Source: Actinomycetota bacterium
GTDB lineage: Bacteria > Acidobacteriota > Blastocatellia > Chloracidobacteriales > Chloracidobacteriaceae
Assembly (NCBI GenBank): GCA_041917435.1
Contig: JAYRXR010000207.1
Location: 1 to 64,000, forward strand
Length of the DNA stretch: 64,000 nt
Direction: 5' to 3'
Positions 1 to 64,000 of the stretch are shown here, one piece after another. Numbering within the stretch: the first letter of the stretch is position 1; every line of letters starts with the position of its first letter. Position numbers and translations under genes: made by a program. Under the pieces are notes generated by a model. The model was not told the DNA's origin. It did no database searches and was given only the letters and a program-made list of their open reading frames with translations.

Positions 1-105
1 ACGCGAAATTTTTTTCCCCGGTAGCCGTGCCGTAAACGACACGGCTACGTTCAAGGCGTCAGCTACGCGACGCCAATACATACTGTCCAATTCCCGTGGT
101 CTGAT

Positions 106-567
106 TTAGGCATCCTCAAAAGCTTTCTCAAGCGCCGCGACGTCGAGTTTCACCATGGTCATCATCGCTTCCATGACCGCTTGAACCTTCCTCGGGTTCC
201 GGTCGGCGATGAGTTCCATAAAACGCTTCGGCACGATTTGCCAGGTGACGCCGAACTGATCGGTAATCCACCCGCACTGCGACGGGGTTGCGCCACCGGC
301 CACGAGTTTGTCCCAGTATTCGTCAACCTCCCGCTGGTCCTCGCAGTTCAAAAAGAGCGAGAAGCCTTGAGAAAAGCTGAAGTATTCACCCCCGTTGTAC
401 CCCATGAAAAACTGACCGCCGATGACAAACTCGGCGGAAGTAACCGGGCCGTCCTCGCCGGTCCGGGCAACGGTTCTGATCTCGGAGTCCGGGAACGTCG
501 CGGTATAGAACGCGATCGCGGCCTCAAGCTGGTTATTGAACATCAGGAACGGTGTCACTTTGTTCAT
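106..567 (-). CDS. VOC-family protein (PhnB-like glyoxalase/bleomycin-resistance fold)
   Basis: ORF 106..606 with internal ATG at 565-567 (MNKVTPFLMF...). The ~150-aa sequence has the PhnB/3-demethylubiquinone methyltransferase-like VOC pattern (GGQFF..NGG, CGW..D.FG..WQ). It overlaps the stop of the upstream gene by 2 nt. Confidence 0.6.
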   Translation of the reverse strand: MNKVTPFLMFNNQLEAAIAFYTATFPDSEIRTVARTGEDGPVTSAEFVIGGQFFMGYNGGEYFSFSQGFSLFLNCEDQREVDEYWDKLVAGGATPSQCGWITDQFGVTWQIVPKRFMELIADRNPRKVQAVMEAMMTMVKLDVAALEKAFEDA

Positions 568-1160
568 CGGTTTGTCTCCTCCGTTCCGGTTGTCACCGGT
601 ACGCACGTGTAGGTATTGAAGACGATGCCGGACCGAAACGCCTGCGACTCGACCAGTTCGAATGACCGCGCCGGAGTTCCCTCCGAGAAAAGGCGTTTCC
701 CCCTGCCCAACAGAACCGGGTAAACGGCCAGCACCACTTCATCCGCCAGCCCCAGTTCGAGCAGCCTCGATGTCAGCGTGGAGCTTCCCCAGAGAATGAG
801 GTCCGGACCGCCCTGCGACTTGAGACGGTGAACACCCGCTTCGAAGTCGGGAGCGACGGCCTCGAACGGCCCCCATTCAAGGCTCTCCGGGCGATGGGTC
901 ACGACAAACTTTGTCGCCGCGTTGAGCCGGTCCGCCATCGGGCCGCCTGGCGCATTCGGCCAGTAACCCGACCAGATGTCGTAGGTTCGCCGACCGAGCA
1001 GCAGGTCGAACCGTTCGCCCTGGACGGCCAGAACGGCATCACGTCCGGCCGGGGAGCGATAGGGCGCGGTCCAGTCGCCGTGGGGAAAGTCGTCGTCATC
1101 GGCGGAGTGCTGGATCACGCCGTCCAGCGAAATGTGTTCAATGATTTTGAGTTTTCTCAT
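564..1160 (-). CDS. dihydrofolate reductase-family protein (RibD C-terminal domain-like)
   Basis: ORF 564..1205 with start chosen at ATG 1158-1160 (MRKLKIIEHISLDGV...). The N-terminus and the 'DEVVLAVYPVLLGRGKRLF' motif are typical of the YwjB/RibD_C DHFR-like family. It is translationally coupled to the VOC gene downstream. Confidence 0.6.
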   Translation of the reverse strand: MRKLKIIEHISLDGVIQHSADDDDFPHGDWTAPYRSPAGRDAVLAVQGERFDLLLGRRTYDIWSGYWPNAPGGPMADRLNAATKFVVTHRPESLEWGPFEAVAPDFEAGVHRLKSQGGPDLILWGSSTLTSRLLELGLADEVVLAVYPVLLGRGKRLFSEGTPARSFELVESQAFRSGIVFNTYTCVPVTTGTEETNR

Positions 1161-1331
1161 TTCAGTCACCTTTTTCCGTGGTTGGAAGGTGCGAGAAAGC
1201 GCCACCCTGGCCTGACCGGGTGCCGCCGCCGGGTCAGGTCAGGTGTGATTTCAGCCTCGCTCGGCGCTCACCATGCGGTTGTGCCCCCGCGTCATCCGGA
1301 ATTCCCGCGGAGGCACCCCAAAATCATTTCT

Positions 1332-1745
1332 TCACGGTTTCGCTTCAACGAATTGCGCAAAGTTGTTCAAAATGGACTGCCACCCCTGTTGCTGTTGCTC
1401 GATGGCGTGTTCGGTTTCGGCATCAAACGTAACGCGCACGGTCACGCCCTTGTCTTCGGCAATGAACCTGACCGATGCCGCGCGGTCGCCAAAGGCAAAC
1501 TCAAGCAGTTCATTCGGGACCACTTTCGTGTAGGTCCCTTCAAAGTCGAAGCCGACACTGCCGTCCCTGGCTTCCATGCGGGATGAGAACCGGCCGCCCA
1601 CACGCAGATCGACGGTGGACCTGGTGGTGTGCCAATCGTCGCTGGCCGCGTTCCAATGCATGATGTCACCAGGCGTCGTGTAGGCACTCCAGACCTTGGC
1701 GACAGGGGCGTTGACAAACGTTTCAACGGTAAGTTTCGTGGACAT
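1332..1745 (-). CDS. SRPBCC/AHSA1 (activator of Hsp90 ATPase homolog)-like protein
   Basis: 137-aa ORF whose sequence (ETFVNAPVAKVWSAYT...HW...FDFEGTYT) matches the AHSA1/SRPBCC fold family. Confidence 0.55.
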   Translation of the reverse strand: MSTKLTVETFVNAPVAKVWSAYTTPGDIMHWNAASDDWHTTRSTVDLRVGGRFSSRMEARDGSVGFDFEGTYTKVVPNELLEFAFGDRAASVRFIAEDKGVTVRVTFDAETEHAIEQQQQGWQSILNNFAQFVEAKP

Positions 1746-1825
1746 GATTTTCCTTTCGTTTCAGTACTTCGTCGTTTTTTTTCACGCTTTCCCGAGTTGA
1801 ATCGGGTGGAGCCGGTCACCGCGAT

Positions 1826-2251
1826 TCATTCCTCGCCGGACGCGCTGATCATCCAGCCGACGCCGAACCGGTCGGTCACCATTCCGAAGCAGGGCGACCA
1901 GAACGTTTTCCCAAGCGGCATCTGCACGCTTCCCCCCTCGGCCAGTGCCTTGAACACTTCATCAGCCCGAGCTTCAGTGGGAAATGCGAGGGAAACACGG
2001 AATCCGTCAAAACTCGGCTCGGCGCACAGGCCGTCGGAAGCCATCAGGATGGCCCCGTCAATCGTCAGGGTGGCGTGCATGATCTTGTTTTCGGAGCCTT
2101 CCGGCAGCGCGCCGTCCGGATGCGGCTCGGGGCTGTCTTTGAACCGCATCAGGAACTGAACCTTCGCCCCGATGGCGTGTTTGTAGTGTTCGATGGCTTC
2201 CTCGCAGCGACCGGCGAAGAACAGATAGGGATGAATCAACGTATTCGACAT
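1826..2251 (-). CDS. VOC-family protein (PhnB-like)
   Basis: ORF 1826..2314 with start at ATG 2249-2251 (MSNTLIHPYLFFAGRCEEAIEHYK...TFWSPCFGMVTDRFGVGWMI). It is a second PhnB-like paralog in the cluster. Confidence 0.6.
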   Translation of the reverse strand: MSNTLIHPYLFFAGRCEEAIEHYKHAIGAKVQFLMRFKDSPEPHPDGALPEGSENKIMHATLTIDGAILMASDGLCAEPSFDGFRVSLAFPTEARADEVFKALAEGGSVQMPLGKTFWSPCFGMVTDRFGVGWMISASGEE

Positions 2252-2285
2252 GGGTTTTTCCTTTCGTTCCTTTTGAACTTTCGTT

Positions 2286-2642
2286 TTATTGGTTGGGAAG
2301 TCCCGCGACTTCAATCACGGGACGAACTTCGACCGTGCCCACGCGGGCGCCGGGAATCCGGGAAGCGACGGCAATCGCTTCATCGAGATTTTCGGCGTCG
2401 ATGAGAAAGAAGCCGCCGAGGTGTTCGCGCGTCTCGGCGAAGGGACCGTCCGTGACCAGCCGCTTCCCTTCACGTATCCGTACGGAGGTTGAAGTGGAAA
2501 CGGGATGGAGCGGCGCGGTCGCCAGAAACTTGCCATTTTCGTGGAGCTGTTGCGCCAGTTGGGCGGATTCCTCGTAACAGTGCCGGCGTTCCGTTTCGTC
2601 GAGGGCGTTTTCCTCAAGGTAGATCAACAGGGCGTACTTCAT
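2286..2642 (-). CDS. YciI-family (DGPF domain) protein
   Basis: 118-aa ORF (MKYALLIY...[20 protein letters not shown]) with typical YciI-like features. Confidence 0.6.
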
Positions 2643-2728
2643 TTTCGAATGCCTCCTTTTCCGGTTTCATGGGTAAGTCGAACGGCAAACGCGAAAATCG
2701 ACACCTTCGAAAAATTTTTTTCACGACC

Positions 2729-4051
2729 ATGAACATTTCCGCGTTTTCGAATGTCACCAGCGCCATTGAAACGGTGTATCACATCGACTGGGGGCGGATC
2801 GTGTCGCTTCTGATTCGGGATTTCGGCGATTTCGATCTGGCGGAGGAATCCGCGCAGGAAGCGTTCGCCGCCGCCGTGACCCAGTGGGAACGCGACGGAA
2901 TTCCCGAGATTCCGGGGGCGTGGATGCTTCAGACCGCGCGGTACAAAGCCATCGACCGGATTCGGCTCAGAACCCGACAGGCTGAAAAACTTGAAGCCCT
3001 GGCTTCATCCGGATTGCTGCCGACCACCACCGAATTGCAGTCGGAAATCGGTGAAATTCCCGACGATCGCCTGCGGCTCATCTTTACCTGCTGTCACCCG
3101 GCGCTTTCCCCCGAAACACGGGTGGCGTTGACGCTGCGGATGCTGGGCGGACTCGAAACCGAGGAAATCGCCCGCGCGTTTCTGGTTCCAACGGCCACGA
3201 TGGCGCAGCGCCTGGTCCGGGCCAAGAAGAAGATTCGCGACGCGGGCATTCCCTATCGCGTCCCCGACACGGATGAACTCCCTGAACGGCTGGACGCGGT
3301 GCTGACCGTCATTTACCTGATCTTCAATGAAGGATACGCCGCGACCAGTGGCGAGAATCTGGTCCGGGCGGACTTGTGCGGGGAAGCCATCCGCCTCGCC
3401 CGCCTGACGCGGGAACTCCTCTCGCCCGCGCCGCCCGCCGAATGCACCGGCCTGCTCGCGCTCATGCTCCTGCACGACGCGCGACGCGACGCGCGGATGG
3501 ACGCTGAAGGCAATCTGATTCTGCTCGAAGACCAGGACCGTTCCCGCTGGAATCACCGCCAAATCGAGGAAGCCTTGCCGCTGGTCGAGGAAGCGGCGCT
3601 CGGCGGACCCTACGGCGTACAGGCGGCGATTGCGGCGGTTCATTGCCGGGCAGCGAGGGCGGAAGACACCGACTGGCAACGCATCGCCCTGCTTTACGGC
3701 ATCCTTGAAAGGCTTCATCCCTCGCCCATCGTCACCCTCAACCGGTCGGTGGCCGTGGCGATGGCGGACGGACCGGACCGGGGGATTGAAATCCTTGACG
3801 GGCTGGCGGATGAACTCGCCGAGTATCACCTTTTCCACGCGACGCGGGCGGATTTCCTGCGCCGGCTCGGGTTGAAGGATGAAGCGGCGCAAAGCTACGC
3901 GCGGGCGCGCGACCTCGCGACGAATGAACGCGAGCGAACCTTCCTTGAACGCCGGTTGAGGGAACTGAACGTCACAGGGAAAAGCGATGGCCGGATTCCG
4001 TCAGCTCAGAATTTCACCGTGCCGGATGCGGGCGAGACGTTCCGCGAGTGA
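2729..4051 (+). CDS. ECF sigma factor with long C-terminal extension (ECF42-like)
   Basis: ORF 2489..4051 with start set at ATG 2729 (MNISAF...), after the divergent YciI gene. Sigma-70 region 2 ([13 protein letters not shown]...W) and region 4 ([26 protein letters not shown]) are followed by a ~200-aa helical/TPR-like extension. Adjacency to DGPF/YciI genes is the known ECF42 context. Confidence 0.7.
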
Positions 4052-4771
4052 AGTCGGCGTGACGCCCATCATCCGGGTGTAATCACGCGACAGATGCGCC
4101 TGATCGGCGTAACCGGACTCGGCGGCGATGTCGGCCCAGCCGAGCGAATCCCCGACCAGCTTGATGGCGCTCCGTCGCAGGCGGCGAATCCGGGCGAATT
4201 CCTTCGGCGTCAGGCCCACCAGTTCGATGAACCGCCTCCGGAACTGACGCTCGCTCAACCCCGCCGCCGCCGCCATGGAAGAAACCGTTTCATCCGTTTC
4301 GCCGATCCGGTGAACGGCCGCCGCCAACGGATCGGGTTCGAAGCCGACCGTTTTCACAACGTTCAACAACGCTTCATCGAACAGCCCCGCCGCGCGTTCC
4401 GGGCGGTCCGCGGTTTTCAATCGTTCAAACAGCGGCCCGGCGAAATCGGGAAAAACGGCCCGGGCATCGCCGACCTGATCGCGGAGCGCGGCGAGGGAAA
4501 CGCCGAACAGTATTTTGGCGGCTCCCGGCTGAAACCGGATTCCCCAGACCGAGTCGCCGGGTCGGGTGGGCGGGTTGTGGGCTTCGGTCCGTGGCCCGAC
4601 GAAGGCAATCGTCTCGAAAAACCGGCTTCGAATATAGGCAATCGAGAGCATCCCATCCGGGATGACCCGATGGTCATAGGGCATCGGCGCGTCCTCCGGC
4701 ACCGAGAACGCCCAATAACTGTTGACCACCTCCGTCAGGTCCGACGTCGGCTCGAATTCTTCATATCGCAT
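4001..4771 (-). CDS. AraC-family transcriptional regulator
   Basis: C-terminal HTH_18 pattern ([33 protein letters not shown]...). The start at ATG 4769-4771 (MRYEEF...) is uncertain. Confidence 0.6.
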
Positions 4772-4917
4772 GATTTTTTCGTGAGAAAGGAATCCGCAAA
4801 CTGATTGTAGGGACGAATCAGGGTTTCGAAAACTCCGGGAACCATTTTCCGAAGGTCGCGTCAGTTCCTCCCGAATCGTCATTCGATCCACACAGAAGTA
4901 CATTCGCGGAGGTCACC

Positions 4918-7395
4918 ATGAAATCCCTCACTCGCGGCCTGTTGCTGCTTTTTCTCGTCGTCAGTTGCGCCGCCGCCGTCACGGTCCGGTTCAGAACCTC
5001 GGACACCAGCGTTTCGGCGGACACCAATTCAAAACAGAATCCCGGAGAACTGCTCTGCTTCACCGACAAGGGCGAGGCCAGGGGCGTCTGCCCGCTCAAG
5101 CATACCGACGTGAAGGCCGACATCACCGGCTTTCTCTCGCGCGTGACCGTCACGCAGGAATTCGAAAACCCTTTTAAAGAAGCCGTCGAAGCCGTCTATA
5201 CGTTTCCCCTTCCGCAAAACGCCGCCGTGGACGACATGACCATGACCATCGGCGACCGGACCATCCGCGGCCTCATCAAACGCCGCGAGGAAGCGAAGGA
5301 AATCTACGAAGCGGCCAAACAGGCCGGAAAAACCGCGTCGCTGCTCGATCAGGAGCGCCCGAACATCTTTACCCAGTCAGTCGCCAACCTGACGCCGGGC
5401 GCGAAGGTCACCATCACCATCAGTTATGTCGAAACCCTGAAATATGAGGCGGGGACATACGAATTCGTCTTTCCGATGGTCGTCGGACCGCGCTACATCC
5501 CCGGTCAGCCGACCGGGAAGCAGGCGGGCGGGACCGCTCCCGACACGACACAGGTTCCGGATGCCTCGCGCGTCACGCCCCCGGTCACTCCGGCGGGCAC
5601 GCGCGCGGGCCACGACATTTCGCTCACCGTCAATCTCGACGCGGGCGTTCCCATCACCAACTTCACGAGCGTCAATCATAAAACCGAAGCCGACCGCTTC
5701 ACCGCGAACCGGGCGCGCATCACGCTCCAGTCGGCGAATGAAATTCCGAATCGGGATTTCGTCCTCAAGTACGACGTGGCCGGCAAGAAAATCGAAGACG
5801 GCCTGTTCGTTCACCGGAGCAACAAGGGCGGTTACTTCACGCTCATGCTGCAACCGCCCGACCGCGTGATGCCGACCGACGTGACGCCCAAGGAACTCGT
5901 CTTCGTCATCGACACGTCCGGCTCGATGATGGGCTTCCCGCTCGACAAGGCGAAGGAATGCATGAAGCTCGCGATGGACAACCTCTATGACTACGACACG
6001 TTCAACCTGATAACCTTTTCGGGCGACACGCACCTGCTGTTCCCCGGCCCGGTTCAGGCCACGCGTGAAAACCTTGCCAAAGCGCAGGCGTTTCTCGACG
6101 GCCAGCGCGGCGGCGGCGGAACTGAGATGATGACGGCCATTCGGGCCGCGCTCGAACCTTCGGATAAGCAGGACCACGTCCGCATCGTCTGCTTCATGAC
6201 CGACGGCTATGTCGGGAACGACTTTGAAATCATCGGCGAAATTCAAAAACACCCGAACGCCCGCGTCTTCTCCTTCGGCGTCGGCAATTCCGTGAACCGT
6301 TTCCTGCTCGACGGCATGGCTCGCGAAGGACGCGGCGAAGTCGAATACCTTTCACTGAATGAAGACGGCTCGGCGGCGGCCAAGCGCCTGCACGAACGCA
6401 TCCGCAACCCGCTCCTGACCGACATTTCGCTCGATTTCGGCAATCTGCCGGTGACCGACGTCTATCCGAAACGCATCAACGACCTCTTTTCCGCCAAGCC
6501 GGTTTTCGTCACCGGCCGCTTCACCGGCCCCGGAAAGGGCGCGATCAAGCTGCGCGGAAAAATGATGGGCAAACCCTACGAACGCGAAATCCCGCTGACA
6601 TTGCCGGAGAACGAACCAAACCACGATGTTCTTTCGGGACTGTGGGCGCGCAACCGCATCGACGACCTGATGGCGCAGGATTTGCCCGGTCTCCAGCGCG
6701 GAACGATGAAGCCCGAAATTCAGGAAGTCATTACCCAGATCGGCCTTGAATACCGGCTGATGACGCAGTTCACGTCGTTCGTGGCGGTCGAGGAAACGGT
6801 CGTCAACGAAGGCGGCCAGCAGCGGCGGATTCAGGTCCCGGTTGAACTGCCCGAAGGCGTCAGCCGCGCCGGAATCGAAGGCGTGACGGATGAAGAAGCC
6901 GACGGGCTGCCGGCCAATCGTTACTACAGTGGCGGGGGAATCGCTGCGGGCCGGAAGAGTCAGCCGATGAAGCGCCGCATTGCGCCGAAGTCTCCGCCAA
7001 CGGGGGTTTACCGGGATTCCAGGACCATCAACAACATTCCGACCGCGAAACCAGCCGAGAAAGTGGCGACGCCGGATGTCGATACCAAGCCGGACCCGAA
7101 CACGGTTCGCAGTCCGAAACTTCATCCGACGCTGGCCGCCATCGTCGAACGGCTGCAAAAGAAATCCGCCGCCGTCCCGCCCGAGGAAGCCCGCGTCGTC
7201 AAGGACGGCAAGGTTGAAGTTCAGGTGATGTTGACCGACGGTTCGCCCGCGACCATTGAAAAGCTCAAGGCGCTCGGCGCGGAATTCGTCATCACCCCCA
7301 ACGGCAAGCGCATCGTGGTGATGAAGATCGCCATCGAAAAACTCGATGCCCTGTCGAAGCTGGCGGAAGTGCGCTACGTCACGCCACAGAATTGA
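4918..7395 (+). CDS. secreted VIT-domain plus von Willebrand factor A-domain protein
   Basis: GGAGGT RBS 4 nt upstream, signal peptide (LLLLFLVVSCAAA) and an N-terminal VIT region. The vWA MIDAS motif DTSGSM sits at ~5920 and a long C-terminal extension follows. Confidence 0.75.
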   Translation: MKSLTRGLLLLFLVVSCAAAVTVRFRTSDTSVSADTNSKQNPGELLCFTDKGEARGVCPLKHTDVKADITGFLSRVTVTQEFENPFKEAVEAVYTFPLPQNAAVDDMTMTIGDRTIRGLIKRREEAKEIYEAAKQAGKTASLLDQERPNIFTQSVANLTPGAKVTITISYVETLKYEAGTYEFVFPMVVGPRYIPGQPTGKQAGGTAPDTTQVPDASRVTPPVTPAGTRAGHDISLTVNLDAGVPITNFTSVNHKTEADRFTANRARITLQSANEIPNRDFVLKYDVAGKKIEDGLFVHRSNKGGYFTLMLQPPDRVMPTDVTPKELVFVIDTSGSMMGFPLDKAKECMKLAMDNLYDYDTFNLITFSGDTHLLFPGPVQATRENLAKAQAFLDGQRGGGGTEMMTAIRAALEPSDKQDHVRIVCFMTDGYVGNDFEIIGEIQKHPNARVFSFGVGNSVNRFLLDGMAREGRGEVEYLSLNEDGSAAAKRLHERIRNPLLTDISLDFGNLPVTDVYPKRINDLFSAKPVFVTGRFTGPGKGAIKLRGKMMGKPYEREIPLTLPENEPNHDVLSGLWARNRIDDLMAQDLPGLQRGTMKPEIQEVITQIGLEYRLMTQFTSFVAVEETVVNEGGQQRRIQVPVELPEGVSRAGIEGVTDEEADGLPANRYYSGGGIAAGRKSQPMKRRIAPKSPPTGVYRDSRTINNIPTAKPAEKVATPDVDTKPDPNTVRSPKLHPTLAAIVERLQKKSAAVPPEEARVVKDGKVEVQVMLTDGSPATIEKLKALGAEFVITPNGKRIVVMKIAIEKLDALSKLAEVRYVTPQN

Positions 7396-7474
7396 AGATT
7401 GAAGATTGAAGATTTTCGATTGAGGAAAGGGCGGACCGATTCTGGCCCCAATCTCAAATCGAAAATCTTCAATC
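7396..7474. repeat. STR-armed hairpin (caatcgaaaatcttc family); likely bidirectional terminator
   Basis: Arm gattgaagattgaagattttcgattgag (7396-7425) pairs with ctcaaatcgaaaatcttcaatc (7450-7474) across a ~24-nt loop. The module tcttcaatcaaaaatcaccgcattgtcgcYggc is repeated at 7466-7498 and 7568-7600. The element lies between convergent gene ends. Confidence 0.5.
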
Positions 7475-7582
7475 AAAAATCACCGCATTGTCGCTGGCCC
7501 CCTGAAGATCGAAGGCTTTTAAATTGAACTTGTGACGGTCACCCCCTTCTTCAATCGAAAATCTTCAATCTTCAATCAAAAA

Positions 7583-10500
7583 TCACCGCATTGTCGCCGG
7601 CTCCCGGACGTCTTCCACCGGGGCCGGCGTTTTTTCGTTCTCCGCCAGCGGAAGCCGAATCCGGAAACAGCTTCCCTTGCCCGGTCCGTCCGATTCGGCG
7701 CGAATCGTGCCGCCGTGGGCCTCGACATAACTCTTCGCGATGGAAAGGCCCAGCCCGGAACCGCGCGTCGCGAATTCGAATTTCCCCGACTTGTGCCTGG
7801 TCGTGTCGGCGGTGGTGTAGAACCGGTCGAAAATCCGGTCGAGTTCGCCGGATTCGATGCCGATTCCCTCATCCCGGACGGTCAGATTGATGAGCGTTCC
7901 CTCACGGATGAGTCCGATTTCGACCCTGCCGCCGTCGGGCGTGAACTTGACCGCGTTCTGAACGATATTTCCCAATACCAGCCTCAATTTTTCGCGGTCG
8001 GCGTCGATCAGGAACGGTTCGTCGCACTCGACCTCGACGGCGAGCTTGCGCCGTTCGGCATGGGGTTCGAAATCCGCCACGGTCTCGCGCACGACCTCGC
8101 CCAAATCGAACCGCGACCGGTTCAACGTCACCTCCCGCCGGTCAAAGCGCAGGATTTCGACCAGGTCGTTGAACGTTCCCGTCAGACGGTCCACCACGGA
8201 AAGGCAGGTTTCGAGCGACCGCTGCTGCGGCTCGGTCAGCGGGCCGAACAGCTTCTCCAGCATCGCTTCGCTGTGCCCGCGCAGAACCGTGAGCGGCGTC
8301 CGCATCTCATGCGATGCCACCGAGATGAAATTGGTCTTCATCCGGTCGAGTTCCTGAAGCCGGCTCGTGACCTCCTGCTCCTTGCGATACAGGGTTTCAA
8401 GTTCCTTCATCGACTCGACCACGAGCAGGTTTTTCGCTTCGAGTTCGCCGTAAAGATGGGCGTTTTCAATCGCGACCGCCGCCTGATGGGCAAGGGCTTC
8501 GAGGATTTCACGGTCGGCGTCGGTGAACTTCTCCGCCGCGGGCTTGCGCCGGACATCCAGCACACCGACCACGTCCCCGGCGCGCGACCGGATGGGTACG
8601 TCGATCATGCCGTAGGCGTAACGCGAGGCGAACGGCTCGGGAAACGCCAGAATGTCCCCGACCGCCGGATCGTTGGCGATGATGGCCAGACCGGTTTCCG
8701 CCACCGTCCCGACAATTCCCTTTCCGAGCGGAAGCGAAACGCGACATTCCTTCCAGCGGCCCTCCGACCACAAATGCCGAAAGGTAACCGCATCCCCCGC
8801 AACGATCCCGATTCCCCCCGGTTCGCCGCCGACGAGGTTCGCGCTTTCCTCCGCGATGGTTTCAAGCACCGTTTCGAGATCGAGGCCGGAATTGATGACC
8901 CGCGTACTGTGGAGGAGTCGCCGAAGATAACGGATGCGTTCCTCCTGCCGTTTTCTGACCGTCCGGTAACGCCAGGCGAACAGTCCGTAAATCCCGCCGA
9001 TAATCGCCATCGAGTATAAAAAGTAGGCCAGCGGCGTCCGCCACGGCGCGGGCCGTACCGAAAAGGCCAGCACGACCGGTCCCGTCACGTTTCCGGCGTA
9101 ATCGCGTCCCCAGACCTTGAACTGATAGTCGCCGGGGCCGAGGTTGGTGTATTCGCGTTTCCCTTCCCGGCTCCAGTCGGACGGGTCGGGTTCAAAGTTG
9201 ACGAGCTGCGTGCGGTAGCGCGTGTCGCCGCCGCGAAAAAGACTCATCAGGGTGAATTCGAAGGTCAGTGAATTGTGCCGATGGTCGAGGACCTCGCCCG
9301 TTCGCAAAACGGGCCGGTCCGGGCCGAGCGGGGCAAACGCGCTGATCTGGAGCGGCTTCGGGATCCGGTCGAGGATTTCACCAGCCAGATCGAGTTGCGC
9401 CGCGCCGGCGGAAGTACCCACCCAGAGTCGCCCCGCGCCGTCGGCCAGCCCGCTTCCCGTCAGACATTCGTTGCTCGGCAGACCGTCCTCGGTCGTGAAT
9501 ACATAGGCATCGCCCACCGGGTCCCGTTTCGGCCCGCCGCCGTAATCGGGCGTCAAACGGGCAATTCCCTTGTTTGTACAGAAATACAGCCGCTGCCTCG
9601 AATCCGCGAGGATGCGGTAAACCGTGTTGTTGGGCAGGCCCGGCGCGGTGGCTTCATTCAGCCCGTGCCAGACATCATCCGCCCGGTCGAGATTGCGCCA
9701 CGCCGCCCCGGCCCCGTTGGTGCCGACCCACAGGATCGTATCGCCGTCCGGCGACCGCGTGGAAGTCAGGCTCAACACCACGTTGTTCGGCAAACCGGTC
9801 GTCATGTCGAAAACCGACCACCGGTGACCGTCAAAGCGGGCGAGGCCCCCGCCGTAGGTTCCGGCCCAGATGTCGCGGCGTCCGTCGCGGGCCACGGTTT
9901 CAAGCAGACAGTTGACCCCGTTGTTCGGCAGATCGCCCTGCTGCTTGTTGTACGTTTTCCAGACACCGTCCTCCAGACGGCTCAATCCGTTGTAGGTCCC
10001 GAACCACATGACGGACTTCCCGGCGGCGGTCCGGGTTTCGAGAATGCTCCGGATTTCAGGATGAACCAGTCCGTCGGCGGTTTTGAAAACCTCCATTTTT
10101 TCCCGCGCGAAGCGAACTCCTCCGCCCTGCGTGCCGATCCACAGAACCGGCGTTCCGTCCGGCTCATGAGTTTCATAAAGAACGCTGATCCGGTCGTCCG
10201 GCAGTCCGTTTTTCCCATGGTAACGTCGCCATCCGCCCGGCCCCGACCGAAACAGCCCGTCCGTCGCCGTCCCGAACCAGAATTCCGATCCCCCGGCCGA
10301 GACGGAACGGATGAACGAATGAACCAGAAACCGCTCGGGGCGCATCTCCGGGGGCGGTTCGAACATGCGCCAGGACCGCAGGGGATAAAACCCCAGCCCG
10401 TTGCCGTTCGAACCGATCCAGAGCGCCTCGAAACCATCGGCGGTCGTGATTTTGAGAATTGAATTGATGTCCCCCCCGGCCAGCCCGCGCCGGTTCGCGA

Positions 10501-11452
10501 AGGAACGCCAGACCCCGCCCCGCAAATAGGCGAGTCCGCGATTGGTGGCCGCCCATAAAACTTCATTCCCGTCGCGACCGCGACAACTGGCCAGCGCCGT
10601 CACGTTGTCGCTCGGCAGGCCGTCCTTCGTCGTGACGACCTGCCAGCGGTCGTTTTCAAACCGGCACAGCCCCCCTCCGAACGTCCCCGCCCAGACTTTC
10701 CACGTACCATCCACCGCGGACACGGTCAGACTTGAAACGTAGTTGTTCGGCAATCCGCGCGCCGCGCCGAGTTCGGTCCATTCATCGTTGCGATAACGCA
10801 GCACGCCCGCGTTCCGCGTACCGACCCAGAGCGACGTCAGACCGTCCGGGTCGCGCGTTTCCAGCAGCGACAACACGATGTCGTCGGTCAGCCCGAACCC
10901 CGCCGTCGCGAAGGTGGACCATTTTCCTTCCGCGAACCGCAGCAGGCCGCCGCCGAAGGTCCCGGCGTACAGCACCGGCTTTCCATCAGTCCCGACCGTT
11001 TCCAGCAAACTGAAGATGAGAAGGTTGGTCAGCCCGGCGGACGTGTCATAGACCGTCCATTCCCCGTCGAGGTATTTCAGGACGCCGCCGCCGTTCGTGC
11101 CGAACCACATCCCCCCGTCCTTCGACGTCGCCATCGCCATCACGTCGTTGGAGACAATCCGGTTGGGCAGCCGCACTTCATGCCAGTTCCGCCCGTCGAA
11201 ATAGGCCACGCCGTCTCCGGTCCCGACCCACAGTGCGCCGCTCGAATCGACCTTTACCTGACGAACATTGTTTTGCGGAAGCCCGTTCTTGTCGTCGAAG
11301 ATCTGCGCCGGCGCGTCGTTGTTGAAAATAGAGGCCCCCTCCTCGACCGGACGCGCCTCGGCGGGACCGGCGGGCGCGGCCATTGCGGAAGCCCATGCCG
11401 CCAGACAGACCGTCAGAAATACGAGAAGCCGAAGTCGGTTCACAGGCGACAC
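7583..11452 (-). CDS. sensor histidine kinase with periplasmic two-component-regulator propeller repeats, Y_Y_Y, TM, GAF, HisKA and HATPase_c
   Basis: 1289-aa ORF with a GTG start and a signal peptide. It has ~700 aa of propeller repeats (GLPNN/WVGT motifs), a Y_Y_Y domain, one TM helix, a GAF domain, an H-box (SHEMRTPL) and N/G boxes. There is no receiver domain. Confidence 0.8.
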   Translation of the reverse strand: MSPVNRLRLLVFLTVCLAAWASAMAAPAGPAEARPVEEGASIFNNDAPAQIFDDKNGLPQNNVRQVKVDSSGALWVGTGDGVAYFDGRNWHEVRLPNRIVSNDVMAMATSKDGGMWFGTNGGGVLKYLDGEWTVYDTSAGLTNLLIFSLLETVGTDGKPVLYAGTFGGGLLRFAEGKWSTFATAGFGLTDDIVLSLLETRDPDGLTSLWVGTRNAGVLRYRNDEWTELGAARGLPNNYVSSLTVSAVDGTWKVWAGTFGGGLCRFENDRWQVVTTKDGLPSDNVTALASCRGRDGNEVLWAATNRGLAYLRGGVWRSFANRRGLAGGDINSILKITTADGFEALWIGSNGNGLGFYPLRSWRMFEPPPEMRPERFLVHSFIRSVSAGGSEFWFGTATDGLFRSGPGGWRRYHGKNGLPDDRISVLYETHEPDGTPVLWIGTQGGGVRFAREKMEVFKTADGLVHPEIRSILETRTAAGKSVMWFGTYNGLSRLEDGVWKTYNKQQGDLPNNGVNCLLETVARDGRRDIWAGTYGGGLARFDGHRWSVFDMTTGLPNNVVLSLTSTRSPDGDTILWVGTNGAGAAWRNLDRADDVWHGLNEATAPGLPNNTVYRILADSRQRLYFCTNKGIARLTPDYGGGPKRDPVGDAYVFTTEDGLPSNECLTGSGLADGAGRLWVGTSAGAAQLDLAGEILDRIPKPLQISAFAPLGPDRPVLRTGEVLDHRHNSLTFEFTLMSLFRGGDTRYRTQLVNFEPDPSDWSREGKREYTNLGPGDYQFKVWGRDYAGNVTGPVVLAFSVRPAPWRTPLAYFLYSMAIIGGIYGLFAWRYRTVRKRQEERIRYLRRLLHSTRVINSGLDLETVLETIAEESANLVGGEPGGIGIVAGDAVTFRHLWSEGRWKECRVSLPLGKGIVGTVAETGLAIIANDPAVGDILAFPEPFASRYAYGMIDVPIRSRAGDVVGVLDVRRKPAAEKFTDADREILEALAHQAAVAIENAHLYGELEAKNLLVVESMKELETLYRKEQEVTSRLQELDRMKTNFISVASHEMRTPLTVLRGHSEAMLEKLFGPLTEPQQRSLETCLSVVDRLTGTFNDLVEILRFDRREVTLNRSRFDLGEVVRETVADFEPHAERRKLAVEVECDEPFLIDADREKLRLVLGNIVQNAVKFTPDGGRVEIGLIREGTLINLTVRDEGIGIESGELDRIFDRFYTTADTTRHKSGKFEFATRGSGLGLSIAKSYVEAHGGTIRAESDGPGKGSCFRIRLPLAENEKTPAPVEDVREPATMR

Positions 11453-11682
11453 TCCGACGCGAAACTCGACGGGTCAGATCCATTCGGGCAATCGTTCGAA
11501 AACGATGGCCGGCACTTCGATGACAAACAGGAATGCGCCGATTATCCCGGTTTCCCTTCGAGTGGCAAGAAATTCGCGCTCATCCGACGTGTTTTTTCAG
11601 GAATGTCACCCGACTTGAGTCGTCGCCCAGCCATCCGGAAGTACAATGGAATCAGAATTCGGCCCGCTTCAGGAGGTCCCCG

Positions 11683-12105
11683 ATGTCATCCCCGATTTCA
11701 CTGGCACTCAAGGCGGCAATCGTCTGGGTTCTGATGATGGCGTGCGAGACGGTCCACGGCATTTTGCGCGTGTTGTACCTTCAGCCGCGCGTCGGCGACC
11801 GGCTTTCCCGTCAGATCGGGATGCTGACCGGTTCGGCCATCATCTTCGGCGTGGCCTATCTTTGTATCGGCTGGCTGCGCCCCGAAACGCCGCGCCGGAT
11901 GGTCGCGGTCGGGTTCCTGTGGGCCGCGCTGACCTTCGGTTTTGAAATCCTGATGGGACTGGCGCAGGGATTTCAGTGGGAACGGATTCTGGCGGAGTAC
12001 GACCCGTCGCGCGGCGGCCTGATGGCCTTCGGACTGGCTTTCCTGATCGCCGTCCCGGCATTGGCGGTTGGTCTTTGGGAAAAACGTCGCAAGTGGCGAA
12101 AATGA
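11683..12105 (+). CDS. small integral membrane protein (hypothetical)
   Basis: Start at ATG 11683, preceded by AGGAGG at 11671-11676. The protein has four predicted TM helices and ends in KRRKWRK. No family was recognised. Confidence 0.4.
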   Translation: MSSPISLALKAAIVWVLMMACETVHGILRVLYLQPRVGDRLSRQIGMLTGSAIIFGVAYLCIGWLRPETPRRMVAVGFLWAALTFGFEILMGLAQGFQWERILAEYDPSRGGLMAFGLAFLIAVPALAVGLWEKRRKWRK

Positions 12106-12127
12106 AGTTGAATGATGGCCGAACGAC

Positions 12128-12192
12128 GGTATGGAAACCCGACCGTCAGGGAGGGAAACGCCTGCCCTCCCTGACGGTCGGGTTTCCATACC
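12128..12192. terminator. perfect 28-bp inverted repeat with 9-nt loop between convergent genes
   Basis: ggtatggaaacccgaccgtcagggaggg-aaacgcctg-ccctccctgacggtcgggtttccatacc. No flanking T-tract is present. Confidence 0.5.
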
Positions 12193-12215
12193 GGTTGAAA
12201 CTGCCTCTCCTCCCG

Positions 12216-13067
12216 CTATTTCCTTGATTGGAGGAACATTGCCAGAACCGCCACCGCCAGCCCGGCGGCCACCGCTCCAAATACAAATTTCCGGCTGACC
12301 GTGGTTTGCGGTTCGTCGCCGTCCTTGCGGGAAAATTCAAGGCATGCGAGCGCGACGACCAGCACGCCGCCGAAGCCGCCGAGCAGGAGCGCCAGCCGGT
12401 CGCGCGGTGCGCCGCCGACCAGATTCAGCGCGTTGACCGGTAAAAGCCACGGATAGTACTTCCCGATTTTCGCGCTCGCGGCAAACAGCGCGAAAAACGT
12501 CCCGCCGACGCCCGTCCCGAGCGCGAGGGTGAAGCTCGACCAGCGCAGGCTGACCCACGTGTGAATGGCGACGATGAGCCACGCGGCAATCCAGAGTTTC
12601 AATCCGCCGAGAAAAAGCTGGCCGAATTCGGGCGGCGGTCCGGGCGGGAGTCCGGGATGGGTGCGTACGAGGACGAACCCAACCACCACCGCGTAGACGC
12701 ACAGCACGAGCGTCCCCGCCCCGGCGAGGAAATTTGCAACGATGAACTTGGCGAGAAAATAAACGTGACGCGGCAACGGCAAGGCCAGCAGGTGTTTCCA
12801 TTGCCGCTCGCCATGTTCGATTCCGGCCAGCAGCGCGGTTTCGAGCGTCACGAACAACGGGAGCATGAAAATCGCCCAGACGCTCAGGGTGTTTTGAAAA
12901 ACCGCTTCCCAGAGCTGTCCGGCGGTCGGCGCGCCTTTGCGCTGGTTCAGTCCGATGAAGAACTGAAGCAGCGCGACCAGCGCGGGCGTGACGAAAACCA
13001 TGCGGACGGCGAGCGTCCGTCGGAGTTTGAACAGTTCGGCGTGGAGCGCCCGAAACAGCGAGTTCAT
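12216..13067 (-). CDS. ABC-2 family transporter permease
   Basis: 283-aa protein with six TM segments. It overlaps the upstream ATPase gene by 4 nt. Confidence 0.65.
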   Translation of the reverse strand: MNSLFRALHAELFKLRRTLAVRMVFVTPALVALLQFFIGLNQRKGAPTAGQLWEAVFQNTLSVWAIFMLPLFVTLETALLAGIEHGERQWKHLLALPLPRHVYFLAKFIVANFLAGAGTLVLCVYAVVVGFVLVRTHPGLPPGPPPEFGQLFLGGLKLWIAAWLIVAIHTWVSLRWSSFTLALGTGVGGTFFALFAASAKIGKYYPWLLPVNALNLVGGAPRDRLALLLGGFGGVLVVALACLEFSRKDGDEPQTTVSRKFVFGAVAAGLAVAVLAMFLQSRK

Positions 13068-13987
13068 AAAGCGCGATCCTCCGCCGCGGATTCGTTCGTC
13101 ATCTCAAGAAAAATGTCTTCCAGCGAAGTCCGGGAAAGCGAGAGATGAAAGACGCCGATGCCGCGTTCCACCAGAACGGCGTTGGCCCGGACGGCGTCTT
13201 CCTCCGACGCGCCGGGCAGAACCAGCTGCCCTTCGGCACCGATTTCAACCTGAAACTTTGCCTCTTTCAGACAGTTCAGCGCGGTTTCGGGGTCGGTGAC
13301 GCCGATGGCGACGTGCCGTTTCTGGCGGGCGCCGAGTTCATCGAGCAAGCCCTGAAACAGCAACCGTCCCCGATGAACAATGGCGATGTGGCCGGCGATC
13401 TGCTCGACTTCGCTTAAAAGATGACTTGAAAGAAACACCGTGATGCCGAATTCGTTCGGCAGCCGACGGATGAGGTCGCGCATTTCATGAATGCCCGCCG
13501 GATCGAGTCCGTTGGTCGGTTCATCCAGAATCAGCAGATCGGGCTGATTCAACAGGGCCAGCGCCAGTCCGAGCCGCTGGCGCATGCCGAGGGAATATTC
13601 CCGGACGGGTCGTCCGGCGTCCTTCACCAGCCGGACAATGTCGAGCGCCCGGTCGATGAGGTTTCGTTCCGCGCCGAGCAGGCGGCGGGTGACTTCGAGA
13701 TTTTCGCGCCCGGTCAGATGCGGGTAGAGCGAAGGGCTTTCGACCAGCGCGCCGACTCGCCGCATCAGCGCCAGTCGTTGTTCAAAAAGGTTTTCGCCGA
13801 ACAATTTCACCGCGCCGCCGTCGGGCCGAATCAGCCCGAGCAGCATGCGGATGGTCGTGGTTTTTCCCGCGCCGTTCGGTCCGAGAAAGCCGAAAACCCC
13901 GGCGGACGGTACGCGCAGGTTGACGGCATCCACGGCCACGCGGTCGGCGAAGCGTTTGGTCAGATCACCGGTTTCAATGGCCAGCAT
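13064..13987 (-). CDS. ABC transporter ATP-binding protein
   Basis: Walker A (GPNGAGKTT), ABC signature (LSLGMRQRL) and Walker B (LILDEPT) motifs are present. Confidence 0.8.
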   Translation of the reverse strand: MLAIETGDLTKRFADRVAVDAVNLRVPSAGVFGFLGPNGAGKTTTIRMLLGLIRPDGGAVKLFGENLFEQRLALMRRVGALVESPSLYPHLTGRENLEVTRRLLGAERNLIDRALDIVRLVKDAGRPVREYSLGMRQRLGLALALLNQPDLLILDEPTNGLDPAGIHEMRDLIRRLPNEFGITVFLSSHLLSEVEQIAGHIAIVHRGRLLFQGLLDELGARQKRHVAIGVTDPETALNCLKEAKFQVEIGAEGQLVLPGASEEDAVRANAVLVERGIGVFHLSLSRTSLEDIFLEMTNESAAEDRAL

Positions 13988-14103
13988 TTGGTTGAATCCT
14001 CTTTTTCAAAACGAACGCGAGGGCGTTTCATTAACACCCGGCGAAAAAAATCGGGACGCCCCGCAAGGAGCATCCCGAAATGTCGTGACCGATGGCGTAC
14101 GGA

Positions 14104-15825
14104 TTACGACTGAACGGGCGCGCTGGCCCCGTTGCCCTGTTTCGCGCCGCGCAGCAGCGTCGCCGCCAGCGCGGGCAGGGTTTCCGAACCGTTTGAACCG
14201 GAAACCAGCACGTCCGGCGCGATCTTGATGTTGCCGTCGCGGACGATCTTCAGGGTTTCAATCGTCACCAGCCCTTCGCGACCGATCTGGTGGCCGAGCA
14301 GTTCGTAGGCGTCCTTGTTGGCCTCGGCGATGAGCCGAATCTTGCGGGCCTCGCCGGAAGCCTCGGCGGCGGCGGCTTCGGCGTTCGACTTCGCAATGTC
14401 CACCGCGGCGGCGGCGGCCACGATGTCGGTCTGCTTGTCGGCCAGCGCGCGGGCCTTTTCGAGTTCGCGGCGCGTTTCCTCGGCGATGGTCTGTTCGCGG
14501 AAGGTTTTTTCGCGCTCCTTCGCCAGAAAACGGTCGGTCTGGGTCTTGAGCAGTTCATCCGGAATCCCGACGTTCCCGATAAGCACGTCCACCGTCTCGA
14601 TACCGTATTCGCGCAACATTCCCGTCGTCACAACCTTGGCGTTGGCCTGCTGCTGCGAACGGTTGTTGAGAAAATCGAGCGCGTCGCAGCTTTCGGCGTT
14701 GTTGCGGAAGGTCGCGCCGATGGCCGGATGAATGACGCGGTCGATGGCGTTCTGAATCGAGCCGATTTTCGAAACGACGACCGGGGCCTGTTCCTTCGGG
14801 ACGCGAATCACGACCTTGACGTCCACCGGGAACGAAAAACCGTCGCGGCTTTTGACCGTGATGGAATCGAGCGGCGTTTCGGAATTCATCGTGTTCCAGT
14901 CGATGGTCGCGTTGAGCGTCGAAATCGGAAACACGACGTAGGCAATCGGGTTCAGGTAGTAGGTATTCGGCTCGATCACCGTCTTCAGCACGCCGCGGTA
15001 GCCTTCATCCACGAGATCGGGCGTCCGTCCGTCTTCACCGAAGGGCGGCAGCACGCCGACGTTCGAACGGATGACGCCGACTTCACCGATGTTGATGACC
15101 GTCGCGGGCTGAACCGTCACTTCAAAAAGCAGCGGGTTGATGTAGTACATCCCCGGTTTGAGAATATCGAGCTGCGGCCCGCGCTGCCCGCCGTTGTCGA
15201 GAAATGGCTGGCCGTCCTGAAAATCGCAATGCCCCTTCACCGCGTCGCCGAGAATCTGTTCCTCGCGCAGTTCAAGCCCGTCGAACGCCTCGACGATCCC
15301 GATTTCGCCGGTCGAAACCTTGACCGCTTCGGCGAGTTGAATGTTGAACAGCCGGGTGTTGATGCGGTACTGCCCCGGCGTCAGGATTTCCACCTGCGGT
15401 CCGCGCTGCCCGCCTTCGCGCAGGAACGCGACGGCGTCCTGAAAGTTGCTGTGGCCGTGAATCCGCTTGCCAAGTAATTGACCGGGCTTGAGTTCGCCGC
15501 CGTCAATCGAGGTCAGCGTCGCGACAAACCCTTGCGGAACCTGAATGAGCGGCACGCGGGTCACGCGGTAAAACGGCGCGAGGAGGATGTGCAGCCCCGG
15601 CGCGAGGGTTTTGGCCTGCATCCCCTGTTCGCCGCTGGCGGCTACGACCCGGCCGGGCGCGAGTCGCGCGCCGAGGATTTTCTTCTCCACCAGTCCGACC
15701 TGGTGTTCGGGAATCATGTGGAGCGATGAAACCACCCAGACAAACACCACGAAAGCCACGAAACCGATCAGGAACACGGCCGGACCGAAATCGAACATGA
15801 GAAGAAACAGAAAGTGAACGGTCAT
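14104..15825 (-). CDS. flotillin/SPFH (band 7) family protein
   Basis: Start at ATG 15823-15825 with an AAGGAGA RBS. The protein has an N-terminal TM, an SPFH domain and a coiled-coil Ala/Glu-rich C-terminus typical of YqiK/flotillin. Confidence 0.75.
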   Translation of the reverse strand: MTVHFLFLLMFDFGPAVFLIGFVAFVVFVWVVSSLHMIPEHQVGLVEKKILGARLAPGRVVAASGEQGMQAKTLAPGLHILLAPFYRVTRVPLIQVPQGFVATLTSIDGGELKPGQLLGKRIHGHSNFQDAVAFLREGGQRGPQVEILTPGQYRINTRLFNIQLAEAVKVSTGEIGIVEAFDGLELREEQILGDAVKGHCDFQDGQPFLDNGGQRGPQLDILKPGMYYINPLLFEVTVQPATVINIGEVGVIRSNVGVLPPFGEDGRTPDLVDEGYRGVLKTVIEPNTYYLNPIAYVVFPISTLNATIDWNTMNSETPLDSITVKSRDGFSFPVDVKVVIRVPKEQAPVVVSKIGSIQNAIDRVIHPAIGATFRNNAESCDALDFLNNRSQQQANAKVVTTGMLREYGIETVDVLIGNVGIPDELLKTQTDRFLAKEREKTFREQTIAEETRRELEKARALADKQTDIVAAAAAVDIAKSNAEAAAAEASGEARKIRLIAEANKDAYELLGHQIGREGLVTIETLKIVRDGNIKIAPDVLVSGSNGSETLPALAATLLRGAKQGNGASAPVQS

Positions 15826-16346
15826 CGAAGGTCTCCTTCGGAAGACGGCGACTCGACGACGAGCGCCGTGAAGGGCGGTCGGTAGTCCTCGCACCACCGC
15901 CCGAAAAGCCCGGCGACCCGCCGGGAAACGACGTCGATGGATTCGGCAATCGTCCGGGGCGGAACGTTCGTCTGGCTGAAATCGGTGGGCTTCGGCGTTT
16001 CATCCGAAAAATCGAGGGTGACGCGGTATCGCGCGCCGGTTCCGGTCGAATGGAGAAATTCGACCCGAAAATGCCTCAACAACCGGCAGCGATGGACGCC
16101 AGTGGGCGTCGTCTCGGTCCCGAAAATACGGACGGAACCGAGGTAAACATCGGTCGGAAGCGGACGCGGCGATTCAACGTGGAGTTCGAAGGTGGCGATT
16201 CGCGGCGATGCCGGGGCATCGAGTTCGAGGGAGAGGACGGTGAGGCGAATCGCGTCACGAGGAAACATAAAAGCAGGTGATGAGGGAAGGAAAACAATGT
16301 CGGTCTCATCGACCCGCGAGCGGCAAATTACTCCCGTGATTTTCAA
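15822..16346 (-). CDS. hypothetical protein upstream of flotillin
   Basis: 174-aa ORF with high GC3, coupled to the flotillin gene by a 4-nt overlap. It has no TM helix, unlike typical NfeD partners, and no recognisable family. The start is uncertain (alternative at 16268). Confidence 0.3.
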   Translation of the reverse strand: MKITGVICRSRVDETDIVFLPSSPAFMFPRDAIRLTVLSLELDAPASPRIATFELHVESPRPLPTDVYLGSVRIFGTETTPTGVHRCRLLRHFRVEFLHSTGTGARYRVTLDFSDETPKPTDFSQTNVPPRTIAESIDVVSRRVAGLFGRWCEDYRPPFTALVVESPSSEGDLR

Positions 16347-16400
16347 AAGAAAAGAAAATTCGTTTCGGCGGATTCACCACGTCGCCGCCGGTGGTTCGAT

Positions 16401-17624
16401 TCAGGACAAAAACATGGCCCCGACCCACAGCCCCGCCAGCACCAGCAAAAGGCCGGGAATGACGCGAACGGAGAACGTTTTTCCCCCCGCCGTCACCGCG
16501 ACAACCATCTTGGTCAGCGTGTTGGTACTCATCGCCGCGAGGATCGGAAAAACCGCCTCGCGGGCGGTGATTTTGCCCGCCGCCGCGAGCGATGCGACCG
16601 AAATCGCGGCCGAATGGGTGTCGGCAAATCCGGCCAGCCCCGCCGCCACGATGAGTCCGGCCGAGCCGAGCCACCGGTTGACCGCCGCCGACCCGAGCAT
16701 CGCCACCGAGACGGTCGCCGCGAAAACCAGCGCCCCGCCGAGATTGAAGGCGCGCCCCTTCGTTTCTCCGTCCGGCGCCCCTTCTCCACGGTTCAACCGC
16801 ATGAAAAACAATCCGTATCCGATGGCCCCCAACCCGCCAAGGACGAGGGGGATGCCGAAAGCCAGAAACGTCGGGCGATCGGTAATCCACAGGACCGCCG
16901 CCATCTGACCGACCGTGGCCACCGTCGAAAGCACCGCCCCGGCCACGGCGGCGTCCAGCACGGCCCGGCTTTTCGCGGCTTTCGCCCCCATCGAACCGAT
17001 GGTCGCCGCGCTTGAAATGAACCCCGAAACGAATCCGACGAGCGGCAGCCCGTAACGCGGCCCGAGCGCCCGCAGCGAAACGTATCCCGCCGCGCCGATG
17101 CCCATCACGATGACGACCAGTTTCCAGAGCGTCCGCGCGTTCAGAACCCCAAGCGGCCCGACCGGATGATCCGGTGTCAACGGCAGGATGACCAGCGCGG
17201 CGGCGGCGAAAAGGAGCGCATCCTGGAGTTCCTGCTCCGAAAGGTATTCCTGAACGAATTTGTGAATCCGCGTCCGGGCCGCGAGCAGAATCGCCACGAC
17301 GACCGCGACCCCGGCGGCGATTCCCGGTTCCCGCATGGCAAGCGCGCCGAGCAGCAGCGTGACGAACAGCGCGATGACCGTCGTGAGTCCCGGATCGCGA
17401 CGACTGCGGGCGCGATAGGCGAAAATTCCCAATCCGGCGATGGCGAGCGACGCAACGGACAACAGCATTTCGCCGCCGACGGTCAGACTCAATCCGCCGA
17501 CCAGTGAAACCAGGGCAAAGGTACGAATCCCGGCGGGCGCCCGTAACGGCCCGGTCCCTTTTCGGCGCTCCCGTTCGGCTCCGATGAGCAAACCGACGCC
17601 AAGCGCAACCGCCAAACGTGTCAT
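16401..17624 (-). CDS. MgtC/SapB-family plus DUF4010 membrane protein
   Basis: Start at ATG 17622-17624 (MTRLAVALGVGLLIGAERERR..., the typical MgtC N-terminus), followed by ~10 TM helices. Confidence 0.65.
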   Translation of the reverse strand: MTRLAVALGVGLLIGAERERRKGTGPLRAPAGIRTFALVSLVGGLSLTVGGEMLLSVASLAIAGLGIFAYRARSRRDPGLTTVIALFVTLLLGALAMREPGIAAGVAVVVAILLAARTRIHKFVQEYLSEQELQDALLFAAAALVILPLTPDHPVGPLGVLNARTLWKLVVIVMGIGAAGYVSLRALGPRYGLPLVGFVSGFISSAATIGSMGAKAAKSRAVLDAAVAGAVLSTVATVGQMAAVLWITDRPTFLAFGIPLVLGGLGAIGYGLFFMRLNRGEGAPDGETKGRAFNLGGALVFAATVSVAMLGSAAVNRWLGSAGLIVAAGLAGFADTHSAAISVASLAAAGKITAREAVFPILAAMSTNTLTKMVVAVTAGGKTFSVRVIPGLLLVLAGLWVGAMFLS

Positions 17625-17703
17625 GAGTTGCTCCGGCACTTGGTTCACCACTCCTTTCCCAAGGAAAATTGAAAAAACGGTTCCTTCCAATGCGATCCCG
17701 GAC

Positions 17704-18015
17704 GCTCAAATCCCGTCCCCGCGTCGTTCGAACCGGTTCCAGCACCGCTCAATCGCGTCCCAGCGTCGTTCAAACCGGTTCCAGCACCGATCAATCCCGT
17801 CCCAGCGTCGTTTGAACCGGTTCCAGCACCGATCAATCCCGTCCCAGCATCGTTCAAACCGGTTCCAGCACCGCTCAATCCCGTCCCAGCATCGTTTGAA
17901 CCGGTTCCAGCACCGCTCAATCGCGTCCCAGCGTCGTTCAAACCGGTTCCAGCACCGATCAATCCCGTCCCAGCGTCGTTTGAACCGGTTCCAGCACCGC
18001 TCAATCGCGTCCCCG
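17704..18015. repeat. 42-bp tandem repeat, ~7.5 copies, in divergent intergenic region
   Basis: The unit aaccggttccagcaccgMtcaatcScgtcccagcRtcgttYR starts at 17731, 17773, 17815, 17857, 17899, 17941 and 17983. Each unit consists of two related ~21-bp halves. Confidence 0.8.
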
Positions 18016-18105
18016 CAATGCTTCCATCAAAAAATGGGACGGCCGGATTTTGAGTGGGTCAAATTTTCCAACCTGAATGGATGCAAAGGATTTTTCACCA
18101 CGGAG

Positions 18106-18189
18106 TCACGGAGATCACACAGAGAACCACGGAGTTTTTTCTCCGTGAAACTCCGTGAACTCCTTGTGTCTTCGTGGTGAAAGAAGTTT
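18106..18189. repeat. STR-armed hairpin (cacggag units)
   Basis: caccacggagtcacggagatcacacagagaaccacggag-tttttt-ctccgtgaaactccgtgaactccttgtgtcttcgtggtg. Confidence 0.4.
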
Positions 18190-18336
18190 TTTCAGGCCCA
18201 ACCTGGCCTTTCGGCGAATCATTGCCCCACCAACTTTCCGGTAGTCTCCCCAAAATAAAAACGTTGTGATTCCCAATGAAAATTTAACTGGGGTATATTC
18301 GCCACGTCGGACAAATCCTCCACCACGGAATACGGA

Positions 18337-20892
18337 ATGTCTCTCCCGCGCGACGATGAAACGTTTCCCGACTTTGCCGAAACGCTGAATGCATCCGACG
18401 CGCATTCGGAACTCGGCCCGAATTACGTTGGAACGCTTCTTCACGAACGCTACGTCATCGAACGGGAACTCGGAAGGGGCAGTATCGGCGTCGTGTATTT
18501 CGCCCGCGACCGCCACCTCCACGAACGCCCGGTGGTCGTCAAGGTTCTCCTTGAAAAATCCGTCGTCAACGACTGGGCGCGTCGCAAATTCAAACAGGAA
18601 GCCGAAGCGCTCGCCCGCATCGACCATCCCGGCATCGTCAACGTGCTCGACGCCGGCGAAATGCCCGATGGGAATCCGTTTCTGGTCATGCAGTACATCG
18701 ACGGATACACCCTGCGCGGCGCGCTGCTTTCCGGACCGCTGCCGCCGCGAGTGGTGCTTCGCTACGTCACGCAGATTGCCAGCGCCCTCGACGCCGCGCA
18801 CCGGGTCGGCATCTTTCATCGCGACCTCAAACCCGAAAACATCATGATCAACCGCGCGGGCGGCGATCAGATAAAAATCATCGACTTCGGCATCGCGCTT
18901 GTCACCGATTCGCAGGTCGCCGCCGAAACCGGCTCGTCATTCGTGGCCGGGACCGTCCTTTACATGTCCCCGGAACAGCTTCGGTCGCTGCCGATTACCG
19001 GCGCGAGCGACCAGTTCGCCCTCGGCGTCATCACGTTTGAAATGCTGACCGGGAAACGGCCGTTTTTGCCGAAGACGATGTTCGAGATGCTCGATCTGCA
19101 CCGGGCCGGACCGGCGCGGAAGCCGACCGAGATGAATTCCGGGCTGCCGGCGCTGGTGGACGTCGTCGTCGGGCGCGCGCTGGCCTACGAAGCCGACAGC
19201 CGCTTTTCAAACGTGGTGGCGTTTGCCGAAGCCCTCGGAAACGCGCTCGGGGAAGCCGAATTTCTACCGACTGAAATTCCCCAAGGCAGTACCCGCCACG
19301 CGAGCGGCGAAAACACCGACCCGCCCGCCGGAAAAACCGTTCAAGGGGACCGGGAAACGGTTCGTGTCGCCACGCCAAACCGACTCCGGACGGCGGCGCT
19401 GGCGGGAATCCTGGTTCTCGGGGCCGGCGGCGGATATTACGGCTGGCGGCAGCTTGAGTTGAAAAAACAGACCGAAAAAATCGGTTCGCGGCTCCCCGGG
19501 GTCAGAACGCTTGCCATTCTCCCCTTCCGGAACCTCAGACCTGATCCGCAGTCGGACTACCTCGGAGCCTCGCTGGCCGACGGCGTGGTCACCAAGCTCG
19601 GGTATGTCCGGAACCTGGTGGTCCGTCCCACGGTTTCGAACGAAAAGTACCGCGACCAGGATTTCGACCCGCGCGCCGTGGCCGCCGAACTGAAGGTGGA
19701 CACCCTTCTGACCGGGACCTATCTCAAGGAAGGCAAAACCATCCGGATCACTCTCCGGCTCATCGATACGGCGTCGAATACCTACCTCTGGCAGGAATCG
19801 CTCGACGTCAGCGATGAAAAACTGCTGACGGTGCAGGACCGCGTGGCGGGCCAGGTGCTGGCCGGCCTGCATGTCTCCCTCAGTCAGGGCGAGCAGGACA
19901 TGATCGCCAGGGAGAAGCCGAAAAGCCCCGAGGCCTACGAATTCTACCTGCGCGGCGTGGACTGCTATCTGCGGAGCGAATACCGCGCCGCCGTGGAATT
20001 GCTGGAACAATCGGTCGAACGCGACGGGGGCTACGCGCCGGCGTGGGCGCACCTCGGACGCGCCCACACAGCCTGCGCATCGTTCAAGTTCGGCGGCAAG
20101 GATGATTACGAAAAGGCCGCCGCGGCCTACCGCCTGGCGCTCGCCATCAATCCGCAGCAAATCGAGGCCAACGTTTTTCTCGCCAATTTTCTGACCGACA
20201 CCAATCGGGTCGAGGAGGCGGTCCCGCTGCTTCAGGCCGCGCTGAAATCCAACCCGAACCATGCCGAAGCGCATTGGGAAATGGGCTACGCCTTTCGCTA
20301 TGCCGGGATGCTCGATGAGTCCATCCGGGAATGTGAAACCGCGCGCCGGATCGACCCGGAAGTCAAACTCCGCAGTTCGGCGATGAATGCCTACTTCTAT
20401 CGGGGACGCTACGCCGATTTCGTCAAAAGCCTTCCGGAAGGCGACGAATCGGCCTTCCTCGTCTTCTATCGCGGGTTCGGCAAATACTACGCCGGGGACC
20501 TCAAAGGGGCCAAAGCCGATCTTGAAAAAGCCCATTCGATCGACCCCACGCTTTTGTTCACCCAGGTCGGTTTTTCACTGGCTCGCGCCGGCGAAGGCGA
20601 CCGGCAGACCGGCATTCGCCTGATGCGCGGCCTTGAAGCCAAAATCGACGCCAATGAAATCGGCGACGCCGAGGGAATCTACAAGGTCGCCCAGGCCTAT
20701 GCCGTATGCGGGGAACGGGCCGCCGCCCTGCGCGTTCTCAGACACAGCGTCGGCAACGGATTTTTCTGTTACCCCTACATTGCCGAGGATCCGCTGCTGG
20801 CCGGGATCCACGGCGAAAAAGCCTTCTCGGACATTCTTCAAACCGCAAAAATCCGCCACGAAGCCTTCATAAAACGGTTCGGCATGCGCTGA
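18337..20892 (+). CDS. serine/threonine protein kinase with TM, periplasmic sensor domain and C-terminal TPR repeats
   Basis: Hanks kinase motifs are present (VAVK-like VVVKVL, HRDLKPEN, DFG, SPE). A TM segment is followed by the LAILPF...ITLRLID sensor module common in Acidobacteria/Deltaproteobacteria kinases, then TPR repeats. Confidence 0.8.
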   Translation: MSLPRDDETFPDFAETLNASDAHSELGPNYVGTLLHERYVIERELGRGSIGVVYFARDRHLHERPVVVKVLLEKSVVNDWARRKFKQEAEALARIDHPGIVNVLDAGEMPDGNPFLVMQYIDGYTLRGALLSGPLPPRVVLRYVTQIASALDAAHRVGIFHRDLKPENIMINRAGGDQIKIIDFGIALVTDSQVAAETGSSFVAGTVLYMSPEQLRSLPITGASDQFALGVITFEMLTGKRPFLPKTMFEMLDLHRAGPARKPTEMNSGLPALVDVVVGRALAYEADSRFSNVVAFAEALGNALGEAEFLPTEIPQGSTRHASGENTDPPAGKTVQGDRETVRVATPNRLRTAALAGILVLGAGGGYYGWRQLELKKQTEKIGSRLPGVRTLAILPFRNLRPDPQSDYLGASLADGVVTKLGYVRNLVVRPTVSNEKYRDQDFDPRAVAAELKVDTLLTGTYLKEGKTIRITLRLIDTASNTYLWQESLDVSDEKLLTVQDRVAGQVLAGLHVSLSQGEQDMIAREKPKSPEAYEFYLRGVDCYLRSEYRAAVELLEQSVERDGGYAPAWAHLGRAHTACASFKFGGKDDYEKAAAAYRLALAINPQQIEANVFLANFLTDTNRVEEAVPLLQAALKSNPNHAEAHWEMGYAFRYAGMLDESIRECETARRIDPEVKLRSSAMNAYFYRGRYADFVKSLPEGDESAFLVFYRGFGKYYAGDLKGAKADLEKAHSIDPTLLFTQVGFSLARAGEGDRQTGIRLMRGLEAKIDANEIGDAEGIYKVAQAYAVCGERAAALRVLRHSVGNGFFCYPYIAEDPLLAGIHGEKAFSDILQTAKIRHEAFIKRFGMR

Positions 20893-21042
20893 CGCTTCTT
20901 TCATTGCGAACCATTCGAACCCGATGTTAGATTCATCACGTTTCAAACGAAGCTGAACGACCAACCAATCCGAAAGCGCGACCCGCCCCGTACGCCAGCG
21001 AGGATTCACAACTCCTTGTAAAAGCGTGCCTTGGGGAAACTT

Positions 21043-22458
21043 ATGGCTGATGCCTACGATTTGATCGTCATCGGAGCCGGTTCCGGCGGCCTGACCGCCG
21101 CAGGCTTCGCCGCGCAACTTGGCGCGAAGGTGGCGCTCGTCGAAAAACACCGCGTCGGCGGCGACTGCACCTGGACCGGCTGCGTGCCGAGCAAGGCGCT
21201 TTTAAAAGCCGGAAAAATCGCTCACGAAGTTCGCAACGCGGCCCATTACGGCATCGTCGCCGAGCCGCCGCGCGTGGATATGGCGAAGGTGCGCGATTAC
21301 GTCCGGAGCATCGTCGAGGAAGTCTACAGCCACGAAACGCCGGACAAACTTCGCCACGAAGGCATCGAGGTCTTCATCGCGCCGGCGAAGTTCATCGACG
21401 CCCACACGATTTCGGCGGGCGATCAGACGCTGACCGCGAAGTACTTCCTCATCTGCACCGGCGCGCATCCGTCCGATCCCGGCATTCCGGGAATCGCCGA
21501 CGTGCCCTACATCACCTACGAGCAGATTTTCGACAACGACGTGCTTCCCGACCGCCTGCTCGTCGTCGGGGCCGGTCCAATCGGGATGGAAATGGCGCAG
21601 GCGTACCAGCGGCTCGGTTCAAAGGTGACGATGATCGCCCGGCGGCTGCTCCCGAAGGAAGAACCCGAGGTTTCCGAAGTCATCGAGCGCGTCTGCGGAC
21701 GCGAAGGCATGCGGTTTTTAAAAGGTCGCGCCACGTCGGCCCGGATGGACGGCGCGGAAATCGTGGTCGAAACCGACGCGGGCGAGGCGCGCGGCGACAT
21801 GCTGCTCGTCGCCTCCGGACGCAAACCGACGGTCCACGGTCTCGATCTCGAAAAGGCGGGCGTGAACTTTTCCGAAAAGGGCATTCCGGTCGATTCCACC
21901 CTGCGAACCAACGTCAAACACATCTTCGCGGCGGGCGACGTGGTCGGAAGCCACCAGTTCACCCATTTCGCGGGCTGGCAGGCGTTTCAGGCGGTCCGAA
22001 ACGCGCTGCTGGTCGGCAGTACTTCAGGTTTTACCGATGTCGTGCCGTGGGTCACTTTCACCGACCCCGAAGTCGCCCACGTCGGGCTGACCGAAGCCGA
22101 GGCCCGCGCGCGATTCGAAAAAATCGGGACCGAAATCAGGGTGACGCGCTGGGAAATGGCCCGGACCGACCGCGCCCTGTGCGACAACGACGGCGACGGG
22201 TTCATCAAGGTCATTACCAAGGCCGACGGCACGCTGCTCGGCGCGACGATGGTCGCCGGACGCGCGGGCGAGGCGATTACCGAGTTCATTCTCGCCCTGA
22301 AAAACGGCCTGAAAGTGGCCGATCTGGCGAATGCGATTCATGCGTACCCGACCTACTCGACCGCCGTTCAACAACTGGCGGCGGGGGTCGCGGTCGAGAA
22401 CTTCCTCACCGGGACGGCGGGCAAAATCGTCCGAAGTCTTTCGAAAATCATCCGTTAA
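21043..22458 (+). CDS. class I pyridine nucleotide-disulfide oxidoreductase (dihydrolipoamide dehydrogenase/mercuric reductase-like)
   Basis: FAD motif GAGSGG, redox-active CTWTGC (CxxxxC), an NAD GxGxxG motif and a C-terminal dimerisation domain. An ATG at 21043 is preferred over the TTG at 21031. Confidence 0.75.
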   Translation: MADAYDLIVIGAGSGGLTAAGFAAQLGAKVALVEKHRVGGDCTWTGCVPSKALLKAGKIAHEVRNAAHYGIVAEPPRVDMAKVRDYVRSIVEEVYSHETPDKLRHEGIEVFIAPAKFIDAHTISAGDQTLTAKYFLICTGAHPSDPGIPGIADVPYITYEQIFDNDVLPDRLLVVGAGPIGMEMAQAYQRLGSKVTMIARRLLPKEEPEVSEVIERVCGREGMRFLKGRATSARMDGAEIVVETDAGEARGDMLLVASGRKPTVHGLDLEKAGVNFSEKGIPVDSTLRTNVKHIFAAGDVVGSHQFTHFAGWQAFQAVRNALLVGSTSGFTDVVPWVTFTDPEVAHVGLTEAEARARFEKIGTEIRVTRWEMARTDRALCDNDGDGFIKVITKADGTLLGATMVAGRAGEAITEFILALKNGLKVADLANAIHAYPTYSTAVQQLAAGVAVENFLTGTAGKIVRSLSKIIR

Positions 22459-22459
22459 A

Positions 22460-22585
22460 CAGTGGCCAGCAGTCAGCAGCCAGTGGTCAGTATTTGAATC
22501 AACCTTGTCAAACTTCAACGTCACCTTTTGAAATAATGGCAACTGGCGACTGACCACTGACGACCGGCAACTGACTACTGACCCA
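22460..22585. repeat. STR-armed hairpin (cagtggt family)
   Basis: Left arm cagtggccagcagtcagcagccagtggtcagt, a ~47-nt loop and right arm gcaactggcgactgaccactgacgaccggcaactgactactgaccc. Confidence 0.5.
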
Positions 22586-22601
22586 CAAGGAGCCGTTTTC
22601 A

Positions 22602-24134
22602 ATGAGTGAACCGACCGCTGTCGTCGAACCGACTGTCGCGCCGCCGCCTCCGAAAAAGAAGGATGCCGACTATGTTTTTCTCGAACTGACCCGCAGTATC
22701 TGTTCGGAATGCAAAAAGGTGCTGGACGCCCACGTCATCGTCCGGAACAACAAGGTCTACATGCGGAAACGCTGCGACTGCGAGGCGACCGGGGGCAAGA
22801 CGATCGAATCGCTGATCTATTCCGACGCGAACGCCTACATTCACAACGTCCGCTACAACAAGCCGGGCACGATTCCGCTGCATTACAACAGTGAAGTCGT
22901 CGAAGGCTGCCCGCATGACTGCGGCCTCTGCCCCGACCACCAGCAGCACACCTGCCTCGGCATCATCGAAGTCAACAGCTACTGCAACATGGATTGCCCG
23001 CTGTGCTTCGCCGAAGCCGGTCCGGGCTTCCAGCTCACGATGGAAGAAGTCGTGGACATTCTCGACAACTTCGTGAAGGCCGAGGGCCGGGCGGAAGTGG
23101 TGCAGTTTTCGGGCGGCGAGCCGAGTATCCACCCGCAGATTCTCGACTTCATGCGCGAGGCCAAGAAGCGTCCGATCAACCTCGTGATGCTCAACACCAA
23201 CGGCAAGCGCATTGCCAAGGACGACCAGTTTCTCGAAGAACTCGCCGAAATCCGGCCCGCCATCTACTTCCAGTTCGACGGCTTCGACAAGGAGACGTAC
23301 CGCGTCATCCGCGGCGAGGAAAACATCCTCGAAGAAAAGCTCAGGGCGCTCGACCGGCTGGCTGAAAAAGGCATGTCCGTGGTGCTCGTGCCGGCCATCG
23401 AACGCGGCGTCAACGACCATGAAGTCGGCAGGATCGTGAAGTTCGCGATGGAGCACCCGGCGGTGCGCGGGGTCAACTTCCAGCCCGCGTTCCACGCCGG
23501 ACGCCACATGGACCACGACCCGATGCAGCGCATGACGATTCCCGACATCGTCGGCATGATCGAGACGCAGACCGAGGAAATGTTCAAGAAGAGCGACTTC
23601 ATCCCCGTTCCCTGCTGCTTCCCGACCTGCAATTCGGTGACCTACGCCTTCATTGAAAACGGCAACGTAACGCCGCTGCCGCGCGTGGTGAACGTCTACG
23701 ATTACCTCGACTACATCACGAACAAGGTCCTGCCGGACTACAGTTCGGAGATCAAGATCGCGCTGGAAGGGCTGTGGTCGTCCTCGACCGCGCCGGGCAC
23801 GCAGAAAAACGCCGAGGACTTCCAGGTTTCCTGCCAGGCGTGCGGTTTCGAGTCGTTCAGCATCGGCGACATCGCCAAGAACGTGAAGATGATCATGATG
23901 CAGGACTTCATGGACCCGCACACCTTCAATCAGAAGAACCTGATGAAGTGCTGCAAGGAATTCCTGCTGCCGGGCGGCAAGCAGGTGCCGTTCTGTTCCT
24001 ACAACACGATCGGCTACCGCGAACAGGCCCGCGAACAGCTCGACGAGATGGAATGGGAGCGCAAACTGGCGAAGAAAGAAGGCAAGCCTTTCGAGGTTCG
24101 CCCGGTGACATTCTCGTTCAAGGACAAGAAATAA
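22602..24134 (+). CDS. radical SAM enzyme with N-terminal Cys4 ribbon and two auxiliary Cys clusters (tetraether/membrane-spanning lipid synthase-like)
   Basis: AAGGAG RBS. CSEC...CDC forms a rubredoxin/Zn-ribbon-like site. An auxiliary CPHDCGLCPDHQQHTC motif precedes the radical SAM CNMDCPLC (CX3CX2C) and GGEP motifs. C-terminal Cys motifs (CCFPTC, CQAC, CC...C) follow. Length 510 aa. Confidence 0.7.
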   Translation: MSEPTAVVEPTVAPPPPKKKDADYVFLELTRSICSECKKVLDAHVIVRNNKVYMRKRCDCEATGGKTIESLIYSDANAYIHNVRYNKPGTIPLHYNSEVVEGCPHDCGLCPDHQQHTCLGIIEVNSYCNMDCPLCFAEAGPGFQLTMEEVVDILDNFVKAEGRAEVVQFSGGEPSIHPQILDFMREAKKRPINLVMLNTNGKRIAKDDQFLEELAEIRPAIYFQFDGFDKETYRVIRGEENILEEKLRALDRLAEKGMSVVLVPAIERGVNDHEVGRIVKFAMEHPAVRGVNFQPAFHAGRHMDHDPMQRMTIPDIVGMIETQTEEMFKKSDFIPVPCCFPTCNSVTYAFIENGNVTPLPRVVNVYDYLDYITNKVLPDYSSEIKIALEGLWSSSTAPGTQKNAEDFQVSCQACGFESFSIGDIAKNVKMIMMQDFMDPHTFNQKNLMKCCKEFLLPGGKQVPFCSYNTIGYREQAREQLDEMEWERKLAKKEGKPFEVRPVTFSFKDKK

Positions 24135-24213
24135 ACACAGAGACACAAAGTCACGAAGACACAAAGATTCCTTTCTTTTCTTCGTGCCTTCGTGACTTTG
24201 TGCCTTCGTGTTG
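24135..24213. repeat. STR-armed hairpin (cacaaag/cacgaag family) between rSAM and methyltransferase genes
   Basis: aacacagagacacaaagtcacgaagacacaaag-attcctttcttttc-ttcgtgccttcgtgactttgtgccttcgtgtt. Confidence 0.5.
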
Positions 24214-24230
24214 AAACAAAGGAGTTTCCG

Positions 24231-25037
24231 ATGAGCACTTCAGCGGTCGAGCAACAGTCGCCCGAAAACGTCAAATCCTGCTGCGCCAACTTTTATGAAA
24301 GCGAAGCCGTCCGGTTTCTGTTCGGTGATTCGTTCCATCCGGGCGGACTCGCCCTCACCGAACGCCTCGGCGTGGTGGTCGGCCTGACCGCCGACTCGAA
24401 AGTCCTCGACGTCGCCTCCGGCAAGGGGACGAGCGCCTTTCATCTCGCCCAAAAGTTCGGCTGCTCGGTCATCGGCGTCGATTTCGGCAAGGAAAACGTC
24501 CGTGAATCCAACGAACGCGCCGCGCAAGTCGGCCTCGCCGACAAGGTGTCGTTCATTCAGGGCGACGCCGAAAATCTGCCGTTCGGGGACGCCGAGTTCG
24601 ACGCCATCGTCTGCGAATGCGCCTACTGCACGTTTCCCGACAAACCGAAAGCCGCGACCGAGTTCTTCCGGGTCCTGAAAACCGGCGGTCGGGTCGGCCT
24701 GAGCGATCTCACCCGTAACGGGAAACTCAACGAAGACCTTGAAACGCTGCTGGCGTGGGTCGCCTGCATCGCCGATGCGCAACCCATCGAAGAATACGCC
24801 GCGCTGCTGAAAGGCGGCGGATTCAATGTGGACATTCTTGAACCGCACAACGATGCGCTCGGCGAGATGGTCAACGGCGTCAGAATGAAGCTGATGGGCG
24901 CGGAACTGATGGTCGGATTGAAGAAACTCGATCTTCCGGGCGTCGATTTCCCGAAGGCCAAGCGCGTGACGCAGAGTTCGGTCGAGGCCATCAACAACGG
25001 TACGCTCGGGTACGCCATCGTCTGCGGCGTGAAATAG
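24231..25037 (+). CDS. arsM: ArsM-type (arsenite) SAM-dependent methyltransferase
   Basis: AAGGAG RBS at 24218. The N-terminal SCC, the class I MTase GxGxG region (LDVASGKG), and Cys in VCECAYC and WVACIAD align with the As-binding cysteines of characterised ArsM. Confidence 0.6.
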   Translation: MSTSAVEQQSPENVKSCCANFYESEAVRFLFGDSFHPGGLALTERLGVVVGLTADSKVLDVASGKGTSAFHLAQKFGCSVIGVDFGKENVRESNERAAQVGLADKVSFIQGDAENLPFGDAEFDAIVCECAYCTFPDKPKAATEFFRVLKTGGRVGLSDLTRNGKLNEDLETLLAWVACIADAQPIEEYAALLKGGGFNVDILEPHNDALGEMVNGVRMKLMGAELMVGLKKLDLPGVDFPKAKRVTQSSVEAINNGTLGYAIVCGVK

Positions 25038-25055
25038 TCCGCCACGGTTTGAACT

Positions 25056-25103
25056 TTCGTGAAGTCCGGTCGTCCGGCGGGACTTCACGCTTTCCCTTTT
25101 TCA
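25056..25103 (+). terminator. intrinsic terminator after methyltransferase gene
   Basis: cgtgaagtcc-ggtcgtccggcg-ggacttcacg followed by ctttccctttttc. Confidence 0.5.
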
Positions 25104-25148
25104 AAACAACAAGGAGTTTTTCACCCCCAATAAGAAAGGACAGAAACG

Positions 25149-25835
25149 ATGGACGCACCAAAGCGCGTTTTTTCGAAAATGCTCCTCCTGGTCGCCGCGA
25201 TTTTCTGTTGTACATCTGGAATCGTCGCCCAAAGCTCCCAAAAAACCGATAATCAGGTCTGGCCCGAAATCGACCTCGACATCGGCATCACCAAGCGCGT
25301 CACCTTCAACATGTTCACCTATCTCCGGGAAGGTCATGATTTTTCCTATCCGGTCAACGATGAACTCGGGGTCGGATTCACCTACAAATTCAACGACCAT
25401 TTTTCGCTGACCCCGCTCTATCGGGGCTTCATCAACCAGACGCCCGGTCAGAAAAGAGTCACCGAGCATTTCTTCACGCTCGATGGAATGGTCCGCGCCT
25501 CGGCCAAAACATTGAACTTCGCCGACCGCAACCGCCTCGAACTGGGTTCCTCGAACGACCGTTTCGCCTCGTTTTACCGGAACCGGCTTGAAATCAACCG
25601 TCCGGTCAAGGTCAGTGACCATGGCGTCACGCCCTACGTTCAGCAGGAGTTTTTCTACAACCTGCGCGAAAACCGCATCGTGCGGGACGAGTTCACCGCC
25701 GGTCTGCGCGTGCCGGTTCACCAGAACGTGACCGTCAGCGGGTACTACCTGCGGCAATTCAATTTCAGTCGCGGGGCAACCGACGCCAATGTCATCGGCG
25801 CGGCGCTCAGTTTCAGTTTCAACATGAAGAAATAG
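25149..25835 (+). CDS. putative outer-membrane beta-barrel protein (DUF2490-like)
   Basis: Signal peptide (MLLLVAAIFCCTSGIVAQS) followed by an alternating hydrophobic beta-strand pattern with aromatic-rich Y/F residues. Confidence 0.4.
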   Translation: MDAPKRVFSKMLLLVAAIFCCTSGIVAQSSQKTDNQVWPEIDLDIGITKRVTFNMFTYLREGHDFSYPVNDELGVGFTYKFNDHFSLTPLYRGFINQTPGQKRVTEHFFTLDGMVRASAKTLNFADRNRLELGSSNDRFASFYRNRLEINRPVKVSDHGVTPYVQQEFFYNLRENRIVRDEFTAGLRVPVHQNVTVSGYYLRQFNFSRGATDANVIGAALSFSFNMKK

Positions 25836-25847
25836 GGGAAACCAGCC

Positions 25848-28349
25848 ATGTCCCGAAAGAAACAGGAATCCGGTTCCCGCCGGGAATTTCTCAAAGGCGC
25901 GTCGGTGGCGGTCGGCGCGCTCGGGCTGTCGTTCGACGTCCGAACCGACGCCGCCGCCCCGAATGTCGCTCCGACGCCGGGTTCGGACGATTTCTCGAAA
26001 GCCTCCGCCGCGCTCCAGCCCGACGCCACCGTCAAAACGGCGTGTCAGTTCTGCAATTCCAACTGCGGATTGAACATCGAGAAGAAAGCCGGGCGGGTGA
26101 TCCGCGTTCATGGCTTTGCGGACGACCCGGTGCAGGCGGGCGAAATCTGCGTGAAGGCCGAGATGATGCCGCAACTGGTTTACAACCGGTTCCGGCTCAC
26201 GCATCCGCTCAAGCGGGTTGCGGGCGCGAAGGGTTCGCCCGATTCGAAGTTTGAAAAAATCTCGTGGGACGAGGCCCTCGGCCTCATCGCCGACAAATTT
26301 CTCGCGCTGCGCGACGCGGGCGAGGCGCACACCATCGTCAACCGGACGACCGGTCGGATGCTTCGGGGCACGGGTTCCGTCATCAACCGGTTCTTTTCCC
26401 TGCTCGGCAGCCCGAACGACACCGACGTGGGTCCGGTGTGCAACGACGCGGGCGGCAACGCGCTGGCGGCGACGTTCGGAATGGGAAATTTCACGAACGG
26501 CTACGGCGTGGACCAGATTACCGGCAAGGAAGACCTCGGGAGTTCGAAGTTTTATCTTTTCCTCGGCACGAATCAGGGCGAAACGCACCCGGTCACCTTT
26601 TCCCATCTTTTAAGAAGCCGTGAAAAGACGAAGGCGAAACTGGTGGTGGTCGATCCGCGCCTGACGCCCACCGGCGAAAAGGCCGACGAATGGCTCGCCA
26701 TCCGGCCCCATTCGGACATGGCGCTCGGGCTGGCGATGCTCCATCACGTCATTGAAAAAGGTCTTTACGACCGGGAATTCGTCGCGAAATGGACGGTGGG
26801 CTTTGATGAACTGAAAAAACATCTGCTTGAAAAGAAGTACACCCCGGAGTGGGCGGCGGGCGCGACCGACATTCCGGCGGCCAAAATCGTGGAACTGGCG
26901 GAGGGCTACGCGAAGGCGAAACCGGCGGCGATTTTCTGCAACGCCGGCATCTCCCATCAGATGAACGCCTTCCAGACTTATCGGGTGTTCGCGATGCTTG
27001 CGGCAGTCACCGGAAACGTCGGCAAACCGGGCGGCGGATGCAATTTCATGCACAACACCTGGCCCGGCGGACTGAACCTGCCCGCCACCACCGGTGAGAC
27101 ACCAAAACCGGCGCATCCCGCGCTGCCGGTCGGGCCGGACAATCTCGCCGAGGCGATTCTGACCGGAAAACCGTACCCCGTGCGGGCCTACGTGTCGTCG
27201 GGAAACCCGCTGATCGGCTCGGCGAACACCAACAAGGTCGCCGCCGCGCTCAAAAAGCTCGAATTTTACGTCTATACCGGCCTCGTGATGGAGGAAGCGG
27301 CCTTTTACGCCGACGTCATCCTTCCGGTCGCGAGCGGGCTGGAATTCGAAGGCGTCTACATGCGGCGCGACGACCGGGCGATCCGCTGGCAGAATCAGGC
27401 GGTCCCGCGGGTCGGCGAATCGAAGACCGACCCCGAAATCTGGATCGACCTCGCGCACGCGATGGCGAAAAAGGATCAAAAGCGGAAACCGTCCGACTGG
27501 ACCGACAACTTTCCACTCGCCTGGAAGGACTACAAACAGCTCTGGGACATCTTCGCCTCGCTCACGCCGGGCGTCGGCGGGATGACCCGCCAACGGCTGG
27601 CCGCGAGCGCGACGCCGCTGCGGTTTCCCTGTCCGGATGAAAAACATCCGGGCACGAGCACGATGTACCTCGATCATCCCGAATGGTACCGCGCGCTTGA
27701 ATCGTTGAATCCGGCCAACCGGGGCAAGCGGTTTCCGACGGCGAGCGGCAAGGTGGAACTGTTCACCCCGGCGCTCGACGCGAAACTGGCCGTCGCCGGA
27801 CATTCCGCGCTGCCGGTGTTCTATACCCATCCGGAGATCGCGGGCGACCAGCCGAGCGTCGTTTTTACGAATGAACTCGTCGCCAACCCGGTGAATCCGC
27901 AGGCATTTACGTCAAAGGTCAATATCGGTGTGAAATCCGGTTTCAAGGAACGGGCGGCGTTTCCGCTGACCGGCATCGTCGGGCGGGCGAGCGTCGTGCA
28001 TTTCGCGGGCGTGACCCAGTGGACCTACCTCGGGAAGCAGTTGAACGGGGTCCGGCTGGTTCAGATTCACCCGAAAACGGCGGCGGCGGCGGGCATTTCC
28101 GACGGCGAAACGGTCGTGGTGGAGAGTCCGCGCGGGGCGATTACCGGCACGGCGCTGCTCTGGAAGGGTATTCGCGAGGATTCGGTGTTCGTCCAGAATT
28201 CGTTCGGCCCGGCGCAGGCGGCGGGGGATGAATTCGGCGTTCCGCGCTACGCGGCGGCGAACGTCCTGCTCGACGACGCCAATTACGACAATCTTTCGGG
28301 GCAGCAGGCGTACAAGTGCTTCGCCTGCCGGGTCAAACCGGCAAAGTAG
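25848..28349 (+). CDS. TAT-exported molybdopterin (bis-MGD) oxidoreductase catalytic subunit
   Basis: Twin-arginine motif SRREFLKG and an N-terminal 4Fe-4S motif CQFCNSNCG. The protein has the MopB superfamily length and a C-terminal MGD-binding barrel. Confidence 0.75.
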   Translation: MSRKKQESGSRREFLKGASVAVGALGLSFDVRTDAAAPNVAPTPGSDDFSKASAALQPDATVKTACQFCNSNCGLNIEKKAGRVIRVHGFADDPVQAGEICVKAEMMPQLVYNRFRLTHPLKRVAGAKGSPDSKFEKISWDEALGLIADKFLALRDAGEAHTIVNRTTGRMLRGTGSVINRFFSLLGSPNDTDVGPVCNDAGGNALAATFGMGNFTNGYGVDQITGKEDLGSSKFYLFLGTNQGETHPVTFSHLLRSREKTKAKLVVVDPRLTPTGEKADEWLAIRPHSDMALGLAMLHHVIEKGLYDREFVAKWTVGFDELKKHLLEKKYTPEWAAGATDIPAAKIVELAEGYAKAKPAAIFCNAGISHQMNAFQTYRVFAMLAAVTGNVGKPGGGCNFMHNTWPGGLNLPATTGETPKPAHPALPVGPDNLAEAILTGKPYPVRAYVSSGNPLIGSANTNKVAAALKKLEFYVYTGLVMEEAAFYADVILPVASGLEFEGVYMRRDDRAIRWQNQAVPRVGESKTDPEIWIDLAHAMAKKDQKRKPSDWTDNFPLAWKDYKQLWDIFASLTPGVGGMTRQRLAASATPLRFPCPDEKHPGTSTMYLDHPEWYRALESLNPANRGKRFPTASGKVELFTPALDAKLAVAGHSALPVFYTHPEIAGDQPSVVFTNELVANPVNPQAFTSKVNIGVKSGFKERAAFPLTGIVGRASVVHFAGVTQWTYLGKQLNGVRLVQIHPKTAAAAGISDGETVVVESPRGAITGTALLWKGIREDSVFVQNSFGPAQAAGDEFGVPRYAAANVLLDDANYDNLSGQQAYKCFACRVKPAK

Positions 28350-28373
28350 GAAAAGCGAAAAGGAAGAACACGG

Positions 28374-28811
28374 ATGAGTGAACGGATTTTTCCCGCCGAC
28401 CTGACGGCGGAGTTTCTGAATTCCTTCAGCAAGGGGCTGACCCGCCATCTCGGCATCGAGTATCTCGAAGTCGGCCCCGATTTTCTGACCGCGCGGATGC
28501 CGGTGGACGATCGCACCCGTCAGCCCTACGGCATTTTGCACGGCGGCGCGTCGGTGGTTCTGGCGGAATCGCTCGGCAGCGTGGCGGCTCATATTGTTGC
28601 CGGAGGAAACAAGGCCACGGTCGGACTTGAAATCAATGCCAACCACGTTCGCGCCGTACGCGAAGGATATGTCATCGGAACGGTGACGCCGCTTCACATC
28701 GGCGGGCGGACGCACGTCTGGGAGATCAAAATCAGGTCGGAGGATGGGAAACTCGTGTGCGTGAGCCGGCTGACCGTGGCAGTGCTGGACTCAGCGCCGG
28801 GGAAGTCGTAA
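28374..28811 (+). CDS. PaaI-family hotdog thioesterase
   Basis: Contains the motif ILHGGASVVLAESLGS. Confidence 0.7.
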   Translation: MSERIFPADLTAEFLNSFSKGLTRHLGIEYLEVGPDFLTARMPVDDRTRQPYGILHGGASVVLAESLGSVAAHIVAGGNKATVGLEINANHVRAVREGYVIGTVTPLHIGGRTHVWEIKIRSEDGKLVCVSRLTVAVLDSAPGKS

Positions 28812-29000
28812 CACGTTTCTCCGGAAGGCGTTGGCTTCGCTCGCACCGGTCGTGAAAAACAGGGCGCTCAGGCTGGAAAAAAATTTTCCGACTCCGGAAT
28901 TTCGCTCGGGTAAATTGCCAAACCCGACTCTTTTTGCAATACTCGACGGCAAGTAAATTTCATTACTGGAATGCCATCAGCCTTTTTTCGAGGTGAAGGA

Positions 29001-29330
29001 ATGAGTGTTGCCCCCGAACAAGGGTCTAATTTGAAGCCGCTTCCCCCGGACGCGCCCCTGTCCCGGATTGATCAGGTCGTGGTGCGCGACATCGCCGGAG
29101 AAACGCTGCTCATTCCCATCCGCAGCAACGTGGCCCAACTCGAATCGGTTTTCGTCCTGAACGATACCGGCAAATTCATCTGGGAAAATATCGACGGGAC
29201 CAATTCGGTTCACGGAATCGTAACCCTGATGTGCGACACATTCGAGGTCGCTGACGAGGAAGCGGAAGCCGACGTCGCCGAGTTCGTCGGATTGCTGGCC
29301 TCCGCCGGGCTGGTCACCGCAACAGTCTGA
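29001..29330 (+). CDS. PqqD-family peptide chaperone (RRE)
   Basis: AGGTGAAGGA RBS before ATG 29001. The ~110-aa protein has the PqqD pattern (LNDTGKFIWENIDG...VADEEAE..DVAEFV). Confidence 0.55.
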   Translation: MSVAPEQGSNLKPLPPDAPLSRIDQVVVRDIAGETLLIPIRSNVAQLESVFVLNDTGKFIWENIDGTNSVHGIVTLMCDTFEVADEEAEADVAEFVGLLASAGLVTATV

Positions 29331-29352
29331 TTCCGAAATAGTTTACGCTCCT

Positions 29353-30642
29353 ATGATTCCTCAGATCGGATACAACGAGTTCAGTCAGCGTTTGCATGGG
29401 TCGGTCTTCACCCATCGCGCGCCCCTCGACGTCACGTTCGAGATGACGCGCCGCTGCCCGTTGACCTGTCTGCACTGCTACAACAACCTGCCGATGAACG
29501 ACCCGGCGCGCCGAAACGAACTGACGCTCAACGAATACAAGCGGCTGTTCGATGAATTCGCCGAACTCGGGACCCTGTGGCTCTTGTTCACCGGCGGCGA
29601 GATTTTCGCCCGGCCGGATTTCCTCGACATCTACACCGAAGCCAAAAAACGCGGCTTCCTGATCACCCTGTTCACCAACGGAACGCTGATCAACGAGAAA
29701 ATCGCCGACCATCTGGCCGAATACAAACCGTTCGCGATTGAAATCACACTCTACGGGCACACGCGCGAGACGTACGAAAAGCTGACCCGGATTCCCGGTT
29801 CCTTCGACCGCTGCCATCGGGGCATTCAACTGTTGCTTGAGCGGGGGCTTCCCCTCACGCTGAAGACCGTCGGGACGACCATCACGAAGGACGAAATTTA
29901 TGAAATGCGGGCCTTCGCGGAAAATCTCGGTCTCGATTTCAAGTTCGACAGCATGATGAATCCCCGGATCGACTGCTCGCAGAGTCCGCTCGACGTGCGG
30001 CTGACGCCCGAGGAGGTCGTCGAACTCGATCTGAAGGACGCCCGGCGGATGCCCGAATGGGATCAGCTTTTCAGCCGCTACCGGGCGGCGCTGTCGAACC
30101 CGCTGGTCAGCGAAACAGTGTATTCCTGCGGGGGCGGCATTGCCTCGTGCGCGGTCAGTCCGTACGGCGAGATGACCATCTGCGTCTTGTCGCAGGTTGA
30201 CCGGTTCGACCTGCGAAACGGTCCGGCCCGCGAAGGCTGGGAGCATTTTCTCAGGGAAGTCCGGATGCTCCAGCGGACCCAGCCGGTCAAGTGCAACAGT
30301 TGTGAAATCCGTTCGATGTGTTCGGGATGCGCCGCGATGAGCGAGCTTGAATACGGCGACAAGGAGGTTCCGGTCGATTTTTTCTGCCGAACGAACCACC
30401 TGCGCGCCTATCTGCTCGGTCTGGACTTGAAACCGAACCCCTTGTGCGAATACCGTCCGGGGAGCGAACGTTACGAAGAAATACAAACTTCGGTGGCGGA
30501 ATTGCGTCGTAAGGCTGAAGAATACGGCCACTGGACGCCCCCGACGACGAACGGACGTAGTTTACCGGTTTTTCAAACCCCGCCGTCACCATCCGATGAT
30601 TTCTGCAACGGTTTCAATCGTTATGCCGTTGCCGAAGGATAA
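29353..30642 (+). CDS. radical SAM/SPASM-domain peptide maturase
   Basis: CPLTCLHC (CX3CX2C) and a C-terminal SPASM 7-Cys region (CGGGIASC...C...CNSCEIRSMCSGC) are present. A ~90-aa tail follows the SPASM region. Confidence 0.8.
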   Translation: MIPQIGYNEFSQRLHGSVFTHRAPLDVTFEMTRRCPLTCLHCYNNLPMNDPARRNELTLNEYKRLFDEFAELGTLWLLFTGGEIFARPDFLDIYTEAKKRGFLITLFTNGTLINEKIADHLAEYKPFAIEITLYGHTRETYEKLTRIPGSFDRCHRGIQLLLERGLPLTLKTVGTTITKDEIYEMRAFAENLGLDFKFDSMMNPRIDCSQSPLDVRLTPEEVVELDLKDARRMPEWDQLFSRYRAALSNPLVSETVYSCGGGIASCAVSPYGEMTICVLSQVDRFDLRNGPAREGWEHFLREVRMLQRTQPVKCNSCEIRSMCSGCAAMSELEYGDKEVPVDFFCRTNHLRAYLLGLDLKPNPLCEYRPGSERYEEIQTSVAELRRKAEEYGHWTPPTTNGRSLPVFQTPPSPSDDFCNGFNRYAVAEG

Positions 30643-30704
30643 TCATTCAATTTCGTTTTAGTACCTCTGACGAAATTCACTATCGAATCGAAAGAGAGTT
30701 TGCC

Positions 30705-30902
30705 GTGAACAACCAGAAGAACCACAGCAGCGCCAATTCCGAAACCTCCCAGTCGGTGAAGCGGACCTACCGCAAGCCCCGGATTGAATCGGTTGAAATG
30801 CGTCCGAATGAGGCGTTGCTCGGCGCCTGCAAGACTTCGAGTTCCGCCGGCCCGGCGTCGCCGTCGTGCAGTACCTTGAGCTGCTCCTCGCTCGGCTCGT
30901 AA
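30705..30902 (+). CDS. putative RiPP precursor peptide (Cys/Ser/Thr-rich core)
   Basis: GTG start with an AAAGAGAG RBS 6 nt upstream. The 65-aa protein has a charged leader (KRTYRKPRIESVEMRPNEALLG) and a core ACKTSSSAGPASPSCSTLSCSSLGS. It lies between the maturase and kinase genes. Confidence 0.45.
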   Translation: MNNQKNHSSANSETSQSVKRTYRKPRIESVEMRPNEALLGACKTSSSAGPASPSCSTLSCSSLGS

Positions 30903-30918
30903 CCGCTTGCCGGAAGTG

Positions 30919-31857
30919 ATGCTCATGAACGCAGCGTCGGCGACCGCCGAATCTGAAAACCCTTCGTCCCCGACCCGAACGCTTTCACTCGGCGGTTTGA
31001 CCATTCGCCTGATCGGGTCGGGCGCGTCCGCTCCCCTGATTGAGCCGGTTTCCCGGCGTTTTCTGGTGGATTCGGACGAAAAACCGGCTATCGCGCTCGA
31101 AATCGGCGAGGGCGATCCGGCGGAATTCGAGAGTCTGGCTCGTCAAAAGCCTTTTTTCGATTCCGGCGGGACGTGGAAGCTCTATCGGAAAGACGGAAAG
31201 CTCGTCTACGCCGTCACGGTTCCGATTTTCGGTGATATTCCCTACCGTTTTCTCGAAGTCGCCGACGATTTCTCATCGGGTCGGCTGCTGATCAATCCGA
31301 AGGCCGGAGTTCCCGACCACTGCCTTTTCCCGCTCGCCTTCCCCCTCGACGAACTTCTCATCGCGAATCTGCTGACCCTCCCCGGAAACGAAGGGGTACT
31401 GCTCCATGCCTGCGCGGTGACCGACCCGGACGGAAACGCTTTCGTCTTCGTCGGACAATCCGGGGATGGAAAATCCACCACCGCCCGGCTCTGGGCCGCG
31501 CGCGCGGGGATGACCATTCTGACGGACGAACGGGTCATCATCCGTCGTCACGACGACGGGTTTTATGTGTACGGCACGCCCTGGCACGGCGACCAGCTCG
31601 CCGCCGTGGCCGACCGGGCCAAAATTTCCGGTCTGTTCATTCTCCGCAAGGGTCAGGCCAACGCCGTCACTGAAACCCGGCCCAGCCTTGCGTCCGCGCT
31701 CCTGTTCGCGCGGTGTTTCCCGCCGCTTCACTCTCCGGAAAGTCTTTCCGCGACGGCGGCTCTTCTTGAATCCCTCGTCACCAACGTTTCCTGTCGGGAA
31801 CTTCATTTCCTTCCGGACAACTCCGCCGTGGATTTCGTCCGCGGGCTTTTCGCCTGA
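30919..31857 (+). CDS. HPr kinase C-terminal-domain-like P-loop protein (HprK-related kinase)
   Basis: P-loop GQSGDGKST in an HprK_C-like context (LLHACAV...G.AFVFVG.SG.GKST). Confidence 0.6.
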   Translation: MLMNAASATAESENPSSPTRTLSLGGLTIRLIGSGASAPLIEPVSRRFLVDSDEKPAIALEIGEGDPAEFESLARQKPFFDSGGTWKLYRKDGKLVYAVTVPIFGDIPYRFLEVADDFSSGRLLINPKAGVPDHCLFPLAFPLDELLIANLLTLPGNEGVLLHACAVTDPDGNAFVFVGQSGDGKSTTARLWAARAGMTILTDERVIIRRHDDGFYVYGTPWHGDQLAAVADRAKISGLFILRKGQANAVTETRPSLASALLFARCFPPLHSPESLSATAALLESLVTNVSCRELHFLPDNSAVDFVRGLFA

Positions 31858-31863
31858 CGCGCC

Positions 31864-32283
31864 ATGAAATCGGCGTTCGGCAGTTTCGGGGAAAATCTCG
31901 GCGGTGTTTTTCCGAGGGTCGCCATGGAACTGCTCCGGGAAGGCCGGGCAATCCGTTTTCGGGCGGTTGGATGGAGCATGCACCCGGCCATCGAGGATGG
32001 TGAAACCATTTCGGTTCATCCAATCTCCCCGATGGACCTGAATGTCGGGGATGTCGCCCTTTTCCACATTGAAGACCGGTTGATCGCCCACCGGGTTCTC
32101 CGGTGTCCCTCCCCCGAAAACCCGAATTTTTTGTTGCGGGGGGACGCAATGGCGGAAGGCGAATCCGTAACCGGGGATCAAATTCTCGGAATTGTCCCGG
32201 ACCGGTCACTCGCGCCCCGTCAGGCTGCGGCCAAACGGCTGGTTCATCGGCTCAAACGACGGCTTTTCCCCAAAAAACCGTAA
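31864..32283 (+). CDS. S24/S26 (LexA/signal-peptidase fold) peptidase
   Basis: GWSMHPAIEDGETISV matches the G-SM-P-DGD-V Ser nucleophile region. The ORF is 139 aa. Confidence 0.5.
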   Translation: MKSAFGSFGENLGGVFPRVAMELLREGRAIRFRAVGWSMHPAIEDGETISVHPISPMDLNVGDVALFHIEDRLIAHRVLRCPSPENPNFLLRGDAMAEGESVTGDQILGIVPDRSLAPRQAAAKRLVHRLKRRLFPKKP

Positions 32284-32309
32284 AAATCGGCCCTGCCCGA
32301 TCCGGCGAA

Positions 32310-33500
32310 TTACTTCCGGACAATCGCGCACCCAAGCGCCGGGCGGCAGCCATCCGTGATGGTTTGGCCAGCCAGTACGGCGTCGAGCGCAAGCTGGAGC
32401 GACCGGTGCGTCACCCGATCCGCGTGGTACGTGTTGTCGTCAATCCTTCCGTGATAACGAAGAAATCCTTTTGAATCAATAAGGTATGACTCCGTCATAC
32501 ACATCGAGTTGAGTGTGTCGGCAACCGCGTGCCCGGTATCCACCGCAATCGGGAAATTGAAGGGCCGCGCCTGCTGTCGATTCCGGATTTCCTGGGGGGG
32601 TTCGTTGGCGTTCGGATTGAAACCGATGAAAACGACGCCCTTTTCACCATAGATTTTGGCCAGATCGTTTAACCGCGCCCGGTACGCCTCGACGCAGGGA
32701 CAACGCGTGCCGACCGTCACCAGAACGACCGGTTTCCCTTTGTAATCCGAGAGTTTATGAACTTTCCCGTCCAGGTCGGTCAGGGAAAGGGCCGGCGCGG
32801 GTTCGTTCAACCCGACCGCCGCTTCGTCGGCGGATTGCGCGTGGCCGGCGTGTTCGAAATCGTCGCCGACCGTTCTCCCGCTGAGCAGATCGAAACCGAA
32901 CGCCCCCGCGCCGAAAATCGAGCTGACGAACAATCCGAGAATACAACCGGCCACGGCGGCGGTCCGGACGGTTTTCGGACCGAAAACGGCCGGGAACGCC
33001 TGCTGGGCGGTCAGAATCGGCAGCCCGCCGAAGCCGAAACAGGCCATGGCAATCGCGCCCTGCTTCACTTCCCACGTCGTGAACGCCAGAACGAAAACCG
33101 CCAGAACCAGAATATTCGGGTGAAGTATCGAAAACGCCCCGCGCAGGAACAAACCGCCGGCACTCTCGGCGTTCAGCAGGATTCCCGTCAGTTTCTTCGA
33201 CCATTCAGGCTCGAACGTATCGGCCTTGGAACGAAAAAGCCTGACCGGGAGCGCAATCGCGGCAAACGCCACGACCACGCAGGGGATAAAGAAAACGTAC
33301 CTTCCCCAGCCGATGAGATAGGCGGCTTCGATAAACCAGAGACCGAGTTGACCGGCAAACGCGCCGAGCGCGGCCAGTCCGGCGACGCGTCCGAGACCGA
33401 ACGTCATCAGTTTGGAGGGATCGAACCGGTCCAGCCGGGCCGTCCGCATGCGTAACCGTTCGATGATGCCGAGCAGAAAGGCGGCAATCAGAAAAACCAT
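32310..33500 (-). CDS. MauE/DoxX-type membrane domain fused to thioredoxin-like (TlpA/redoxin) domain
   Basis: The N-terminal ~200 aa is polytopic membrane. The C-terminus has a thioredoxin fold with the motif TRCPCV. Confidence 0.6.
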   Translation of the reverse strand: MVFLIAAFLLGIIERLRMRTARLDRFDPSKLMTFGLGRVAGLAALGAFAGQLGLWFIEAAYLIGWGRYVFFIPCVVVAFAAIALPVRLFRSKADTFEPEWSKKLTGILLNAESAGGLFLRGAFSILHPNILVLAVFVLAFTTWEVKQGAIAMACFGFGGLPILTAQQAFPAVFGPKTVRTAAVAGCILGLFVSSIFGAGAFGFDLLSGRTVGDDFEHAGHAQSADEAAVGLNEPAPALSLTDLDGKVHKLSDYKGKPVVLVTVGTRCPCVEAYRARLNDLAKIYGEKGVVFIGFNPNANEPPQEIRNRQQARPFNFPIAVDTGHAVADTLNSMCMTESYLIDSKGFLRYHGRIDDNTYHADRVTHRSLQLALDAVLAGQTITDGCRPALGCAIVRK

Positions 33501-33586
33501 GCAAAACTCCTTTTTTCAGTAGCCAGTCGCCAGTGGTCAGCCGCCAGTGAATGAAGCCGGACGGAAGACCACGAGTTTGAACTGAT

Positions 33587-34030
33587 TCAGGAGACGGATG
33601 GCGGCGCGCGCGGGCAAATTGAAGTCGGCCAGAGGGAAAGAGACGCCGGGAGCCTCCGGAAACACCCCACCGTGGCGGTAAATTCCCCTTGATTCGTAAA
33701 ATCCGAGGGCGTTATCAGACCATCGTTTCTAAAAACGAAGGCCGAGGCCGGGGCAGGACAACCGCAGGCGGCTTCAATCTCGAATCCGACGACCCGGCGG
33801 ACACCCGGTGGGACGTCGTGACGCGCCTCGGCTGGTGGATGGTCGCAAAGCTCCCCCCGCGCCCGGTTCACACAACAGGACGTCCCCATCGAACAGGTTT
33901 TCGAGAAACGATCCGCCCGGTCCGCGCCCACGCCGAGCGCCAGAAAAAGTCCGACGAGTGAAAAAATGCCCGTCAGGACGACCAGCCTCACGGCGGCTCG
34001 ATGGGAATGTTTGTGACCGGGAAAATTCAT
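33587..34030 (-). CDS. hypothetical Cys/His-rich membrane-anchored protein
   Basis: Start at ATG 34028-34030. It has HKHSH, one TM helix and CSMGTSCC...C. The 3' third has weak coding character. Confidence 0.25.
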   Translation of the reverse strand: MNFPGHKHSHRAAVRLVVLTGIFSLVGLFLALGVGADRADRFSKTCSMGTSCCVNRARGELCDHPPAEARHDVPPGVRRVVGFEIEAACGCPAPASAFVFRNDGLITPSDFTNQGEFTATVGCFRRLPASLSLWPTSICPRAPPSVS

Positions 34031-34115
34031 GGGAACGATCGGCGAGCGTGCGAAATCGGACCAACGCGACACCATACACCCGTCGGCGGGAGCCGTCGAT
34101 GCGGAGCGGCGCGTT

Positions 34116-34763
34116 TTAATCGCCGCTTCTCAAATCGAGGTGAATCAGTCCGCGCTGAAGGCCGAGGAGTACGGCCTGGGTCCGGTCGGCGGCGTGGAGT
34201 TTGTCGAGAATGGTGCTGACGTACCCCTTGACCGTTCCCTCGGTGAGCGAAAGTTCGTCGCCGATTTCACGATTGCTTCGGCCCCGGCTCATCAGCCGCA
34301 GTACGTCGAGTTCGCGCGGCGTGAGGTCGGTCATGAACGACCGTTGGGCCAGCCGTTCCGCCACCTCCGGCGCGAGCGGACGCCCGCCCGCGAGCACCGC
34401 CCGCATCGTGTCGGTCAGCGTTTTCGCCAGCGTATCCTTTAATAAATAGGTGCGCGCGCCGGCCTGAAGGGCCTGAAAAATATCTTCATCGCCGGCCATC
34501 GCGCTTAAAACGATGATTTTCGCGTCCGGAAATTCGGCCCGGATGACCTGTGTCGCCCGGACGCCGTCCATCACGGGCATGTTGATGTCGAGCACGACGA
34601 TGTCGGGCCGGTGGCGTCGAAATTCATCCACCGCCTGCTGGCCGTTGACGGCCTCGGCCACCACCAGAAAGTCTTTCTGGCGGGCAATGATGGCGATCAG
34701 CCCCTCGCGGACGATTTCGTGATCGTCGGCAACCAGTACCCTGACGCGGCCTTCGTCGCTCAT
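34116..34763 (-). CDS. NarL/FixJ-family response regulator (REC plus LuxR HTH)
   Basis: Acid pocket DD...D (VLVADDHEIVREG...VLDINMP) and C-terminal LuxR HTH (LTPRELDVLRLMSRGRSNREIGDELSLTEGTVKGYV). Confidence 0.8.
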   Translation of the reverse strand: MSDEGRVRVLVADDHEIVREGLIAIIARQKDFLVVAEAVNGQQAVDEFRRHRPDIVVLDINMPVMDGVRATQVIRAEFPDAKIIVLSAMAGDEDIFQALQAGARTYLLKDTLAKTLTDTMRAVLAGGRPLAPEVAERLAQRSFMTDLTPRELDVLRLMSRGRSNREIGDELSLTEGTVKGYVSTILDKLHAADRTQAVLLGLQRGLIHLDLRSGD

Positions 34764-35569
34764 GGACGCTCTCCCGAAGTGCGGTACGGCGAGTTGAAAT
34801 GCTGGAACACGAGCAGAATCAGAAGGATGACCAGAAACGCGCTCGCCCAGCCCATGGTTATTTCGCCGATTCGGAAGGTCATCGTCAAGTTGAAACCTAG
34901 AATTCCGAAATACAAACCGATGGGCGCGATGGATTTGAAGGGAAATTCAAAGCCGCCGACCGGCCATTTCGCGAGAAAAAACCGTTCCACCAGCAGAAAT
35001 GCCCGCGAAATGAACACGCTCAGCGAAAACCAGCCGATGTAGTTGGTGATGGTGACGCCGAAGTGCTGGCCGCCGTTCGGGTAGTAGTAAATTTTCCCCA
35101 GAAACCAGCGGTCGCCCTGAAGCGTGAGCGGGTCGATGACGATGTCGAGAAACGTCATGAGGATTCCCGCGTAAATCGTCGTCACCCAGGAACTTCGAAT
35201 CGCGGACGTTTCATCCACCGCGACGAAACCGGGCACGCCGTACCGGACCGGCGACCGCAAAATCACGGCCAGTTCGTAGCTCACATAAGCCAGAAACGCG
35301 AAGGAAAGCGAATCGAAAAACGGCACGCCCGCCACCCAGAGTTCAAGGTGACTGGTCTTGTCGATGTAGTAGTACAACCCGAATGGAAAGCCGTTATGCA
35401 CCGAACTCCACTCGCAGGCCCACGCGATGAGGTAGGCCATCACCGTGTAGACGAGCGTCCGCCGCCAGCCGATTTTCGAAAACGCCAGAAAGAGGTAGAC
35501 CACCAGAAACGCGAAAACGTAGGGCCGGTTGGTCAGCGTGCCGAGGAGCAGGCGGGGAATGTCGGTCAT
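34760..35569 (-). CDS. carotenoid-biosynthesis-type membrane protein (PF04240-like)
   Basis: Start at ATG 35567-35569. It is a polytopic membrane protein with a family resemblance to PF04240. It sits adjacent to the squalene-hopene cyclase gene. Confidence 0.45.
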   Translation of the reverse strand: MTDIPRLLLGTLTNRPYVFAFLVVYLFLAFSKIGWRRTLVYTVMAYLIAWACEWSSVHNGFPFGLYYYIDKTSHLELWVAGVPFFDSLSFAFLAYVSYELAVILRSPVRYGVPGFVAVDETSAIRSSWVTTIYAGILMTFLDIVIDPLTLQGDRWFLGKIYYYPNGGQHFGVTITNYIGWFSLSVFISRAFLLVERFFLAKWPVGGFEFPFKSIAPIGLYFGILGFNLTMTFRIGEITMGWASAFLVILLILLVFQHFNSPYRTSGERP

Positions 35570-35580
35570 GAGTTCTCTTT

Positions 35581-35657
35581 GAACACAAAGGCACAAAGGC
35601 ACGAAGACACGAAGTTTTTCTTTCTTTGTGTCTTTGTGCCTTCGTGTCTTTGTGTTC
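35581..35657. repeat. STR-armed hairpin (cacaaag/cacgaag family)
   Basis: gaacacaaaggcacaaaggcacgaagacacgaag-tttttctttc-tttgtgtctttgtgccttcgtgtctttgtgttc. Confidence 0.5.
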
Positions 35658-35663
35658 CCTTCT

Positions 35664-37640
35664 TTACTTTGCAAACTCCCGGAAACGCCCTAAAGCCATC
35701 AGCGGGAAGTAGTTCCGGTAAAAGTGGTAGTTCATGTAGAAGTGGTTCGGGAAGCCCGTGCCGGTGTATTCCGGCTCGGTCCAGCTTCCGTCGTCGTTCT
35801 GCGTGGTCACGAGGTATTCGATGCCGCGCCGCACGCATTCCGACTTCCCTTCGCCGCCCGCAATCAGGCCGAGAATCGCCCACGCGGTCTGTGACGCGGT
35901 GCTTTTGCCCTGTCCCATCAGGTTCCGGTTGCCGTAGCTCAGGCAGGTTTCGCCCCAGCCGCCGTCTTCGTTCTGGCAGGAATTGAGCCACTGGGTCGCG
36001 TGCATGATGTACGCCTCGCGCGGGTCGAGGCCGAGCGCGACGAGGCCGCAGATGACCATGTGCGTGCCGTAGATGTAATTGACGCCCCAGCGTCCCCACC
36101 AGCAGCCCTCGTGTTCCTGCTTCTGGCGGATGAACGCCACCGCCCGGTCGATTTTCTCCTTCGGCGCGGGGTAATCCGTCACCCCGAGCATTTCAAGAAC
36201 ATGCCCGGTCAGGTCGGCGGTCGGCGGGTCGATCATCGCCTTCAAATCGCCGTACGGAATCTCATTGAGGATTTCCATGTCGTTATCGACATCGAACGCG
36301 CCCCAGCCGCCGCCCTTGCACTGCATCGACAGCACCCACTCGGTCGCGGCCTTCAACCGGCGCTGCTTGTCTTCCTCGTTTTTCAACTTTAGCCGATGGA
36401 GCGCCATGATGACGACGCTCGTGTCGTCGGTGTCGGGGAAGAAATCGTTCCAGAATTCGAACGCCCAGCCGCCCTGCGGTCCGGTCTTGTTTTTGAACTT
36501 CCAGTCGCCGTCGCGGAAAATCTGCTTTTCAATCAGCCATTCGCCCGCCCGGACGAGCGCCGGGTGGTCGGGGGCCATCCCCGAATCGAGCATGGCGAGA
36601 ATCATCAGGCCGGTGTCCCACACGGGCGAGACGCAGGGCTGGGTGTGAAAATCCTCGTCGGTCTCGATGCAGAACTTGTCCACCGCGTCGAGGCCCTTTT
36701 TCATGATCGGATGGTCCGGCTGGTAGCCCCGGCAGTGCAGCCCGAGCAGCGAATTGAGCATGGCCGGGATGATGCCGCCCCAGTCGCCGCTTTCGTCCTG
36801 ATGCTCGATGGTCCACTTTTCGGCGAGCGCGAGGGCTTCTTCCCGGCGCGGCGAAAAGTTGTATTTCTCCATCAGTTTCAATGTTTTATCGACACCGATG
36901 AAGGCCCCGCCGAGGGAAAACGTCCCCGCCGGATTGGGGATCGCGAGCTTGGCGTTGTCGCGCCCTTCGACGTAAAGCTCGTCAACGTGGCCGTTCGGGA
37001 CCTTCGTCACGGGCTTTTTGTCGCAGACGATGAGCAGCGGCACCGTCGAACTCCGCGCCCAGCTCGCCAGTTCGTAAATCGTGAACGGAAACCAGTCCGG
37101 CAGCAGCATGATCCACGGCGGCATGGTCGGGCAGCCTTCCCACGGGAACGCGCCGAACAGGGCGAGGTGGATCTTCGTGAAAATGCGCGACTTGGTGACG
37201 CCGCCTTTCGCCAGAATGAATTCCCGCGCCTTCTTCATGTGCGGGTCGTCGGGCGAATCGCCGAGAATTTTCAACGCGAAATAGGCTTCGATGCTGGTCG
37301 AAAGCTCGCCGCCGTCGCCGAAAAACAGTTCCCATCCGCCGTGTTCGCGCTGTTCCTTCCGCAAATAGGTCCGGATTTTCGCCATCTGCGTGACGCGCGA
37401 GCCGTCGGTGCCGAGAATCTTGTGCAAAAAGACGTACTCGGCGGTCAGCGTGACGTTGGCTTCGAGTTCGGCCCACCAGTAGCCCTCGGGATACTGCTTG
37501 CCGAGCAGGTAATTCTGGGAACGTTCGATGGTCGCTTCGACGGATTCCTTCGAATAGGGGGCCGGGCGAACGGAACGAACGCCGAGCGGAACACGCGATT
37601 CCACGGCCGGCATCGGGTACACATCTTTAAAACTGGTCAT
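35664..37640 (-). CDS. shc: squalene-hopene cyclase
   Basis: GAGGAAG RBS with start at ATG 37638-37640. Multiple QW motifs (QxxxGxW), the catalytic DTDDTSVV (DxDDTA) motif and a ~660-aa length support the call. Confidence 0.85.
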   Translation of the reverse strand: MTSFKDVYPMPAVESRVPLGVRSVRPAPYSKESVEATIERSQNYLLGKQYPEGYWWAELEANVTLTAEYVFLHKILGTDGSRVTQMAKIRTYLRKEQREHGGWELFFGDGGELSTSIEAYFALKILGDSPDDPHMKKAREFILAKGGVTKSRIFTKIHLALFGAFPWEGCPTMPPWIMLLPDWFPFTIYELASWARSSTVPLLIVCDKKPVTKVPNGHVDELYVEGRDNAKLAIPNPAGTFSLGGAFIGVDKTLKLMEKYNFSPRREEALALAEKWTIEHQDESGDWGGIIPAMLNSLLGLHCRGYQPDHPIMKKGLDAVDKFCIETDEDFHTQPCVSPVWDTGLMILAMLDSGMAPDHPALVRAGEWLIEKQIFRDGDWKFKNKTGPQGGWAFEFWNDFFPDTDDTSVVIMALHRLKLKNEEDKQRRLKAATEWVLSMQCKGGGWGAFDVDNDMEILNEIPYGDLKAMIDPPTADLTGHVLEMLGVTDYPAPKEKIDRAVAFIRQKQEHEGCWWGRWGVNYIYGTHMVICGLVALGLDPREAYIMHATQWLNSCQNEDGGWGETCLSYGNRNLMGQGKSTASQTAWAILGLIAGGEGKSECVRRGIEYLVTTQNDDGSWTEPEYTGTGFPNHFYMNYHFYRNYFPLMALGRFREFAK

Positions 37641-37723
37641 CCGAGAAAAACTTCCTCTGTAAAACTCTTCCGAAGTGGACGAATCCGCCAAAATAGCGAA
37701 TCGCCATCCAAAGCGACAATGCC

Positions 37724-37872
37724 AAAGGATGAAGGATGAGGGATGAAGGATGAAAAATCGTTTTGAATGTTGAGTTTGGGCGAAATAAGGAATTTTTCCG
37801 AATTCCGAAAAACTCATAATTCATCACTCAAAACTTTCCTTCATCCTTCATCCTTCCGCCTTCATCCTTTCA
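37724..37872. repeat. STR-armed hairpin (ggatgaa family) with nested palindrome
   Basis: aaaggatgaaggatgagggatgaaggatgaaaaa ... ccttcatccttcatccttccgccttcatcctttc. The loop contains tttttccgaattccgaaaaa. Confidence 0.5.
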
Positions 37873-38895
37873 ACGTCGGTGGTTGTCGATTTTCGCCAGG
37901 GAGCCGCCGAAGGCGAATTTAAGGACGTTTTCGGCGTTCAGAAAACGGTTTGGGAAGCCCGGTTCAATGGCGCTGATGTCGTCGAGACGGGCGATCTGCT
38001 CGGCGGTGAGGGTGAATTCGAGGCTGGCGAGGTTGTCCTTCAACTGGTCGAGTTTCGTCGCACCGATGATCGGAATCACCGTCTGGGGACGCTGCCTCAG
38101 CCAGTTGATCGCCACCTGCGCCGGTGAGCGTCCGATTTCGGTGGCGATTTCAACCACCACGGCGGCGATGTTGCGGTCGCGTTCCTGCGTGTTTTTCAGG
38201 CGGCCCGGCGCGGGCGCGCCTTCGGTAACGTTGTTGTACTTCCCGGTCAGTACGCCGCCGCCGAGCGGACTCCACGCCGTCACGCCGATGTCGAAGTGCT
38301 TCGCCATCGGAATCAGGTCGCGCTCGACGGTGCGTTCACGCAGCGAGTATTCGATTTGAAGTCCGACGAAGGGCGTCCAGCCGCGCAGTTCGGCGACCGT
38401 GTTGGCGTGGGCGACGATCCACGCGGGGGTGTCGGAAATTCCGGCGTAAAGAATTTTTCCCTGCCGGACGAGGTCATCGAACGCCCGCATGAGTTCGTCC
38501 ACCGGCGTGGTGAAATCCCAGATGTGCAGCCAGAGCAGGTCGATGTAATCGGTTCCGAGCCGTTTCAGGCTGGCTTCCACCGCCTGGACCATGTTTTTGC
38601 GGTGGTTGCCGCTCAGGTTCGGGTCGCCGTTGCCCATATCGAGCGAATACTTGGTGGCGACCACCCACCGGTCGCGGTCATCGGCGATGAATTCCCCGAC
38701 GAATTTCTCGCTCGTGCCCTTCGTGTAGAAGTTGGCGGTGTCGATGAAATTCCCGCCCGCCTCGGCGTAGGCGTCGAAAATCTTCCGGCTTTCCTTCTTC
38801 GAAGCGCCCCATTCCCAGTCCTTGCCGAAGCCCATCGCGCCGAAACAGATTTCCGAGACGCGAAGGCCCGATTTTCCGAGCAGTTTGTAACGCAT
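37870..38895 (-). CDS. aldo/keto reductase
   Basis: Start at ATG 38893-38895 (MRYKLLGKSGLRVSEICFGAMGFG...), with the AKR catalytic tetrad context. Confidence 0.75.
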   Translation of the reverse strand: MRYKLLGKSGLRVSEICFGAMGFGKDWEWGASKKESRKIFDAYAEAGGNFIDTANFYTKGTSEKFVGEFIADDRDRWVVATKYSLDMGNGDPNLSGNHRKNMVQAVEASLKRLGTDYIDLLWLHIWDFTTPVDELMRAFDDLVRQGKILYAGISDTPAWIVAHANTVAELRGWTPFVGLQIEYSLRERTVERDLIPMAKHFDIGVTAWSPLGGGVLTGKYNNVTEGAPAPGRLKNTQERDRNIAAVVVEIATEIGRSPAQVAINWLRQRPQTVIPIIGATKLDQLKDNLASLEFTLTAEQIARLDDISAIEPGFPNRFLNAENVLKFAFGGSLAKIDNHRR

Positions 38896-39052
38896 GCGTG
38901 GTTGTCCTTGGTGAAGGTTGCGCCCCCGCGGGCGAAGCCGGGTTTTACTCGAAAGCGAAATCGCCGGAAACGAAAATTCCCTGCTTTTTTCCCGGTTCCG
39001 CGATGTACATTGGTGACAGGAAGCATCACTCCCCCGAAGGAGGTCACCCACC

Positions 39053-39979
39053 ATGCTTACCGACGCCAAAATCGCCAAAGTTCTCATCGCCACGGACGGA
39101 TCTCACGCCAGTTTCGGAGCGGTCGCCGACCTCGTTTACGCCGGTCTTCCCGACAAGGTCGAATGCGTCGTCATTGCCGTTGCCGACCAGCCGATTCCGA
39201 TTCCCCGGAGCTTCGGCATGGTCGATACCAACTTCACGGAAGTGACCGACAATCACCTGCAATCGCCCCGTTTCTGGGCGAGGAGCGCCGGCGACATCGT
39301 GCGCCATCATTTCCCTGACTGGACGGTGACGGAGGAAATCCGCATCGGCTCGGTCGCCAGGGAAATCATCAAGTACGCCGACGATTGGAAGCCGGACCTG
39401 ATCGTCATCGGGTCGCATGGCCGTTCCGCGCTCGGAAGACTTTTCTTTGGAAGTATTTCCCAGAAGATCGTGACCGAGGCGCATGGCTCGGTCCGTGTCG
39501 GACGCCGTCGCGTCCACATCCCGACCCAGCCCATCCGGATCATCGTCGCGGTGGATGACACGCCGCAGTCGAAATCCGGGCTGGCAACGGTGATGAACCG
39601 CAATTTCCCGGCGGGCACGGAAGTGAAACTGGTGACGGCCACGGGGGTGTTCGATTACTACGCCACCGACATGTTCGGCGGCGTGAACGCCGTGCCGTAC
39701 GAAACGGTCGCCGAACTCCGCAAGACGGCGGTCGGCGAGGCGCAGAAGATTCAGGCGGAAGCTCTCGAACCGTTTGCCGACTCGAAATTGAACGTGTCGT
39801 GCGAGGTGTTTGAAGGCGACCCCAAGACGGTCCTCTTGACCGAGGCCGAGCGTTGGCAGGCTGACGCCATCGTGCTCGGCTCGCGGGGGCTGAGCGGCAT
39901 GGACCGATTCCTCCTCGGCAGTGTGTCGGCGGCGGTGGTCGCCCGCGCGCACTGTTCGGTCGAAATCATCCGCTCATAG
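39053..39979 (+). CDS. tandem universal stress protein (UspA) domain protein
   Basis: GAAGGAGG RBS. Two Usp domains are present, each ending in a G-x-G-x(9)-GS motif. Confidence 0.7.
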   Translation: MLTDAKIAKVLIATDGSHASFGAVADLVYAGLPDKVECVVIAVADQPIPIPRSFGMVDTNFTEVTDNHLQSPRFWARSAGDIVRHHFPDWTVTEEIRIGSVAREIIKYADDWKPDLIVIGSHGRSALGRLFFGSISQKIVTEAHGSVRVGRRRVHIPTQPIRIIVAVDDTPQSKSGLATVMNRNFPAGTEVKLVTATGVFDYYATDMFGGVNAVPYETVAELRKTAVGEAQKIQAEALEPFADSKLNVSCEVFEGDPKTVLLTEAERWQADAIVLGSRGLSGMDRFLLGSVSAAVVARAHCSVEIIRS

Positions 39980-40049
39980 GTCACTCACGGCCCGCGCGGG
40001 GCCGACCTGCTGAAACGAACCGGGCGCGGAGTCTCAGACCTCGCGCCCG

Positions 40050-40390
40050 GTTTTCGTTTTGAACCCTGATGTCTGGACACTTTTCAAGAACTGCGTGTTT
40101 CGTACGTCTTCATCGGTTTTCGTCCCGTAGGGACGGTTGAAAATAGCCCGCCGTTTTAACGGCGGGAACGCGCAGGGCCACGCCCCAAAGTCCCAAAGGG
40201 ACGACAGATGGAGGCGGATTCTGATTCTCGGCCGTCCCTCCGGGACTCTCAATCTCTTGCCACGCTTGTCCCACCGTTAAAACGGTGGGCTATTTTCGAC
40301 CGTCCCTTCGGGACGAAGACAATTTCGACCTTTATTTGCGGGATATTTTTGAAAAGTGTCCCGACTTCAGTTTTGAACCTTAAAAAGCCG
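40050..40390. repeat. composite inverted-repeat element (MITE-like or structured RNA) with four GTCCC-N3-GGGAC palindromes
   Basis: A ~50-bp module (40108-40160) recurs inverted at 40263-40318. Palindromes sit at ~40119, 40190, 40233 and 40301. gttttgaacc ends occur at 40057 and 40370. Confidence 0.45.
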
Positions 40391-40392
40391 TT

Positions 40393-41094
40393 TTACCCCC
40401 CTTCCCCGGAACATGCCCTGCGAAGTGCCGCGCGGGCGAGCAGCCGGGTGGAATCGAGGGTCGGAATCGGCGAGTTGGAATCGTCCAGGATGAGCGGAAT
40501 TTCGGTACAGCCGAGAATGACCGCGTCGCAGCCCGCAACCTTCATTTTTTCAATGACTTCGCGGAAGTATTCGACGCTTTCCGGCTTGAATACGCCCTCG
40601 ACCAGTTCGGTCATGATGATTCGATTGATTTCATCGCGTTCGGCGGGGGCGGGCCGGAGCCATTCAATGCCCCGGCTGTTCAGCTTTTCCGGATACACAT
40701 CGCTTTCAACCAGCCATTTCGTACCGGTCAGCCCGAGTTTTCGAAACCCGCGCCGGGCAGCCTCGTCCGTGACGACTTCCGCGATATGAAGAAACGGGAG
40801 CGGCGACCGGGAGGCAACCGGTTCAAACGCCTGATGGATGGTGTTGTCGGGACAAATCAGGAAATCGGCCCCGGCGCGCGCCAGTTTTTCCGCCGAGGAC
40901 AACATCAGCCCGGCGACGCCGTCCAGATCGCCACGTTCAAGAAAGGCTTCGTATTCGGCGAGCGAATGGGAATGGAGGGAAATTTCCGGGTGTCCGTGCG
41001 GGCCGAAATGTTCGGCCCCCTCGGCGCAGATGGTCCGGTAGCAGAGCGCCGCGCCTTCCGCGGAGCAGGCGATGATGCCGATGTGAAGCGCCAT
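40393..41094 (-). CDS. aspartate/glutamate racemase-family protein
   Basis: Asp/Glu racemase two-Cys pattern (IGIIAC..., AGCDAVILGCTEIP). The start could be ATG 41094 or 41100. Confidence 0.65.
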   Translation of the reverse strand: MALHIGIIACSAEGAALCYRTICAEGAEHFGPHGHPEISLHSHSLAEYEAFLERGDLDGVAGLMLSSAEKLARAGADFLICPDNTIHQAFEPVASRSPLPFLHIAEVVTDEAARRGFRKLGLTGTKWLVESDVYPEKLNSRGIEWLRPAPAERDEINRIIMTELVEGVFKPESVEYFREVIEKMKVAGCDAVILGCTEIPLILDDSNSPIPTLDSTRLLARAALRRACSGEGG

Positions 41095-41096
41095 AG

Positions 41097-42557
41097 TCAT
41101 TCAATCGAGCTGAATTTCAGGTTCGGGTCCTCGATGACGCCCTTTCGAAGCACCTTGACGTCGGCGAAGTAGTTCCACCCCATCGTCCAGGGGTAGGCGT
41201 CGCCCTGTCGCGGCAGGGTTGAAATCGACCGCTGGACATACCCCGCGCTGAAATCCAGAAACGGACGGGTCGGCATGGCCGGATCCGCTTGCGGCACGCA
41301 GATATCGACCTTTTTGGCGTCCATGTAGTCGAGCAGGCGGCAGAAATGCTCGCACAGCAGCCCGACCTTGAGCGTCCAGGACGACGCGGTGTAGCCGATG
41401 GCCAGCGCGTAGTTCGGCACGCCGCTCAACATCATTCCCCGGAAGGATACCCGCTCGTGAATCCGGACCGGTTCGCCGTCCACTTCAAGGCCGATTCCGC
41501 CCAACGGAAGCAGGTTCAACCCCGTCGCGGTAACAATGATGTCGGCGTCGAGTGTCGTGCCCGATTCCAGTTCGATGCCGGTTTCGGTGAAGGTCCGGAT
41601 GCGATCCGTCACCACGGACGCCGTTCCCCGCTTGATGGCGTTGAACAGATCGCCGCCGGGCACGGCGCACAGCCGCTGGTCCCACGGGCCGTAGGTCGGA
41701 TTGAAATGCACGTCCACCGGATACCCCGGCGGCAGCATTCTGGCGTTGACGTAGCGGATGAACGCGCGGGCCAGTCCGGGAAATTTCTGGCAGAACTGGT
41801 ACACCAGCCGCTGGCGCAGGATGTTTTTGTTCCGGGTAAAACCGTGCGCCAGCTTGCCGCCGAGCAACCGGCGCAATCGGGACGCCCACGGGTCATGTTC
41901 GGGGACCGGCAGCACGTAGGTCGGCGTTCGCTGCAACATCACGACGTGCGCGGCCTTTTCGGCCATCGCCGGAACGAGCGTGACGGCGGTCGCCCCGCTG
42001 CCGATGACGACGACGCGCTTGCCCGCGTAGTCGAGGTCTTCCGGCCAGAGCTGCGGATGGATGACGGGACCGGTGAACCGTTCGCGGCCCTTGAATTCGG
42101 GCGTAAAACCCTTGTCGTAGCGATAGTAACCCGTCGCCGAGAAAATCCACTTCGCCTCGAACTCGACGGTTTCGCCCGTGTCGCTCCGCTCCGCCGTCAC
42201 GCGCCAGCGGGCGGTTTTCGAGGACCATTTCGCGCTCGATACCCGGTGGCGGTAGCGGATATGGCGGTCGATGCCGTTTTCACCGGCGGTTTCAACGAGA
42301 TACGCCTTGATGGACGGCCCGTCGGCAATCGAGACGGTGCTGTCCCACGGCTTGAAGTCGTAGCCGAAGGTGAACAGGTCGGAATCCGACCGGATGCCTG
42401 GGTAACGAAACAGGTCCCACGTCCCGCCGAGGTCATCGCGCGATTCGAGGATGACGAACCGCGTTCCCTTCCGGCTTCGCGTCAGGTGACAGGCCGCGCC
42501 GATTCCCGAAATACCGGCGCCGATAATCAGAACGTCCACCGAATTTTCCGGCTGCAT
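41097..42557 (-). CDS. flavin-containing/Baeyer-Villiger-type monooxygenase
   Basis: FAD GxGxxG (IIGAGISG), the FMO motif FRYPGIRSD, and an NADP GxGxxA/G (VVVIGSGATA). Confidence 0.7.
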   Translation of the reverse strand: MQPENSVDVLIIGAGISGIGAACHLTRSRKGTRFVILESRDDLGGTWDLFRYPGIRSDSDLFTFGYDFKPWDSTVSIADGPSIKAYLVETAGENGIDRHIRYRHRVSSAKWSSKTARWRVTAERSDTGETVEFEAKWIFSATGYYRYDKGFTPEFKGRERFTGPVIHPQLWPEDLDYAGKRVVVIGSGATAVTLVPAMAEKAAHVVMLQRTPTYVLPVPEHDPWASRLRRLLGGKLAHGFTRNKNILRQRLVYQFCQKFPGLARAFIRYVNARMLPPGYPVDVHFNPTYGPWDQRLCAVPGGDLFNAIKRGTASVVTDRIRTFTETGIELESGTTLDADIIVTATGLNLLPLGGIGLEVDGEPVRIHERVSFRGMMLSGVPNYALAIGYTASSWTLKVGLLCEHFCRLLDYMDAKKVDICVPQADPAMPTRPFLDFSAGYVQRSISTLPRQGDAYPWTMGWNYFADVKVLRKGVIEDPNLKFSSIE

Positions 42558-42679
42558 GGGCTGTGGATCTCCAATGAAAGTTCAAAAAGGCATTTTGAAC
42601 CGCCACCGGACTTCGCGCCAAATGAAAAGTCGGCGGGACATTTCATGATTTCGCCTTCATCAGACTTCGAAACGGCAAC

Positions 42680-42900
42680 CGAAACGTTTTCCGCGACGCG
42701 AAATACCTTTTCTTCGTCAAAAGTACCTCTGGAACGACAGAAAATACCTTTCCGGCGTGAAGGAAAAGGTTTTCTTCGACGGAAAAAACGTTTTCCGCGT
42801 GGAGAAATACCTTTTCCTCATTGAAAAAACCCTGGGAACGCCGGGAAATACCTTTTCCCCGTCGTTCCGAAACAATTTCCCGCCGGAAAAACGAAAAGGG
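42680..42900. repeat. degenerate ~20-21-bp tandem array (~11 copies) in promoter region of monooxygenase gene
   Basis: Units of the form gaaaWWNSYTTTYC(N6-8). The core gaaataccttttc lies at ~42704, 42754, 42809 and 42849. Confidence 0.5.
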
Positions 42901-42957
42901 ACGCGACCGGAACACTCCGGTTTCATCCCTCATCCTTCCGCCTTCATCCTTTTCCGC

Positions 42958-43701
42958 CTAGGTCACCGTTCCGCCGTCCACGATGATCATTTCGCCGTTC
43001 ATGTAGCTGTTTCGCTCGGAAACCAGAAACGCGGCGAGTTCGGCGAGTTCCTCGGGCCGTCCGAGGCGACCGACGGAGCAGACCATCTCGTACATTTCAC
43101 GGAATTTGTCGGGCAGCGTATGACCGAGATCGGTGTCGAAGATGCCCGCCGCGATGCCGTTCACCAGCACGCCGAAGGGCGCGCCCTCGCGCGACAGCAT
43201 TTTCGTGAATCCGACCACCGCCGACTTGGTCGTGGCGTAGTGAACGCTCGTCGGGACGGTCCGGATGCCGCCGATGGAGCTGATGTTGAGAATCCGACCG
43301 TACCGATGGCGGACCATGTTCTTGAAAATCGGCTTGGTGACGTTGAAGAGGCCGTTGAGGTTGGTGTTGACGACTTCGTCCCACGCCCGGTCGGTCATGG
43401 TCAGAAACACGTCGCCCCGGTTGATGGCGGCGTTGTTGACGAGAATGTCGATCCGGCCGTACTTCTTGGTAATCTCGGCGACAATCTTTTTCAGACCGGG
43501 CCGGTCGGTGACCGAAACCTGATAGCCGTCAGCCCGACGCCCGTGCGCCCGGATGGCCTGAATCACTTCCTCGGCGGCGGCGGCGTTGCTGTTGTAATTG
43601 AAGACGACATCCGCGCCCTCGCGCGCGAAAACCTCGCAGATGCCGCGTCCGATGCCGCGTGAACCGCCGGTCACGAAGGCGACTTTACCGTCCAGAAGCA
43701 T
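42958..43701 (-). CDS. SDR-family oxidoreductase (FabG-like)
   Basis: TGGSRGIG, NNAA and the YxxxK motif are present. Confidence 0.8.
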   Translation of the reverse strand: MLLDGKVAFVTGGSRGIGRGICEVFAREGADVVFNYNSNAAAAEEVIQAIRAHGRRADGYQVSVTDRPGLKKIVAEITKKYGRIDILVNNAAINRGDVFLTMTDRAWDEVVNTNLNGLFNVTKPIFKNMVRHRYGRILNISSIGGIRTVPTSVHYATTKSAVVGFTKMLSREGAPFGVLVNGIAAGIFDTDLGHTLPDKFREMYEMVCSVGRLGRPEELAELAAFLVSERNSYMNGEMIIVDGGTVT

Positions 43702-43788
43702 TGTTGGTTGAACTCCAGCGAATTTCCGAACCCGCGCGATTTCCGAGGTTCTGGAGAAAGAACTTCAAAAAGAAAGGGCGACTTCGGT

Positions 43789-44937
43789 TTAGCTTTGCGC
43801 GGGGACCAGCGCGGAAATCTCATTGACGATGCGCTGCGTCGCGTCGGGAACGCCGAGATCGGCGGCGGCGGCGCGCATGTCGCTGACCATCGCGGGCGAT
43901 TCGAGCATCCGGCGGACGAGCGGAACGATGTCGTCCACCCGGCGCAGCATCACGCCGGCGTTGTGTTCCTCGATGAGGGCGGCGGTGCCGGCTTCCTGCG
44001 GCATCGGCGGCGTGACGGCGTCGCCGATGATCGGCAGTTTCGTCGCGAGGGCCTCGAAGGTGGTCAGTCCGCCGAGTTTCGACACCATCACGTCGGAAGC
44101 GCGCATCAGGCGTTCCATCTGATTCGAGTACCCGATGACGGTGACGGGGAAACTGGCGCGCGAGGCGATCCAGCGGGCCTGCTCTTCCAGTTTTTTGTTG
44201 CGTCCGGCGAGAAAGACGAGCTGAAGGTCGAGGTCCGCCTGGGCGAGCGTGTGGTAGATCTTCGGAATGTTGCCGCCGCCGACCCAGCCGGCGTTGACGA
44301 ACAGGGTGAACTTTTCGGGGTCGAGGCCGAAGTCGCGCCGGATGATGAGCGGATCCTCGTTGTTTACTTCCTGAAACTTCGGATGGATCGGCATTCCGAT
44401 GATGCGGATCCGGTCTTCCGGCACGCCGTAGGAGAGCATTTCCTCCTTCGAGCGTTCGTGGGCCACGATGTAGAGGTCCACCTGTTCGTCGCTCCAGGCG
44501 TTCCACGAATTTCCGCACGGGTCGGTGACGACCGTCACGAGCGGGATTTTTCCCGTCAGATTCAGGTCCCGCAGCAGCCGCGAGAGGTAAAACTGAAGCA
44601 TCGGATGGACCGACACGACGACGTTCGGGCAATGCTTGTCGAAAAGCTGCTCGAAATAGGGCTTGGCGTACCGCTGGACGACGGCCCACTGCTCCGGGTG
44701 ATAGCGGTTGATGAAGTTGTGGTAGTGGCGAACGTACTTCTGACGCGAGCGGAGCAGAAAATTGTAGAGGTTCCCGGCGGCGCGGGTGACAGTCCCCGCT
44801 TCTTCCATCGCATGGGCCGTGTGGACGAGGAAATTGACCCCTTCCGCGACGCGCCCCAGCCCGGCTTCCAACGCACGGGCCGCGCTGGTGTGACCGCCGC
44901 CAGTGTCCGAAGTGAGAATGAGAATTTTTTTCTGCAC
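43789..44937 (-). CDS. MGDG-synthase-like GT28 glycosyltransferase
   Basis: The N-terminal ILILTSDTGGGHTSAARAL matches the MGDG_synth domain, followed by a C-terminal GT28 domain. Confidence 0.65.
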   Translation of the reverse strand: MQKKILILTSDTGGGHTSAARALEAGLGRVAEGVNFLVHTAHAMEEAGTVTRAAGNLYNFLLRSRQKYVRHYHNFINRYHPEQWAVVQRYAKPYFEQLFDKHCPNVVVSVHPMLQFYLSRLLRDLNLTGKIPLVTVVTDPCGNSWNAWSDEQVDLYIVAHERSKEEMLSYGVPEDRIRIIGMPIHPKFQEVNNEDPLIIRRDFGLDPEKFTLFVNAGWVGGGNIPKIYHTLAQADLDLQLVFLAGRNKKLEEQARWIASRASFPVTVIGYSNQMERLMRASDVMVSKLGGLTTFEALATKLPIIGDAVTPPMPQEAGTAALIEEHNAGVMLRRVDDIVPLVRRMLESPAMVSDMRAAAADLGVPDATQRIVNEISALVPAQS

Positions 44938-45065
44938 GATGCGCCGCCCGAGAACCCGATTTCAAAAAAACAGGAAAACCGAAGAATCTCGGCAACATAG
45001 CAGCCGACGCGGAGCGCCGACAAGCCGAAATGGTGTTTCCTTCAGCGTTTTTCCATTTGAACAGT

Positions 45066-45458
45066 CTACTTTGCGTCGCCGCAAACCGCCACGCATTCGA
45101 TTTCGACCCGGACGTCTTTCGGAAGTCTGGCAACTTCGACGGTCGAGCGGGCGGGCGGGTTTTCCTTGAAGAACGTGCCGTAGACCTCGTTCATCGCCTG
45201 GAACTCGTTCATATCCTTGAGGAAAACGGTGGTTTTGACGACCGAGGCGAGCGACGCGCCCGCCGCTTCCAGCACGGCGGAAAGGTTTTTCAGGACGCGG
45301 TCGGTCTGGACGGCCACGTCGCCCTCGACGAGCGTCATCGTCGCCGGGTCGAGCGGAATCTGGCCCGACGTGTAGACGATGTTGCCGAGCTTGATGGCCT
45401 GCGAGTACGGCCCGATGGCCGCCGGGGCGTGTTCGGTATGAATGACGGTGCGAGACAT
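45066..45458 (-). CDS. RidA/YjgF-family protein
   Basis: Start at ATG 45456-45458. Contains AIGPYSQA...VKTTVFL and C-terminal E.E..A. Confidence 0.7.
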
Positions 45459-45480
45459 GAGGGGGAAACTCCAAATTTTA

Positions 45481-47455
<1,975 letters not shown>

Positions 47456-47508
47456 TCACATCCGGGCAGTTTCAGGAGCCCAAGGAAGGGCTGTCTTCAA
47501 TCTCAGGT

Positions 47509-48309
47509 TTACTTCGCCGATACCGCTTTCTCGGCAAGCAGGTTCAACACGCGCTCGACATCCTCGGGGGTATCCACCCCGGGCGAGGAATGCCGGGTTT
47601 CCACAACGCGAATCGGAAAACCGTGATGCAGCGCCCGAAGCTGTTCCAGCGCCTCGACGGTTTCGAGCGGCGCGGGCGGCAACCCGGCGAAACGCAATAA
47701 AAAGGAGCGACGATACACGTAGAGGCCGGTGTGTTTCCACCATCTTCCGCTTTCAACCGTCGTTCCGGGGACGAGCGGGTCGGCCCGGTCATAGGGAATC
47801 GGCGCGCGCGAAAAATAGAGCGCGTCGCCCCGATCATTCCGTATCACCTTGACGATATTGGGGTTGAGGATGTCATCCGCCGCGGTGAGTGGTTCGCAGG
47901 TGGTGGCCATCGGCAATTCCGGATCGACCAGCAGGGGGCGGATGGCGGCGTCGATGGTTTCGGGCGAAATGAGCGGTTCGTCGCCCTGTACGTTGACGAC
48001 GATGTCGCAATCGAGCGCGGCGGCGACTTCGGCGAGGCGGTCCGTGCCGGTGGCGTGATCGGGGCTAGTCAGCACCGCTTCCACGCCGTATTTGCGGGCG
48101 ACGCCGAGAATCCGCTCGTCGTCGGTCGCGATGATGACGCGCGAAACAAGCCGGGCCTGGCGCGCGCGTTCGCACACGCGGATGACCATCGGCGTTCCGG
48201 CCAGTTCGATGAGCGGTTTGCCGGGCAGACGGGTCGAGGCGTAGCGAGCGGGAATGATCGCGACGGCGGAGGGATTGGAGGAAGTCAGTTTGAAGGCCGT
48301 GGGTGTCAC
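47509..48309 (-). CDS. kdsB: 3-deoxy-manno-octulosonate cytidylyltransferase
   Basis: VAIIPARYASTRLPGKPL and the GTDR and QGDEP motifs are present. Confidence 0.8.
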   Translation of the reverse strand: MTPTAFKLTSSNPSAVAIIPARYASTRLPGKPLIELAGTPMVIRVCERARQARLVSRVIIATDDERILGVARKYGVEAVLTSPDHATGTDRLAEVAAALDCDIVVNVQGDEPLISPETIDAAIRPLLVDPELPMATTCEPLTAADDILNPNIVKVIRNDRGDALYFSRAPIPYDRADPLVPGTTVESGRWWKHTGLYVYRRSFLLRFAGLPPAPLETVEALEQLRALHHGFPIRVVETRHSSPGVDTPEDVERVLNLLAEKAVSAK

Positions 48310-48457
48310 GGGCCGTCACGATAGCCCAAGCCGCGAAGACCGCGCAAACCGGAACCCGAAATTCCGGAAAAAAACGGCTCGGGAGAATTTTTTCCAGTCA
48401 CGCCGCGTGATAGGGTGGCGTCGCCTCCGAAACGTCCGTCCCGAAGGGACCCCGGCC

Positions 48458-49402
48458 ATGGAAATTCTTTTTTTCGGAACGAGTTCCGCCGTACCGACCC
48501 GCAGTCGCAACGTTTCGGGCCTCGGATTCAAACCGACGCCCCGGCGCGAATGGTGGCTCTTCGATTGCGGAGAAGGCACCCAGCACCGGGTTCAGCAATC
48601 GAACTACTCGCTGGCCGATCTGACGAAGATTTTCATCACCCATATGCACGGGGACCACGTGCTTGGCCTGCCGGGCCTGCTGGCGAGCGCCGGGATGGGC
48701 GGACGCCGCGACCGGCTGGATCTGTTCGGCCCGCCGGAACTCCCCGAATTCGTCGAACATTCCCTGAGACTGACCCAGACCTATCTGCCCTACCCGACCA
48801 ACTTCCATGACATTTCGGAAGGATTCATCTGGGAGGACGACCGTCTGACGGTTACGTCCGAGGCCTTGAAACACCGGGTACCGGCCTATGGCTACCGGGT
48901 CGCGGAAAAACATTCGACCGGGCGCTTTCTGGTCGAAAAGGCGCGTGAACTCGGAATTCCCGTCGGCCCGGTCTACACCCGGCTGAAACGCGGGGAAACC
49001 GTAACGCTCGACGATGGCCGGACCATCGACGGACGCGACCTGTGCGAAGACCTGCGCCCTGGCCGGGTGTTCGCCTACTGTACCGACACGACCTACTGCG
49101 AAGCGTCGATCCGGCTGGCGCGGCACGCGGACGTACTCGTCCACGAATGCACATACCTCAACGCGGATGAAAAACGCGCCGTTGAATCCACCCATTCGAC
49201 CGCCGGGATGGCCGGCCGGGTGGCCCGGGAGGCCGAAGCCCTGCGACTGATCGTCACGCATTTCAGCGCCCGGTACAGCGAAGAGGGCGACCCCGCCTTC
49301 CTGACCCTGCTCGACGAGGCGCGGGCGGAATTTCCGCGAACCGAAGCGGCCCGCGAACTCACCCCCTACGCCATTACCGGAAGGATGAAGGATGAAGGAT
49401 GA
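48458..49402 (+). CDS. rnz: ribonuclease Z (MBL-fold tRNA 3'-processing endonuclease)
   Basis: Start at ATG 48458 (MEILFFGTSSAVPT). Contains the HxHxDH motif (HMHGDH). The 3' end runs into the ggatgaa repeat. Confidence 0.7.
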   Translation: MEILFFGTSSAVPTRSRNVSGLGFKPTPRREWWLFDCGEGTQHRVQQSNYSLADLTKIFITHMHGDHVLGLPGLLASAGMGGRRDRLDLFGPPELPEFVEHSLRLTQTYLPYPTNFHDISEGFIWEDDRLTVTSEALKHRVPAYGYRVAEKHSTGRFLVEKARELGIPVGPVYTRLKRGETVTLDDGRTIDGRDLCEDLRPGRVFAYCTDTTYCEASIRLARHADVLVHECTYLNADEKRAVESTHSTAGMAGRVAREAEALRLIVTHFSARYSEEGDPAFLTLLDEARAEFPRTEAARELTPYAITGRMKDEG

Positions 49403-49525
49403 AGGATGAAGGATGAAGGATGAAGGATGAAGGATGAAGGACCGTCAGGTTTCGACTCCGGCTTGTCAAGAATTTTTCAACCCGAATCAGACTTTTCTTC
49501 ACTTCATCGTTCATCATTCATCGTT
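49381..49525. repeat. STR-armed hairpin: 8 x ggatgaa then complementary ttcatc arm
   Basis: (ggatgaa)x8 at 49381-49438 overlaps the last codons of rnz. cttcacttcatcgttcatcattcatcg lies at 49496-49522. Confidence 0.6.
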
Positions 49526-49545
49526 TTCTTGACTCCAGACTTTTT

Positions 49546-50391
49546 TCAGTTCGTTCGCGAATACGACTTCACGCGGCTGAGAAACTGGTTGATGTCAGCC
49601 AGAACCTCGCCGTGTGAATCGAGGGCGAAAAGGTTGAGCTTCAAGGCCTGTTCGAGATGCTGTTCCGGCTTCAGCTCGACGCCGAGCGACCCCTTCGGGA
49701 AAAACTCGGACCGTAGAACCGACAGGTGGTAGGCGTTTTTTCCGCCATTGTCGGTGTTTTCATCCCGCCAGCCGAAAAAAACGTAACAGGCTTTGTCGCC
49801 CCTGATCAAAAGGAACATTTCAACGGCGTCGAAGGTCCCGATGAACCGCGATTCGTCCGAGGCGAGGATGTCCCGCGGGCTTTCCGGCGCGGGCGTCGGG
49901 GTTGTCCTGAAGGAGTTGGCAATCCGGCTGTTCAGGCGCTTGTCGGCGGAAACAACCGCCACATTGCGGAGTTTTTCGGGCGGCGAGATGGTCCCGAACA
50001 GCGCCGAAACCTCGTCGTAGTCCTTCTTTACCTCAAGGTACAGGGCGACCATCGGCTTGTAGTTGGGAGAATTCGGGTTTGTCCGGTAGACGCGGCTGAT
50101 CTGGTCGTAGCAACCGGTGAGCTTCCGGTACAAATCGTCAATCCGGCCACGATACCCGGCGAAGGCGGTCTGATACCCGTTGAAATCCACTGACTGTGGA
50201 TTCGGTCGGGTCAACATCCCGGTTTTCAAATCGATTTCGGTTTTGAGCTTTGCGAGTTGCTCGCGAATGCCCTGAAGGTTTCCCAGAACCTGTGACTCGG
50301 CAACGACCTCCCCGTTTTGGGCGGGCGTTGACGGCGCACCTGAAAAAATCCACGCGACAACCAGAAAGAACACGAGAAAGCGATGCCTCAT
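49546..50391 (-). CDS. secreted hypothetical protein
   Basis: Signal peptide (MRHRFLVFFLVVAWIFSGAPSTPAQ). No family was recognised. Confidence 0.4.
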   Translation of the reverse strand: MRHRFLVFFLVVAWIFSGAPSTPAQNGEVVAESQVLGNLQGIREQLAKLKTEIDLKTGMLTRPNPQSVDFNGYQTAFAGYRGRIDDLYRKLTGCYDQISRVYRTNPNSPNYKPMVALYLEVKKDYDEVSALFGTISPPEKLRNVAVVSADKRLNSRIANSFRTTPTPAPESPRDILASDESRFIGTFDAVEMFLLIRGDKACYVFFGWRDENTDNGGKNAYHLSVLRSEFFPKGSLGVELKPEQHLEQALKLNLFALDSHGEVLADINQFLSRVKSYSRTN

Positions 50392-50530
50392 GTGACCCTC
50401 CAACCGAAAATATCAGGGGCTGAACGGATTTTTCTTGGGTAACGTTACGATGGAGTAAAATGGTCATCGTTCACATGTTAAAAAACAGTCATTTTTCCGG
50501 AAAAAACTCTTTTTTCCAGAAGATACTTTT

Positions 50531-50570
50531 AAAAAAACAGAAACCCCGTTCGCGGCGAGCACGAACGGGG
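50531..50570 (-). terminator. intrinsic terminator of TonB-receptor gene
   Basis: On the minus strand: ccccgttcgtgctcgccgcgaacgggg followed by tttctgttttttt. Confidence 0.55.
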
Positions 50571-50605
50571 CCTGGCTTTCCGGCAAAGGCCGGGCAATCG
50601 GCGGA

Positions 50606-53137
50606 TTAGAAATTGATGCCGAAGTCGATCCGGAAAAACCGGCGGTAATTCGCGAAGAACGTGCCGAACTGGGGCGCGGCGTTGTTGGCGAACACGTTGC
50701 GCGGGTTGAAGTGGTTCGTCACGTTGAAGATCGACACCGTGAACTGCGCCGACTTGATGTCCGCCTTCTTTCCGAAAAGGTTCGGCTTGAGCCATTCGGG
50801 AATCTTGACGGTCTTGGTCACGGCGACGTCGAGCGAGAAGAAGTTCGGATACCGGACGTTGTCGGCGTTCCGGTTGCCGATGAAGTTCTGCTGCTGGTCG
50901 CGCAGCGAATAGGGGAAACCGTCGCGCCACTCGATGATCGGCGCGAACGTCAGCCCGAAGGGAGCTTCAAACCGTCCTCGCGCGAAAAAGCGGTTCGGCG
51001 TGTCCACGTTCGCGTTGGCGAACTGGTCGGGCCGAATCACCGGGTCGGGAAAATCGCCGAAGTAGGAAATGAAATCGTTCAACTGGCCGCGCGCCTTGCT
51101 CCGCGTATAGGAGACGGTCAGCTCATGTTCCCGCGTGAACTTGATGTCGGCGGTCGCGTCAAACGCCTTGTACGTTGCCTTCCCGGTATTGAACAGGCGG
51201 ACAAACCCGGCGTTTCCGTTGTTGAACGGCGAGATGAAAAGGTCGTCAAAGGTACGACTGTCCGTGTAACCAAGCCGGAGCAGCACCCGGTCGGTGAATT
51301 TCTGGGCAAACTCGAAGCGGAGCGAGCTGTTGTAGGGCACTCGGAAATCCGCGCCACTGCGTACGTTGGTGGGATTGCGGGCAATCTGATTCACAAACGT
51401 CCGGGGACCGTCCACGACCGTCACGCCATCCGCCCCAAAGGTGGTGACAATCTGGTTCGGCAGGCTCCGGAACGCCAGCGCATTGAGGAGAATCTTGTCG
51501 TAAAACAGCCCGTAACCGACACGGAACACTGAATTTCCGCTCTTCCCTGGCGAGTAGGAAAGCCCGACGCGCGGGGCGAGATTGACCGTCGTCGCCGCCT
51601 GCTGCGTTTCAATCCGCAAACCGTAATCGAGTTGAAGATTGGGAAGAATCTGCCACTGGTCCTGCGCGTAGCCCGAAACCTCGATGTTGTCGGCGCTCAG
51701 GTCGCCGACCCGACCGTACTCGATGCGCTGCGCGAGCGTCCCGTCCTGCCGCCGGATTTCAACCGGACGGTTGGTGACGGTGCCGCGATTGCGCATGGCG
51801 TTCACGTCGAACCCGAACTTGACCCGGTGACGGCCGAACGCCTGGATTTCCTGCATCGTGTAGGAACTTTGAACCTGATACCGCTCGGTCACGCGGTCGG
51901 TTGTGCTGAAGAAGTTGCCCGTTCGCCCGACCGGCGTGATGACCATCGTTGCCGGACCGTTTCCGAACACGTCGTTGTCGATCCGCTTGTAGCTGAAAAT
52001 GGTTTCCACAGCGGCCCCGTTTTCACGGAAATAGCGGTGTGTTCCCGAAAACCCGATATCGTCGCCACGCATGTTCGGCGCCACCGGCTGCGGATTGAAG
52101 AAGTCGAGTCCAAGAAATCGCGTGTTCCGGCGGGCGAAGTTCACCGTCGCGGTGATGGACTGCTTCGGCGAAACGATGAAGTCGAACTGTGAAAAGCTGC
52201 GGAAGGCGCGCTTGCGGATTTCATTGTTCGGATTGGGCAGCCCGCGCACCGGCGACTTGTCCACGATGAATTCGAGTCCCTGCGAGAAGAACACCTTGTC
52301 CTTGACGAGCGGGCCGGAAAAGTTCACGCGGGGCGACACATTGGCGAAGCCGAACAGCTTCCCGCCACGAAAACGCGGCTCCGGAAAAAGATCATTGAAT
52401 CCGAATTCCCACTTGGGGCTGCCGCCGCGGGTCTCGATTTTGACGACGCCGGACGTGAACCGGCCATATTCGGGCAAAAACGGATTGGTGAAAATCTGGG
52501 TGCTTTCGACGGCTTCGAGCGGAATGTTCACCACTGGCGCGCCAGTCGCGGGATCACCGAAAATCTGGCCGTTGACGATGGTGGAGGACTGGTCTTCGCG
52601 GCCGCCCTTGATGCTCGTCCCGATGCCCGTCCGGACCACGCCCGGCGTCGGAGGAAATGAGGTCAGAATGTCGCGTCCTTCCACGGGGAGCGTCCGGATT
52701 TCCTTCGGCGTGAACTTCCCGGCGGGGGCTGACGAGCCTTCTTCAATGAGGGGCTTGTCTTTCGGAATGGCGTTCACGTCAATCACTTCCTCTTTTATCA
52801 ACCCGATCGGGAACTCGGCTTCCAGCCCCGCCTCGACGACATATTCAGGGTCTTCCTGAGCCTGAAAATCCTTGGCCGAGATTTTCATGGTGTATTTGCC
52901 TGGAACCAACTCGGAAAACGTCGCTTTCCCGTCCTTGTCGACTTTTTTGACCACCGGCGGACTCGGCGGATTGCCGTTTTTGGTCAAGGTCACCGTGGCA
53001 TCGGCAATCGGCTTGCCGTCGGCGCCGTTGGTGACGATGAAAATGACGGTGCCGGTCTTCACCTGCTGGGCGAAGGCGACGAGCGGGGCCGACGGCAGGA
53101 AGGAAATGGCGAGCAAAAGAGCAAGCGCGATACGCAT
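50606..53137 (-). CDS. TonB-dependent receptor-like outer-membrane protein with N-terminal carboxypeptidase-regulatory domain
   Basis: Signal peptide, a CarbopepD_reg-like N-terminal domain, a plug domain, a ~22-strand barrel and a C-terminal aromatic residue (INF). Confidence 0.65.
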   Translation of the reverse strand: MRIALALLLAISFLPSAPLVAFAQQVKTGTVIFIVTNGADGKPIADATVTLTKNGNPPSPPVVKKVDKDGKATFSELVPGKYTMKISAKDFQAQEDPEYVVEAGLEAEFPIGLIKEEVIDVNAIPKDKPLIEEGSSAPAGKFTPKEIRTLPVEGRDILTSFPPTPGVVRTGIGTSIKGGREDQSSTIVNGQIFGDPATGAPVVNIPLEAVESTQIFTNPFLPEYGRFTSGVVKIETRGGSPKWEFGFNDLFPEPRFRGGKLFGFANVSPRVNFSGPLVKDKVFFSQGLEFIVDKSPVRGLPNPNNEIRKRAFRSFSQFDFIVSPKQSITATVNFARRNTRFLGLDFFNPQPVAPNMRGDDIGFSGTHRYFRENGAAVETIFSYKRIDNDVFGNGPATMVITPVGRTGNFFSTTDRVTERYQVQSSYTMQEIQAFGRHRVKFGFDVNAMRNRGTVTNRPVEIRRQDGTLAQRIEYGRVGDLSADNIEVSGYAQDQWQILPNLQLDYGLRIETQQAATTVNLAPRVGLSYSPGKSGNSVFRVGYGLFYDKILLNALAFRSLPNQIVTTFGADGVTVVDGPRTFVNQIARNPTNVRSGADFRVPYNSSLRFEFAQKFTDRVLLRLGYTDSRTFDDLFISPFNNGNAGFVRLFNTGKATYKAFDATADIKFTREHELTVSYTRSKARGQLNDFISYFGDFPDPVIRPDQFANANVDTPNRFFARGRFEAPFGLTFAPIIEWRDGFPYSLRDQQQNFIGNRNADNVRYPNFFSLDVAVTKTVKIPEWLKPNLFGKKADIKSAQFTVSIFNVTNHFNPRNVFANNAAPQFGTFFANYRRFFRIDFGINF

Positions 53138-53151
53138 ATGAACGAATATCC

Positions 53152-54039
53152 TCATTTTTGAACCTTTTCCGCCCCGAGCGCGACCCGGAAGGCTTTTCCG
53201 AGGGCCTGCCCGGCCGGGCGGAGGTTCTTTAAAAACCTGGCCGAATCAATCGGACTCGAAACCAGCGCGGCGATCATTTTCAAATAGCGGACGTTGAAAT
53301 CCGCGTCGAACGCCGCGTTCATCTCCGGGAGATCGTGGCGGGCATCGTCGCTGACGACCCGCACCACGCCGACCCGAAGGCCGAACTCATGTGCGGTGGA
53401 AAGAATCGAGTGGCTTTCCATATCCACCGTCAATCCGCCGTACGTTTCAAACAGCCGACGTTTTTCCGCCGTACTGCAAATCACGCGGTTGGTCGTGACG
53501 CCCCGACCGCGGTGAAAGGTTGTTTTCGACCCGGCGAAATGTTTCTCCAGCCGGGCGGTCAGGTCGGCATCACAGGTCATGGAATCACCCGTTTCGGCCA
53601 CAATTTCAGGACAAATGACGGTTCCCCCAAAGGAAATTTCAGGAGAAAGCGCCCCACTGATACCGACTATCAAAACGTCGTTTTCGGTATTCCGTTCAAA
53701 AACCTGCCGTGCGACGCGGGCGGCGTTGGTCGGTCCCATGTCGGTTTGAAAGAGCTGAAACGTCATCTTGCCGACCCTGCCCCGACCGGATTTCCGCGAT
53801 TCGGGGTCCCCGCGCCATTCGTCGGACGCCTCCGCGACGGCCTTGAATTCTCCGTCGGTCGCCACGAATACGGTCAGTGGAAGGGGCGCGGATTCGGTGG
53901 CGAGACTGGACACGATGCTTGTTTCGGACCTTCCGGCGAAATATAAAGCGAACATCATACGAGTTCCGGCGACCGTCAGGCAATCAAAGCCGCTCTTTTC
54001 GGGTTCAAACGGCCGCTTCCAACTCGCGAAAGCAATCAC
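53152..54039 (-). CDS. PNP/MTA-nucleosidase-family protein (HpnG-like hopanoid-associated phosphorylase)
   Basis: Shows the PNP_UDP_1 family pattern (GPTNAARVARQ...VLIVGISGAL, DMESHS). It is divergent from hpnI. The start is uncertain (alternative MMFALY...). Confidence 0.5.
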   Translation of the reverse strand: MIAFASWKRPFEPEKSGFDCLTVAGTRMMFALYFAGRSETSIVSSLATESAPLPLTVFVATDGEFKAVAEASDEWRGDPESRKSGRGRVGKMTFQLFQTDMGPTNAARVARQVFERNTENDVLIVGISGALSPEISFGGTVICPEIVAETGDSMTCDADLTARLEKHFAGSKTTFHRGRGVTTNRVICSTAEKRRLFETYGGLTVDMESHSILSTAHEFGLRVGVVRVVSDDARHDLPEMNAAFDADFNVRYLKMIAALVSSPIDSARFLKNLRPAGQALGKAFRVALGAEKVQK

Positions 54040-55209
54040 ATGTTTTACTGGATTTCGCTCGCCTTCCTCGTCGCGTTGGGCATCCCGACGCTGGGCGGCA
54101 TGGCCTATTTCGGCCTCGCCATTTTTTCAACCCTCACGTATCACCTGAGGCACGCCGCGACGCCTCCGAGCGTCCCGTTGCCGCCCATGACGCTGCTCAA
54201 ACCCCTGCGCGGGGCGGAAGCGGGCCTCGAAACCTGCCTGAAAAGCTTTTTCGAACAGACTTATCCGGAATTCGAACTTCTGTTCGCCGTCCGGACAGCC
54301 GACGACCCGGCGGTCGAGGTCGTCAACCGCCTTATTGAACAATTCCCCGATGTCCCGGCCCGCCTGCTCCTGACCGGGCAGCCGCCCTACGCAAACGCCA
54401 AGGTCTTCAGCATGCGGACGATGACGGAAGCGGCGAAGCACGACATTTTCATCATCACCGACAGCGACACGCTGGTCGGGTCGAACTACCTTATGGCAAT
54501 GGCCCGCGCCTTTGCCGATAAAAAGGTCGGCGCGGTCACGAACCTCTATCGCGGCGCGGAAGGGACGGATTTCTGGGCGAAACTCGAAGCGCTCGGGATG
54601 TCCACCGAATTCATGGCCGGCGTGGTGGTCGCGGAACGGCTTGAAGGAATGAAATTCGCGCTCGGCCCATCGATGGCGATTCGCCGTCAGTGCCTCGCCG
54701 ACATCGGCGGCTTCGAGGCGATGAAGGATTATCTGGCGGACGATTTCGTTCTCGGCCACTGGGCCGACCGCGCCGGGTGGAAAGTGAAACTGTCGCCGTA
54801 CGTCGTGGACCACCTCGCGACGACCGCCGGATTCGGCCCGACCTTCGCCCACCGCCTGCGCTGGAACCGAAGCAGCCGTTTTTCACGTCCCGACGGCTAC
54901 ATCGGGCAGGGTTTTACTTACGGCTTGGTCTGGGCGATGTTTTTCGCCCTGGCCGCGCCGCCGATCATCGGCCTTCCGGCTCTCGCCGCTTCCCTGACCC
55001 TCCGGATCATTCTCGCGCTCGCGCTCGGCCTCGTCCTGCTCGAAGACCGGACGGTCCCCTTCCGGCTCTGGATGCTTCCACTTCAGGACCTGACGAGCTG
55101 GACGACCTGGGTCGGCGGGTTTCTCGGGAAAACCGTCCTCTGGCGCGGCGAACGCTACCAACTGCTTGCGGAAGGCCGATTTGCGCCGCTTTCCCGGAAC
55201 GCGGAATGA
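54040..55209 (+). CDS. hpnI: hopanoid-associated GT2 glycosyltransferase
   Basis: Has a ceramide-glucosyltransferase-like GT2 fold with the DSD motif (ITDSDT). An N-terminal TM is followed by C-terminal TM helices. The length is ~390 aa. Confidence 0.6.
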   Translation: MFYWISLAFLVALGIPTLGGMAYFGLAIFSTLTYHLRHAATPPSVPLPPMTLLKPLRGAEAGLETCLKSFFEQTYPEFELLFAVRTADDPAVEVVNRLIEQFPDVPARLLLTGQPPYANAKVFSMRTMTEAAKHDIFIITDSDTLVGSNYLMAMARAFADKKVGAVTNLYRGAEGTDFWAKLEALGMSTEFMAGVVVAERLEGMKFALGPSMAIRRQCLADIGGFEAMKDYLADDFVLGHWADRAGWKVKLSPYVVDHLATTAGFGPTFAHRLRWNRSSRFSRPDGYIGQGFTYGLVWAMFFALAAPPIIGLPALAASLTLRIILALALGLVLLEDRTVPFRLWMLPLQDLTSWTTWVGGFLGKTVLWRGERYQLLAEGRFAPLSRNAE

Positions 55210-55212
55210 AGA

Positions 55213-55340
55213 GGAAATGCGGAATGCGGAATATCGAATGCGGAATAGCAATTTTTAGAGTAAAAAGCCGGGTTTCGAACTTCCTGACTTGAAAAATGGT
55301 TCGAAAATTCCGCATTCGATATTCCGCATTCCGCATTTTT
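55213..55340. repeat. STR-armed hairpin (gcggaat family)
   Basis: gaaatgcggaatgcggaatatcgaatgcggaat ... gaaaattccgcattcgatattccgcattccgcattttt. Confidence 0.5.
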
Positions 55341-55342
55341 CA

Positions 55343-57172
55343 ATGACCGCCCCTGCCCCGAACCCCCGCGCTTTTCCCGTTCGCTTCGACGTCGCCATCC
55401 TGCTGGTGGCGTCCATCGTTTTTCTTTCCGCCTGTTTTTCACCGCCGAATCTGATGGACGACGTGGATTCCGCGCAGGTGGCGATTGCCCGGACGATGCT
55501 CGAAACCGGCGACTGGGTGACGATGCGGCTCAACGGCATCGCCTATCTTGAAAAAGCACCGTTGAAATACTGGCTGATCGCCGTTTTCTTCAGGATTTTC
55601 GGCGTCAGCGACTGGGCCGGACGACTTCCCATCGGCCTCGCGACCGTCGGCCTGTGCTGGGTGACCGGACGGTTCACGGCGTGGGCGTTCGGCGCGCGCG
55701 CCGGACTGTACGCCGGGCTGACGCTCGCGGGCGGCCTCGGCCTGTTTCTGTTCACCCGTATTCTGATTCCCGACTCGACGCTCACGCTGACCATCGCCCT
55801 CGCGATGTGGGGATTTCTCCGGTCGCTCGATCCGGATGAAAAAAATCCGCGCCGGTGGTCGTTCATCGCCGCGCTGTGCATTGCCGCCGGGCTGCTCCTG
55901 AAGGGCCTCATCGCCGCCGTGTTCCCGGTCGCGGCGATTTTCCTGTATCTGGCGATTTCGGGGCGACTGCTCGACCGGGAAGTCTGGAAAAAGCTCCATC
56001 CCGTTCAAAACATTGTGGTCATCCTGCTCGTCGCGGCCCCGTGGTTCGTGCTGGCGACGCTCCAGAACCCGCCCTACTTCGTGTTTTCGATGGAGAGCGC
56101 GCCCGGTCAGTACAAGGGCTTTTTCTGGTTCTATTTTTTTAACGAACACATCCTGCGCTTCCTCGGCCGGCGCTATCCGCGCGACTACAACACGGTCCCG
56201 CGGCTGTGGTTCTGGACCTCGCACCTCGTCTGGTTCTTTCCGTGGAGCGCATTCCTTCCCGGCGTGTTCAAACTGGGGTTCACCCGTCGCCCCGAAGATC
56301 GCGAAGGCGCGGCGAAACTGCTCGCGCTGTGCTGGATCGGGTTCGTCATGGTGTTTTTCACGCTTTCGACGACCCAGGAGTACTACTCGCTGCCGATTTA
56401 CCCGGCCGTCGCGATGCTGCTCGGCGCGGCGATGGCGCAGGGCGGGAAAGCGGTCACGTTCGGACGCTGGGCGACGAGCGTCATCGCCGGACTGGCGGCG
56501 CTGGCGTCCGGGTGGATTCTGTTCACCGTTCGGAACATTCCGACGCCCGGCGACATCGCGCAGGCGCTCCAGAAAAGCACGGACGTCTATTCGACCTACA
56601 CGCTGTCGCTCGGCCACATGGGCGATTTGACGTTGAAATCCTTTGCCTACTTGCGGTTACCGCTCGCGCTCGCGGCGGCGGCGTTTCTCGTCGGCGCGGT
56701 CGGCGTCCACATCGGCGCGAAACGGAAGGAGGGCCACCAGCCGTTCGCGGCGCTGGCGGTGATGATGTTGCTCTTTCTGGTGGCGGCGCGGATTGCGATG
56801 GTGGCGTTCGACCCGTATCTCGGCTCGCGCCCGCTCGCGGAAAGCCTCAAAACATCGCTCGCGAGCCAGCCCGGCAAGGTTGTCGTGGACAACCAGTACT
56901 ACGCCTTCTCGTCGGTTTTCTTTTACGCCGACCTGAAATCCGCCCTGCTGCTCAACGGACGCACCACCAACCTCGAATACGGCTCGAACGCCCCCGGCGC
57001 GCCCGACGTGTTTCTCGACGACCCGAAATTCCGCGAACTGTGGATGAAGCCCGAACGGGTCTACCTGCTGGTGGAGGACGTCAATCTGCCCCGAATCGAA
57101 AAACTCGTCGGGAAGGAAAACCTGAAGAAGGTGGCGTTCAGCGGCGGGAAATATCTGTTCACGAATCAGTAG
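55343..57172 (+). CDS. ArnT/PMT-like (GT39/GT83) membrane glycosyltransferase
   Basis: Start at ATG 55343. It is a ~12-TM protein with an N-terminal DD/DE loop (MDDVDSAQ) and a C-terminal soluble domain. Confidence 0.65.
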   Translation: MTAPAPNPRAFPVRFDVAILLVASIVFLSACFSPPNLMDDVDSAQVAIARTMLETGDWVTMRLNGIAYLEKAPLKYWLIAVFFRIFGVSDWAGRLPIGLATVGLCWVTGRFTAWAFGARAGLYAGLTLAGGLGLFLFTRILIPDSTLTLTIALAMWGFLRSLDPDEKNPRRWSFIAALCIAAGLLLKGLIAAVFPVAAIFLYLAISGRLLDREVWKKLHPVQNIVVILLVAAPWFVLATLQNPPYFVFSMESAPGQYKGFFWFYFFNEHILRFLGRRYPRDYNTVPRLWFWTSHLVWFFPWSAFLPGVFKLGFTRRPEDREGAAKLLALCWIGFVMVFFTLSTTQEYYSLPIYPAVAMLLGAAMAQGGKAVTFGRWATSVIAGLAALASGWILFTVRNIPTPGDIAQALQKSTDVYSTYTLSLGHMGDLTLKSFAYLRLPLALAAAAFLVGAVGVHIGAKRKEGHQPFAALAVMMLLFLVAARIAMVAFDPYLGSRPLAESLKTSLASQPGKVVVDNQYYAFSSVFFYADLKSALLLNGRTTNLEYGSNAPGAPDVFLDDPKFRELWMKPERVYLLVEDVNLPRIEKLVGKENLKKVAFSGGKYLFTNQ

Positions 57173-57280
57173 CCAGTGGTCAGCAGTCAGTGGTCAGTGG
57201 TCAGTAAAAACAGTTTGCTGATCACTGGCCACTGACAACTGGCGACTGGCCACTGGCCACTGGCCACTCCTCACGCCAGC
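57168..57280. repeat. STR-armed hairpin (cagtggt family) between convergent genes
   Basis: cagtagccagtggtcagcagtcagtggtcagtggtcagt ... tcactggccactgacaactggcgactggccactggccactggccactcc. Confidence 0.5.
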
Positions 57281-58350
57281 CCGTCGCAGATGTCCTCCCA
57301 GAACTTCGGCGGGGTCCCCGAATCACCGCGTTTGGCGTGGAGGATGGTCACGTTTTCGCCGGCCTTGTCGAAAAACTCCACCCCGGTCACGATGCCCCGC
57401 GCCGTCGGCTTTCGCACCACCCAGGCCTGCGCCAGACCCGGTTCCGAAACATGCAGGTTGAATCCGTTGTCGAGGACGTTCAGCCAGTCGCCGATGATGC
57501 GGATGTTTTCAACCCGTCCGCTGTGAATCTGGATGCAGCCGGGATTTCCGACAAAAACCATGATTTTCTCGCTACTCGCGGCGGAGGCTTCCAGCGCGGC
57601 GCGGTAGGCACCGACGCTGACCCGGCGGGCGAATTCGGGATCGGCGAGCCGGAGCGCCTGCGTCCGGCTGACACCGAAACGGCGCGTCAGCCCCAGAAAA
57701 TCATGGGTGTCCTGAAGCGTCCGCCAGCCGGCGCGAAATCCCGCCACGTCGATGTCCTCGTCGGGCTTTTCAGGGGCCGGAACGGGGTGTCCCTCGACCG
57801 TCTGGGTCGTTCCCTGATCGGAATCCGAAAACCGCGCGACCAGTTCATCGAAAGCCGGGCGGACGTTTTCCTCGCGGAAGTACGATTTGTGAACCGCGTC
57901 GCCGTGAGCGTCGAAAAACTGGAGGCTCACCCGGTCACCACGCGGGGTTTCGTCAATCACGGCGAAAGCCGACTTCCATTTCCCCAGAAAAAGCCGAAGG
58001 TCGATTCCCTCGTCGAGCACCTGCCCCATGAGGGTGTGGGCGCGAAAAATCTCGACGTTGCGATAGCGTCCGACCCGTTCACTGACGGCGACCGCGTTGC
58101 GCGTCAGGGCCATGGCCTCGCCGAGCGGTTCAAGACTTTTCAGCAGGTCGGTCCAGTCGGAGGCGAGGCGGGTGACCCCGTTTCCGCAGCGGGTGGCCAG
58201 CAGTTGCGCTTCGGCGACGCCCAGCCGGTCGGCGGCGTCCCGGATACGAAGTTTCGGCTCCTCGCGCTGGAGGGCCGACCATCGTTCGGCAATGTCTTCG
58301 GCGGTATACCCCGCGTCGGTGACCAGGGGTTCTGGCACGGCTTGATTCAT
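57271..58350 (-). CDS. HemS/ChuX-family hemin-degrading/heme-binding protein
   Basis: The ~350-aa protein has a duplicated HemS/ChuX domain architecture. Confidence 0.55.
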   Translation of the reverse strand: MNQAVPEPLVTDAGYTAEDIAERWSALQREEPKLRIRDAADRLGVAEAQLLATRCGNGVTRLASDWTDLLKSLEPLGEAMALTRNAVAVSERVGRYRNVEIFRAHTLMGQVLDEGIDLRLFLGKWKSAFAVIDETPRGDRVSLQFFDAHGDAVHKSYFREENVRPAFDELVARFSDSDQGTTQTVEGHPVPAPEKPDEDIDVAGFRAGWRTLQDTHDFLGLTRRFGVSRTQALRLADPEFARRVSVGAYRAALEASAASSEKIMVFVGNPGCIQIHSGRVENIRIIGDWLNVLDNGFNLHVSEPGLAQAWVVRKPTARGIVTGVEFFDKAGENVTILHAKRGDSGTPPKFWEDICDGLA

Positions 58351-58641
58351 AACGTCTCCTTGTAAGGCGATTGCCTGATGAAAGCGGACGGCCCGATGAC
58401 CAAGGCCCGAAAAGCCGGGGTGGGCGTCGCCAATCCTGGCCGATGTCCCGACGTCGGGATTTCATTTGTCGGATAAATTTTTCGAACCGGTTTTTTGTCA
58501 CTCCCGCAATTCCGAAGCAAACCGATTTTGCCGAAGGTGTCCATTTCGGGTGAACCGGGAAACGTCGCCGCGGAAAATCAGAAGCCCGGAAGGCATTGAC
58601 CCTCCGGGCTTTGAGGCATTTTTGGGAATCCACGCGGGACT

Positions 58642-59400
58642 TCAGATGAAGATGCCGCCGGAAACCTCGATGCGCTGGGCGTTGATCCACCGGCTGTCGT
58701 CCGACAGCAGACCCGCGATGACGCCGCCGATGTCGTCGGGGAGGCCGACCCGTCCCAGCGCCGTCTGCGCGGCGATGAACCGGTTGACATCCTGATTGTC
58801 GCGGACCGTCCCCCCACCGAAATCCGTCTCGATGGCCCCCGGCGCGACGACGTTCACCGCGATTCCACGCCCCCCGAGTTCACGCGCGAGATAGCGCGAC
58901 AGGACTTCCACCGCGCCCTTCATCGCCGCGTAGGCGGCGTAGCCCGGAAGCGAAAACCGCGCCAGGCCGCTGGAAAGATTGACGATCCGTCCGCCGTCGG
59001 CCATCAGCGGCATGAGCGTCTGGGTCAGAAAAAACACGCCCTTGAAGTGTGTGTTCATCAGCGCGTCGAACTGCTCCTCGGTCGTTTCGGCGAACGCCGC
59101 GTGGACGCCCTGTCCCGCGTTGTTGACCAGAAAATCGAACGTTTCCCACCCCCATTTCGCGGCGAGGAGCGTTTTCAGTTCGGCGGCAAAGGCGGAAAAT
59201 TCCTTCGTGTTTCCGACGTCCAGCCGCAGCGCCGCGGCTTTACCGCCAAGCGATTCGATTTCCGCGGCCACCGCTTCCGCCGCTTCCCGCTGCGAGTGGT
59301 AGGTAATGATGACATCCGTTCCCTTGCGGGCGAGGGCAAGGGCCGTGTTCTTTCCGAGGCCGCGGCTTCCGCCCGTGACCAGTGCAATCCGGCTGCTCAT
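58642..59400 (-). CDS. SDR-family oxidoreductase
   Basis: Contains TGGSRGLG. Confidence 0.8.
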   Translation of the reverse strand: MSSRIALVTGGSRGLGKNTALALARKGTDVIITYHSQREAAEAVAAEIESLGGKAAALRLDVGNTKEFSAFAAELKTLLAAKWGWETFDFLVNNAGQGVHAAFAETTEEQFDALMNTHFKGVFFLTQTLMPLMADGGRIVNLSSGLARFSLPGYAAYAAMKGAVEVLSRYLARELGGRGIAVNVVAPGAIETDFGGGTVRDNQDVNRFIAAQTALGRVGLPDDIGGVIAGLLSDDSRWINAQRIEVSGGIFI

Positions 59401-59451
59401 GGTGACTCCTTGTGAATTCGTTGAAGATTGAAAACCGTTGAAATCGGCGGC

Positions 59452-60186
59452 TCAGTAGGGACTGGCGGTGGGCCGGACGATCATTTCGCTGACATCCACG
59501 TCCGCCGGCTGTTCGATGGCGAAAGCCACCGCCCGCGCGATGGCGTCGGGGGTCAGGGCGATCTTCCGGAATTCGTCCATTCCGGCCTTCGCGGCCGGAT
59601 CGGTAATCGTGTCGGCCAGTTCCGACTCCACCACGCCGGGGCTGATGGTCGTCACTCGAATCTTGCTCGTCTCCTGCCGCAGACCGTCGCTGATGGCGCG
59701 GACGGCGAATTTCGTCGCGCAGTAGACCGCCGCCGTCGGGTACACGGCGTGCGCCCCGATGCTGGCCACGTTGATGATCTGCCCCGCGCCCCGCGCTTCC
59801 ATCACGGGAAGCACCGCGCCGATGCCGTTCAGGACGCCGTTGATGTTGACGCTGATCATCCGGTCCCATTCGTCGAATTTCAGGGCCGACAGCGGCGACA
59901 GCGGCATCACCCCGGCGTTGTTGATCAGGACGTCAACCTGTCCGAACTCGGCCTTTGCAAAATCCACGAACGCCTGCACGTCCTCGCGATTCGTCACATC
60001 GAGCGCGCGAAACCGCGCCTCCCCGCCCGCGGCGGCGATTTCGGCGACCAGCGTTTCGAGCCGGTCGGTCCGGCGAGCGCCGACGATCACCCGCGCGCCG
60101 CGTCCGGCGAGCAGTCTGGCGATGGCCTCTCCGATTCCGCTGCTGGCGCCGGTGACGAGGACGACTTTTCCTTTGATTTCCGACAT
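59452..60186 (-). CDS. SDR-family oxidoreductase
   Basis: Start at ATG 60184-60186 with an AAGGAGA RBS. Contains TGASSGIG and YCATK. Confidence 0.8.
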   Translation of the reverse strand: MSEIKGKVVLVTGASSGIGEAIARLLAGRGARVIVGARRTDRLETLVAEIAAAGGEARFRALDVTNREDVQAFVDFAKAEFGQVDVLINNAGVMPLSPLSALKFDEWDRMISVNINGVLNGIGAVLPVMEARGAGQIINVASIGAHAVYPTAAVYCATKFAVRAISDGLRQETSKIRVTTISPGVVESELADTITDPAAKAGMDEFRKIALTPDAIARAVAFAIEQPADVDVSEMIVRPTASPY

Positions 60187-60415
60187 TGTCTTTTCTCCTT
60201 CGGGTTGCGGCCGGGTCCGTTCCCGGCGACGTCCCGAAGGTAGGGCAAGCACGCGCTTCTTCTGTAGAACGATCCTTTTGAATTCTTGCCTGATTCTCCG
60301 AACCCGATTTCTTTTTACCGATTCGGCTTGTCGCTTGCGGAATCGCCGTTTAGGGTTGGCTCGAAGTTTTCACTGGAAATTCAATGGAAACCGACACCTC
60401 TTCAGGAGAGAAGCC

Positions 60416-61306
60416 ATGAACGGCATCCGCGAACTTGCGACCCTGATTGAACGATTCACCGGGACCGACGGATTCCATACCACTCCGATTTCCCGGCTCA
60501 CGCTGATCCGGGCGTCCCATCCGAGCGAGCCTTTTCATGGCGTGCATGAGCCGTCGGTCTGCTTCGTGGTTCAGGGGAGCAAGGAAGTCGCCGTCGGGGG
60601 TCGGACATTTTTCTACGACCCGACCCGCTACCTCGTCGTCTCGGTGGACGTCCCCTTCGTCGGACAGGTCATCGAAGCCAGCCGCGAAACGCCCTACCTG
60701 TGCGCCAAACTCGAACTCGACCGGGCGACCATCGCCGGAATGCTCGAAACGACTTCCGCCCCAAAAACCGAGCCGAACGCCCCCTGCCCGGCGTTCAGCC
60801 TCAGTCCGGCCACGCCCGCGCTCATCGACGCACTGACCCGTTTCGTCGGTCTGCTCGATACCCCCACCGACATTCCGGTTCTCGGGCCGCTCGTCGAACG
60901 TGAAATCATTTACCGGCTGCTGACCGGCGACCAAACCGCTCGCCTGCGCGACATCGCCGTCGCCGACGGACGTCATCAGCGCATCAACCGGGCCATCCAC
61001 CGGATCAAAACCGATTTTCGGGAAGCGCTCCGGATCGACAATCTCGCCGCCGAATCCAACATGAGCACGTCGGTTTTCCATGAACAGTTCAAGGCGGTGA
61101 CCTCGCTCACCCCGCTCCAGTACCAGAAACAGTTGCGGTTACAGGAAGCCCGGCGGCTCATGGCTTTCGAGGGGGCCGACGCGGCGTCGGCGGGATTCGC
61201 CGTCGGCTATGAAAGCCCCTCGCAATTCAGCCGGGAATACCGACGCCTGTTCGGTCTTCCACCCGCCCGCGACGTCGGACGCCGGCGCGCCGCGGCGGCC
61301 TTTTGA
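60416..61306 (+). CDS. AraC-family transcriptional regulator (AraC_N plus HTH)
   Basis: AGGAGAG RBS and a C-terminal HTH_18 domain. Confidence 0.7.
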   Translation: MNGIRELATLIERFTGTDGFHTTPISRLTLIRASHPSEPFHGVHEPSVCFVVQGSKEVAVGGRTFFYDPTRYLVVSVDVPFVGQVIEASRETPYLCAKLELDRATIAGMLETTSAPKTEPNAPCPAFSLSPATPALIDALTRFVGLLDTPTDIPVLGPLVEREIIYRLLTGDQTARLRDIAVADGRHQRINRAIHRIKTDFREALRIDNLAAESNMSTSVFHEQFKAVTSLTPLQYQKQLRLQEARRLMAFEGADAASAGFAVGYESPSQFSREYRRLFGLPPARDVGRRRAAAAF

Positions 61307-61452
61307 GCGCGAAAATTCATCCTGAACGACAAAACGCCGCGACGGTTTCATCGCGGCGTTCTTCATGTTTCGGGACAGGCTTCGGCAATTCCGACACAAC
61401 CGCCAGACGCAAGACTCCCGACTCCAGACTCGGGACTCCCGACTTCCTCCCA

Positions 61453-61947
61453 TCACCAGCCCCACGATCCCGGCTCGCCCTTGAACGGCCCGACCACATC
61501 GGCGGTAACCCATCCGCCGTAGAAATTCCCCGGCTGGGGCGTCACTTTTTCCTCATCGACATAGCAGGCGTCCATCGGCGCGGCGTAAAACGCGATGTAA
61601 TCCTCGATGGGTTCGAAGCCGTTCAACGGCCGGTGATAGGCCCACGCCACATCCGGTTCCTCGCGGTCACCGACGCGCAGCGTGTAGTACATCGACTTGC
61701 CCTTCCATTCGCAGACCGATCCGCGCCCGGAGGAAATCAGGTACTGCATCTGAATGTCGGCGGGCGGAATGTAGTACACGGGCGGATGGCTCGTTTCGAG
61801 CACGCGCAGGGCGCGCGTGGTGTCGGCGATGGTCACGCCGTTGTAAATGATCCGAATGCGCCTGGTGGTCGTTTCCACTCTCGGCGGACGCGGGTAATCC
61901 CAGACGGATTCCTGACCGGGACCGGGGTCGATTCTGTGCGGCTTCAT
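61453..61947 (-). CDS. DUF427-domain protein
   Basis: 164-aa ORF starting at ATG 61945-61947. Confidence 0.55.
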   Translation of the reverse strand: MKPHRIDPGPGQESVWDYPRPPRVETTTRRIRIIYNGVTIADTTRALRVLETSHPPVYYIPPADIQMQYLISSGRGSVCEWKGKSMYYTLRVGDREEPDVAWAYHRPLNGFEPIEDYIAFYAAPMDACYVDEEKVTPQPGNFYGGWVTADVVGPFKGEPGSWGW

Positions 61948-62097
61948 CGAAATTCCCTCAATCAAATATCGGTTTTCGATTCCGGCCCGGGAGGAAGCGG
62001 GGGAGCGGGCCGAAAATCATTGACCGTGGCGATGACTTTGTGGTGAGTTGCGCGTCCGAACTGAAACTTCACACATCCGGGATCACGCGGAGCTGAA

Positions 62098-63570
62098 ATG
62101 CTGCTCAATACCCAATCGCTGGCGTTGCTGACCGATTTATACCAACTGACGATGGCGCAAGCCTACTGGAAATCGGGCGTTTCCGAAAAGGAAGCCGTAT
62201 TCCACATGTTCTTTCGGAAACATCCGTTCAACAGTGGCTTCACCGTCGCCTGCGGGCTGCATTCCGTCATCGAGGTATTGAAGAATTTTCGGTTCGAAGA
62301 GAGCGACACCGAGTACCTGGCGACCCTGCAAGGCAACGACGGCAAGCCGCTCTTCGAACACGAGTTTCTGAATACCCTCAAAATGTTGCGGCTGGATTGC
62401 GACATCGACGCGGTCCCCGAGGGCACGGTGGTTTTTCCGTTCGAGCCGCTGCTGCGGATCAAGGGGAATCTCGTTCAGGGCCAGTTGCTTGAAACGCTGC
62501 TGCTCAACATCATCAATTTTCAGACGCTCATCGCGACCAAGGCGGCGCGGATGGGCGTCGCCGCGCAGGGCGAGCCGATTCTGGAATTCGGGTTGCGTCG
62601 CGCGCAGGGCGTGGACGGCGGCCTGTCGGCGAGTCGCGCGGCCTACGTCGGGGGCTGCGCGGCGACCTCGAACGTCCTGGCGGGCAAGATGTACGGCATT
62701 CCCGTTCGCGGCACGCACGCCCATAGCTGGGTGATGTCGTTCGACGACGAACTCGAAGCCTTTCTGGCCTACGCGAAGGCGATGCCGAACAACTGCATTT
62801 TCCTCGTGGACACCTACGACACGCTCGAAGGCGTCCACAAAGCCGTCGAGGCCGGAAAATACCTGCGCGAAATGGGCCACGACATGATCGGCATCCGGCT
62901 CGATTCGGGCGACCTCGCCTATCTGAGCATCGAGGCGCGGCGGATTCTCGACGAGGCCGGGTTCGAAAAGGCGCTTATCGTCGCCAGTAACGACCTCGAC
63001 GAAACGATCATCAACAGTCTCAAGCAGCAGGGCGCGCGCATCAACGTCTGGGGCGTCGGGACGAAACTCGTCACCGGCTACGACCAGCCCGCGCTCGGGG
63101 GCGTCTACAAACTGACGGCCATCCGCGAAAAAGGAATGACCGACTGGCACTACCGCATCAAGCTGTCGGAACAGGCGATTAAAATTTCAAATCCCGGCAT
63201 CCATCAGGTCCGGCGCTATTTCGGACACGGCGAAAACATCGCCGACGTGATCTACGACCACGACACGGACCTTTCCACCGGCTGTACGATCATCGACCCG
63301 CTCGACCCGACCCGACGCAAGAAAATCGCCGCGGAAACCGAGTTTGAAGACCTGCTCAGGCCGATCTGGCGCGGTGGAGAATGCGTCTACACGCCGCCGT
63401 CGCTGGAGGACGTCCGGGCCAACGCGCAGGCGAACCTCGCGCGCTTCCATTCGAGCATCAAGCGATTCGTCAACCCGCACACCTTCCCGGTCGGGCTTGA
63501 AAAATCGTTGTATGAACTCAAGATGGACCTCATCCTCAAGGCGCGCGGCGGGGAAAAAGCCGGGGCGTGA
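62098..63570 (+). CDS. pncB: nicotinate phosphoribosyltransferase
   Basis: Begins with the motif LLTDLYQLTMAQAYW. Confidence 0.8.
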   Translation: MLLNTQSLALLTDLYQLTMAQAYWKSGVSEKEAVFHMFFRKHPFNSGFTVACGLHSVIEVLKNFRFEESDTEYLATLQGNDGKPLFEHEFLNTLKMLRLDCDIDAVPEGTVVFPFEPLLRIKGNLVQGQLLETLLLNIINFQTLIATKAARMGVAAQGEPILEFGLRRAQGVDGGLSASRAAYVGGCAATSNVLAGKMYGIPVRGTHAHSWVMSFDDELEAFLAYAKAMPNNCIFLVDTYDTLEGVHKAVEAGKYLREMGHDMIGIRLDSGDLAYLSIEARRILDEAGFEKALIVASNDLDETIINSLKQQGARINVWGVGTKLVTGYDQPALGGVYKLTAIREKGMTDWHYRIKLSEQAIKISNPGIHQVRRYFGHGENIADVIYDHDTDLSTGCTIIDPLDPTRRKKIAAETEFEDLLRPIWRGGECVYTPPSLEDVRANAQANLARFHSSIKRFVNPHTFPVGLEKSLYELKMDLILKARGGEKAGA

Positions 63571-63585
63571 AAAGGAGTTGAAAAA

Positions 63586-64000
63586 ATGGGACTTCCACAA
63601 CCGAAACTCTTCCTGACCGTTGAAGAATATCTCCAGGGCGAACGTGATGTCGCCACCAGGCATGAATATGTTCAGGGCCAGATTTTCGCGATGGCTGGCG
63701 GAAGCGGACGGCACAACCGCATTTCGCTGGCAATTGCCTCAAAGCTCGACGCACATCTTGCAGGCAAGTCCTGTGAAACCTTCATGGCCGATGTGAAAAT
63801 TCGCGTCGATCCGGATACGTTTTACTATCCGGACGTGGTCGTTGCCTGTGACGAATCAGTCAAAGACGATTACTACCGCGAAAAGCCAGTTCTGGTGGTT
63901 GAGGTTCTTTCTCCATCAACTGAACGAATTGATCAAAAGGAAAAACTCGCGGCGTATAAAACCATTCCCAGCCTCCGCGAATACGCCATCGTCTGGCAGG
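63586..64000 (+). CDS. Uma2-family (DUF820) endonuclease, 3'-truncated by window end
   Basis: AAAGGAG RBS 8 nt upstream of ATG 63586. Contains the PD-(D/E)xK-like Uma2 pattern (EY..GE...VIEVLSPST). Confidence 0.55.
   Translation, partial: MGLPQPKLFLTVEEYLQGERDVATRHEYVQGQIFAMAGGSGRHNRISLAIASKLDAHLAGKSCETFMADVKIRVDPDTFYYPDVVVACDESVKDDYYREKPVLVVEVLSPSTERIDQKEKLAAYKTIPSLREYAIVWQ

Follow-up and report, generated by a model that had tools for sequence, protein, structure and literature searches.

Family A, an acidobacterial family of intergenic heptamer inverted repeats that may act as REP-like RNA hairpins at gene ends

Family A belongs to a known class, the intergenic heptamer repeats, of which it is an acidobacterial representative; it is not a REP element. 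Its anatomy is as follows: some 3–6 GATT-type heptamers start from or run over a stop codon, a spacer of 20–170 nt follows, and the complementary AATC-type array closes the element, reaching either the stop of a convergent gene or a point 6–22 nt before a co-directional start codon. We tentatively favour the reading that Family A belongs, as one unit family, to a genome-wide system of heptamer inverted repeats, and that its elements would function as REP-like RNA hairpins in 3'UTRs and between cistrons. A function-free repeat driven by slippage is a serious rival to this reading.

The window, that is, the whole stretch of 64,000 nt of DNA that was analysed, comes from a host of the Blastocatellia (Acidobacteriota), and its PyrG is 80% identical to that of Chloracidobacterium; an Acido-Lenti-1 RNA also points to this host. 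An exact-protein look-up of the PyrG returned no record. The sister MAG Blastocatellia NZW_1522 has a syntenic region of 16 kb in common with the window, at 82–90% nucleotide identity. The window is not part of the MAG with the most 18-mer matches, as the two share arm matches of 34–45 nt only; that MAG is a sister genome.

Architecture of the repeat at two loci

The core 18-mer AATCGAAAATCTTCAATC occurs seven times in the window, at two loci only (7404 minus, 7457 plus, 7553 plus, 45502 minus, 45593 plus, 45636 plus and 45678 plus), while none is expected and none appeared in 100 shuffles. The 23-mer of the original prediction gives 10 matches at up to three mismatches, all within these same loci. 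Locus 1 separates a VIT/VWA gene from a convergent sensor kinase gene, and locus 2 lies between pyrG (45701–47422) and ridA (45066–45458), both on the minus strand. Their parts are as follows:

7391–7425, plus strand: 5' arm of locus 1, with ATTGAAG three times, ATTTTCG and ATTGAGG
7421–7438, plus strand: non-repeat inner stem extension of locus 1, pairing with 7536–7552 at 13 of 17 positions
7446–7482, plus strand: 3' arm copy R1 of locus 1, with AATC-type units, forming a compact hairpin with the 5' arm
7449–7608, plus strand: tandem duplication of locus 1 with a period of 103 nt (7449–7505 and 7552–7608, 86% identical)
7536–7585, plus strand: 3' arm copy R2 of locus 1, whose last unit holds the sensor kinase stop
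7595–7635, plus strand: terminator-like hairpin with a 12-bp G+C-rich stem and U6 (−25.9 kcal/mol, z −2.8)
45475–45520, minus strand: single AATC-type arm of locus 2 in the sense transcript, ending about 17–22 nt before the ridA ATG (45456–45458)
45521–45586, minus strand: locus-specific spacer of locus 2 with a small internal hairpin
45587–45702, minus strand: three tandem 42-nt units of locus 2, abutting the pyrG stop (45701–45703)

At locus 1 the TGA of the VIT/VWA gene (7393–7395) sits within the first ATTGAAG unit, and the stop of the kinase gene (minus strand, 7583–7585) within the last unit of arm copy R2. The 103-nt duplication is a copy of the right arm together with the last ~8 kinase codons. 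The sense transcript of locus 2 contains one GATT-type 5' arm per tandem unit (45587–45616, 45628–45659 and 45671–45701), and a GGAG is left between its AATC-type arm and the ridA ATG.

The unit of Family A is a heptamer with two alternating variants, GATTGAA (45% of the units in 126 arms) and GATTTTC (34%). TRF reports tandem units of 7 nt, at or above the 2–3 copies that define such arrays, as period 7 at 7391–7414 (3.4 copies, 100%) and 7548–7577, and as period 14 at 45480–45520 and 45587–45701; the higher-order period of 42 spans 45576–45702 (3.0 copies, 91%). Among the inverted repeats detected, examples are 7397–7438/7536–7577 (42 nt, 90%) and 7397–7425/7446–7474 (29 nt, 79%) at locus 1, and 45482–45511/45587–45616 (30 nt, 90%) at locus 2. 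Predicted RNA folds reach −39.7 kcal/mol for 7388–7482 (z −6.6, stem of about 22 bp), −78.1 kcal/mol for 7388–7610 (z −6.2) and −99.1 kcal/mol for the minus strand of 45459–45703 (z −9.5), and in all three segments no shuffle equalled the native energy.

The original prediction had taken both loci as copies of one repeat family, with the core recurring at 45481–45705, and the recurrence and the strength of the folds relative to shuffles confirm this. Its stem of ~21 bp built from tandem units also holds, although the unit of 14–15 nt that it described corresponds to two heptamers. Three tandem copies are indeed present at locus 2, but each measures 42 nt (6 × 7) instead of 40. As had been stated, both loci abut stop codons, and each of the three stops next to the arrays is in contact with them. 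The location at convergent gene ends, in contrast, applies to locus 1 alone, since locus 2 lies between the pyrG stop and the co-directional ridA start.

Other unit families in the window

[quoted passage not shown] These families of like architecture, together with the occurrence of the 14-nt unit pair of Family A in other phyla, had been overlooked in the original prediction. The arrays with the same architecture and their relatives are:

18093–18182: CACGGAG-type 8-mers
22460–22580: CAGTGGT family, bridging the stop and the start of successive plus-strand genes
24134–24212: CACAAAG/CACGAAG 8-mer family
35581–35657: CACAAAGG family, between minus-strand genes
37724–37870: AAGGATG family
42922–42951, minus strand: lone AAGGATG-type arm directly after a stop codon
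49377–49525: GAAGGAT array (nine copies) facing a TTCATCG array (three copies), between convergent genes
55215–55338: AATGCGG family, arms complementary at 32 of 32 positions, between the hpnI stop and the next start
57166–57269: CAGTGGT family hairpin between convergent genes
61403–61444: GACTCCC-type heptamer array between convergent genes

The CACAAAGG hairpin fills the 93-nt gap between a stop at 35664–35666 and the next start at 35568–35570 (minus strand). A partner was looked for and not found for the lone arm at 42922–42951. The array at 49377–49525 encodes the last seven codons and the stop of the ORF at 48254–49402 (..GRMKDEG*); two ORF tails in all are encoded by arrays. The AATGCGG hairpin is flanked by the hpnI stop at 55207–55209 and by an ATG at 55344, assumed to be that of hpnJ. 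The GACTCCC-type family is frequent in the sister MAG.

Dispersal and evolution

A genome-dispersed family had been proposed from the two loci, and the search in related genomes supports it. Exact matches to AATCGAAAATCTTCAATC are present at at least 31 loci of Blastocatellia NZW_1522, including the orthologous VWA/kinase locus, which also carries a hairpin, and at 10 loci of a second acidobacterial MAG. Moreover, four contigs assembled from short reads of the same strain or of close relatives (L086, L087, L093 and L101) start or end inside arms. The sequence of the arms is uniform across loci and genomes. The 14-nt unit pair is also present as arrays or hairpins in other phyla: GATTGAA/GATTTTC units were found in Acidobacteriota, Verrucomicrobiota, Planctomycetota, Bacteroidota, Desulfobacterota and Cyanobacteria, and AATCTTC/AATCGAA units form direct arrays in an Oscillatoriaceae MAG (L031). 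A scan of viral contigs for a phage vector yielded a single match, isolated and chance-like, and no bacterial paper turned up when the literature was searched for the arm sequences.

Arms change by whole units and duplicate locally, and entire intergenic cassettes are swapped among close relatives. At the orthologous locus 1, close relatives differ in the number of arm units (four versus six), and the sister genome, without the 103-nt duplication, has a simple form with one left and one right arm. The right arm and gene end at 7543–7594 are identical to the sister MAG at 52 of 52 positions, whereas the flanking genes are 82–86% identical. Local duplications occur in multiples of 7 nt, such as the 42-nt unit present three times at locus 2, and tandem hairpins are present in L072, L081 and L084. 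The spacer between hpnI and its downstream neighbour holds an AATGCGG hairpin in L096, L098 and the window, and GATGGGG units form the hairpin of L095 and L097; each of these hairpins bridges the hpnI stop to the next start. The hpnI of L095 is 94% identical; L097 is 98% identical to L096, yet its unit family differs. This cassette swap could also represent two independent colonisations. The pyrG–ridA element is not conserved to the depth of Chloracidobacterium, because in Chloracidobacterium and one other relative examined the 3' flank of pyrG lacks a heptamer hairpin and has a different synteny.

Polarity, position and folding

The GATT-type arm is 5' and the AATC-type arm 3' in 49 adjacent pairs; the five pairs in reverse order each mark the junction of two tandem hairpins. 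When all families are considered, the 5' partner is purine-rich in 38 cases and pyrimidine-rich in 14. About 30 of about 47 Family A hairpins begin no more than 25 nt from a stop codon that points inward, according to a manual tally from the table with crude, GC3-based gene calls. With gene calls of the same crude kind, strongly folding intergenic regions represent 23 of 31 convergent, 40 of 125 co-directional and 5 of 33 divergent regions. The stop-to-start geometry is also what would be expected if expanding repeats colonise permissive spacers.

Sense transcripts fold better than antisense ones at 20 loci and worse at 13, with 210 versus 166 G·U pairs, a weak and non-significant sense bias, and the loci of the window are mixed in this respect. 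This result gives no support for selection at the level of the sense RNA. Arms of different loci are interchangeable: own arms pair no better than arms of other loci (−38.9 versus −37.8 kcal/mol; 25 of 43), so there is no locus-specific covariation. Loops and spacers, of 20–170 nt, are locus-specific and show no similarity between loci except in local tandem copies.

The idea that the polarity arises from an ORF-proximal arm supplying stops in three frames was rejected as a general rule. It is true for GATTGAA and AAGGATG, and fails for CAGTGGT, which has TGA in the complementary arm, and for AATGCGG and CACAAAGG, which have no stops. Resemblances of the units to the tRNA T-loop, the anti-Shine-Dalgarno, Chi and USS were considered and dropped as not general across families.

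Comparison with known repeat classes

Intergenic heptamer repeats have reportedly been known since 1990, when Mazel et al. are said to have described the STRR sequences of heterocystous cyanobacteria, and by 2007 they were reportedly recognised as the dominant class of long SSRs in many bacteria. We know of no established function or spreading mechanism for them. The consensus units of STRR1–3 are CCCCAGT, TTGGTCA and CAACAGT. STRRs resemble Family A in that a few families of heptanucleotides, in tandem, are scattered through intergenic DNA. However, they are mainly direct arrays with other consensus units, while Family A, in a Blastocatellia host, consists of inverted pairs of fixed polarity. 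Inverted DUS/USS pairs behind genes of Neisseria and Haemophilus form hairpins at 3' ends; each genome has a single motif, whose receptor is known. They resemble Family A in being short sequences identical genome-wide that pair as inverted hairpins at gene 3' ends; in contrast, they are single motifs of 10–12 nt and not tandem arrays, and nothing ties the repeats of the window lineage to DNA uptake.

Mrazek 2007 reportedly described long SSRs with units of 5–11 nt. Together with STRRs, the closest relatives of Family A are the heptameric SSR inverted repeats GGGAATC of Xanthomonas and GGGGAYT of Nostoc (Rehm et al. 2015, PMC4692102). In Xanthomonas the mean distance to the upstream ORF is 28 nt, convergent pairs are common, most arrays are transcribed and arrays are depleted between divergent ORFs (PMC4692102). 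Family A likewise has 7-nt units at many loci near the upstream stop (hundreds of intergenic loci per genome in both systems), convergent pairs on opposite strands with a possible stem-loop, rarity between divergent ORFs, and array lengths that differ between close relatives. In both systems the G-rich strand is the coding strand downstream of ORFs. The differences are the acidobacterial host, the pairing of nearly all arrays and the coexistence of several unit families in the window genome. Furthermore, G-quadruplexes are impossible for Family A because its units contain no G-tracts, while the GATGGGG family (L095) would qualify. Neither a cross-phylum 14-nt unit pair nor the swapping of cassettes at orthologous sites has been reported for Xanthomonas and Nostoc (PMC4692102). 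TAACTGA repeats, found in marine Beggiatoaceae, Cyanobacteria and Bacteroidetes (MacGregor 2015, PMC4679880), are also a single heptamer in many intergenic regions that adjoins ORF boundaries and is patchy across phyla, a distribution that suggests transfer or convergence (PMC4679880). Nevertheless, they are direct repeats located just before start codons, only one case being inverted, and a role in translation was proposed for them, unlike the inverted pairs of Family A at stop codons.

The loci had also been called REP-like. This description is right as to location, extragenic and directly downstream of ORFs in co-directional or convergent regions, as in the high-copy REP/BIME/REPIN elements of Proteobacteria (Di Nocera et al. 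2013, PMC3733652), where REPs are transcribed as RNA hairpins, and it may also hold for function. It does not hold for structure. A REP unit is a palindrome of 20–40 bp with a GTAG/CGTC tag and a link to RAYT, whereas a single arm of Family A is a tandem repeat and no palindrome, and folds weakly, at a mean of −4.9 kcal/mol, via G·U pairs only. The tag was found at 6 of 126 outside and 8 of 126 inside arm ends, compared with ~10% by chance. Also unlike REPs, the arms flank unrelated spacers. MITEs have a common internal sequence and a defined length, which Family A copies do not share, and no target-site duplications were seen by eye.

Intrinsic terminators, defined by a short G+C-rich stem, a loop of 3–8 nt and a U-tract after it, do not describe these elements either: their stems are rich in A/U, their loops are long and the 3' arm is not followed by a T-run, and consensus scans for promoters and terminators gave no site in either locus. 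The terminator scan passed over the hairpin at 7595–7635, whose loop exceeds 8 nt; it lies just past the repeat hairpin, within the terminal codons of the convergent kinase gene. Strong canonical terminators are present in co-directional regions without repeat hairpins (14078–14051, 50573–50541 and 58611–58582). In Rfam, no family was assigned to either locus at the gathering and E-value thresholds, and sub-threshold matches were to models of eukaryotic miRNA precursors only; Acido-Lenti-1 RNA, the only family above the gathering threshold in the window, is sited away from both loci.

Proposed function and alternative explanations

Family A would be transcribed as 3'UTR or intercistronic RNA and, assuming that it folds in vivo, would form a long A/U-rich hairpin. 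By analogy with REP/BIME elements, this hairpin may block 3'-to-5' exonucleases and thus set the stability of the upstream cistron, and it may insulate neighbouring genes. According to PMC12642595, which cites Newbury 1987, RNA 3' ends are stabilised by REP hairpins with no termination of transcription. The hairpin of Family A is not a canonical intrinsic terminator, as suggested by the stem and U6 that follow it at 7595–7635 and by the repeat hairpin between the likely operon genes hpnI and the next one. On either strand, the G/purine-rich arm comes first and the C/pyrimidine-rich arm second. Because this polarity is fixed, the hairpin would close when the RNA:DNA hybrid is a weak one, with pyrimidine RNA, and partial, bidirectional, hairpin-dependent termination is a possible added role. 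A function of the hairpin alone leaves the recurrence of the heptamers across loci and phyla unexplained.

The serious rival, which we regard as rather unlikely, holds that the arrays are self-propagating SSRs free of function, which grow by slippage and unequal recombination and whose hairpin is a by-product. Gene conversion would spread and homogenise them, and they would fill the permitted intergenic space, stop at coding sequences and ribosome-binding sites and be purged from promoters. For heptamer SSRs, slippage was reportedly proposed by Mrazek 2007, a paper that PMC4679880 and PMC4692102 both cite. This proposal agrees with the unit numbers at the orthologous locus 1, with the local duplications (42-nt, 103-nt and tandem hairpins), with the arrays that run into ORF ends, and with interchangeable arms, unconstrained loops and the lack of a clear sense-strand bias. 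Nevertheless, slippage alone makes no inverted partner and no strict 49:0 polarity, and it does not explain identical units at dozens of loci in several phyla, the higher conservation of the right arm relative to the flanking genes, or an architecture kept through a swap of unit family. An improbable alternative is that the elements are bidirectional terminators independent of a U-tract, in which the pyrimidine-rich 3' arm of a long hairpin releases RNA polymerase from either side. Enrichment at convergent and depletion at divergent gene ends would suit such a role, as would the co-directional regions that hold either a canonical terminator or a repeat hairpin, and the weak pyrimidine-RNA:purine-DNA hybrid expected from known hybrid stabilities as the stem closes. 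It is hard to reconcile with long A/U-rich stems with loops of 20–170 nt and no U-tract, with the canonical terminator after the locus 1 hairpin, with hairpins inside likely operons (pyrG–ridA as well as hpnI and the next gene), and with the fact that the lineage does use canonical terminators.

The constancy of the unit sequence across loci, genomes and phyla while loops drift, together with its strict 7-bp periodicity, could instead point to binding-site arrays for a sequence-specific factor on dsDNA or RNA, such as a cooperative ribbon-helix-helix heptad binder, or to a biased-uptake or recombination signal that builds up in inverted pairs behind genes in the manner of DUS/USS. Protein-bound heptad arrays are known, for example parS of pSM19035 (PMC9499535), a heptamer-binding protein has been postulated in Nostoc (10.1101/2022.06.06.494920), and the distribution of cassettes is incongruent with the gene tree, suggesting frequent recombination. 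We nevertheless consider this quite improbable: at least five unrelated unit families with one architecture in one genome would need several factors, and a candidate protein was not identified. Least credible of all is a MITE- or REPIN-like element moved by a transposase, with the arrays as its terminal inverted repeats. The copies are dispersed with inverted ends, contigs break at the arms, and a two-gene cassette adjoins an arm in L086/L087. Against it stand the unrelated internal sequences of 20 to 170 nt, arm lengths that vary by whole units, the lack of a GTAG/CGTC tag, of palindromic single arms and of target-site duplications visible by eye, and a lone, chance-like match in viral contigs.

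Beyond the REP-like hairpin that we favour, the heptamer hairpins might be modular, exchangeable cassettes found across phyla, with a strict 5'-G-rich/3'-C-rich polarity, units held constant by a sequence-specific factor or a generating enzyme, and a job at gene ends. We consider this broader reading unlikely; the job in question may be U-tract-independent bidirectional 3'-end formation, or a hairpin coupling stop to start.

Significance

The window adds an acidobacterial lineage in which heptamer repeats are almost always hairpins anchored at stop codons, with fixed polarity. Two orthologous sites show how they evolve, namely by gain and loss of units, by local duplication and by replacement of whole cassettes with the architecture kept. 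In practical terms, these hairpins fragment short-read assemblies, give rise to spurious ORFs and can rewrite the 3'-terminal codons of genes.

Anatomy and gene context of the Family A hairpins

Family A, built from GATTGAA/GATTTTC heptamers with a GATT-type arm 5' and an AATC-type arm 3', is real and strongly non-random. Its 18-mer core, AATCGAAAATCTTCAATC, has seven exact matches in the 64 kb (none in shuffled sequences), all within locus 1, between the VIT/VWA and sensor kinase genes, and locus 2, between pyrG and ridA, as expected from the original prediction of a shared core. The 23-mer proposed there, at up to three mismatches, has ten matches in the window, all within the same two loci, and the sequence at 7391-7608 and 45475-45702 agrees with its description. 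The unit lengths had to be revised: the true period given by Tandem Repeats Finder is 7, not 14-15 nt, and locus 2, which also shows period-14 super-units, holds 3.0 copies of a 42-nt unit instead of three of 40 bp.

Features of loci 1 and 2
4918..7395, plus: VIT/VWA gene, stop flanking locus 1
7391-7414: ATTGAAG x3.4, locus 1 (Tandem Repeats Finder)
7397-7438/7536-7577: complementary arms, 42 nt, 90%, locus 1
7397-7425/7446-7474: complementary arms, 29 nt, locus 1
7583..11452, minus: sensor histidine kinase gene, stop flanking locus 1
45066..45458, minus: ridA, start flanking locus 2
45576-45702: period-42 super-unit, 3.0 copies, 91%, locus 2 (Tandem Repeats Finder)
45701..47422, minus: pyrG, stop flanking locus 2

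The outermost heptamers of locus 1 contain both flanking stop codons, and a 103-nt tandem duplication has copied its right arm together with the 3' end of the kinase coding sequence (its final codons). In locus 2, the sense RNA runs from three tandem GATT-type arms through a spacer to one AATC-type arm, which stops about 20 nt 5' of the ridA ATG, leaving GGAG; several complementary pairings of 30-46 nt each are available to the arms of this locus. The proposed position at convergent gene ends holds for locus 1, where the VIT/VWA stop faces the kinase stop, but not for locus 2, which lies between the pyrG stop and the ridA start, both on the minus strand, and is therefore co-directional. RNA folds of 7388-7482, 7388-7610 and the locus 2 sense strand reach -39.7, -78.1 and -99.1 kcal/mol (z -6.6, -6.2 and -9.5).

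The two arm types are asymmetric in RNA. GAUU units are self-complementary via G.U pairs, and UUC is complementary to GAA; mutual pairing is therefore open to GATT-type arms, among them those at 45587-45702 (minus strand), but not to AAUC-type arms. Single GATT-type arms fold at -5 to -12 kcal/mol. In a strain with a 98%-identical PyrG, a two-gene cassette absent from the window separates the pyrG stop from the Family A arm (contigs L086 2602-3199 and L087 2137-2734, the same cassette); its products have 104 and 82 aa, the first being ParB/nuclease-like by eye.

Relatives and dispersal

The PyrG of the window is 98% identical to a Logan-contig protein and ~80% to that of Chloracidobacterium. 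Its VWA protein is 93% identical to the counterpart in the metagenome-assembled genome (MAG) NZW_1522 (JBDRAL01), which is syntenic with positions 100-16300 at 82-90% nucleotide identity. From these identities, the synteny and the Acido-Lenti-1 RNAs, it follows that the window belongs to Blastocatellia and that NZW_1522 is a sister genome.

In a scan covering one genome per species (596 Gb), where simple arithmetic gives about 17 chance matches for one 18-mer, the exact core occurs at more than 85 loci among the matches listed. At least 31 loci in NZW_1522 and at least 10 in a second acidobacterial MAG, which resemble the window in their arms only, support the predicted genome-wide dispersal, as do short-read contigs from this strain or near relatives of it (L086, L087, L093, L101) that begin or stop within Family A arms, the usual effect of a multi-copy repeat on assembly. 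Among the matches listed outside both MAGs, 36 of 42 have more in-phase GATT units, and an AATC array lies downstream in 8 of 42 and upstream in none. Full hairpins are found, for example, in Aequorivita, Limnoglobus and one Akkermansiaceae MAG, and direct arrays in Oscillatoriaceae and Desulfobacterales.

Polarity, position and pairing

Adjacent GATT/AATC arms are ordered GATT-then-AATC in 49 pairs and reversed in 5, all of them junctions of tandem hairpins. Across families, the 5' partner is purine-rich in 38 and pyrimidine-rich in 14 strongly folding regions, against 22 and 20 in weakly folding ones. An inward-pointing stop lies no more than 25 nt from the start of about 30 out of ~47 hairpins of Family A (crude gene calls), and strong folding is seen in 23 of 31 convergent, 40 of 125 co-directional and 5 of 33 divergent intergenic regions. 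Spacers (20-170 nt) are unlike across loci except in local tandem copies. The arms are interchangeable: pairing within a locus (-38.9 kcal/mol) does not surpass pairing across loci (-37.8 kcal/mol).

Other unit families and change at orthologous sites

Of about 35 window intergenic regions with a length of 50 nt or more, roughly 12 have the architecture, and the unit families of the window are found again at MAG loci.

Other unit families in the window
18093-18182: CACGGAG hairpin
22460-22580 and 57166-57269: CAGTGGT hairpins
24134-24212 and 35581-35657: CACAAAGG/CACGAAGA 8-mer hairpins
37724-37870 and 49377-49525: AAGGATG hairpins
42922-42951: AAGGATG lone arm
55215-55338: AATGCGG hairpin, arms 32/32 complementary
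61403-61444: GACTCCC array

Two further repeats have a 42-nt period. One (6 x 7; 17703-18013, 7.4 copies, 91%) lies in a 646-nt spacer and is overlapped by ORF 17645..18004 (minus) with putative 14-aa GAGTGSNDAGTGL repeats; the other (42735-42831, GGAAAAGGTATTTC.. motif, 2.3 copies) lies in a 400-nt spacer downstream of the lone AAGGATG arm and is identical in Logan contig L093.

At locus 1, the spacer of the sister MAG measures 92 nt and holds one simple hairpin (-50.8 kcal/mol), whose left and right arms are separated by a 13-nt loop. The MAG and the window are identical over the right arm and kinase gene end (52/52), against 82-86% for the flanking genes, and the left arm has six units in the MAG, four in the window. 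Downstream of hpnI, the cassette in the spacer has been replaced, the architecture being retained and the unit family changed: AATGCGG arms are present in the window and contigs L096 and L098, and a GATGGGG/CCCCATC arm in L095 and L097. This distribution is incongruent with gene identity (hpnI of L095 is 94% identical to that of the window; hpnI of L097, 98% to that of L096). The complete GATGGGG/CCCCATC hairpin is observed in L095 only (-75 kcal/mol), the L097 contig stopping inside the spacer. The swap extends into the hpnI end (..RNAE* in the window vs ..RKMGMGDGG* in L095/L097; L095 3655-3685) and, in L095, covers the first codons of the following gene. The GATGGGG units at L095 3655-3830 resemble the G-quadruplex-prone GGGGAYT repeats of Nostoc. 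In deeper relatives, synteny after pyrG differs and the hairpin was not found there.

A perfect 29-bp non-repeat hairpin (12127-12193, -65 kcal/mol) lies between convergent genes of the window; at this position the sister MAG (L100 17081-18398) has 1.3 kb of sequence that includes a GACTCCC array, a canonical terminator and a gene for a TPR-repeat protein.

Nature and possible role of the hairpins

An Rfam search of the loci gave no matching family. Canonical terminators were rejected for Family A by the lack of a U-tract, the long loops and a terminator scan with 0 sites; a canonical stem with U6 (7595-7635) comes after the locus 1 hairpin. Strong canonical terminators occupy co-directional spacers without repeat hairpins, also in L100 of the sister MAG, and the lineage therefore uses ordinary terminators.

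Terminators and structured RNAs in the window
14078-14051, 50573-50541 and 58611-58582, minus; 61330-61360, plus: strong canonical intrinsic terminators, 12-14-bp stems with T-runs, in intergenic regions free of repeat hairpins
40121-40166, minus: Acido-Lenti-1 RNA (Rfam RF01687), 50.3 bits
40270-40315, plus: Acido-Lenti-1 RNA (Rfam RF01687), 46 bits

The two inverted Acido-Lenti-1 genes form a 52-nt inverted repeat (90% complementary) in the convergent intergenic region 40116-40320.

A MITE with a conserved core was rejected, as spacers are unrelated between loci. By definition (PMC3733652) these are not REPs either, since single arms are not palindromic and the GTAG/CGTC tag is absent; the predicted REP-like nature fits their location at gene ends and may fit their role. 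Anatomy, position rules, polarity and dispersal were observed, as were the change of arms by whole units and the replacement of cassettes. Beyond this, Family A would be transcribed within 3'UTR or intercistronic RNA, where the hairpin may guard the RNA 3' end and insulate adjoining genes, by analogy with REP elements, which do not terminate transcription but make 3' ends more stable (PMC12642595). The last arm to be transcribed is the pyrimidine-rich one, which makes for a weak hybrid at stem closure; judging from known hybrid stabilities, some bidirectional termination is therefore possible.

Neutral slippage and spread of the repeats is a serious rival. Polymerase slippage has been proposed for heptamers, the commonest long SSR (Mrazek 2007, as cited in PMC4679880), and neither a clear sense-strand bias in folding nor arm covariation (own- vs cross-locus pairing) was found, which counts against proven RNA function. 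Neutral slippage and spread leaves the strict polarity, the uniform units and the conserved right arm unexplained. That the units stay constant from locus to locus and between phyla hints at some putative sequence-specific factor or generating process.

Similar heptamers are known. Xanthomonas GGGAATC and Nostoc GGGGAYT repeats are intergenic (mean distance to the upstream ORF, 28 nt), form 70-75 inverted pairs in convergent orientation in each genome, are rare between divergent ORFs, vary among close relatives and are mostly transcribed, with function unknown (Rehm et al., PMC4692102); TAACTGA repeats are common to several phyla, patchily (MacGregor, PMC4679880). A literature search for the Family A arm sequences found no paper in a bacterial context. 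Family A is an Acidobacteriota addition to this unexplained kind of repeat. Its arrays and those of its companion families can extend into ORF ends; the tail ..GRMKDEG* of ORF 48254..49402 is encoded by a GAAGGAT array (49380-49402). By supplying the final residues and stop codon of real genes, the repeats remodel protein C-termini.

Follow-up and report, generated by a model that had tools for sequence, protein, structure and literature searches.

The locus described here raises the question of whether a 510-aa radical SAM protein with a rubredoxin-like N-terminus, encoded in a 64,000-nucleotide stretch of acidobacterial DNA (the window), is a synthase of tetraether or other membrane-spanning lipids, as a first-pass annotation of the DNA had proposed. 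Sequence comparison placed the protein on a separate branch accompanied by a Cys-rich methyltransferase and usually by a disulfide reductase, so that it is probably not an orthologue of tetraether synthase (Tes); its assignment to a distinct, methyltransferase-coupled, non-Tes subfamily can be made with high confidence. The module to which it belongs consists of a Tes/TrsS-superfamily radical SAM enzyme and a Cys-rich class-I methyltransferase, usually with a thiol-disulfide redox partner and an MFS transporter, and the described system nearest to it is the TrsS/DVU_1556 cassette known from anaerobes. Our overall reading, to which we give a probability of about 0.4, is that this is a previously uncharacterised soil-bacterial counterpart of that cassette acting in heteroatom methylation. 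The features of the locus are listed in the table.

Table. Features of the window relevant to the radical SAM gene and its neighbours.
Feature	Position	Strand	Remark
Class-I pyridine-nucleotide disulfide oxidoreductase, MerA/LpdA-like	21031..22458	+	Probable true start ATG 21043
Redox-active C46-x4-C51 pair of the disulfide oxidoreductase	21166-21183	+	
Radical SAM enzyme, Tes/TrsS superfamily, methyltransferase-coupled clade	22602..24134	+	510 aa
N-terminal Cys4 zinc-ribbon or rubredoxin-like site (C34, C37, C58, C60)	22701..22781	+	Pfam Zn_ribbon_HMPTM, GDGT-MAS alignment
N-terminal auxiliary cluster motif CX3CX2C and His113, then non-Tes 'QHxC' ending in C118	22908..22955	+	
Canonical radical SAM CX3CX2C (C128, C132, C135)	22983..23006	+	GDGT-MAS alignment
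C338-C339-F-P-T-C343	23613..23630	+	C343, cluster ligand; C338 and C339, extra
C411-x-x-C414 (C411QAC414)	23832..23843	+	Methyltransferase-paired clades only
C450-C451 ... C465, remaining C-terminal-cluster Cys ligands	23949..23996	+	Q434 upstream
Cys-rich class-I SAM methyltransferase	24192..25037	+	Probable start ATG 24231 after AAGGAG
Invariant C30/C31 of the methyltransferase	24279-24284	+	
Invariant C141-x-C143-x-x-C146 of the methyltransferase	24612-24629	+	
Invariant C192 of the methyltransferase	24765-24767	+	
DUF2490 protein with signal peptide	25149..25835	+	Pfam; between methyltransferase and Mo-enzyme
TAT-exported molybdopterin oxidoreductase, DMSO-reductase family	25848..28349	+	Lineage-specific operon member
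Hotdog-fold (4HBT) acyl-CoA thioesterase	28374..28811	+	Lineage-specific
shc	35664-37817		Lipid-related
MGDG-synthase-like GT28	43789-44937		Lipid-related
PNP_UDP_1 (HpnG-like) protein	53152-54039		Lipid-related
GT21/GT2 (HpnI-like) protein	54040-55209		Lipid-related

The radical SAM gene starts with ATG behind an AAGGAG ribosome-binding site, and its GC3 of 0.84 is typical for a real gene of the same genome. Pfam detected the Zn_ribbon_HMPTM (42 bits) and Radical_SAM domains in the product. All the Cys motifs quoted in the first-pass annotation were present in the open reading frame and were conserved in 77 orthologues with 64-99% identity, including the ribbon C34-S-E-C37 ... C58-D-C60, the auxiliary motif C103PHDCGLCPDHQQHTC118 and the radical SAM motif C128NMDCPLC135, the last being conserved in 100% of the orthologues. 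Eighteen of the 19 cysteines were conserved at 99% or more and C60 at a lower level of 82%; this conservation is far beyond chance. The exact protein sequence is not on record, and the 99%-identical relative P0001 was used for comparison. The AF2 model (pLDDT 60) was too poor to place the extra cysteines relative to the active site.

The protein was then compared with GDGT-MAS MJ0619 (PDB 7TOL/7TOM; NCBIfam NF045702, equivalog cutoff 450 bits) as the reference for Tes. The structure 7TOL was its closest solved relative, being both the best PDB sequence match (31% identity over the full length, E 4.9e-71) and the top fold match (E 3e-30, TM about 0.58), and pairwise comparison with GDGT-MAS gave an E value of 4e-78. 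Tes was also nominally the best NCBIfam profile, with MoaA as the next-nearest radical SAM family. The relationship to Tes put forward at first was thus confirmed as full-length homology, with the best profile and the best PDB match, but the score of 312 bits, obtained in two stretches, stayed below the cutoff, whereas the Tes-clade representatives P0203, P0254 and P0258 reached 556, 545 and 527 bits. The architecture behind the proposal, a rubredoxin-like site plus three clusters, agrees with the rubredoxin-like Fe site and three [4Fe-4S] clusters described for GDGT-MAS, the catalysis of which passes through an intermediate between substrate carbon and cluster sulfur (Lloyd et al. 2022, PMC9433317). 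Both proteins share the domain order, the ribbon or rubredoxin site, the N-terminal auxiliary CX3CX2C with its His, the radical SAM CX3CX2C and the C-terminal cluster cysteines. C103, C107 and C110 align with C73, C77 and C80 of GDGT-MAS, C128, C132 and C135 with C98, C102 and C105, and C343, C450 and C465 correspond to C338, C455 and C470; the ribbon ligands C9, C12, C33 and H36 align with C34, C37, C58 and C60, with a replacement of His by Cys in the acidobacterial clade. Hydrogen abstraction from an sp3 carbon and the participation of the C-terminal cluster in bond formation are probably common to the two enzymes.

In contrast, several features of Tes were absent. The Tes-specific insertion of approximately 21 aa before the C-cluster Cys is missing, and the labile ligand Met439 and the following His440 are replaced by Gln434 and Asp (M439-H-F in GDGT-MAS, Q434-D-F here). 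Met was found at position 439 in eight of nine Tes-clade sequences, and this residue is to be taken as a signature rather than a requirement, because the M439A variant remains active (PMC9433317). Conversely, I88, S312 and V313 of Tes are replaced by C118, C338 and C339, and the CxxC at positions 411 and 414 is an extra motif with no Tes counterpart. A neighbour-joining tree combined with a table of cysteines showed that the Tes-proper clade has hydrophobic residues where the non-Tes clades carry C118 and C338; C118 was common to the methyltransferase-paired clades and TrsS and missing in the Tes-proper clade. None of the three Tes-proper representatives had a methyltransferase partner, and thiol-redox genes were likewise missing beside all three. 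Another radical SAM enzyme that couples lipid tails, the bacterial membrane-spanning lipid synthase Mss known from Thermotoga/Thermoanaerobacter, is only remotely related to Tes according to its authors, who detected no mss homologues in Acidobacteria (Sahonero-Canavesi et al. 2022).

The genomic partners point away from Tes in the same manner. In 78 of 80 loci, the radical SAM gene was followed directly by the methyltransferase gene, and the same adjacency was found in related clades at 52, 44, 42 and 38% identity; we found no report in the literature of a Tes-like radical SAM enzyme linked to an acidobacterial methyltransferase. The best NCBIfam family for the methyltransferase was DVU_1556 (NF045667), with 135-141 bits against a cutoff of 155, followed by ArsM with 104 bits (PRK11873 cutoff 263). 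By sequence and fold it resembled overall the natural-product and lipid-headgroup methyltransferases TleD, RebM, MitM, PEAMT and GPP C-methyltransferase, with a weak resemblance to CMAS. Seven cysteines were conserved in the protein. Two of these, C143 and C192, were invariant in 73 orthologues, in the methyltransferases paired with the radical SAM enzyme in five further clades and even in the TrsS partner, and align with Cys156 and Cys206 of human AS3MT, which bind As(III) (PMC3877260). The resemblance to ArsM is limited to these two aligned cysteines, because ArsM ranked only 12-13th by profile and fell outside the top 50 fold matches. A true ArsM was rejected at the family level on the basis of the score below the cutoff and the different overall fold subgroup. 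Alternatively, the cysteines could be ligands of Zn or of an Fe-S cluster.

The redox partner of the module varies between a MerA/LpdA-like flavoprotein on the one hand and a VKOR or DsbD-type protein on the other. Of 77 loci, 49 had a disulfide-reductase homologue no more than 6 kb from the radical SAM gene and 11 had VKOR, the two never occurring together; a DsbD_TM protein took their place in the 52%-identity clade, and an MFS transporter was nearby in 42 of 77 loci. The oxidoreductase of the window, with Pyr_redox_2 and Pyr_redox_dim domains, scored 364 bits against NCBIfam MerA (cutoff 454), and its top PDB matches were MerA (249 bits) and E3 (240 bits). It retains the disulfide-reductase His of 'HAYPT' where MerA has 'PYLTM'. 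With a score under the cutoff and an end in ...SKIIR that lacks the C-terminal Cys pair, the protein is not a true MerA. Permeases of the sulfate/phosphate families (PHO4 in nine loci, SulP in three) and AhpC/redoxins recurred nearby; neither the de novo neighbour clusters nor a Pfam survey of the 149 nearest ORFs contained ars, mer or selenium genes, and no riboswitch or other known RNA was found upstream. Proteins with 65-71% identity were encountered in Acidobacteriota, Gammaproteobacteria (one in a closed chromosome), Eremiobacterota and Chloroflexota, a distribution that suggests horizontal spread of an accessory function.

The nearest described system is the cassette of TrsS, which was reportedly defined by Haft and Tolstoy in 2025. 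Against the profile for TrsS radical SAM (seleno)proteins (NF045646, cutoff 490), the protein scored 300 bits, level with its Tes score, whereas TrsS representatives scored 533-671 bits. The two enzymes belong to the same superfamily, carry the 'QHxC' motif and have lost the Tes insertion, and their partner methyltransferases have the two invariant active-site cysteines in common and resemble each other in family type, the present one with a score below the DVU_1556 cutoff. Besides the methyltransferase, the TrsS locus encodes a Mo-pterin aldehyde oxidoreductase and an XdhC-type maturation factor. It also includes a pyridine-nucleotide disulfide oxidoreductase, and a Mo-enzyme stands beside the cassette as it does in the window. 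Fusions within the superfamily join a methyltransferase (P0270) or a MobA-like protein (P0257, P0259) to a TrsS-like protein. However, the methyltransferase is located downstream here and upstream in TrsS, and it has an extra N-terminal CC/HPGG region; the reductase is of the class-I MerA/LpdA type, and the radical SAM protein has an extra CxxC motif. The present module occurs in aerobic soil phyla and lacks selenocysteine, while the TrsS/DVU_1556 cassette comes from anaerobes. The DVU_1555 C-GCAxxG-C-C protein, the DVU_1557 redox protein, the DVU_1553 CoA ligase and the XdhC-type factor were absent from the window and from the conserved neighbours, and no mention of DVU_1553-1557 was found in the literature.

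On the original proposal, which is also the hypothesis of Zeng et al. (2022), iso-diabolic acid or brGDGT cores would arise when the enzyme joins two iso-C15 chains at their omega-carbons, and the neighbouring methyltransferase might then add the extra methyl groups at C5/C6. GDGT-MAS is indeed the closest solved structure and nominally the best profile, and the ribbon and all three Tes cluster motifs are retained. Peat and soil metagenomes contain the family in large numbers (more than 5000 clusters, top matches at approximately 70% identity), as do acidobacterial subdivisions 1, 3, 4 and 6, exactly those making iso-diabolic acid; the brGDGT producer Edaphobacter is said to have one Tes homologue at 32% identity (PMC8941075), presumably the same as its orthologue in our set (L062). 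The fold of the methyltransferase would also fit, since it is like that of two olefin C-methyltransferases, TleD and GPP C-methyltransferase, with a weak likeness to CMAS, and a fusion of LGT to a radical SAM protein in another clade indicates that links to lipids recur in the superfamily. Nevertheless, the tetraether synthase call was not sustained: the score missed the equivalog cutoff, the insertion and Met439 are gone, cysteines occupy hydrophobic Tes positions, and the thiol-redox partners and the Cys-rich methyltransferase are left unexplained by lipid coupling. Tes homologues were present in only three of 14 Acidobacteria producing iso-diabolic acid (PMC13159169), a distant bacterial homologue expressed in E. 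coli yielded no membrane-spanning lipids (bioRxiv 10.1101/2022.04.21.487849), and proteins with approximately 67-71% identity belong to two groups not known to make such lipids, the Gammaproteobacteria and the Chloroflexota. The shc, HpnI-like, HpnG-like and GT28 genes, which had been cited as a lipid-rich context, all exist, but 11-30 kb from the radical SAM gene and without synteny to it in 79 other genomes. A function by association with hopanoid or glycolipid genes was rejected, as these are at least 11 kb away and never syntenic elsewhere. Tail-to-tail lipid coupling is accordingly possible but unlikely.

The other explanations take the partner genes as their starting point. A third type of organoarsenical pathway, in which the methyltransferase would methylate As(III), the radical SAM enzyme form a C-As bond, the reductase recycle the methyltransferase cysteines and the MFS protein export the product, would parallel ArsS with ArsM (arsenosugar) and ArsL with ArsM and ArsQ (arsinothricin), each combining a radical SAM enzyme, a methyltransferase with metalloid-binding cysteines and a permease; as a precedent, arsQML is made up of permease, methyltransferase and radical SAM enzyme (PMC8552651). 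The alignment with the As-binding cysteines of AS3MT, the rank of ArsM-type models next to DVU_1556, the JGI label 'arsenite methyltransferase' on approximately 13 of 120 orthologues, and a PiT-type permease that could carry arsenate near the module in nine loci are all consistent with it. However, neither ArsS nor ArsL is related to the radical SAM enzyme, and the early dismissal of ArsS proved justified (31 bits against a TIGR04167 cutoff of 300, in the radical SAM core only and without the C-terminal DUF3641-type domain). ArsR, ArsC, Acr3, ArsB and ArsH were not among the conserved or nearest neighbours, the ArsM cutoff was missed widely, the methyltransferase has 'HPGG' where AS3MT has what we take to be the 'YGCG' motif of Cys61, its fold is nearer to natural-product methyltransferases, and SulP and CysP-like permeases indicate S or Se at least as much as As, leaving an arsenic pathway rather improbable. 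The TrsS cassette seems to serve a molybdo-enzyme, its cofactor or its substrate, in maturation or in another accessory function, and the same role might be assumed here from the Mo-enzyme after the methyltransferase in the same operon (in the window and its closest relatives, in the closest at 20 nt), from the gene content of the TrsS locus, from the MobA-like fusions and from the proximity of MoaA. As a Mo-enzyme adjoins the module in just four of about 80 loci (L001, L002, L005 and L010), the families differ (DMSO-reductase type here, XDH type for TrsS), and XdhC, MobA, CoA ligase and C-GCAxxG-C-C genes are lacking at this locus, we consider such a role hardly probable. Many multi-cluster radical SAM enzymes are maturases, and weak NCBIfam matches to SPASM maturases together with a RiPP-like cassette downstream could suggest the modification of a peptide or of a Cys-containing protein, possibly the methyltransferase itself. 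This is very improbable, given that the cassette is not conserved with the module and has its own radical SAM enzyme and PqqD, that neither a precursor-peptide gene nor an RRE adjoins the radical SAM gene, and that the closest homologue works on lipids, not peptides.

For the module as a counterpart of the TrsS cassette, we tentatively propose a mechanism combining C-H activation with methylation of a thiophilic atom (S, Se or As), which may well be wrong. A thiophilic substrate is suggested by the methyltransferase cysteines and their alignment with AS3MT, by the C-S intermediate of GDGT-MAS, and by the sulfate/phosphate permeases and AhpC/redoxins nearby. Judging from the motifs, SAM would be cleaved by the RS cluster, and the resulting 5'-dA radical, by homology with GDGT-MAS, would remove a hydrogen atom at an unactivated C-H position of the substrate, probably a hydrophobic one. 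The carbon radical may then be trapped, as the C-S(cluster) intermediate of GDGT-MAS suggests by analogy, by S, Se or As instead of a second lipid tail, the thiophilic atom being held at the C-terminal cluster or at an extra Cys site (C118, C338/339, C411, C414). The methyltransferase would hold this atom between its invariant active-site cysteines and methylate it before or after the transfer; the former order would amount to a split methylthiotransferase. Finally, the reductase would recycle the disulfide formed and the product would exit via the MFS transporter. In MiaB/RimO, a radical SAM enzyme with an auxiliary cluster passes a (methyl)sulfide to a substrate carbon radical and SAM methylates the sulfur. 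This analogy is one of chemistry, as a single polypeptide does both jobs there and has no sequence relationship to the present protein, whereas a separate class-I enzyme is proposed here.

A more specific version, in which the Tes-derived enzyme would keep the tunnel for a lipid tail or alkyl chain and trap the omega-carbon radical on S, Se or As for later methylation by the dedicated thiolate-based methyltransferase, is a long shot. If true, the module would represent a novel form of C-H functionalisation, abundant soil Acidobacteria would produce lipids or alkyl metabolites of the omega-(methyl)thio, seleno or arseno type, and the enzyme could be a missing type for arsenolipid-like C-As bonds on unactivated alkyl carbons; no Tes-like radical SAM enzyme tied to arsenolipids was found in the literature.

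The distinction from Tes is also of practical relevance. Bacterial Tes homologues serve as markers of brGDGT producers in counts made on genomes and metagenomes (PMC8941075, PMC11868695, PMC11214058). The brGDGTs underlie widely used palaeotemperature and pH proxies, and their biological sources are still debated. JGI labels some members of the present family 'tetraether lipid synthase' and, in some samples, the partner 'arsenite methyltransferase', and permissive thresholds capture the family. Because this branch is distinct and linked to a methyltransferase and a disulfide reductase, it may inflate surveys of both tes and arsM. In addition, a clean, testable module of two or three genes is defined in dominant soil phyla, with a radical chemistry to be explained.

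The genes following the methyltransferase vary among the loci. The DUF2490 gene was missing from all 84 related loci, including that of the 99%-identical relative, and lies outside the conserved module. The molybdopterin oxidoreductase scored 308 bits against Fdh-alpha, 285 against PhsA and 190 against ArrA, all far under the cutoffs. A RiPP-like cassette with its radical SAM enzyme and PqqD protein is located 5 kb downstream. No convincing plus-strand terminator was found between 21031 and 28811, in a promoter/terminator scan that was uninformative, and the 4HBT thioesterase gene is possibly the last of the operon.

The 510-aa radical SAM ORF is a real gene, with an ATG start, an AAGGAG ribosome-binding site ahead of it and a GC3 of 0.84. 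Pfam analysis detected an N-terminal zinc ribbon of HMPTM type and a radical SAM core, and 18 of the 19 cysteines were at least 99% conserved among 77 orthologues (C60, 82%). The nearest solved protein was the archaeal tetraether synthase GDGT-MAS, or Tes (MJ0619, 7TOL/7TOM), with an E-value of 4.9e-71 over residues 29-487 in phmmer and 30.8% identity (E 4e-78) in a pairwise comparison; the MJ0619 sequence was rebuilt from the PDB alignment with 11 residues unknown. The AF2 model, of low confidence (pLDDT 60), also gave 7TOL as the top fold match (E 3e-30, TM ~0.58), followed by MoaA (1.7e-9). The sites described for GDGT-MAS are the ribbon C9, C12, C33 and H36, the N-terminal cluster C73, C77, C80 and a His, the RS cluster C98, C102 and C105, and the cysteines of a C-terminal cluster (Lloyd et al. 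2022, PMC9433317). The alignment showed counterparts of the ribbon and all three clusters. The Cys motifs quoted in the first-pass annotation were all found in the protein, and its description of the GDGT-MAS architecture was correct, as the ribbon and the clusters were all matched.

The comparison with Tes profiles that the same annotation had suggested gave a different picture of its proposal. The protein scored 312 bits against NCBIfam Tes (NF045702, cutoff 450) and 300 bits against TrsS (NF045646, cutoff 490), a tie below both cutoffs. Searching all of 1.84 billion cluster representatives with HMMER yielded 622 relatives at E<1e-30. Among the full-length representatives, the Tes cutoff was reached only by the MJ0619 clade (P0203, 556; P0254, 545; P0258, 527) and the TrsS cutoff only by P0237 and P0255, while the clades closest to our protein (P0121, P0123, P0126, P0130 and others) reached neither. 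A simple NJ tree and a cysteine table set the Tes-proper clade, with hydrophobic residues at the C118 and C338 positions, apart from nearly all others. Column by column, I88 of Tes is replaced by C118, and the labile ligand Met439 ('MHF' in 8/9 Tes-clade sequences) by Q434 ('QDF'); the Tes-specific insertion of ~21 aa ahead of the C-cluster Cys is absent. The protein has a 'QHxC' motif in common with TrsS and the remaining non-Tes clades, and a CxxC motif (C411, C414) is confined to clades with a methyltransferase partner. The sub-cutoff score, the missing insertion and Met439, and the placement in a methyltransferase-coupled branch spoke against a tetraether or membrane-spanning lipid synthase. 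We conclude, with a probability of roughly 85%, that the protein is not a Tes orthologue and that it represents a branch of its own within the Tes/TrsS superfamily, one coupled to a methyltransferase.

The genomic context was surveyed in 80 species-level genomes with homologues at 64-99% identity, the nearest being a Blastocatellia MAG (99%). Most were Acidobacteriota; the others included Rhodanobacteraceae and further Gammaproteobacteria (one closed 5.45 Mb chromosome), Eremiobacterota, Vulcanimicrobiota, Ktedonobacterales and Thermomicrobiales. As many loci come from MAGs, some labels may be binning errors (e.g. 'Clostridia', locus L022), and ORF calling was heuristic. A methyltransferase homologue lay directly 3' of the radical SAM gene in 78 genomes, both exceptions being contig ends. 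De novo neighbour clusters comprised the methyltransferase (73 loci), a MerA/LpdA-like disulfide oxidoreductase (49), an MFS transporter (42), a small VKOR-family membrane protein (11), a PHO4/PiT-type permease (9) and an ECF sigma factor (8). The flavoprotein and VKOR never occurred together (loci L004-L084), which suggests that they are interchangeable thiol-disulfide partners; MerA/LpdA-like flavoproteins and VKOR normally shift electrons in opposite directions. The radical SAM/methyltransferase pairing was kept in clades at 52, 44, 42 and 38% identity, with a DsbD_TM protein upstream of the pair in the 52% clade.

The methyltransferase has seven conserved cysteines (CC30/31, C91, C141-x-C143-x-x-C146 and C192), of which C143 and C192 were invariant even when the TrsS-partner enzyme was included. 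The top PDB match of its catalytic half was human AS3MT (8XT7), with C143 and C192 aligned to Cys156 and Cys206; one alignment used what we take to be the full AS3MT sequence, the key stretch of which was confirmed by the 8XT7 alignment. These two residues of AS3MT are confirmed to bind As (PMC3877260). At the family level, ArsM was rejected (104 bits, cutoff 263), and in a PDB profile search it came only 12-13th. The confident AF2 model (pLDDT 87) matched TleD, AtmM/RebM, MitM, PEAMT, SDMT and GPP C-methyltransferase, not ArsM. As family score, profile rank and fold all disagreed with ArsM, we retained only the reading that the active-site thiolates may hold the methyl acceptor, or a metal activating it. 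The flavoprotein retains a CxxxxC pair and the disulfide-reductase His, and lacks the C-terminal Cys pair of MerA.

In JGI, some methyltransferase orthologues are labelled 'arsenite methyltransferase', and some radical SAM orthologues 'tetraether lipid synthase' or '7,8-dihydro-6-hydroxymethylpterin dimethyltransferase'; in NCBI, both carry generic names only. Counts of arsM and tes in soil metagenomes may therefore include this pair.

The TrsS locus is, by NCBIfam, a Desulfovibrio-type cassette of a Mo-pterin aldehyde oxidoreductase, a pyridine-nucleotide disulfide oxidoreductase/dicluster protein, the DVU_1557 redox protein, the DVU_1556 methyltransferase, the DVU_1555 C-GCAxxG-C-C protein, TrsS itself, the DVU_1553 CoA ligase and an XdhC-type maturation factor, with the DVU_1556-family methyltransferase two genes upstream of TrsS. 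The window carries a reduced parallel on one strand, consisting of disulfide oxidoreductase, radical SAM enzyme and methyltransferase, followed in its own lineage only by a TAT-exported molybdopterin oxidoreductase and a hotdog thioesterase; no convincing terminator was found inside this run. Fusions within the superfamily joined a class-I methyltransferase (P0270) or a MobA-like NTP-transferase with or without HD (P0257, P0259) to TrsS-like proteins, and LGT to radical SAM (P0164); a radical SAM::DUF5714 fusion also belonged to this set (P0241). The MobA-like fusions tie the TrsS-like branch to Mo-cofactor biology and the LGT fusion ties another branch to lipids. Together, the fusions indicate several distinct functions (lipids, Mo-cofactor, methylation), and homology alone cannot assign one in so diverse a superfamily.

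The likeliest mechanism, held tentatively and at somewhat less than even odds, is that the radical SAM enzyme would activate a C-H bond by radical chemistry, a thiophilic atom (S, Se or As) would capture the carbon radical, and the partner methyltransferase would methylate the captured atom. We infer all of these chemical steps from motifs, homology and synteny. The C-S(cluster) intermediate of GDGT-MAS offers a precedent. Support also comes from the additional Cys4 set of the radical SAM protein, from a methyltransferase active site rich in thiolates, and from the neighbouring genes, with disulfide-redox partners that can replace each other, permeases of sulfate/phosphate type and an MFS exporter. 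A Tes-like coupling of lipids, the reading closest to the GDGT-MAS homology, is unlikely. No class-I methyltransferase neighbour was present at the three Tes-proper representatives examined, one of which had a B12-radical SAM gene nearby, a setting shared by GDGT-modifying genes. When the 149 nearest of the remaining ORFs were surveyed with Pfam, AhpC/redoxins, SulP permeases and ZAS anti-sigma factors came to light in addition, and no ars, mer or lipid-synthesis genes were found. A specifically arsenical pathway, to which the AS3MT-aligned cysteines could belong, is slightly less probable still. An accessory role for a Mo-enzyme, in line with the TrsS cassette and with the oxidoreductase confined to the window's lineage, ranks a little lower, and a protein or peptide maturase is very improbable.

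Bacterial Tes homologues were proposed as the makers of brGDGTs by Zeng et al. (PMC8941075). The single homologue of Edaphobacter aggregans has 32% identity (E 4e-61), vs 40-42% in Solibacter and Koribacter (PMC8941075), which implies two kinds of acidobacterial homologue. As an Edaphobacter MAG (L062) carries an orthologue of our radical SAM gene, the 32% type probably belongs to the same family. Only 3/14 Acidobacteria producing iso-diabolic acid had Tes homologues (Sahonero-Canavesi et al., PMC13159169), a distant T. ethanolicus homologue gave no membrane-spanning lipids in E. coli (Sahonero-Canavesi et al. preprint, bioRxiv 10.1101/2022.04.21.487849), and papers of 2024-2026 still handle the bacterial function as unconfirmed. 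The hopanoid and glycolipid genes that the first-pass annotation took as lipid-synthase context are real but unlinked to the radical SAM gene.

Features of the window discussed in the text
Feature	Coordinates	Strand	Remark
Flavoprotein/disulfide reductase	21031-22458	+	upstream of radical SAM gene
Dispersed intergenic repeat	22479-22582, 33529-33540, 57172-57236		
Radical SAM gene	22602-24134	+	
Methyltransferase	24192-25037	+	probable start ATG 24231
DUF2490 gene	25149-25835	+	between methyltransferase and Mo-oxidoreductase
PqqD-family protein	28971-29330	+	first gene of peptide-maturation-like cassette (28971-32283)
Radical SAM/SPASM-type enzyme	29353-30642	+	same cassette
HprK-related/ScmC-like protein	30907-31857	+	same cassette
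Signal-peptidase/S24-like protein	31864-32283	+	same cassette
DsbD_2 transmembrane::AhpC/TSA-redoxin fusion	32310-33500	-	396 aa
Squalene-hopene cyclase	35664-37817	-	
Acido-Lenti-1 RNA motif	40121-40166	-	46 bits
Acido-Lenti-1 RNA motif	40270-40315	+	50 bits
MGDG-synthase-like GT28	43789-44937	-	
Run of PNP_UDP_1 (HpnG-like), GT21/GT2 (HpnI-like) and PMT_2 genes	53152-57172		

The DUF2490 gene entered the operon recently; no homologue was found in any of 84 related loci, and the methyltransferase and Mo-oxidoreductase are 20 nt apart in the closest relative, the radical SAM enzyme of which is 99% identical. The DsbD_2 fusion gene holds the same relative position there. The peptide-maturation-like cassette is also kept in this relative and, as its NCBIfam matches were all far under the cutoffs, is an undescribed variant of SynChlorMet-type cassettes. 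The intergenic repeat, based on CTGACYACTGAC, gave 9 matches where 0.19 were expected; between the reductase and radical SAM genes it takes up an inverted arrangement, which folds at -41 kcal/mol with a z-score of just -1.9. The repeat probably represents a REP-like element and not a specific regulator. The two opposed Acido-Lenti-1 copies, both above the Rfam gathering score of 37, are consistent with an acidobacterial origin.

Follow-up and report, generated by a model that had tools for sequence, protein, structure and literature searches.

Five co-directional genes lie between positions 28971 and 32283 of the 64,000-nucleotide stretch of actinomycetotal DNA analysed here (the window). The question which this locus raises is whether they form a single RiPP pathway and, if so, what each protein does to the peptide. 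The initial annotation had described a RiPP-like cassette at these positions. The ORF listing confirmed five plus-strand ORFs with exactly these coordinates, and the assignments to the PqqD, radical SAM (rSAM)/SPASM, HprK-like and S24/S26 groups hold on the evidence of profile matches, motifs and fold. The features are as follows:

28915-28943, + strand: sigma-70-like promoter match TTGCCA-17-AATACT, 28 nt upstream of ORF1
28971-29330, + strand: ORF1, PqqD-type protein, 119 aa
29353-30642, + strand: ORF2, radical SAM/SPASM protein, 429 aa
30643-30704, + strand: spacer before the precursor gene, 62 nt, with purine-rich GAAAGAGAG 5' of the GTG start
30705-30902, + strand: ORF3, predicted precursor peptide, 65 aa, GTG start
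30705-30824, + strand: leader region of ORF3, 40 aa, with YxxP motif and LG junction
30825-30902, + strand: core region of ORF3, aa 41-65 (ACKTSSSAGPASPSCSTLSCSSLGS) and stop codon, with C42, C55, C60, K43, a G-P pair and G64-S65
30907-31857, + strand: ORF4, ScmC-like P-loop kinase-like protein of the PEPCK/HPr-kinase fold, 316 aa, TTG start, in-frame ATGs at 30919 and 30925; Walker A G183-QSGDGKS-T191, D207-E-R209, G223-TPWHG228
31864-32283, + strand: ORF5, small Sec11-type (S26B-like) serine peptidase, predicted to be soluble, candidate leader peptidase, 139 aa; S38 in GWSMHP, H76-R77, G93-D94

Gene order and conservation of the cassette

The genes are separated by 22, 62, 4 and 6 nt, the third gap being 16-22 nt if ORF4 begins at one of its ATG codons. 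The true start of the PqqD gene is more likely ATG 29001, which would give a protein of 109 aa, because GGTGAAGGA precedes this codon and the gene call in the related locus L001 agrees with it. The promoter match is weakly suggestive by its position alone, because one such site was observed where 1.0 was expected from shuffles. All five proteins are devoid of TM-like segments, and maturation is therefore probably cytoplasmic. Neither an exporter gene nor an immunity gene is encoded in the cassette, and none of its components matched the PADLOC anti-phage defence models apart from a general resemblance between the rSAM core and pVip.

The same gene order was found in 38 loci (L001-L004 and 34 of the 43 genome loci) from about ten phyla. 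The carriers belong to Acidobacteriota, Myxococcota, Nitrospirota, Omnitrophota, Planctomycetota and Chloroflexota as well as to Binatia, Fermentibacteria, Aminicenantes and an alphaproteobacterium; many of them are uncultured bacteria. Immediately 5' of the kinase-like gene, 38 other loci have a small homologous ORF, and the profile of the precursor retrieved 863 clusters. The initial annotation had made its reading depend on just such a conserved small Cys-rich ORF, and the reading clearly survives this check. When loci were sampled independently via the precursor, six of the seven had the full cassette. A PqqD gene occupies the matching position in L001-L004, L049, L050 and L055-L057.

One might suppose that the five ORFs are neighbours by chance and that the 65-aa ORF does not code for a peptide but arises from the high GC content of the DNA. 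This ORF starts with GTG and matched no family in the profile databases, and its length alone is uninformative, because 10 kb of this DNA of 60% GC contain 78 ORFs that are 40 aa or longer; the case is carried by conservation. The synteny extends over about ten phyla. Compared with L001, whose adjacent kinase-like protein is 86% identical, the whole ORF differs by 16 synonymous and 5 nonsynonymous codon changes and its core by 9 and 0, respectively. The core of the precursor is thus under purifying selection. Chance adjacency, which retains next to no probability, was rejected on the grounds of the synteny, the 863 clusters and the pattern of codon changes. The cassette is genuine, of RiPP type and conserved across phyla. 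The spacer before the precursor gene is also well preserved (60 of 62 positions identical to L001, with the flanking coding DNA at about 88%), and the 8-bp hairpin which it can form has no folding advantage over shuffled sequence (z = +0.47).

The precursor peptide and the four proteins

The precursor family, which is unnamed, combines a conserved leader with a strictly patterned core. YxxP is found in the leader of 37 of the 38 family members and in all 120 top profile matches. At the junction, Leu(-2) occurs in 36/38 and Gly(-1) in 26/38 (uncorrected counts, with the junction of L031 mis-anchored), and both residues are present in 120/120 top profile matches. The family core profile is x-C-K-[TS]-x4-G-P-x4-C-x4/5-C-x-[TS]-x-G-S(end), in which C, K, G-P, C, C and G-S are invariant at fixed spacing. 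The window holds a single ORF with such a signature. Only three hydroxyl positions are conserved across the family. The strictest is the C-terminal residue (Ser in 37 of the 38 precursors, Thr in the remaining one, and Ser in 120/120 top profile matches); the two internal positions, core 4 and core 23, both located at Cys+2, are Ser or Thr in 90-91% of cases. In a variant from Bacillales (L040), the precursor-like ORF which adjoins an ScmC-like gene ends in Phe. The core in the window is very rich in Ser and Thr. This richness is not kept elsewhere in the family and is peculiar to the window lineage. The suggestion in the initial annotation of a P-loop HprK-like kinase for the Ser/Thr-rich core is retained with respect to the fold, but the terminal Ser is a better conserved position than the Ser-rich stretch.

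ORF1 is assigned to the PqqD family (PF05402) with 60.3 bits at a gathering cutoff of 23.4 (E = 2.3e-16). Similarly, ORF2 matched Pfam Radical_SAM with 80.7 bits (cutoff 29.5, E = 1.8e-22) and contains the SAM-cluster motif CX3CX2C at C35/C39/C42. No match of ORF2 to the Pfam SPASM model was listed at E <= 0.01. The SPASM assignment rests on the cysteine motif and on alignments to NCBIfam SPASM maturase models, which reach as far as residues ~329-346 with scores far under the cutoffs. The tested motif C-x9-15-G-x4-C ... C-x2-C-x5-C-x2/3-C ... C was found as C259...G272-x4-C277, C314-x2-C317-x5-C323-x2-C326 and C345, and the ten cysteines (three of CX3CX2C and seven of SPASM) are unchanged across 36 orthologues. 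A member of the 90% cluster of ORF2 bears the JGI label 'radical SAM protein with 4Fe4S-binding SPASM domain'. The models of characterised maturases were not passed (PapB 48.3 vs 340, StsB 83.4 vs 625, AlbA 63.5 vs 850 bits). The reaction type of the rSAM enzyme is unpredictable from homology, since every match to a characterised maturase is far under its cutoff.

ORF4 gave only weak profile matches, to HprK_rel_A, HprK_rel_B and ScmC (19.6-22.2 bits), and its PEPCK/HprK fold was predicted with high confidence. The Walker A and D-[DE]-R motifs are conserved and align with 'GDSGVGKS...ADDRV' of HprK/P; G183-T191, D207 and R209 are all conserved, and the second acidic residue is Glu instead of Asp in the window (D207-E208). 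Alignment of ORF4 with the kinase of L046, which was verified as a lasso cluster and whose precursor likewise ends in Ser, reached an hhalign probability of 97.5% (E = 8.7e-12). As judged by sequence comparison, ORF4 is homologous to the lasso-peptide kinases acting on the C-terminal Ser of the precursor. Lasso HprK homologues phosphorylate the side chain of this residue in the linear precursor and recognise little else, and paeninodin and pseudomycoidin carry the phosphate on their C-terminal Ser (PMC6993621, PMC8498205).

ORF5 passed Pfam Peptidase_S24 (24.1 bits, cutoff 23.3) and stayed under the cutoff of NCBIfam sigpep_I_arch (TIGR02228; 29.5 vs 51.85 bits). The profile of its family matched SEC11C at 2.5e-11 and SEC11A at 9.7e-11, with weaker matches to bacterial SPase I (4.7e-5) and LexA (~0.006-0.01). 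Little or no variation occurs at S38, H76 and D94, which align to SEC11A/C. No TM-like segment which could serve as a membrane anchor was found in ORF5; its AF2 model is poor (pLDDT 59). On these profiles and motifs, we classify ORF5 as a soluble enzyme of the ER/archaeal Sec11 type with a Ser-His(-Asp) active site. The protease of LexA/signal-peptidase fold that had been annotated here is thus upheld as an S24/S26 enzyme; a LexA-like identity was dropped in view of the far stronger SEC11 matches.

The relatives of the cassette contain additional genes. An NTP_transf_5 nucleotidyltransferase is encoded in 11 of the 38 kinase-anchored and four of the seven precursor-anchored loci and takes the position of psmN in L046. 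The peptidase is fused in some relatives to NTP_transf_5 (L027 and L033), to GNAT or to giant C25 proteins. Neither NTP_transf_5 nor a giant Peptidase_C25 protein is encoded in the window.

Proposed maturation pathway and its alternatives

We propose that the peptide is matured in four steps. The PqqD protein would bind YxxPxΦ of the 40-aa leader and present the peptide, as the conserved motif and the known role of the PqqD family suggest. The rSAM/SPASM enzyme would then modify the 25-aa core at its three invariant Cys of fixed spacing; intramolecular thioether cross-links, possibly to the Thr/Ser two residues past the first and third Cys, are the most likely products that we infer. The kinase would O-phosphorylate Ser65 of the still linear precursor as PadeK and PsmK do, a step suggested by homology, by the preserved catalytic motifs and by the fact that the terminal Ser is invariant. 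Finally, the soluble Sec11-like Ser-His peptidase would cut off the leader at L-G | x-C-K. The pattern of small residues at -3/-1 and the gene fusions argue for this last step, and G40/A41 is our guess for the cleavage site. The reading of the cassette as an operon for a RiPP of a widespread, so far uncharacterised family, matured by RRE, rSAM enzyme, kinase and peptidase in this way, is when taken as a whole about as probable as its opposite.

Two alternatives concern the modified residues. The mycofactocin maturase MftC acts on the C-terminal Val-Tyr of MftA, and ORF2 might similarly act on the C-x-[TS]-x-G-S tail, e.g. by oxidative decarboxylation or cross-linking of the last residue, in which case the kinase-like protein would have another target or be non-catalytic. 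MftC is indeed the best full-length NCBIfam match of ORF2 (residues 22-329), and in 120/120 precursors the last Cys lies at a constant five residues from the C-terminus. In the lineage L052-L054, moreover, the C-terminal G-S is kept although only C25, rSAM and precursor genes are present within 10 kb and no kinase, PqqD or S24 gene; something besides the kinase may therefore constrain the terminal G-S. However, the score of 107.7 bits falls far short of the cutoff for MftC (265), and the precursor has L-G-S at its end, not the G-V-Y of mycofactocin. The kinase keeps all its catalytic motifs and is adjacent in six of the seven precursor-anchored loci, and the sole characterised RiPP kinases of its family target exactly the C-terminal Ser. 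We consider such C-terminal rSAM chemistry unlikely as a replacement for the kinase step; the two can both hold. Somewhat less probable still is that the kinase phosphorylates the internal Thr/Ser (core 4 and 23) for elimination and formation of lanthionine-like rings by class III/IV logic, with the rSAM enzyme left to, say, epimerisation or C-C bond formation. The location of both residues at Cys+2 and the Ser/Thr-rich core of the window would fit this route, but neither a phospho-Ser/Thr lyase nor a LanC-like cyclase is found in the cassette or conserved beside it, kinases of this family are known to act on C-terminal Ser residues, and the terminal Ser is conserved more strictly than the internal positions.

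Instead of being a free natural product, the peptide could also serve the giant Peptidase_C25 proteins as partner, substrate or cross-linked small subunit, the window copy then being a reduced version. QhpC in quinohemoprotein amine dehydrogenase and the cargo of a PorU-like transpeptidase might offer analogies. At least 13 of the 38 kinase-anchored and four of the seven precursor-anchored loci have a giant C25 protein which either is encoded after the cassette or bears the S24 domain. These proteins are predicted to have their S24 domain in the cytoplasm, a single TM segment and, on the outside, a large region that ends in C25, and L052-L054 hold the C25, rSAM and precursor genes alone. Yet no C25 homologue is located near the cassette in the window and its close relatives L001 and L002, all of which have kept the cassette intact and under purifying selection, or in many other loci; we give this association little weight as the general function of the peptide. 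Under the preferred four-step scheme, the cassette would represent an RRE-dependent radical-SAM RiPP pathway without a characterised product and, as such, a good experimental target.

Comparison with known systems

The motifs G-x-S-M-x-P, H-R-V and G-D of the ER/archaeal signal peptidases (SEC11A/C, SipW; MEROPS S26B) align with ORF5, whereas the 139-aa ORF5 is unanchored, scores under the NCBIfam cutoff and is encoded in a RiPP operon. ORF4 gave no significant full-length family match to HPr kinase/phosphorylase (TIGR00679 / Hpr_kinase_C) or PEP carboxykinase. It is set apart from them by a clade-specific N-terminal domain and G-T-P-W-H-G motif, and its presumed substrate is the peptide of the same operon instead of HPr or oxaloacetate.

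SynChlorMet (NCBIfam/TIGRFAM ScmC, ScmD, ScmE and ScmF; Pfam PF27840 'ScmC') shares with the window a PqqD homologue, an rSAM/SPASM protein and a ScmC-type P-loop protein, and the orthologues of ORF4 have weak precomputed matches to PF27840. None of the SynChlorMet equivalog cutoffs was reached in the window (ScmC 19.6/125, ScmD 30.6/100, ScmE 80.4/400, ScmF 61.5/400 bits). SynChlorMet has two rSAM genes and the window one. The window also encodes a Sec11-like peptidase and a precursor that belongs to a defined family. No SynChlorMet paper was found in the literature search, and the system is apparently known from computational cataloguing only.

The sacti-/ranthipeptide pathways (AlbA, StsB, CteB, PapB) employ an RRE-dependent rSAM/SPASM enzyme on a small Cys-containing core, as we propose for the window, and the full 7-Cys SPASM motif is common to both. 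In the window, however, the RRE is a separate protein and not an N-terminal domain, CX3CX2C begins at residue 35, a kinase and a Sec11-like peptidase are added, and the maturase scores are far under the cutoffs.

The phosphorylated and phosphoglycosylated lasso pathways (paeninodin PadeK; pseudomycoidin PsmK/PsmN) resemble the window in their PqqD-type RRE, their YxxPxL-type leader with a Ser-ending precursor and their HprK-family kinase, a homologue of ORF4. Their optional NTP_transf_5, sometimes fused to the leader protease, recurs in the relatives of the window; the NTase-protease B2 fusions of some lasso clusters compare with the NTP_transf_5-peptidase fusions described above. The initial annotation held that HprK-related kinases next to PqqD/rSAM genes were catalogued only computationally. 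This agrees with our literature search, in which no paper on an rSAM-linked HprK-like system was found, but PqqD-adjacent HprK kinases do have characterised lasso products (PMC6993621, PMC8498205). The class-defining enzyme of the window is a radical SAM/SPASM protein, its protease is Sec11-like and not of the B2 transglutaminase type, and its core contains three invariant Cys and no ring-forming Asp/Glu pattern. No lasso cyclase (Asn-synthase-like) or B2 protease was detected in the window by tblastn with the L046 cyclase and B2 (1e-3), and the top NCBIfam match of ORF1, lasso_PqqD_Bac, has 36 bits at a cutoff of 80. We tentatively suggest, as a possibility that we rate below the four-step pathway itself, that the cassette belongs to a large and seemingly overlooked RiPP class of broad phylogenetic spread, in which a lasso-type tailoring module (RRE, HprK-like C-terminal-Ser kinase and optional NTP_transf_5 phosphoglycosylase) has been recombined with an rSAM/SPASM cross-linker and with a leader peptidase that is soluble and of the Sec11 type. 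Such a pathway would yield a triply cross-linked 25-mer whose C-terminus is phosphorylated or phosphoglycosylated. In many lineages, giant membrane-anchored proteins of the gingipain family (C25), which have the same peptidase domain at their cytoplasmic N-terminus, might receive or process this peptide.

Architecture and surroundings of the cassette

The five co-directional genes that the initial annotation had placed at 28971-32283 were recovered as the same + strand ORFs by ORF listing:

28971-29330, + strand, PqqD-type ORF (Pfam PqqD, E = 2.3e-16)
29353-30642, + strand, radical SAM (rSAM) ORF (Pfam Radical_SAM, E = 1.8e-22)
30705-30902, + strand, precursor ORF, 65 aa (no Pfam match)
30907-31857, + strand, kinase-like ORF, 316 aa (no Pfam match; NCBIfam sub-threshold)
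31864-32283, + strand, peptidase ORF (Pfam Peptidase_S24, 3.2e-5, just over the gathering score)

The intergenic gaps are 22, 62, 4 and 6 nt in this order, and the Pfam matches bear out the PqqD and rSAM assignments. Of the two candidate starts in the PqqD ORF, ATG 29001 has GGTGAAGGA in front of it and agrees with the 109-aa gene call in L001, a locus of one of the closest relatives, so translation probably omits the first 10 codons of the 119-aa version. The 62-nt spacer between the rSAM and precursor genes (30643-30704) is identical to that of L001 in 60 of 62 positions vs about 88% in the adjoining coding DNA, and may act as a signal, for translation or for processing, that fixes precursor stoichiometry. 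It contains an 8-bp hairpin (AATTTCGT...ACGAAATT); a regulatory RNA was rejected here since shuffled sequences fold at least as well. Rfam gave no match in the cassette.

A hotdog thioesterase gene lies upstream of the cassette, and a DsbD_2-AhpC/TSA fusion (Pfam; 32310-33500, − strand) is convergent with the peptidase gene, likewise in L001. These two genes are separated by 26 nt alone in the window (32284-32309); two added genes, for a 600-aa Response_reg-domain protein and a 166-aa protein, lie between them in L001 and L002 (L001 7549-9879). AhpC/TSA redoxins also occur about 4 kb upstream of the cassette in L049 (1-297) and L050 (837-1400), and an AI-2E_transport permease recurs near the L004, L049 and L050 cassettes. 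Such recurring thiol-redox and AI-2E_transport neighbours could reflect shared ancestry instead of a functional link. The flanking genes are conserved among close relatives only, so the unit consists of the five genes plus optional partners.

The GC content of the cassette (0.587-0.598) resembles that of the remaining window and composition is uniform over the region; a genomic island was ruled out because of this match and the synteny of the flanks in L001. An anti-phage defence reading was rejected as well. The terminator scan produced consensus matches within genes only, and the sole ABC ATPase match (13319-13978) is about 15 kb away and unlinked. The Acido-Lenti-1 RNA motif (RF01687) occurs twice (40121-40166, − strand, and 40270-40315, + strand), about 100 nt apart on opposite strands and scoring 46 and 50 bits vs a gathering score of 37, which is consistent with an Acidobacteriota origin of the window.

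Conservation of the precursor and spread of the cassette

The small ORF is a genuine precursor gene with a strict architecture. Relative to L001, 16 of its codons differ synonymously and 5 nonsynonymously, the numbers for the 25-residue core being 9 and 0. Conservation of this Cys-rich ORF had been made the touchstone of the RiPP reading, and with an HMM of four precursors a homologous ORF was found directly 5' of the kinase-like gene in the window and in 38 loci (L001-L004 and 34 genome loci). The leader motif YxxP is present in 37 of 38 distinct precursors from the loci, Leu at junction position −2 in 36 (script count), C-K in the core in 37 (L031 anchoring corrected), three core Cys in 35 and Gly as the second-last residue in 33; the final residue is Ser in 37 and Thr in one. 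The same features occur in 119-120 of the top 120 database matches, with the almost fixed spacing C-x12-C-x4/5-C-x5-end. The profile of 104 cores reads x-C-K-[TS]-x4-G-P-x4-C-x5-C-x-[TS]-x-G-S, in which C2, K3, G9, C15, C21, G25 and S26 are invariant, P10 reaches 94%, and Ser/Thr occupies positions 4 (90%) and 23 (91%), each at Cys+2. The window core, ACKTSSSAGPASPSCSTLSCSSLGS, conforms to this profile as the x4 spacing variant. Of the proposed Ser/Thr-rich kinase substrate, the terminal Ser is conserved, but Ser-richness is not family-wide (the L036 core has one Ser, the terminal one).

A profile of 25 precursor-family members matched 863 clusters in a 5.8-billion-protein collection, all unnamed and without a Pfam domain; in public records the cassette proteins go only by 'hypothetical protein' or 'radical SAM protein'. 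The homologue search returned hundreds of relatives of the 316-aa kinase-like protein, most with a weak precomputed match to Pfam PF27840, labelled 'ScmC', and 4 close relatives only of the peptidase. The order PqqD - rSAM - small ORF - ScmC-like - S24 is kept in L001 and L002 (86% identity), in the Chloracidobacterium MAG L003 (49%) and in L004, a 5.9-Mb genome (38%). Scanning one genome per species with profiles gave 43 loci, and the cassette hosts comprise Acidobacteriota, Myxococcota, Nitrospirota, Omnitrophota, Planctomycetota, Chloroflexota, Binatia, Fermentibacteria, Aminicenantes and a Dongiaceae MAG.

Since sampling anchored on the kinase-like gene biases co-occurrence, seven distinct loci were also sampled via the precursor. 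Six of them (L048-L050, L055-L057) contain the full cassette; the remaining lineage, L052-L054 (three samples; 6181-10183), has Peptidase_C25 - rSAM - precursor only within 10 kb. Its C25 protein has 846 aa, PqqD, ScmC-like and S24 genes are absent within these 10 kb, and its precursor, almost the same as in the full-cassette locus L007, retains the G-S end. The L048 rSAM gene is broken over frames, probably by assembly (long-read) indel errors; in this locus (7413-9958) a second PqqD gene, an NTP_transf_5 gene and an Asn_synthase-family gene come after the full cassette, a possible hybrid with lasso-like machinery. A third arrangement, lacking both rSAM and lasso cyclase, was seen in L040 (Paenibacillus sp., 5307-8999) and L042 (Bacillaceae MAG, 5623-10001): a small YxxP ORF, an ScmC-like protein (263-266 aa), PqqD, a Sec11-type peptidase (in L040 with 59 bits, over the NCBIfam cutoff) and an ABC exporter. 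L042 additionally carries an NTP_transf_5-like protein, and the candidate precursor of L040 has a G-rich end, ...GGGFWF, not Ser.

In Acidobacteriota, some Nitrospirota, Chloroflexota and Myxococcota and one Dongiaceae MAG, proteins of 1,100 to >2,500 aa that end in a Peptidase_C25 domain come after S24 or form a fusion with it. Giant C25 proteins were observed up- or downstream of the cassette in L003, L005, L008-L010, L012, L014, L016-L019, L021, L023, L026, L032, L036 and L055-L057. Many of them are S24-C25 fusions, which have the Sec11-like peptidase at the N-terminus and then one strong TM-like segment. In Omnitrophota and others S24 is fused to GNAT and/or NTP_transf_5 (L027 3892-5970, L033 6843-8450, L030, L028, L038), the fusion partner in L027 and L033 being NTP_transf_5, which is present in 11/38 kinase-anchored and 4/7 precursor-anchored loci. 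The 64 kb of the window contain no homologue of C25, the giant proteins, NTP_transf_5 or GNAT, and the window thus represents the minimal five-gene form. The recurring giant-C25 link hints at a cell-surface function instead of a classical antibiotic; a role of the peptide coupled to C25 itself appears improbable.

Putative maturation enzymes

The CX3CX2C motif (C35/39/42) and the seven canonical SPASM Cys of the rSAM enzyme are invariant in 36 orthologues. Its nearest PDB sequence relatives, over the N-terminal core only, are PqqE and SkfB, and many NCBIfam SPASM maturases were matched, all far under their cutoffs. The best NCBIfam match of the PqqD protein is lasso_PqqD_Bac, sub-threshold; judged by sequence, this match and the YxxPxΦ leader motif point the same way, to a putative kinship with lasso pathways.

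The P-loop HPr-kinase-C-like character of the 316-aa protein was upheld: HprK/P is the top PDB sequence match of the family profile, with aligned motifs ('FVGQSGAGKTT...SDDRV' vs 'ITGDSGVGKSE...ADDRV'), and the AF2 model is confident (pLDDT 89.9, pTM 0.87; 33-sequence alignment). NCBIfam gave HprK_rel_B, HprK_rel_A and ScmC at sub-threshold 19.6-22.2 bits. Residues H167, G183, S185, G188, K189, T191, D207, R209 and G223-T-P-W-H-G228 are invariant, and the family numbers 2,046 clusters (50% identity) at E <= 1e-30 and 18,232 at 1e-3.

Few ribosomal natural products are phosphorylated. A weak match of the profile scan, L046 of Paenibacillus wenxiniae, proved to be a lasso cluster (cyclase; PqqD 118 bits and B2 92 bits, both over cutoff) with the gene order C-A-K-B1-B2-N-D and a 42-aa precursor ending in Ser. 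Homology links the L046 kinase to the window's kinase family (hhalign probability 97.5%, E = 8.7e-12) and the protein at the L046 'N' position to the NTP_transf_5 domain (E = 1.6e-20). Lasso kinases of the HprK family have scant specificity beyond their terminal-Ser target, the nucleotidyltransferase-like PsmN adds a hexose to the phosphate, and in several lasso clusters a PsmN-type protein is joined to the leader protease B2 (PMC6993621; PMC8498205; PMC5067487). In a 2025 list of known RiPP phosphorylation cases, the HprK family is confined to lasso peptides (PMC12639078).

Little or no variation was seen at the peptidase residues G36, S38, M39, H76, R77, G93 and D94. Of the LexA/signal-peptidase fold claimed in the initial annotation, the signal-peptidase side held, whereas the LexA side did not: a 15-sequence profile matched SEC11C at 2.5e-11, SEC11A at 9.7e-11 and bacterial signal peptidase I at 4.7e-5, LexA reaching only ~0.006-0.01. 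This Sec11 bias and the conserved residues place it in the Ser-His(-Asp) ER/archaeal type, not Ser-Lys. Its NCBIfam match, to archaeal-type signal peptidase I, scored a sub-threshold 29.5 bits. TM-like segments are missing from all five window proteins, and a soluble Sec11-type RiPP leader peptidase would, to our knowledge, be a new protease class for leader removal.

Proposed pathway and comparison with known systems

The locus is very probably a RiPP maturation cassette. From the established genes, conservation, folds, catalytic motifs, precursor architecture and lasso-kinase homology we infer each chemical step, the step order and the cleavage site of the following pathway, to which as a whole we give an even chance. 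The RRE would guide radical-SAM cross-linking at the three precursor Cys, with thioethers a tentative assignment slightly short of even. The HprK/PEPCK-fold kinase would phosphorylate Ser65 on the linear precursor, and here we lean slightly towards C-terminal Ser phosphorylation. Finally, the soluble Sec11-like peptidase may cut off the leader at L-G | x-C-K, a site that is a toss-up.

Several findings count against this pathway. The L052 lineage retains G-S without a local kinase, and an MftC-like reaction of the rSAM enzyme at the precursor C-terminus is an alternative that we consider unlikely. The putative L040-variant precursor ends in Phe, every maturase-family match is sub-threshold, and, besides the terminal one, two internal hydroxyl positions are conserved; chemistry in which the kinase drives elimination has a low probability. 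Should the same C-terminal tailoring hold true for an rSAM peptide, the phosphorylation module would prove able to pass from one RiPP class to another. A single defined three-dimensional product is to be expected from the near-invariant core (C-K, G-P, fixed Cys spacing, terminal G-S), which is thus a well-posed target for heterologous expression, and the family is large (863 precursor and 2,046 kinase clusters) in chemically under-explored phyla such as Acidobacteriota, Omnitrophota and Binatia.

Literature searches on ScmC/SynChlorMet, HprK+PqqD, HPr kinase+radical SAM+RiPP, ranthipeptide+kinase and S26 leader peptidase returned nothing on the cassette ('ScmC' gave unrelated acronyms only), and no published or curated family was found for cassette or precursor, in agreement with the earlier view that HprK-PqqD/rSAM cassettes have no characterised product. 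The proteins belong to no curated maturase, kinase or signal-peptidase equivalog. The cassette falls outside SynChlorMet because the four equivalog scores fail and a single rSAM gene is present, and outside the lasso class because no lasso cyclase or B2 homologue occurs in the 64-kb window. The RRE-dependent rSAM/SPASM RiPP is a known kind; the combination of components and the precursor family are new. The peptidase-nucleotidyltransferase fusions of relatives parallel the B2-nucleotidyltransferase fusions of lasso clusters. The cassette shares rSAM/SPASM RiPP logic with sacti-/ranthipeptide pathways and, putatively, the phosphorylation tailoring module with paeninodin-type lasso pathways, and is most like a hybrid of the two.
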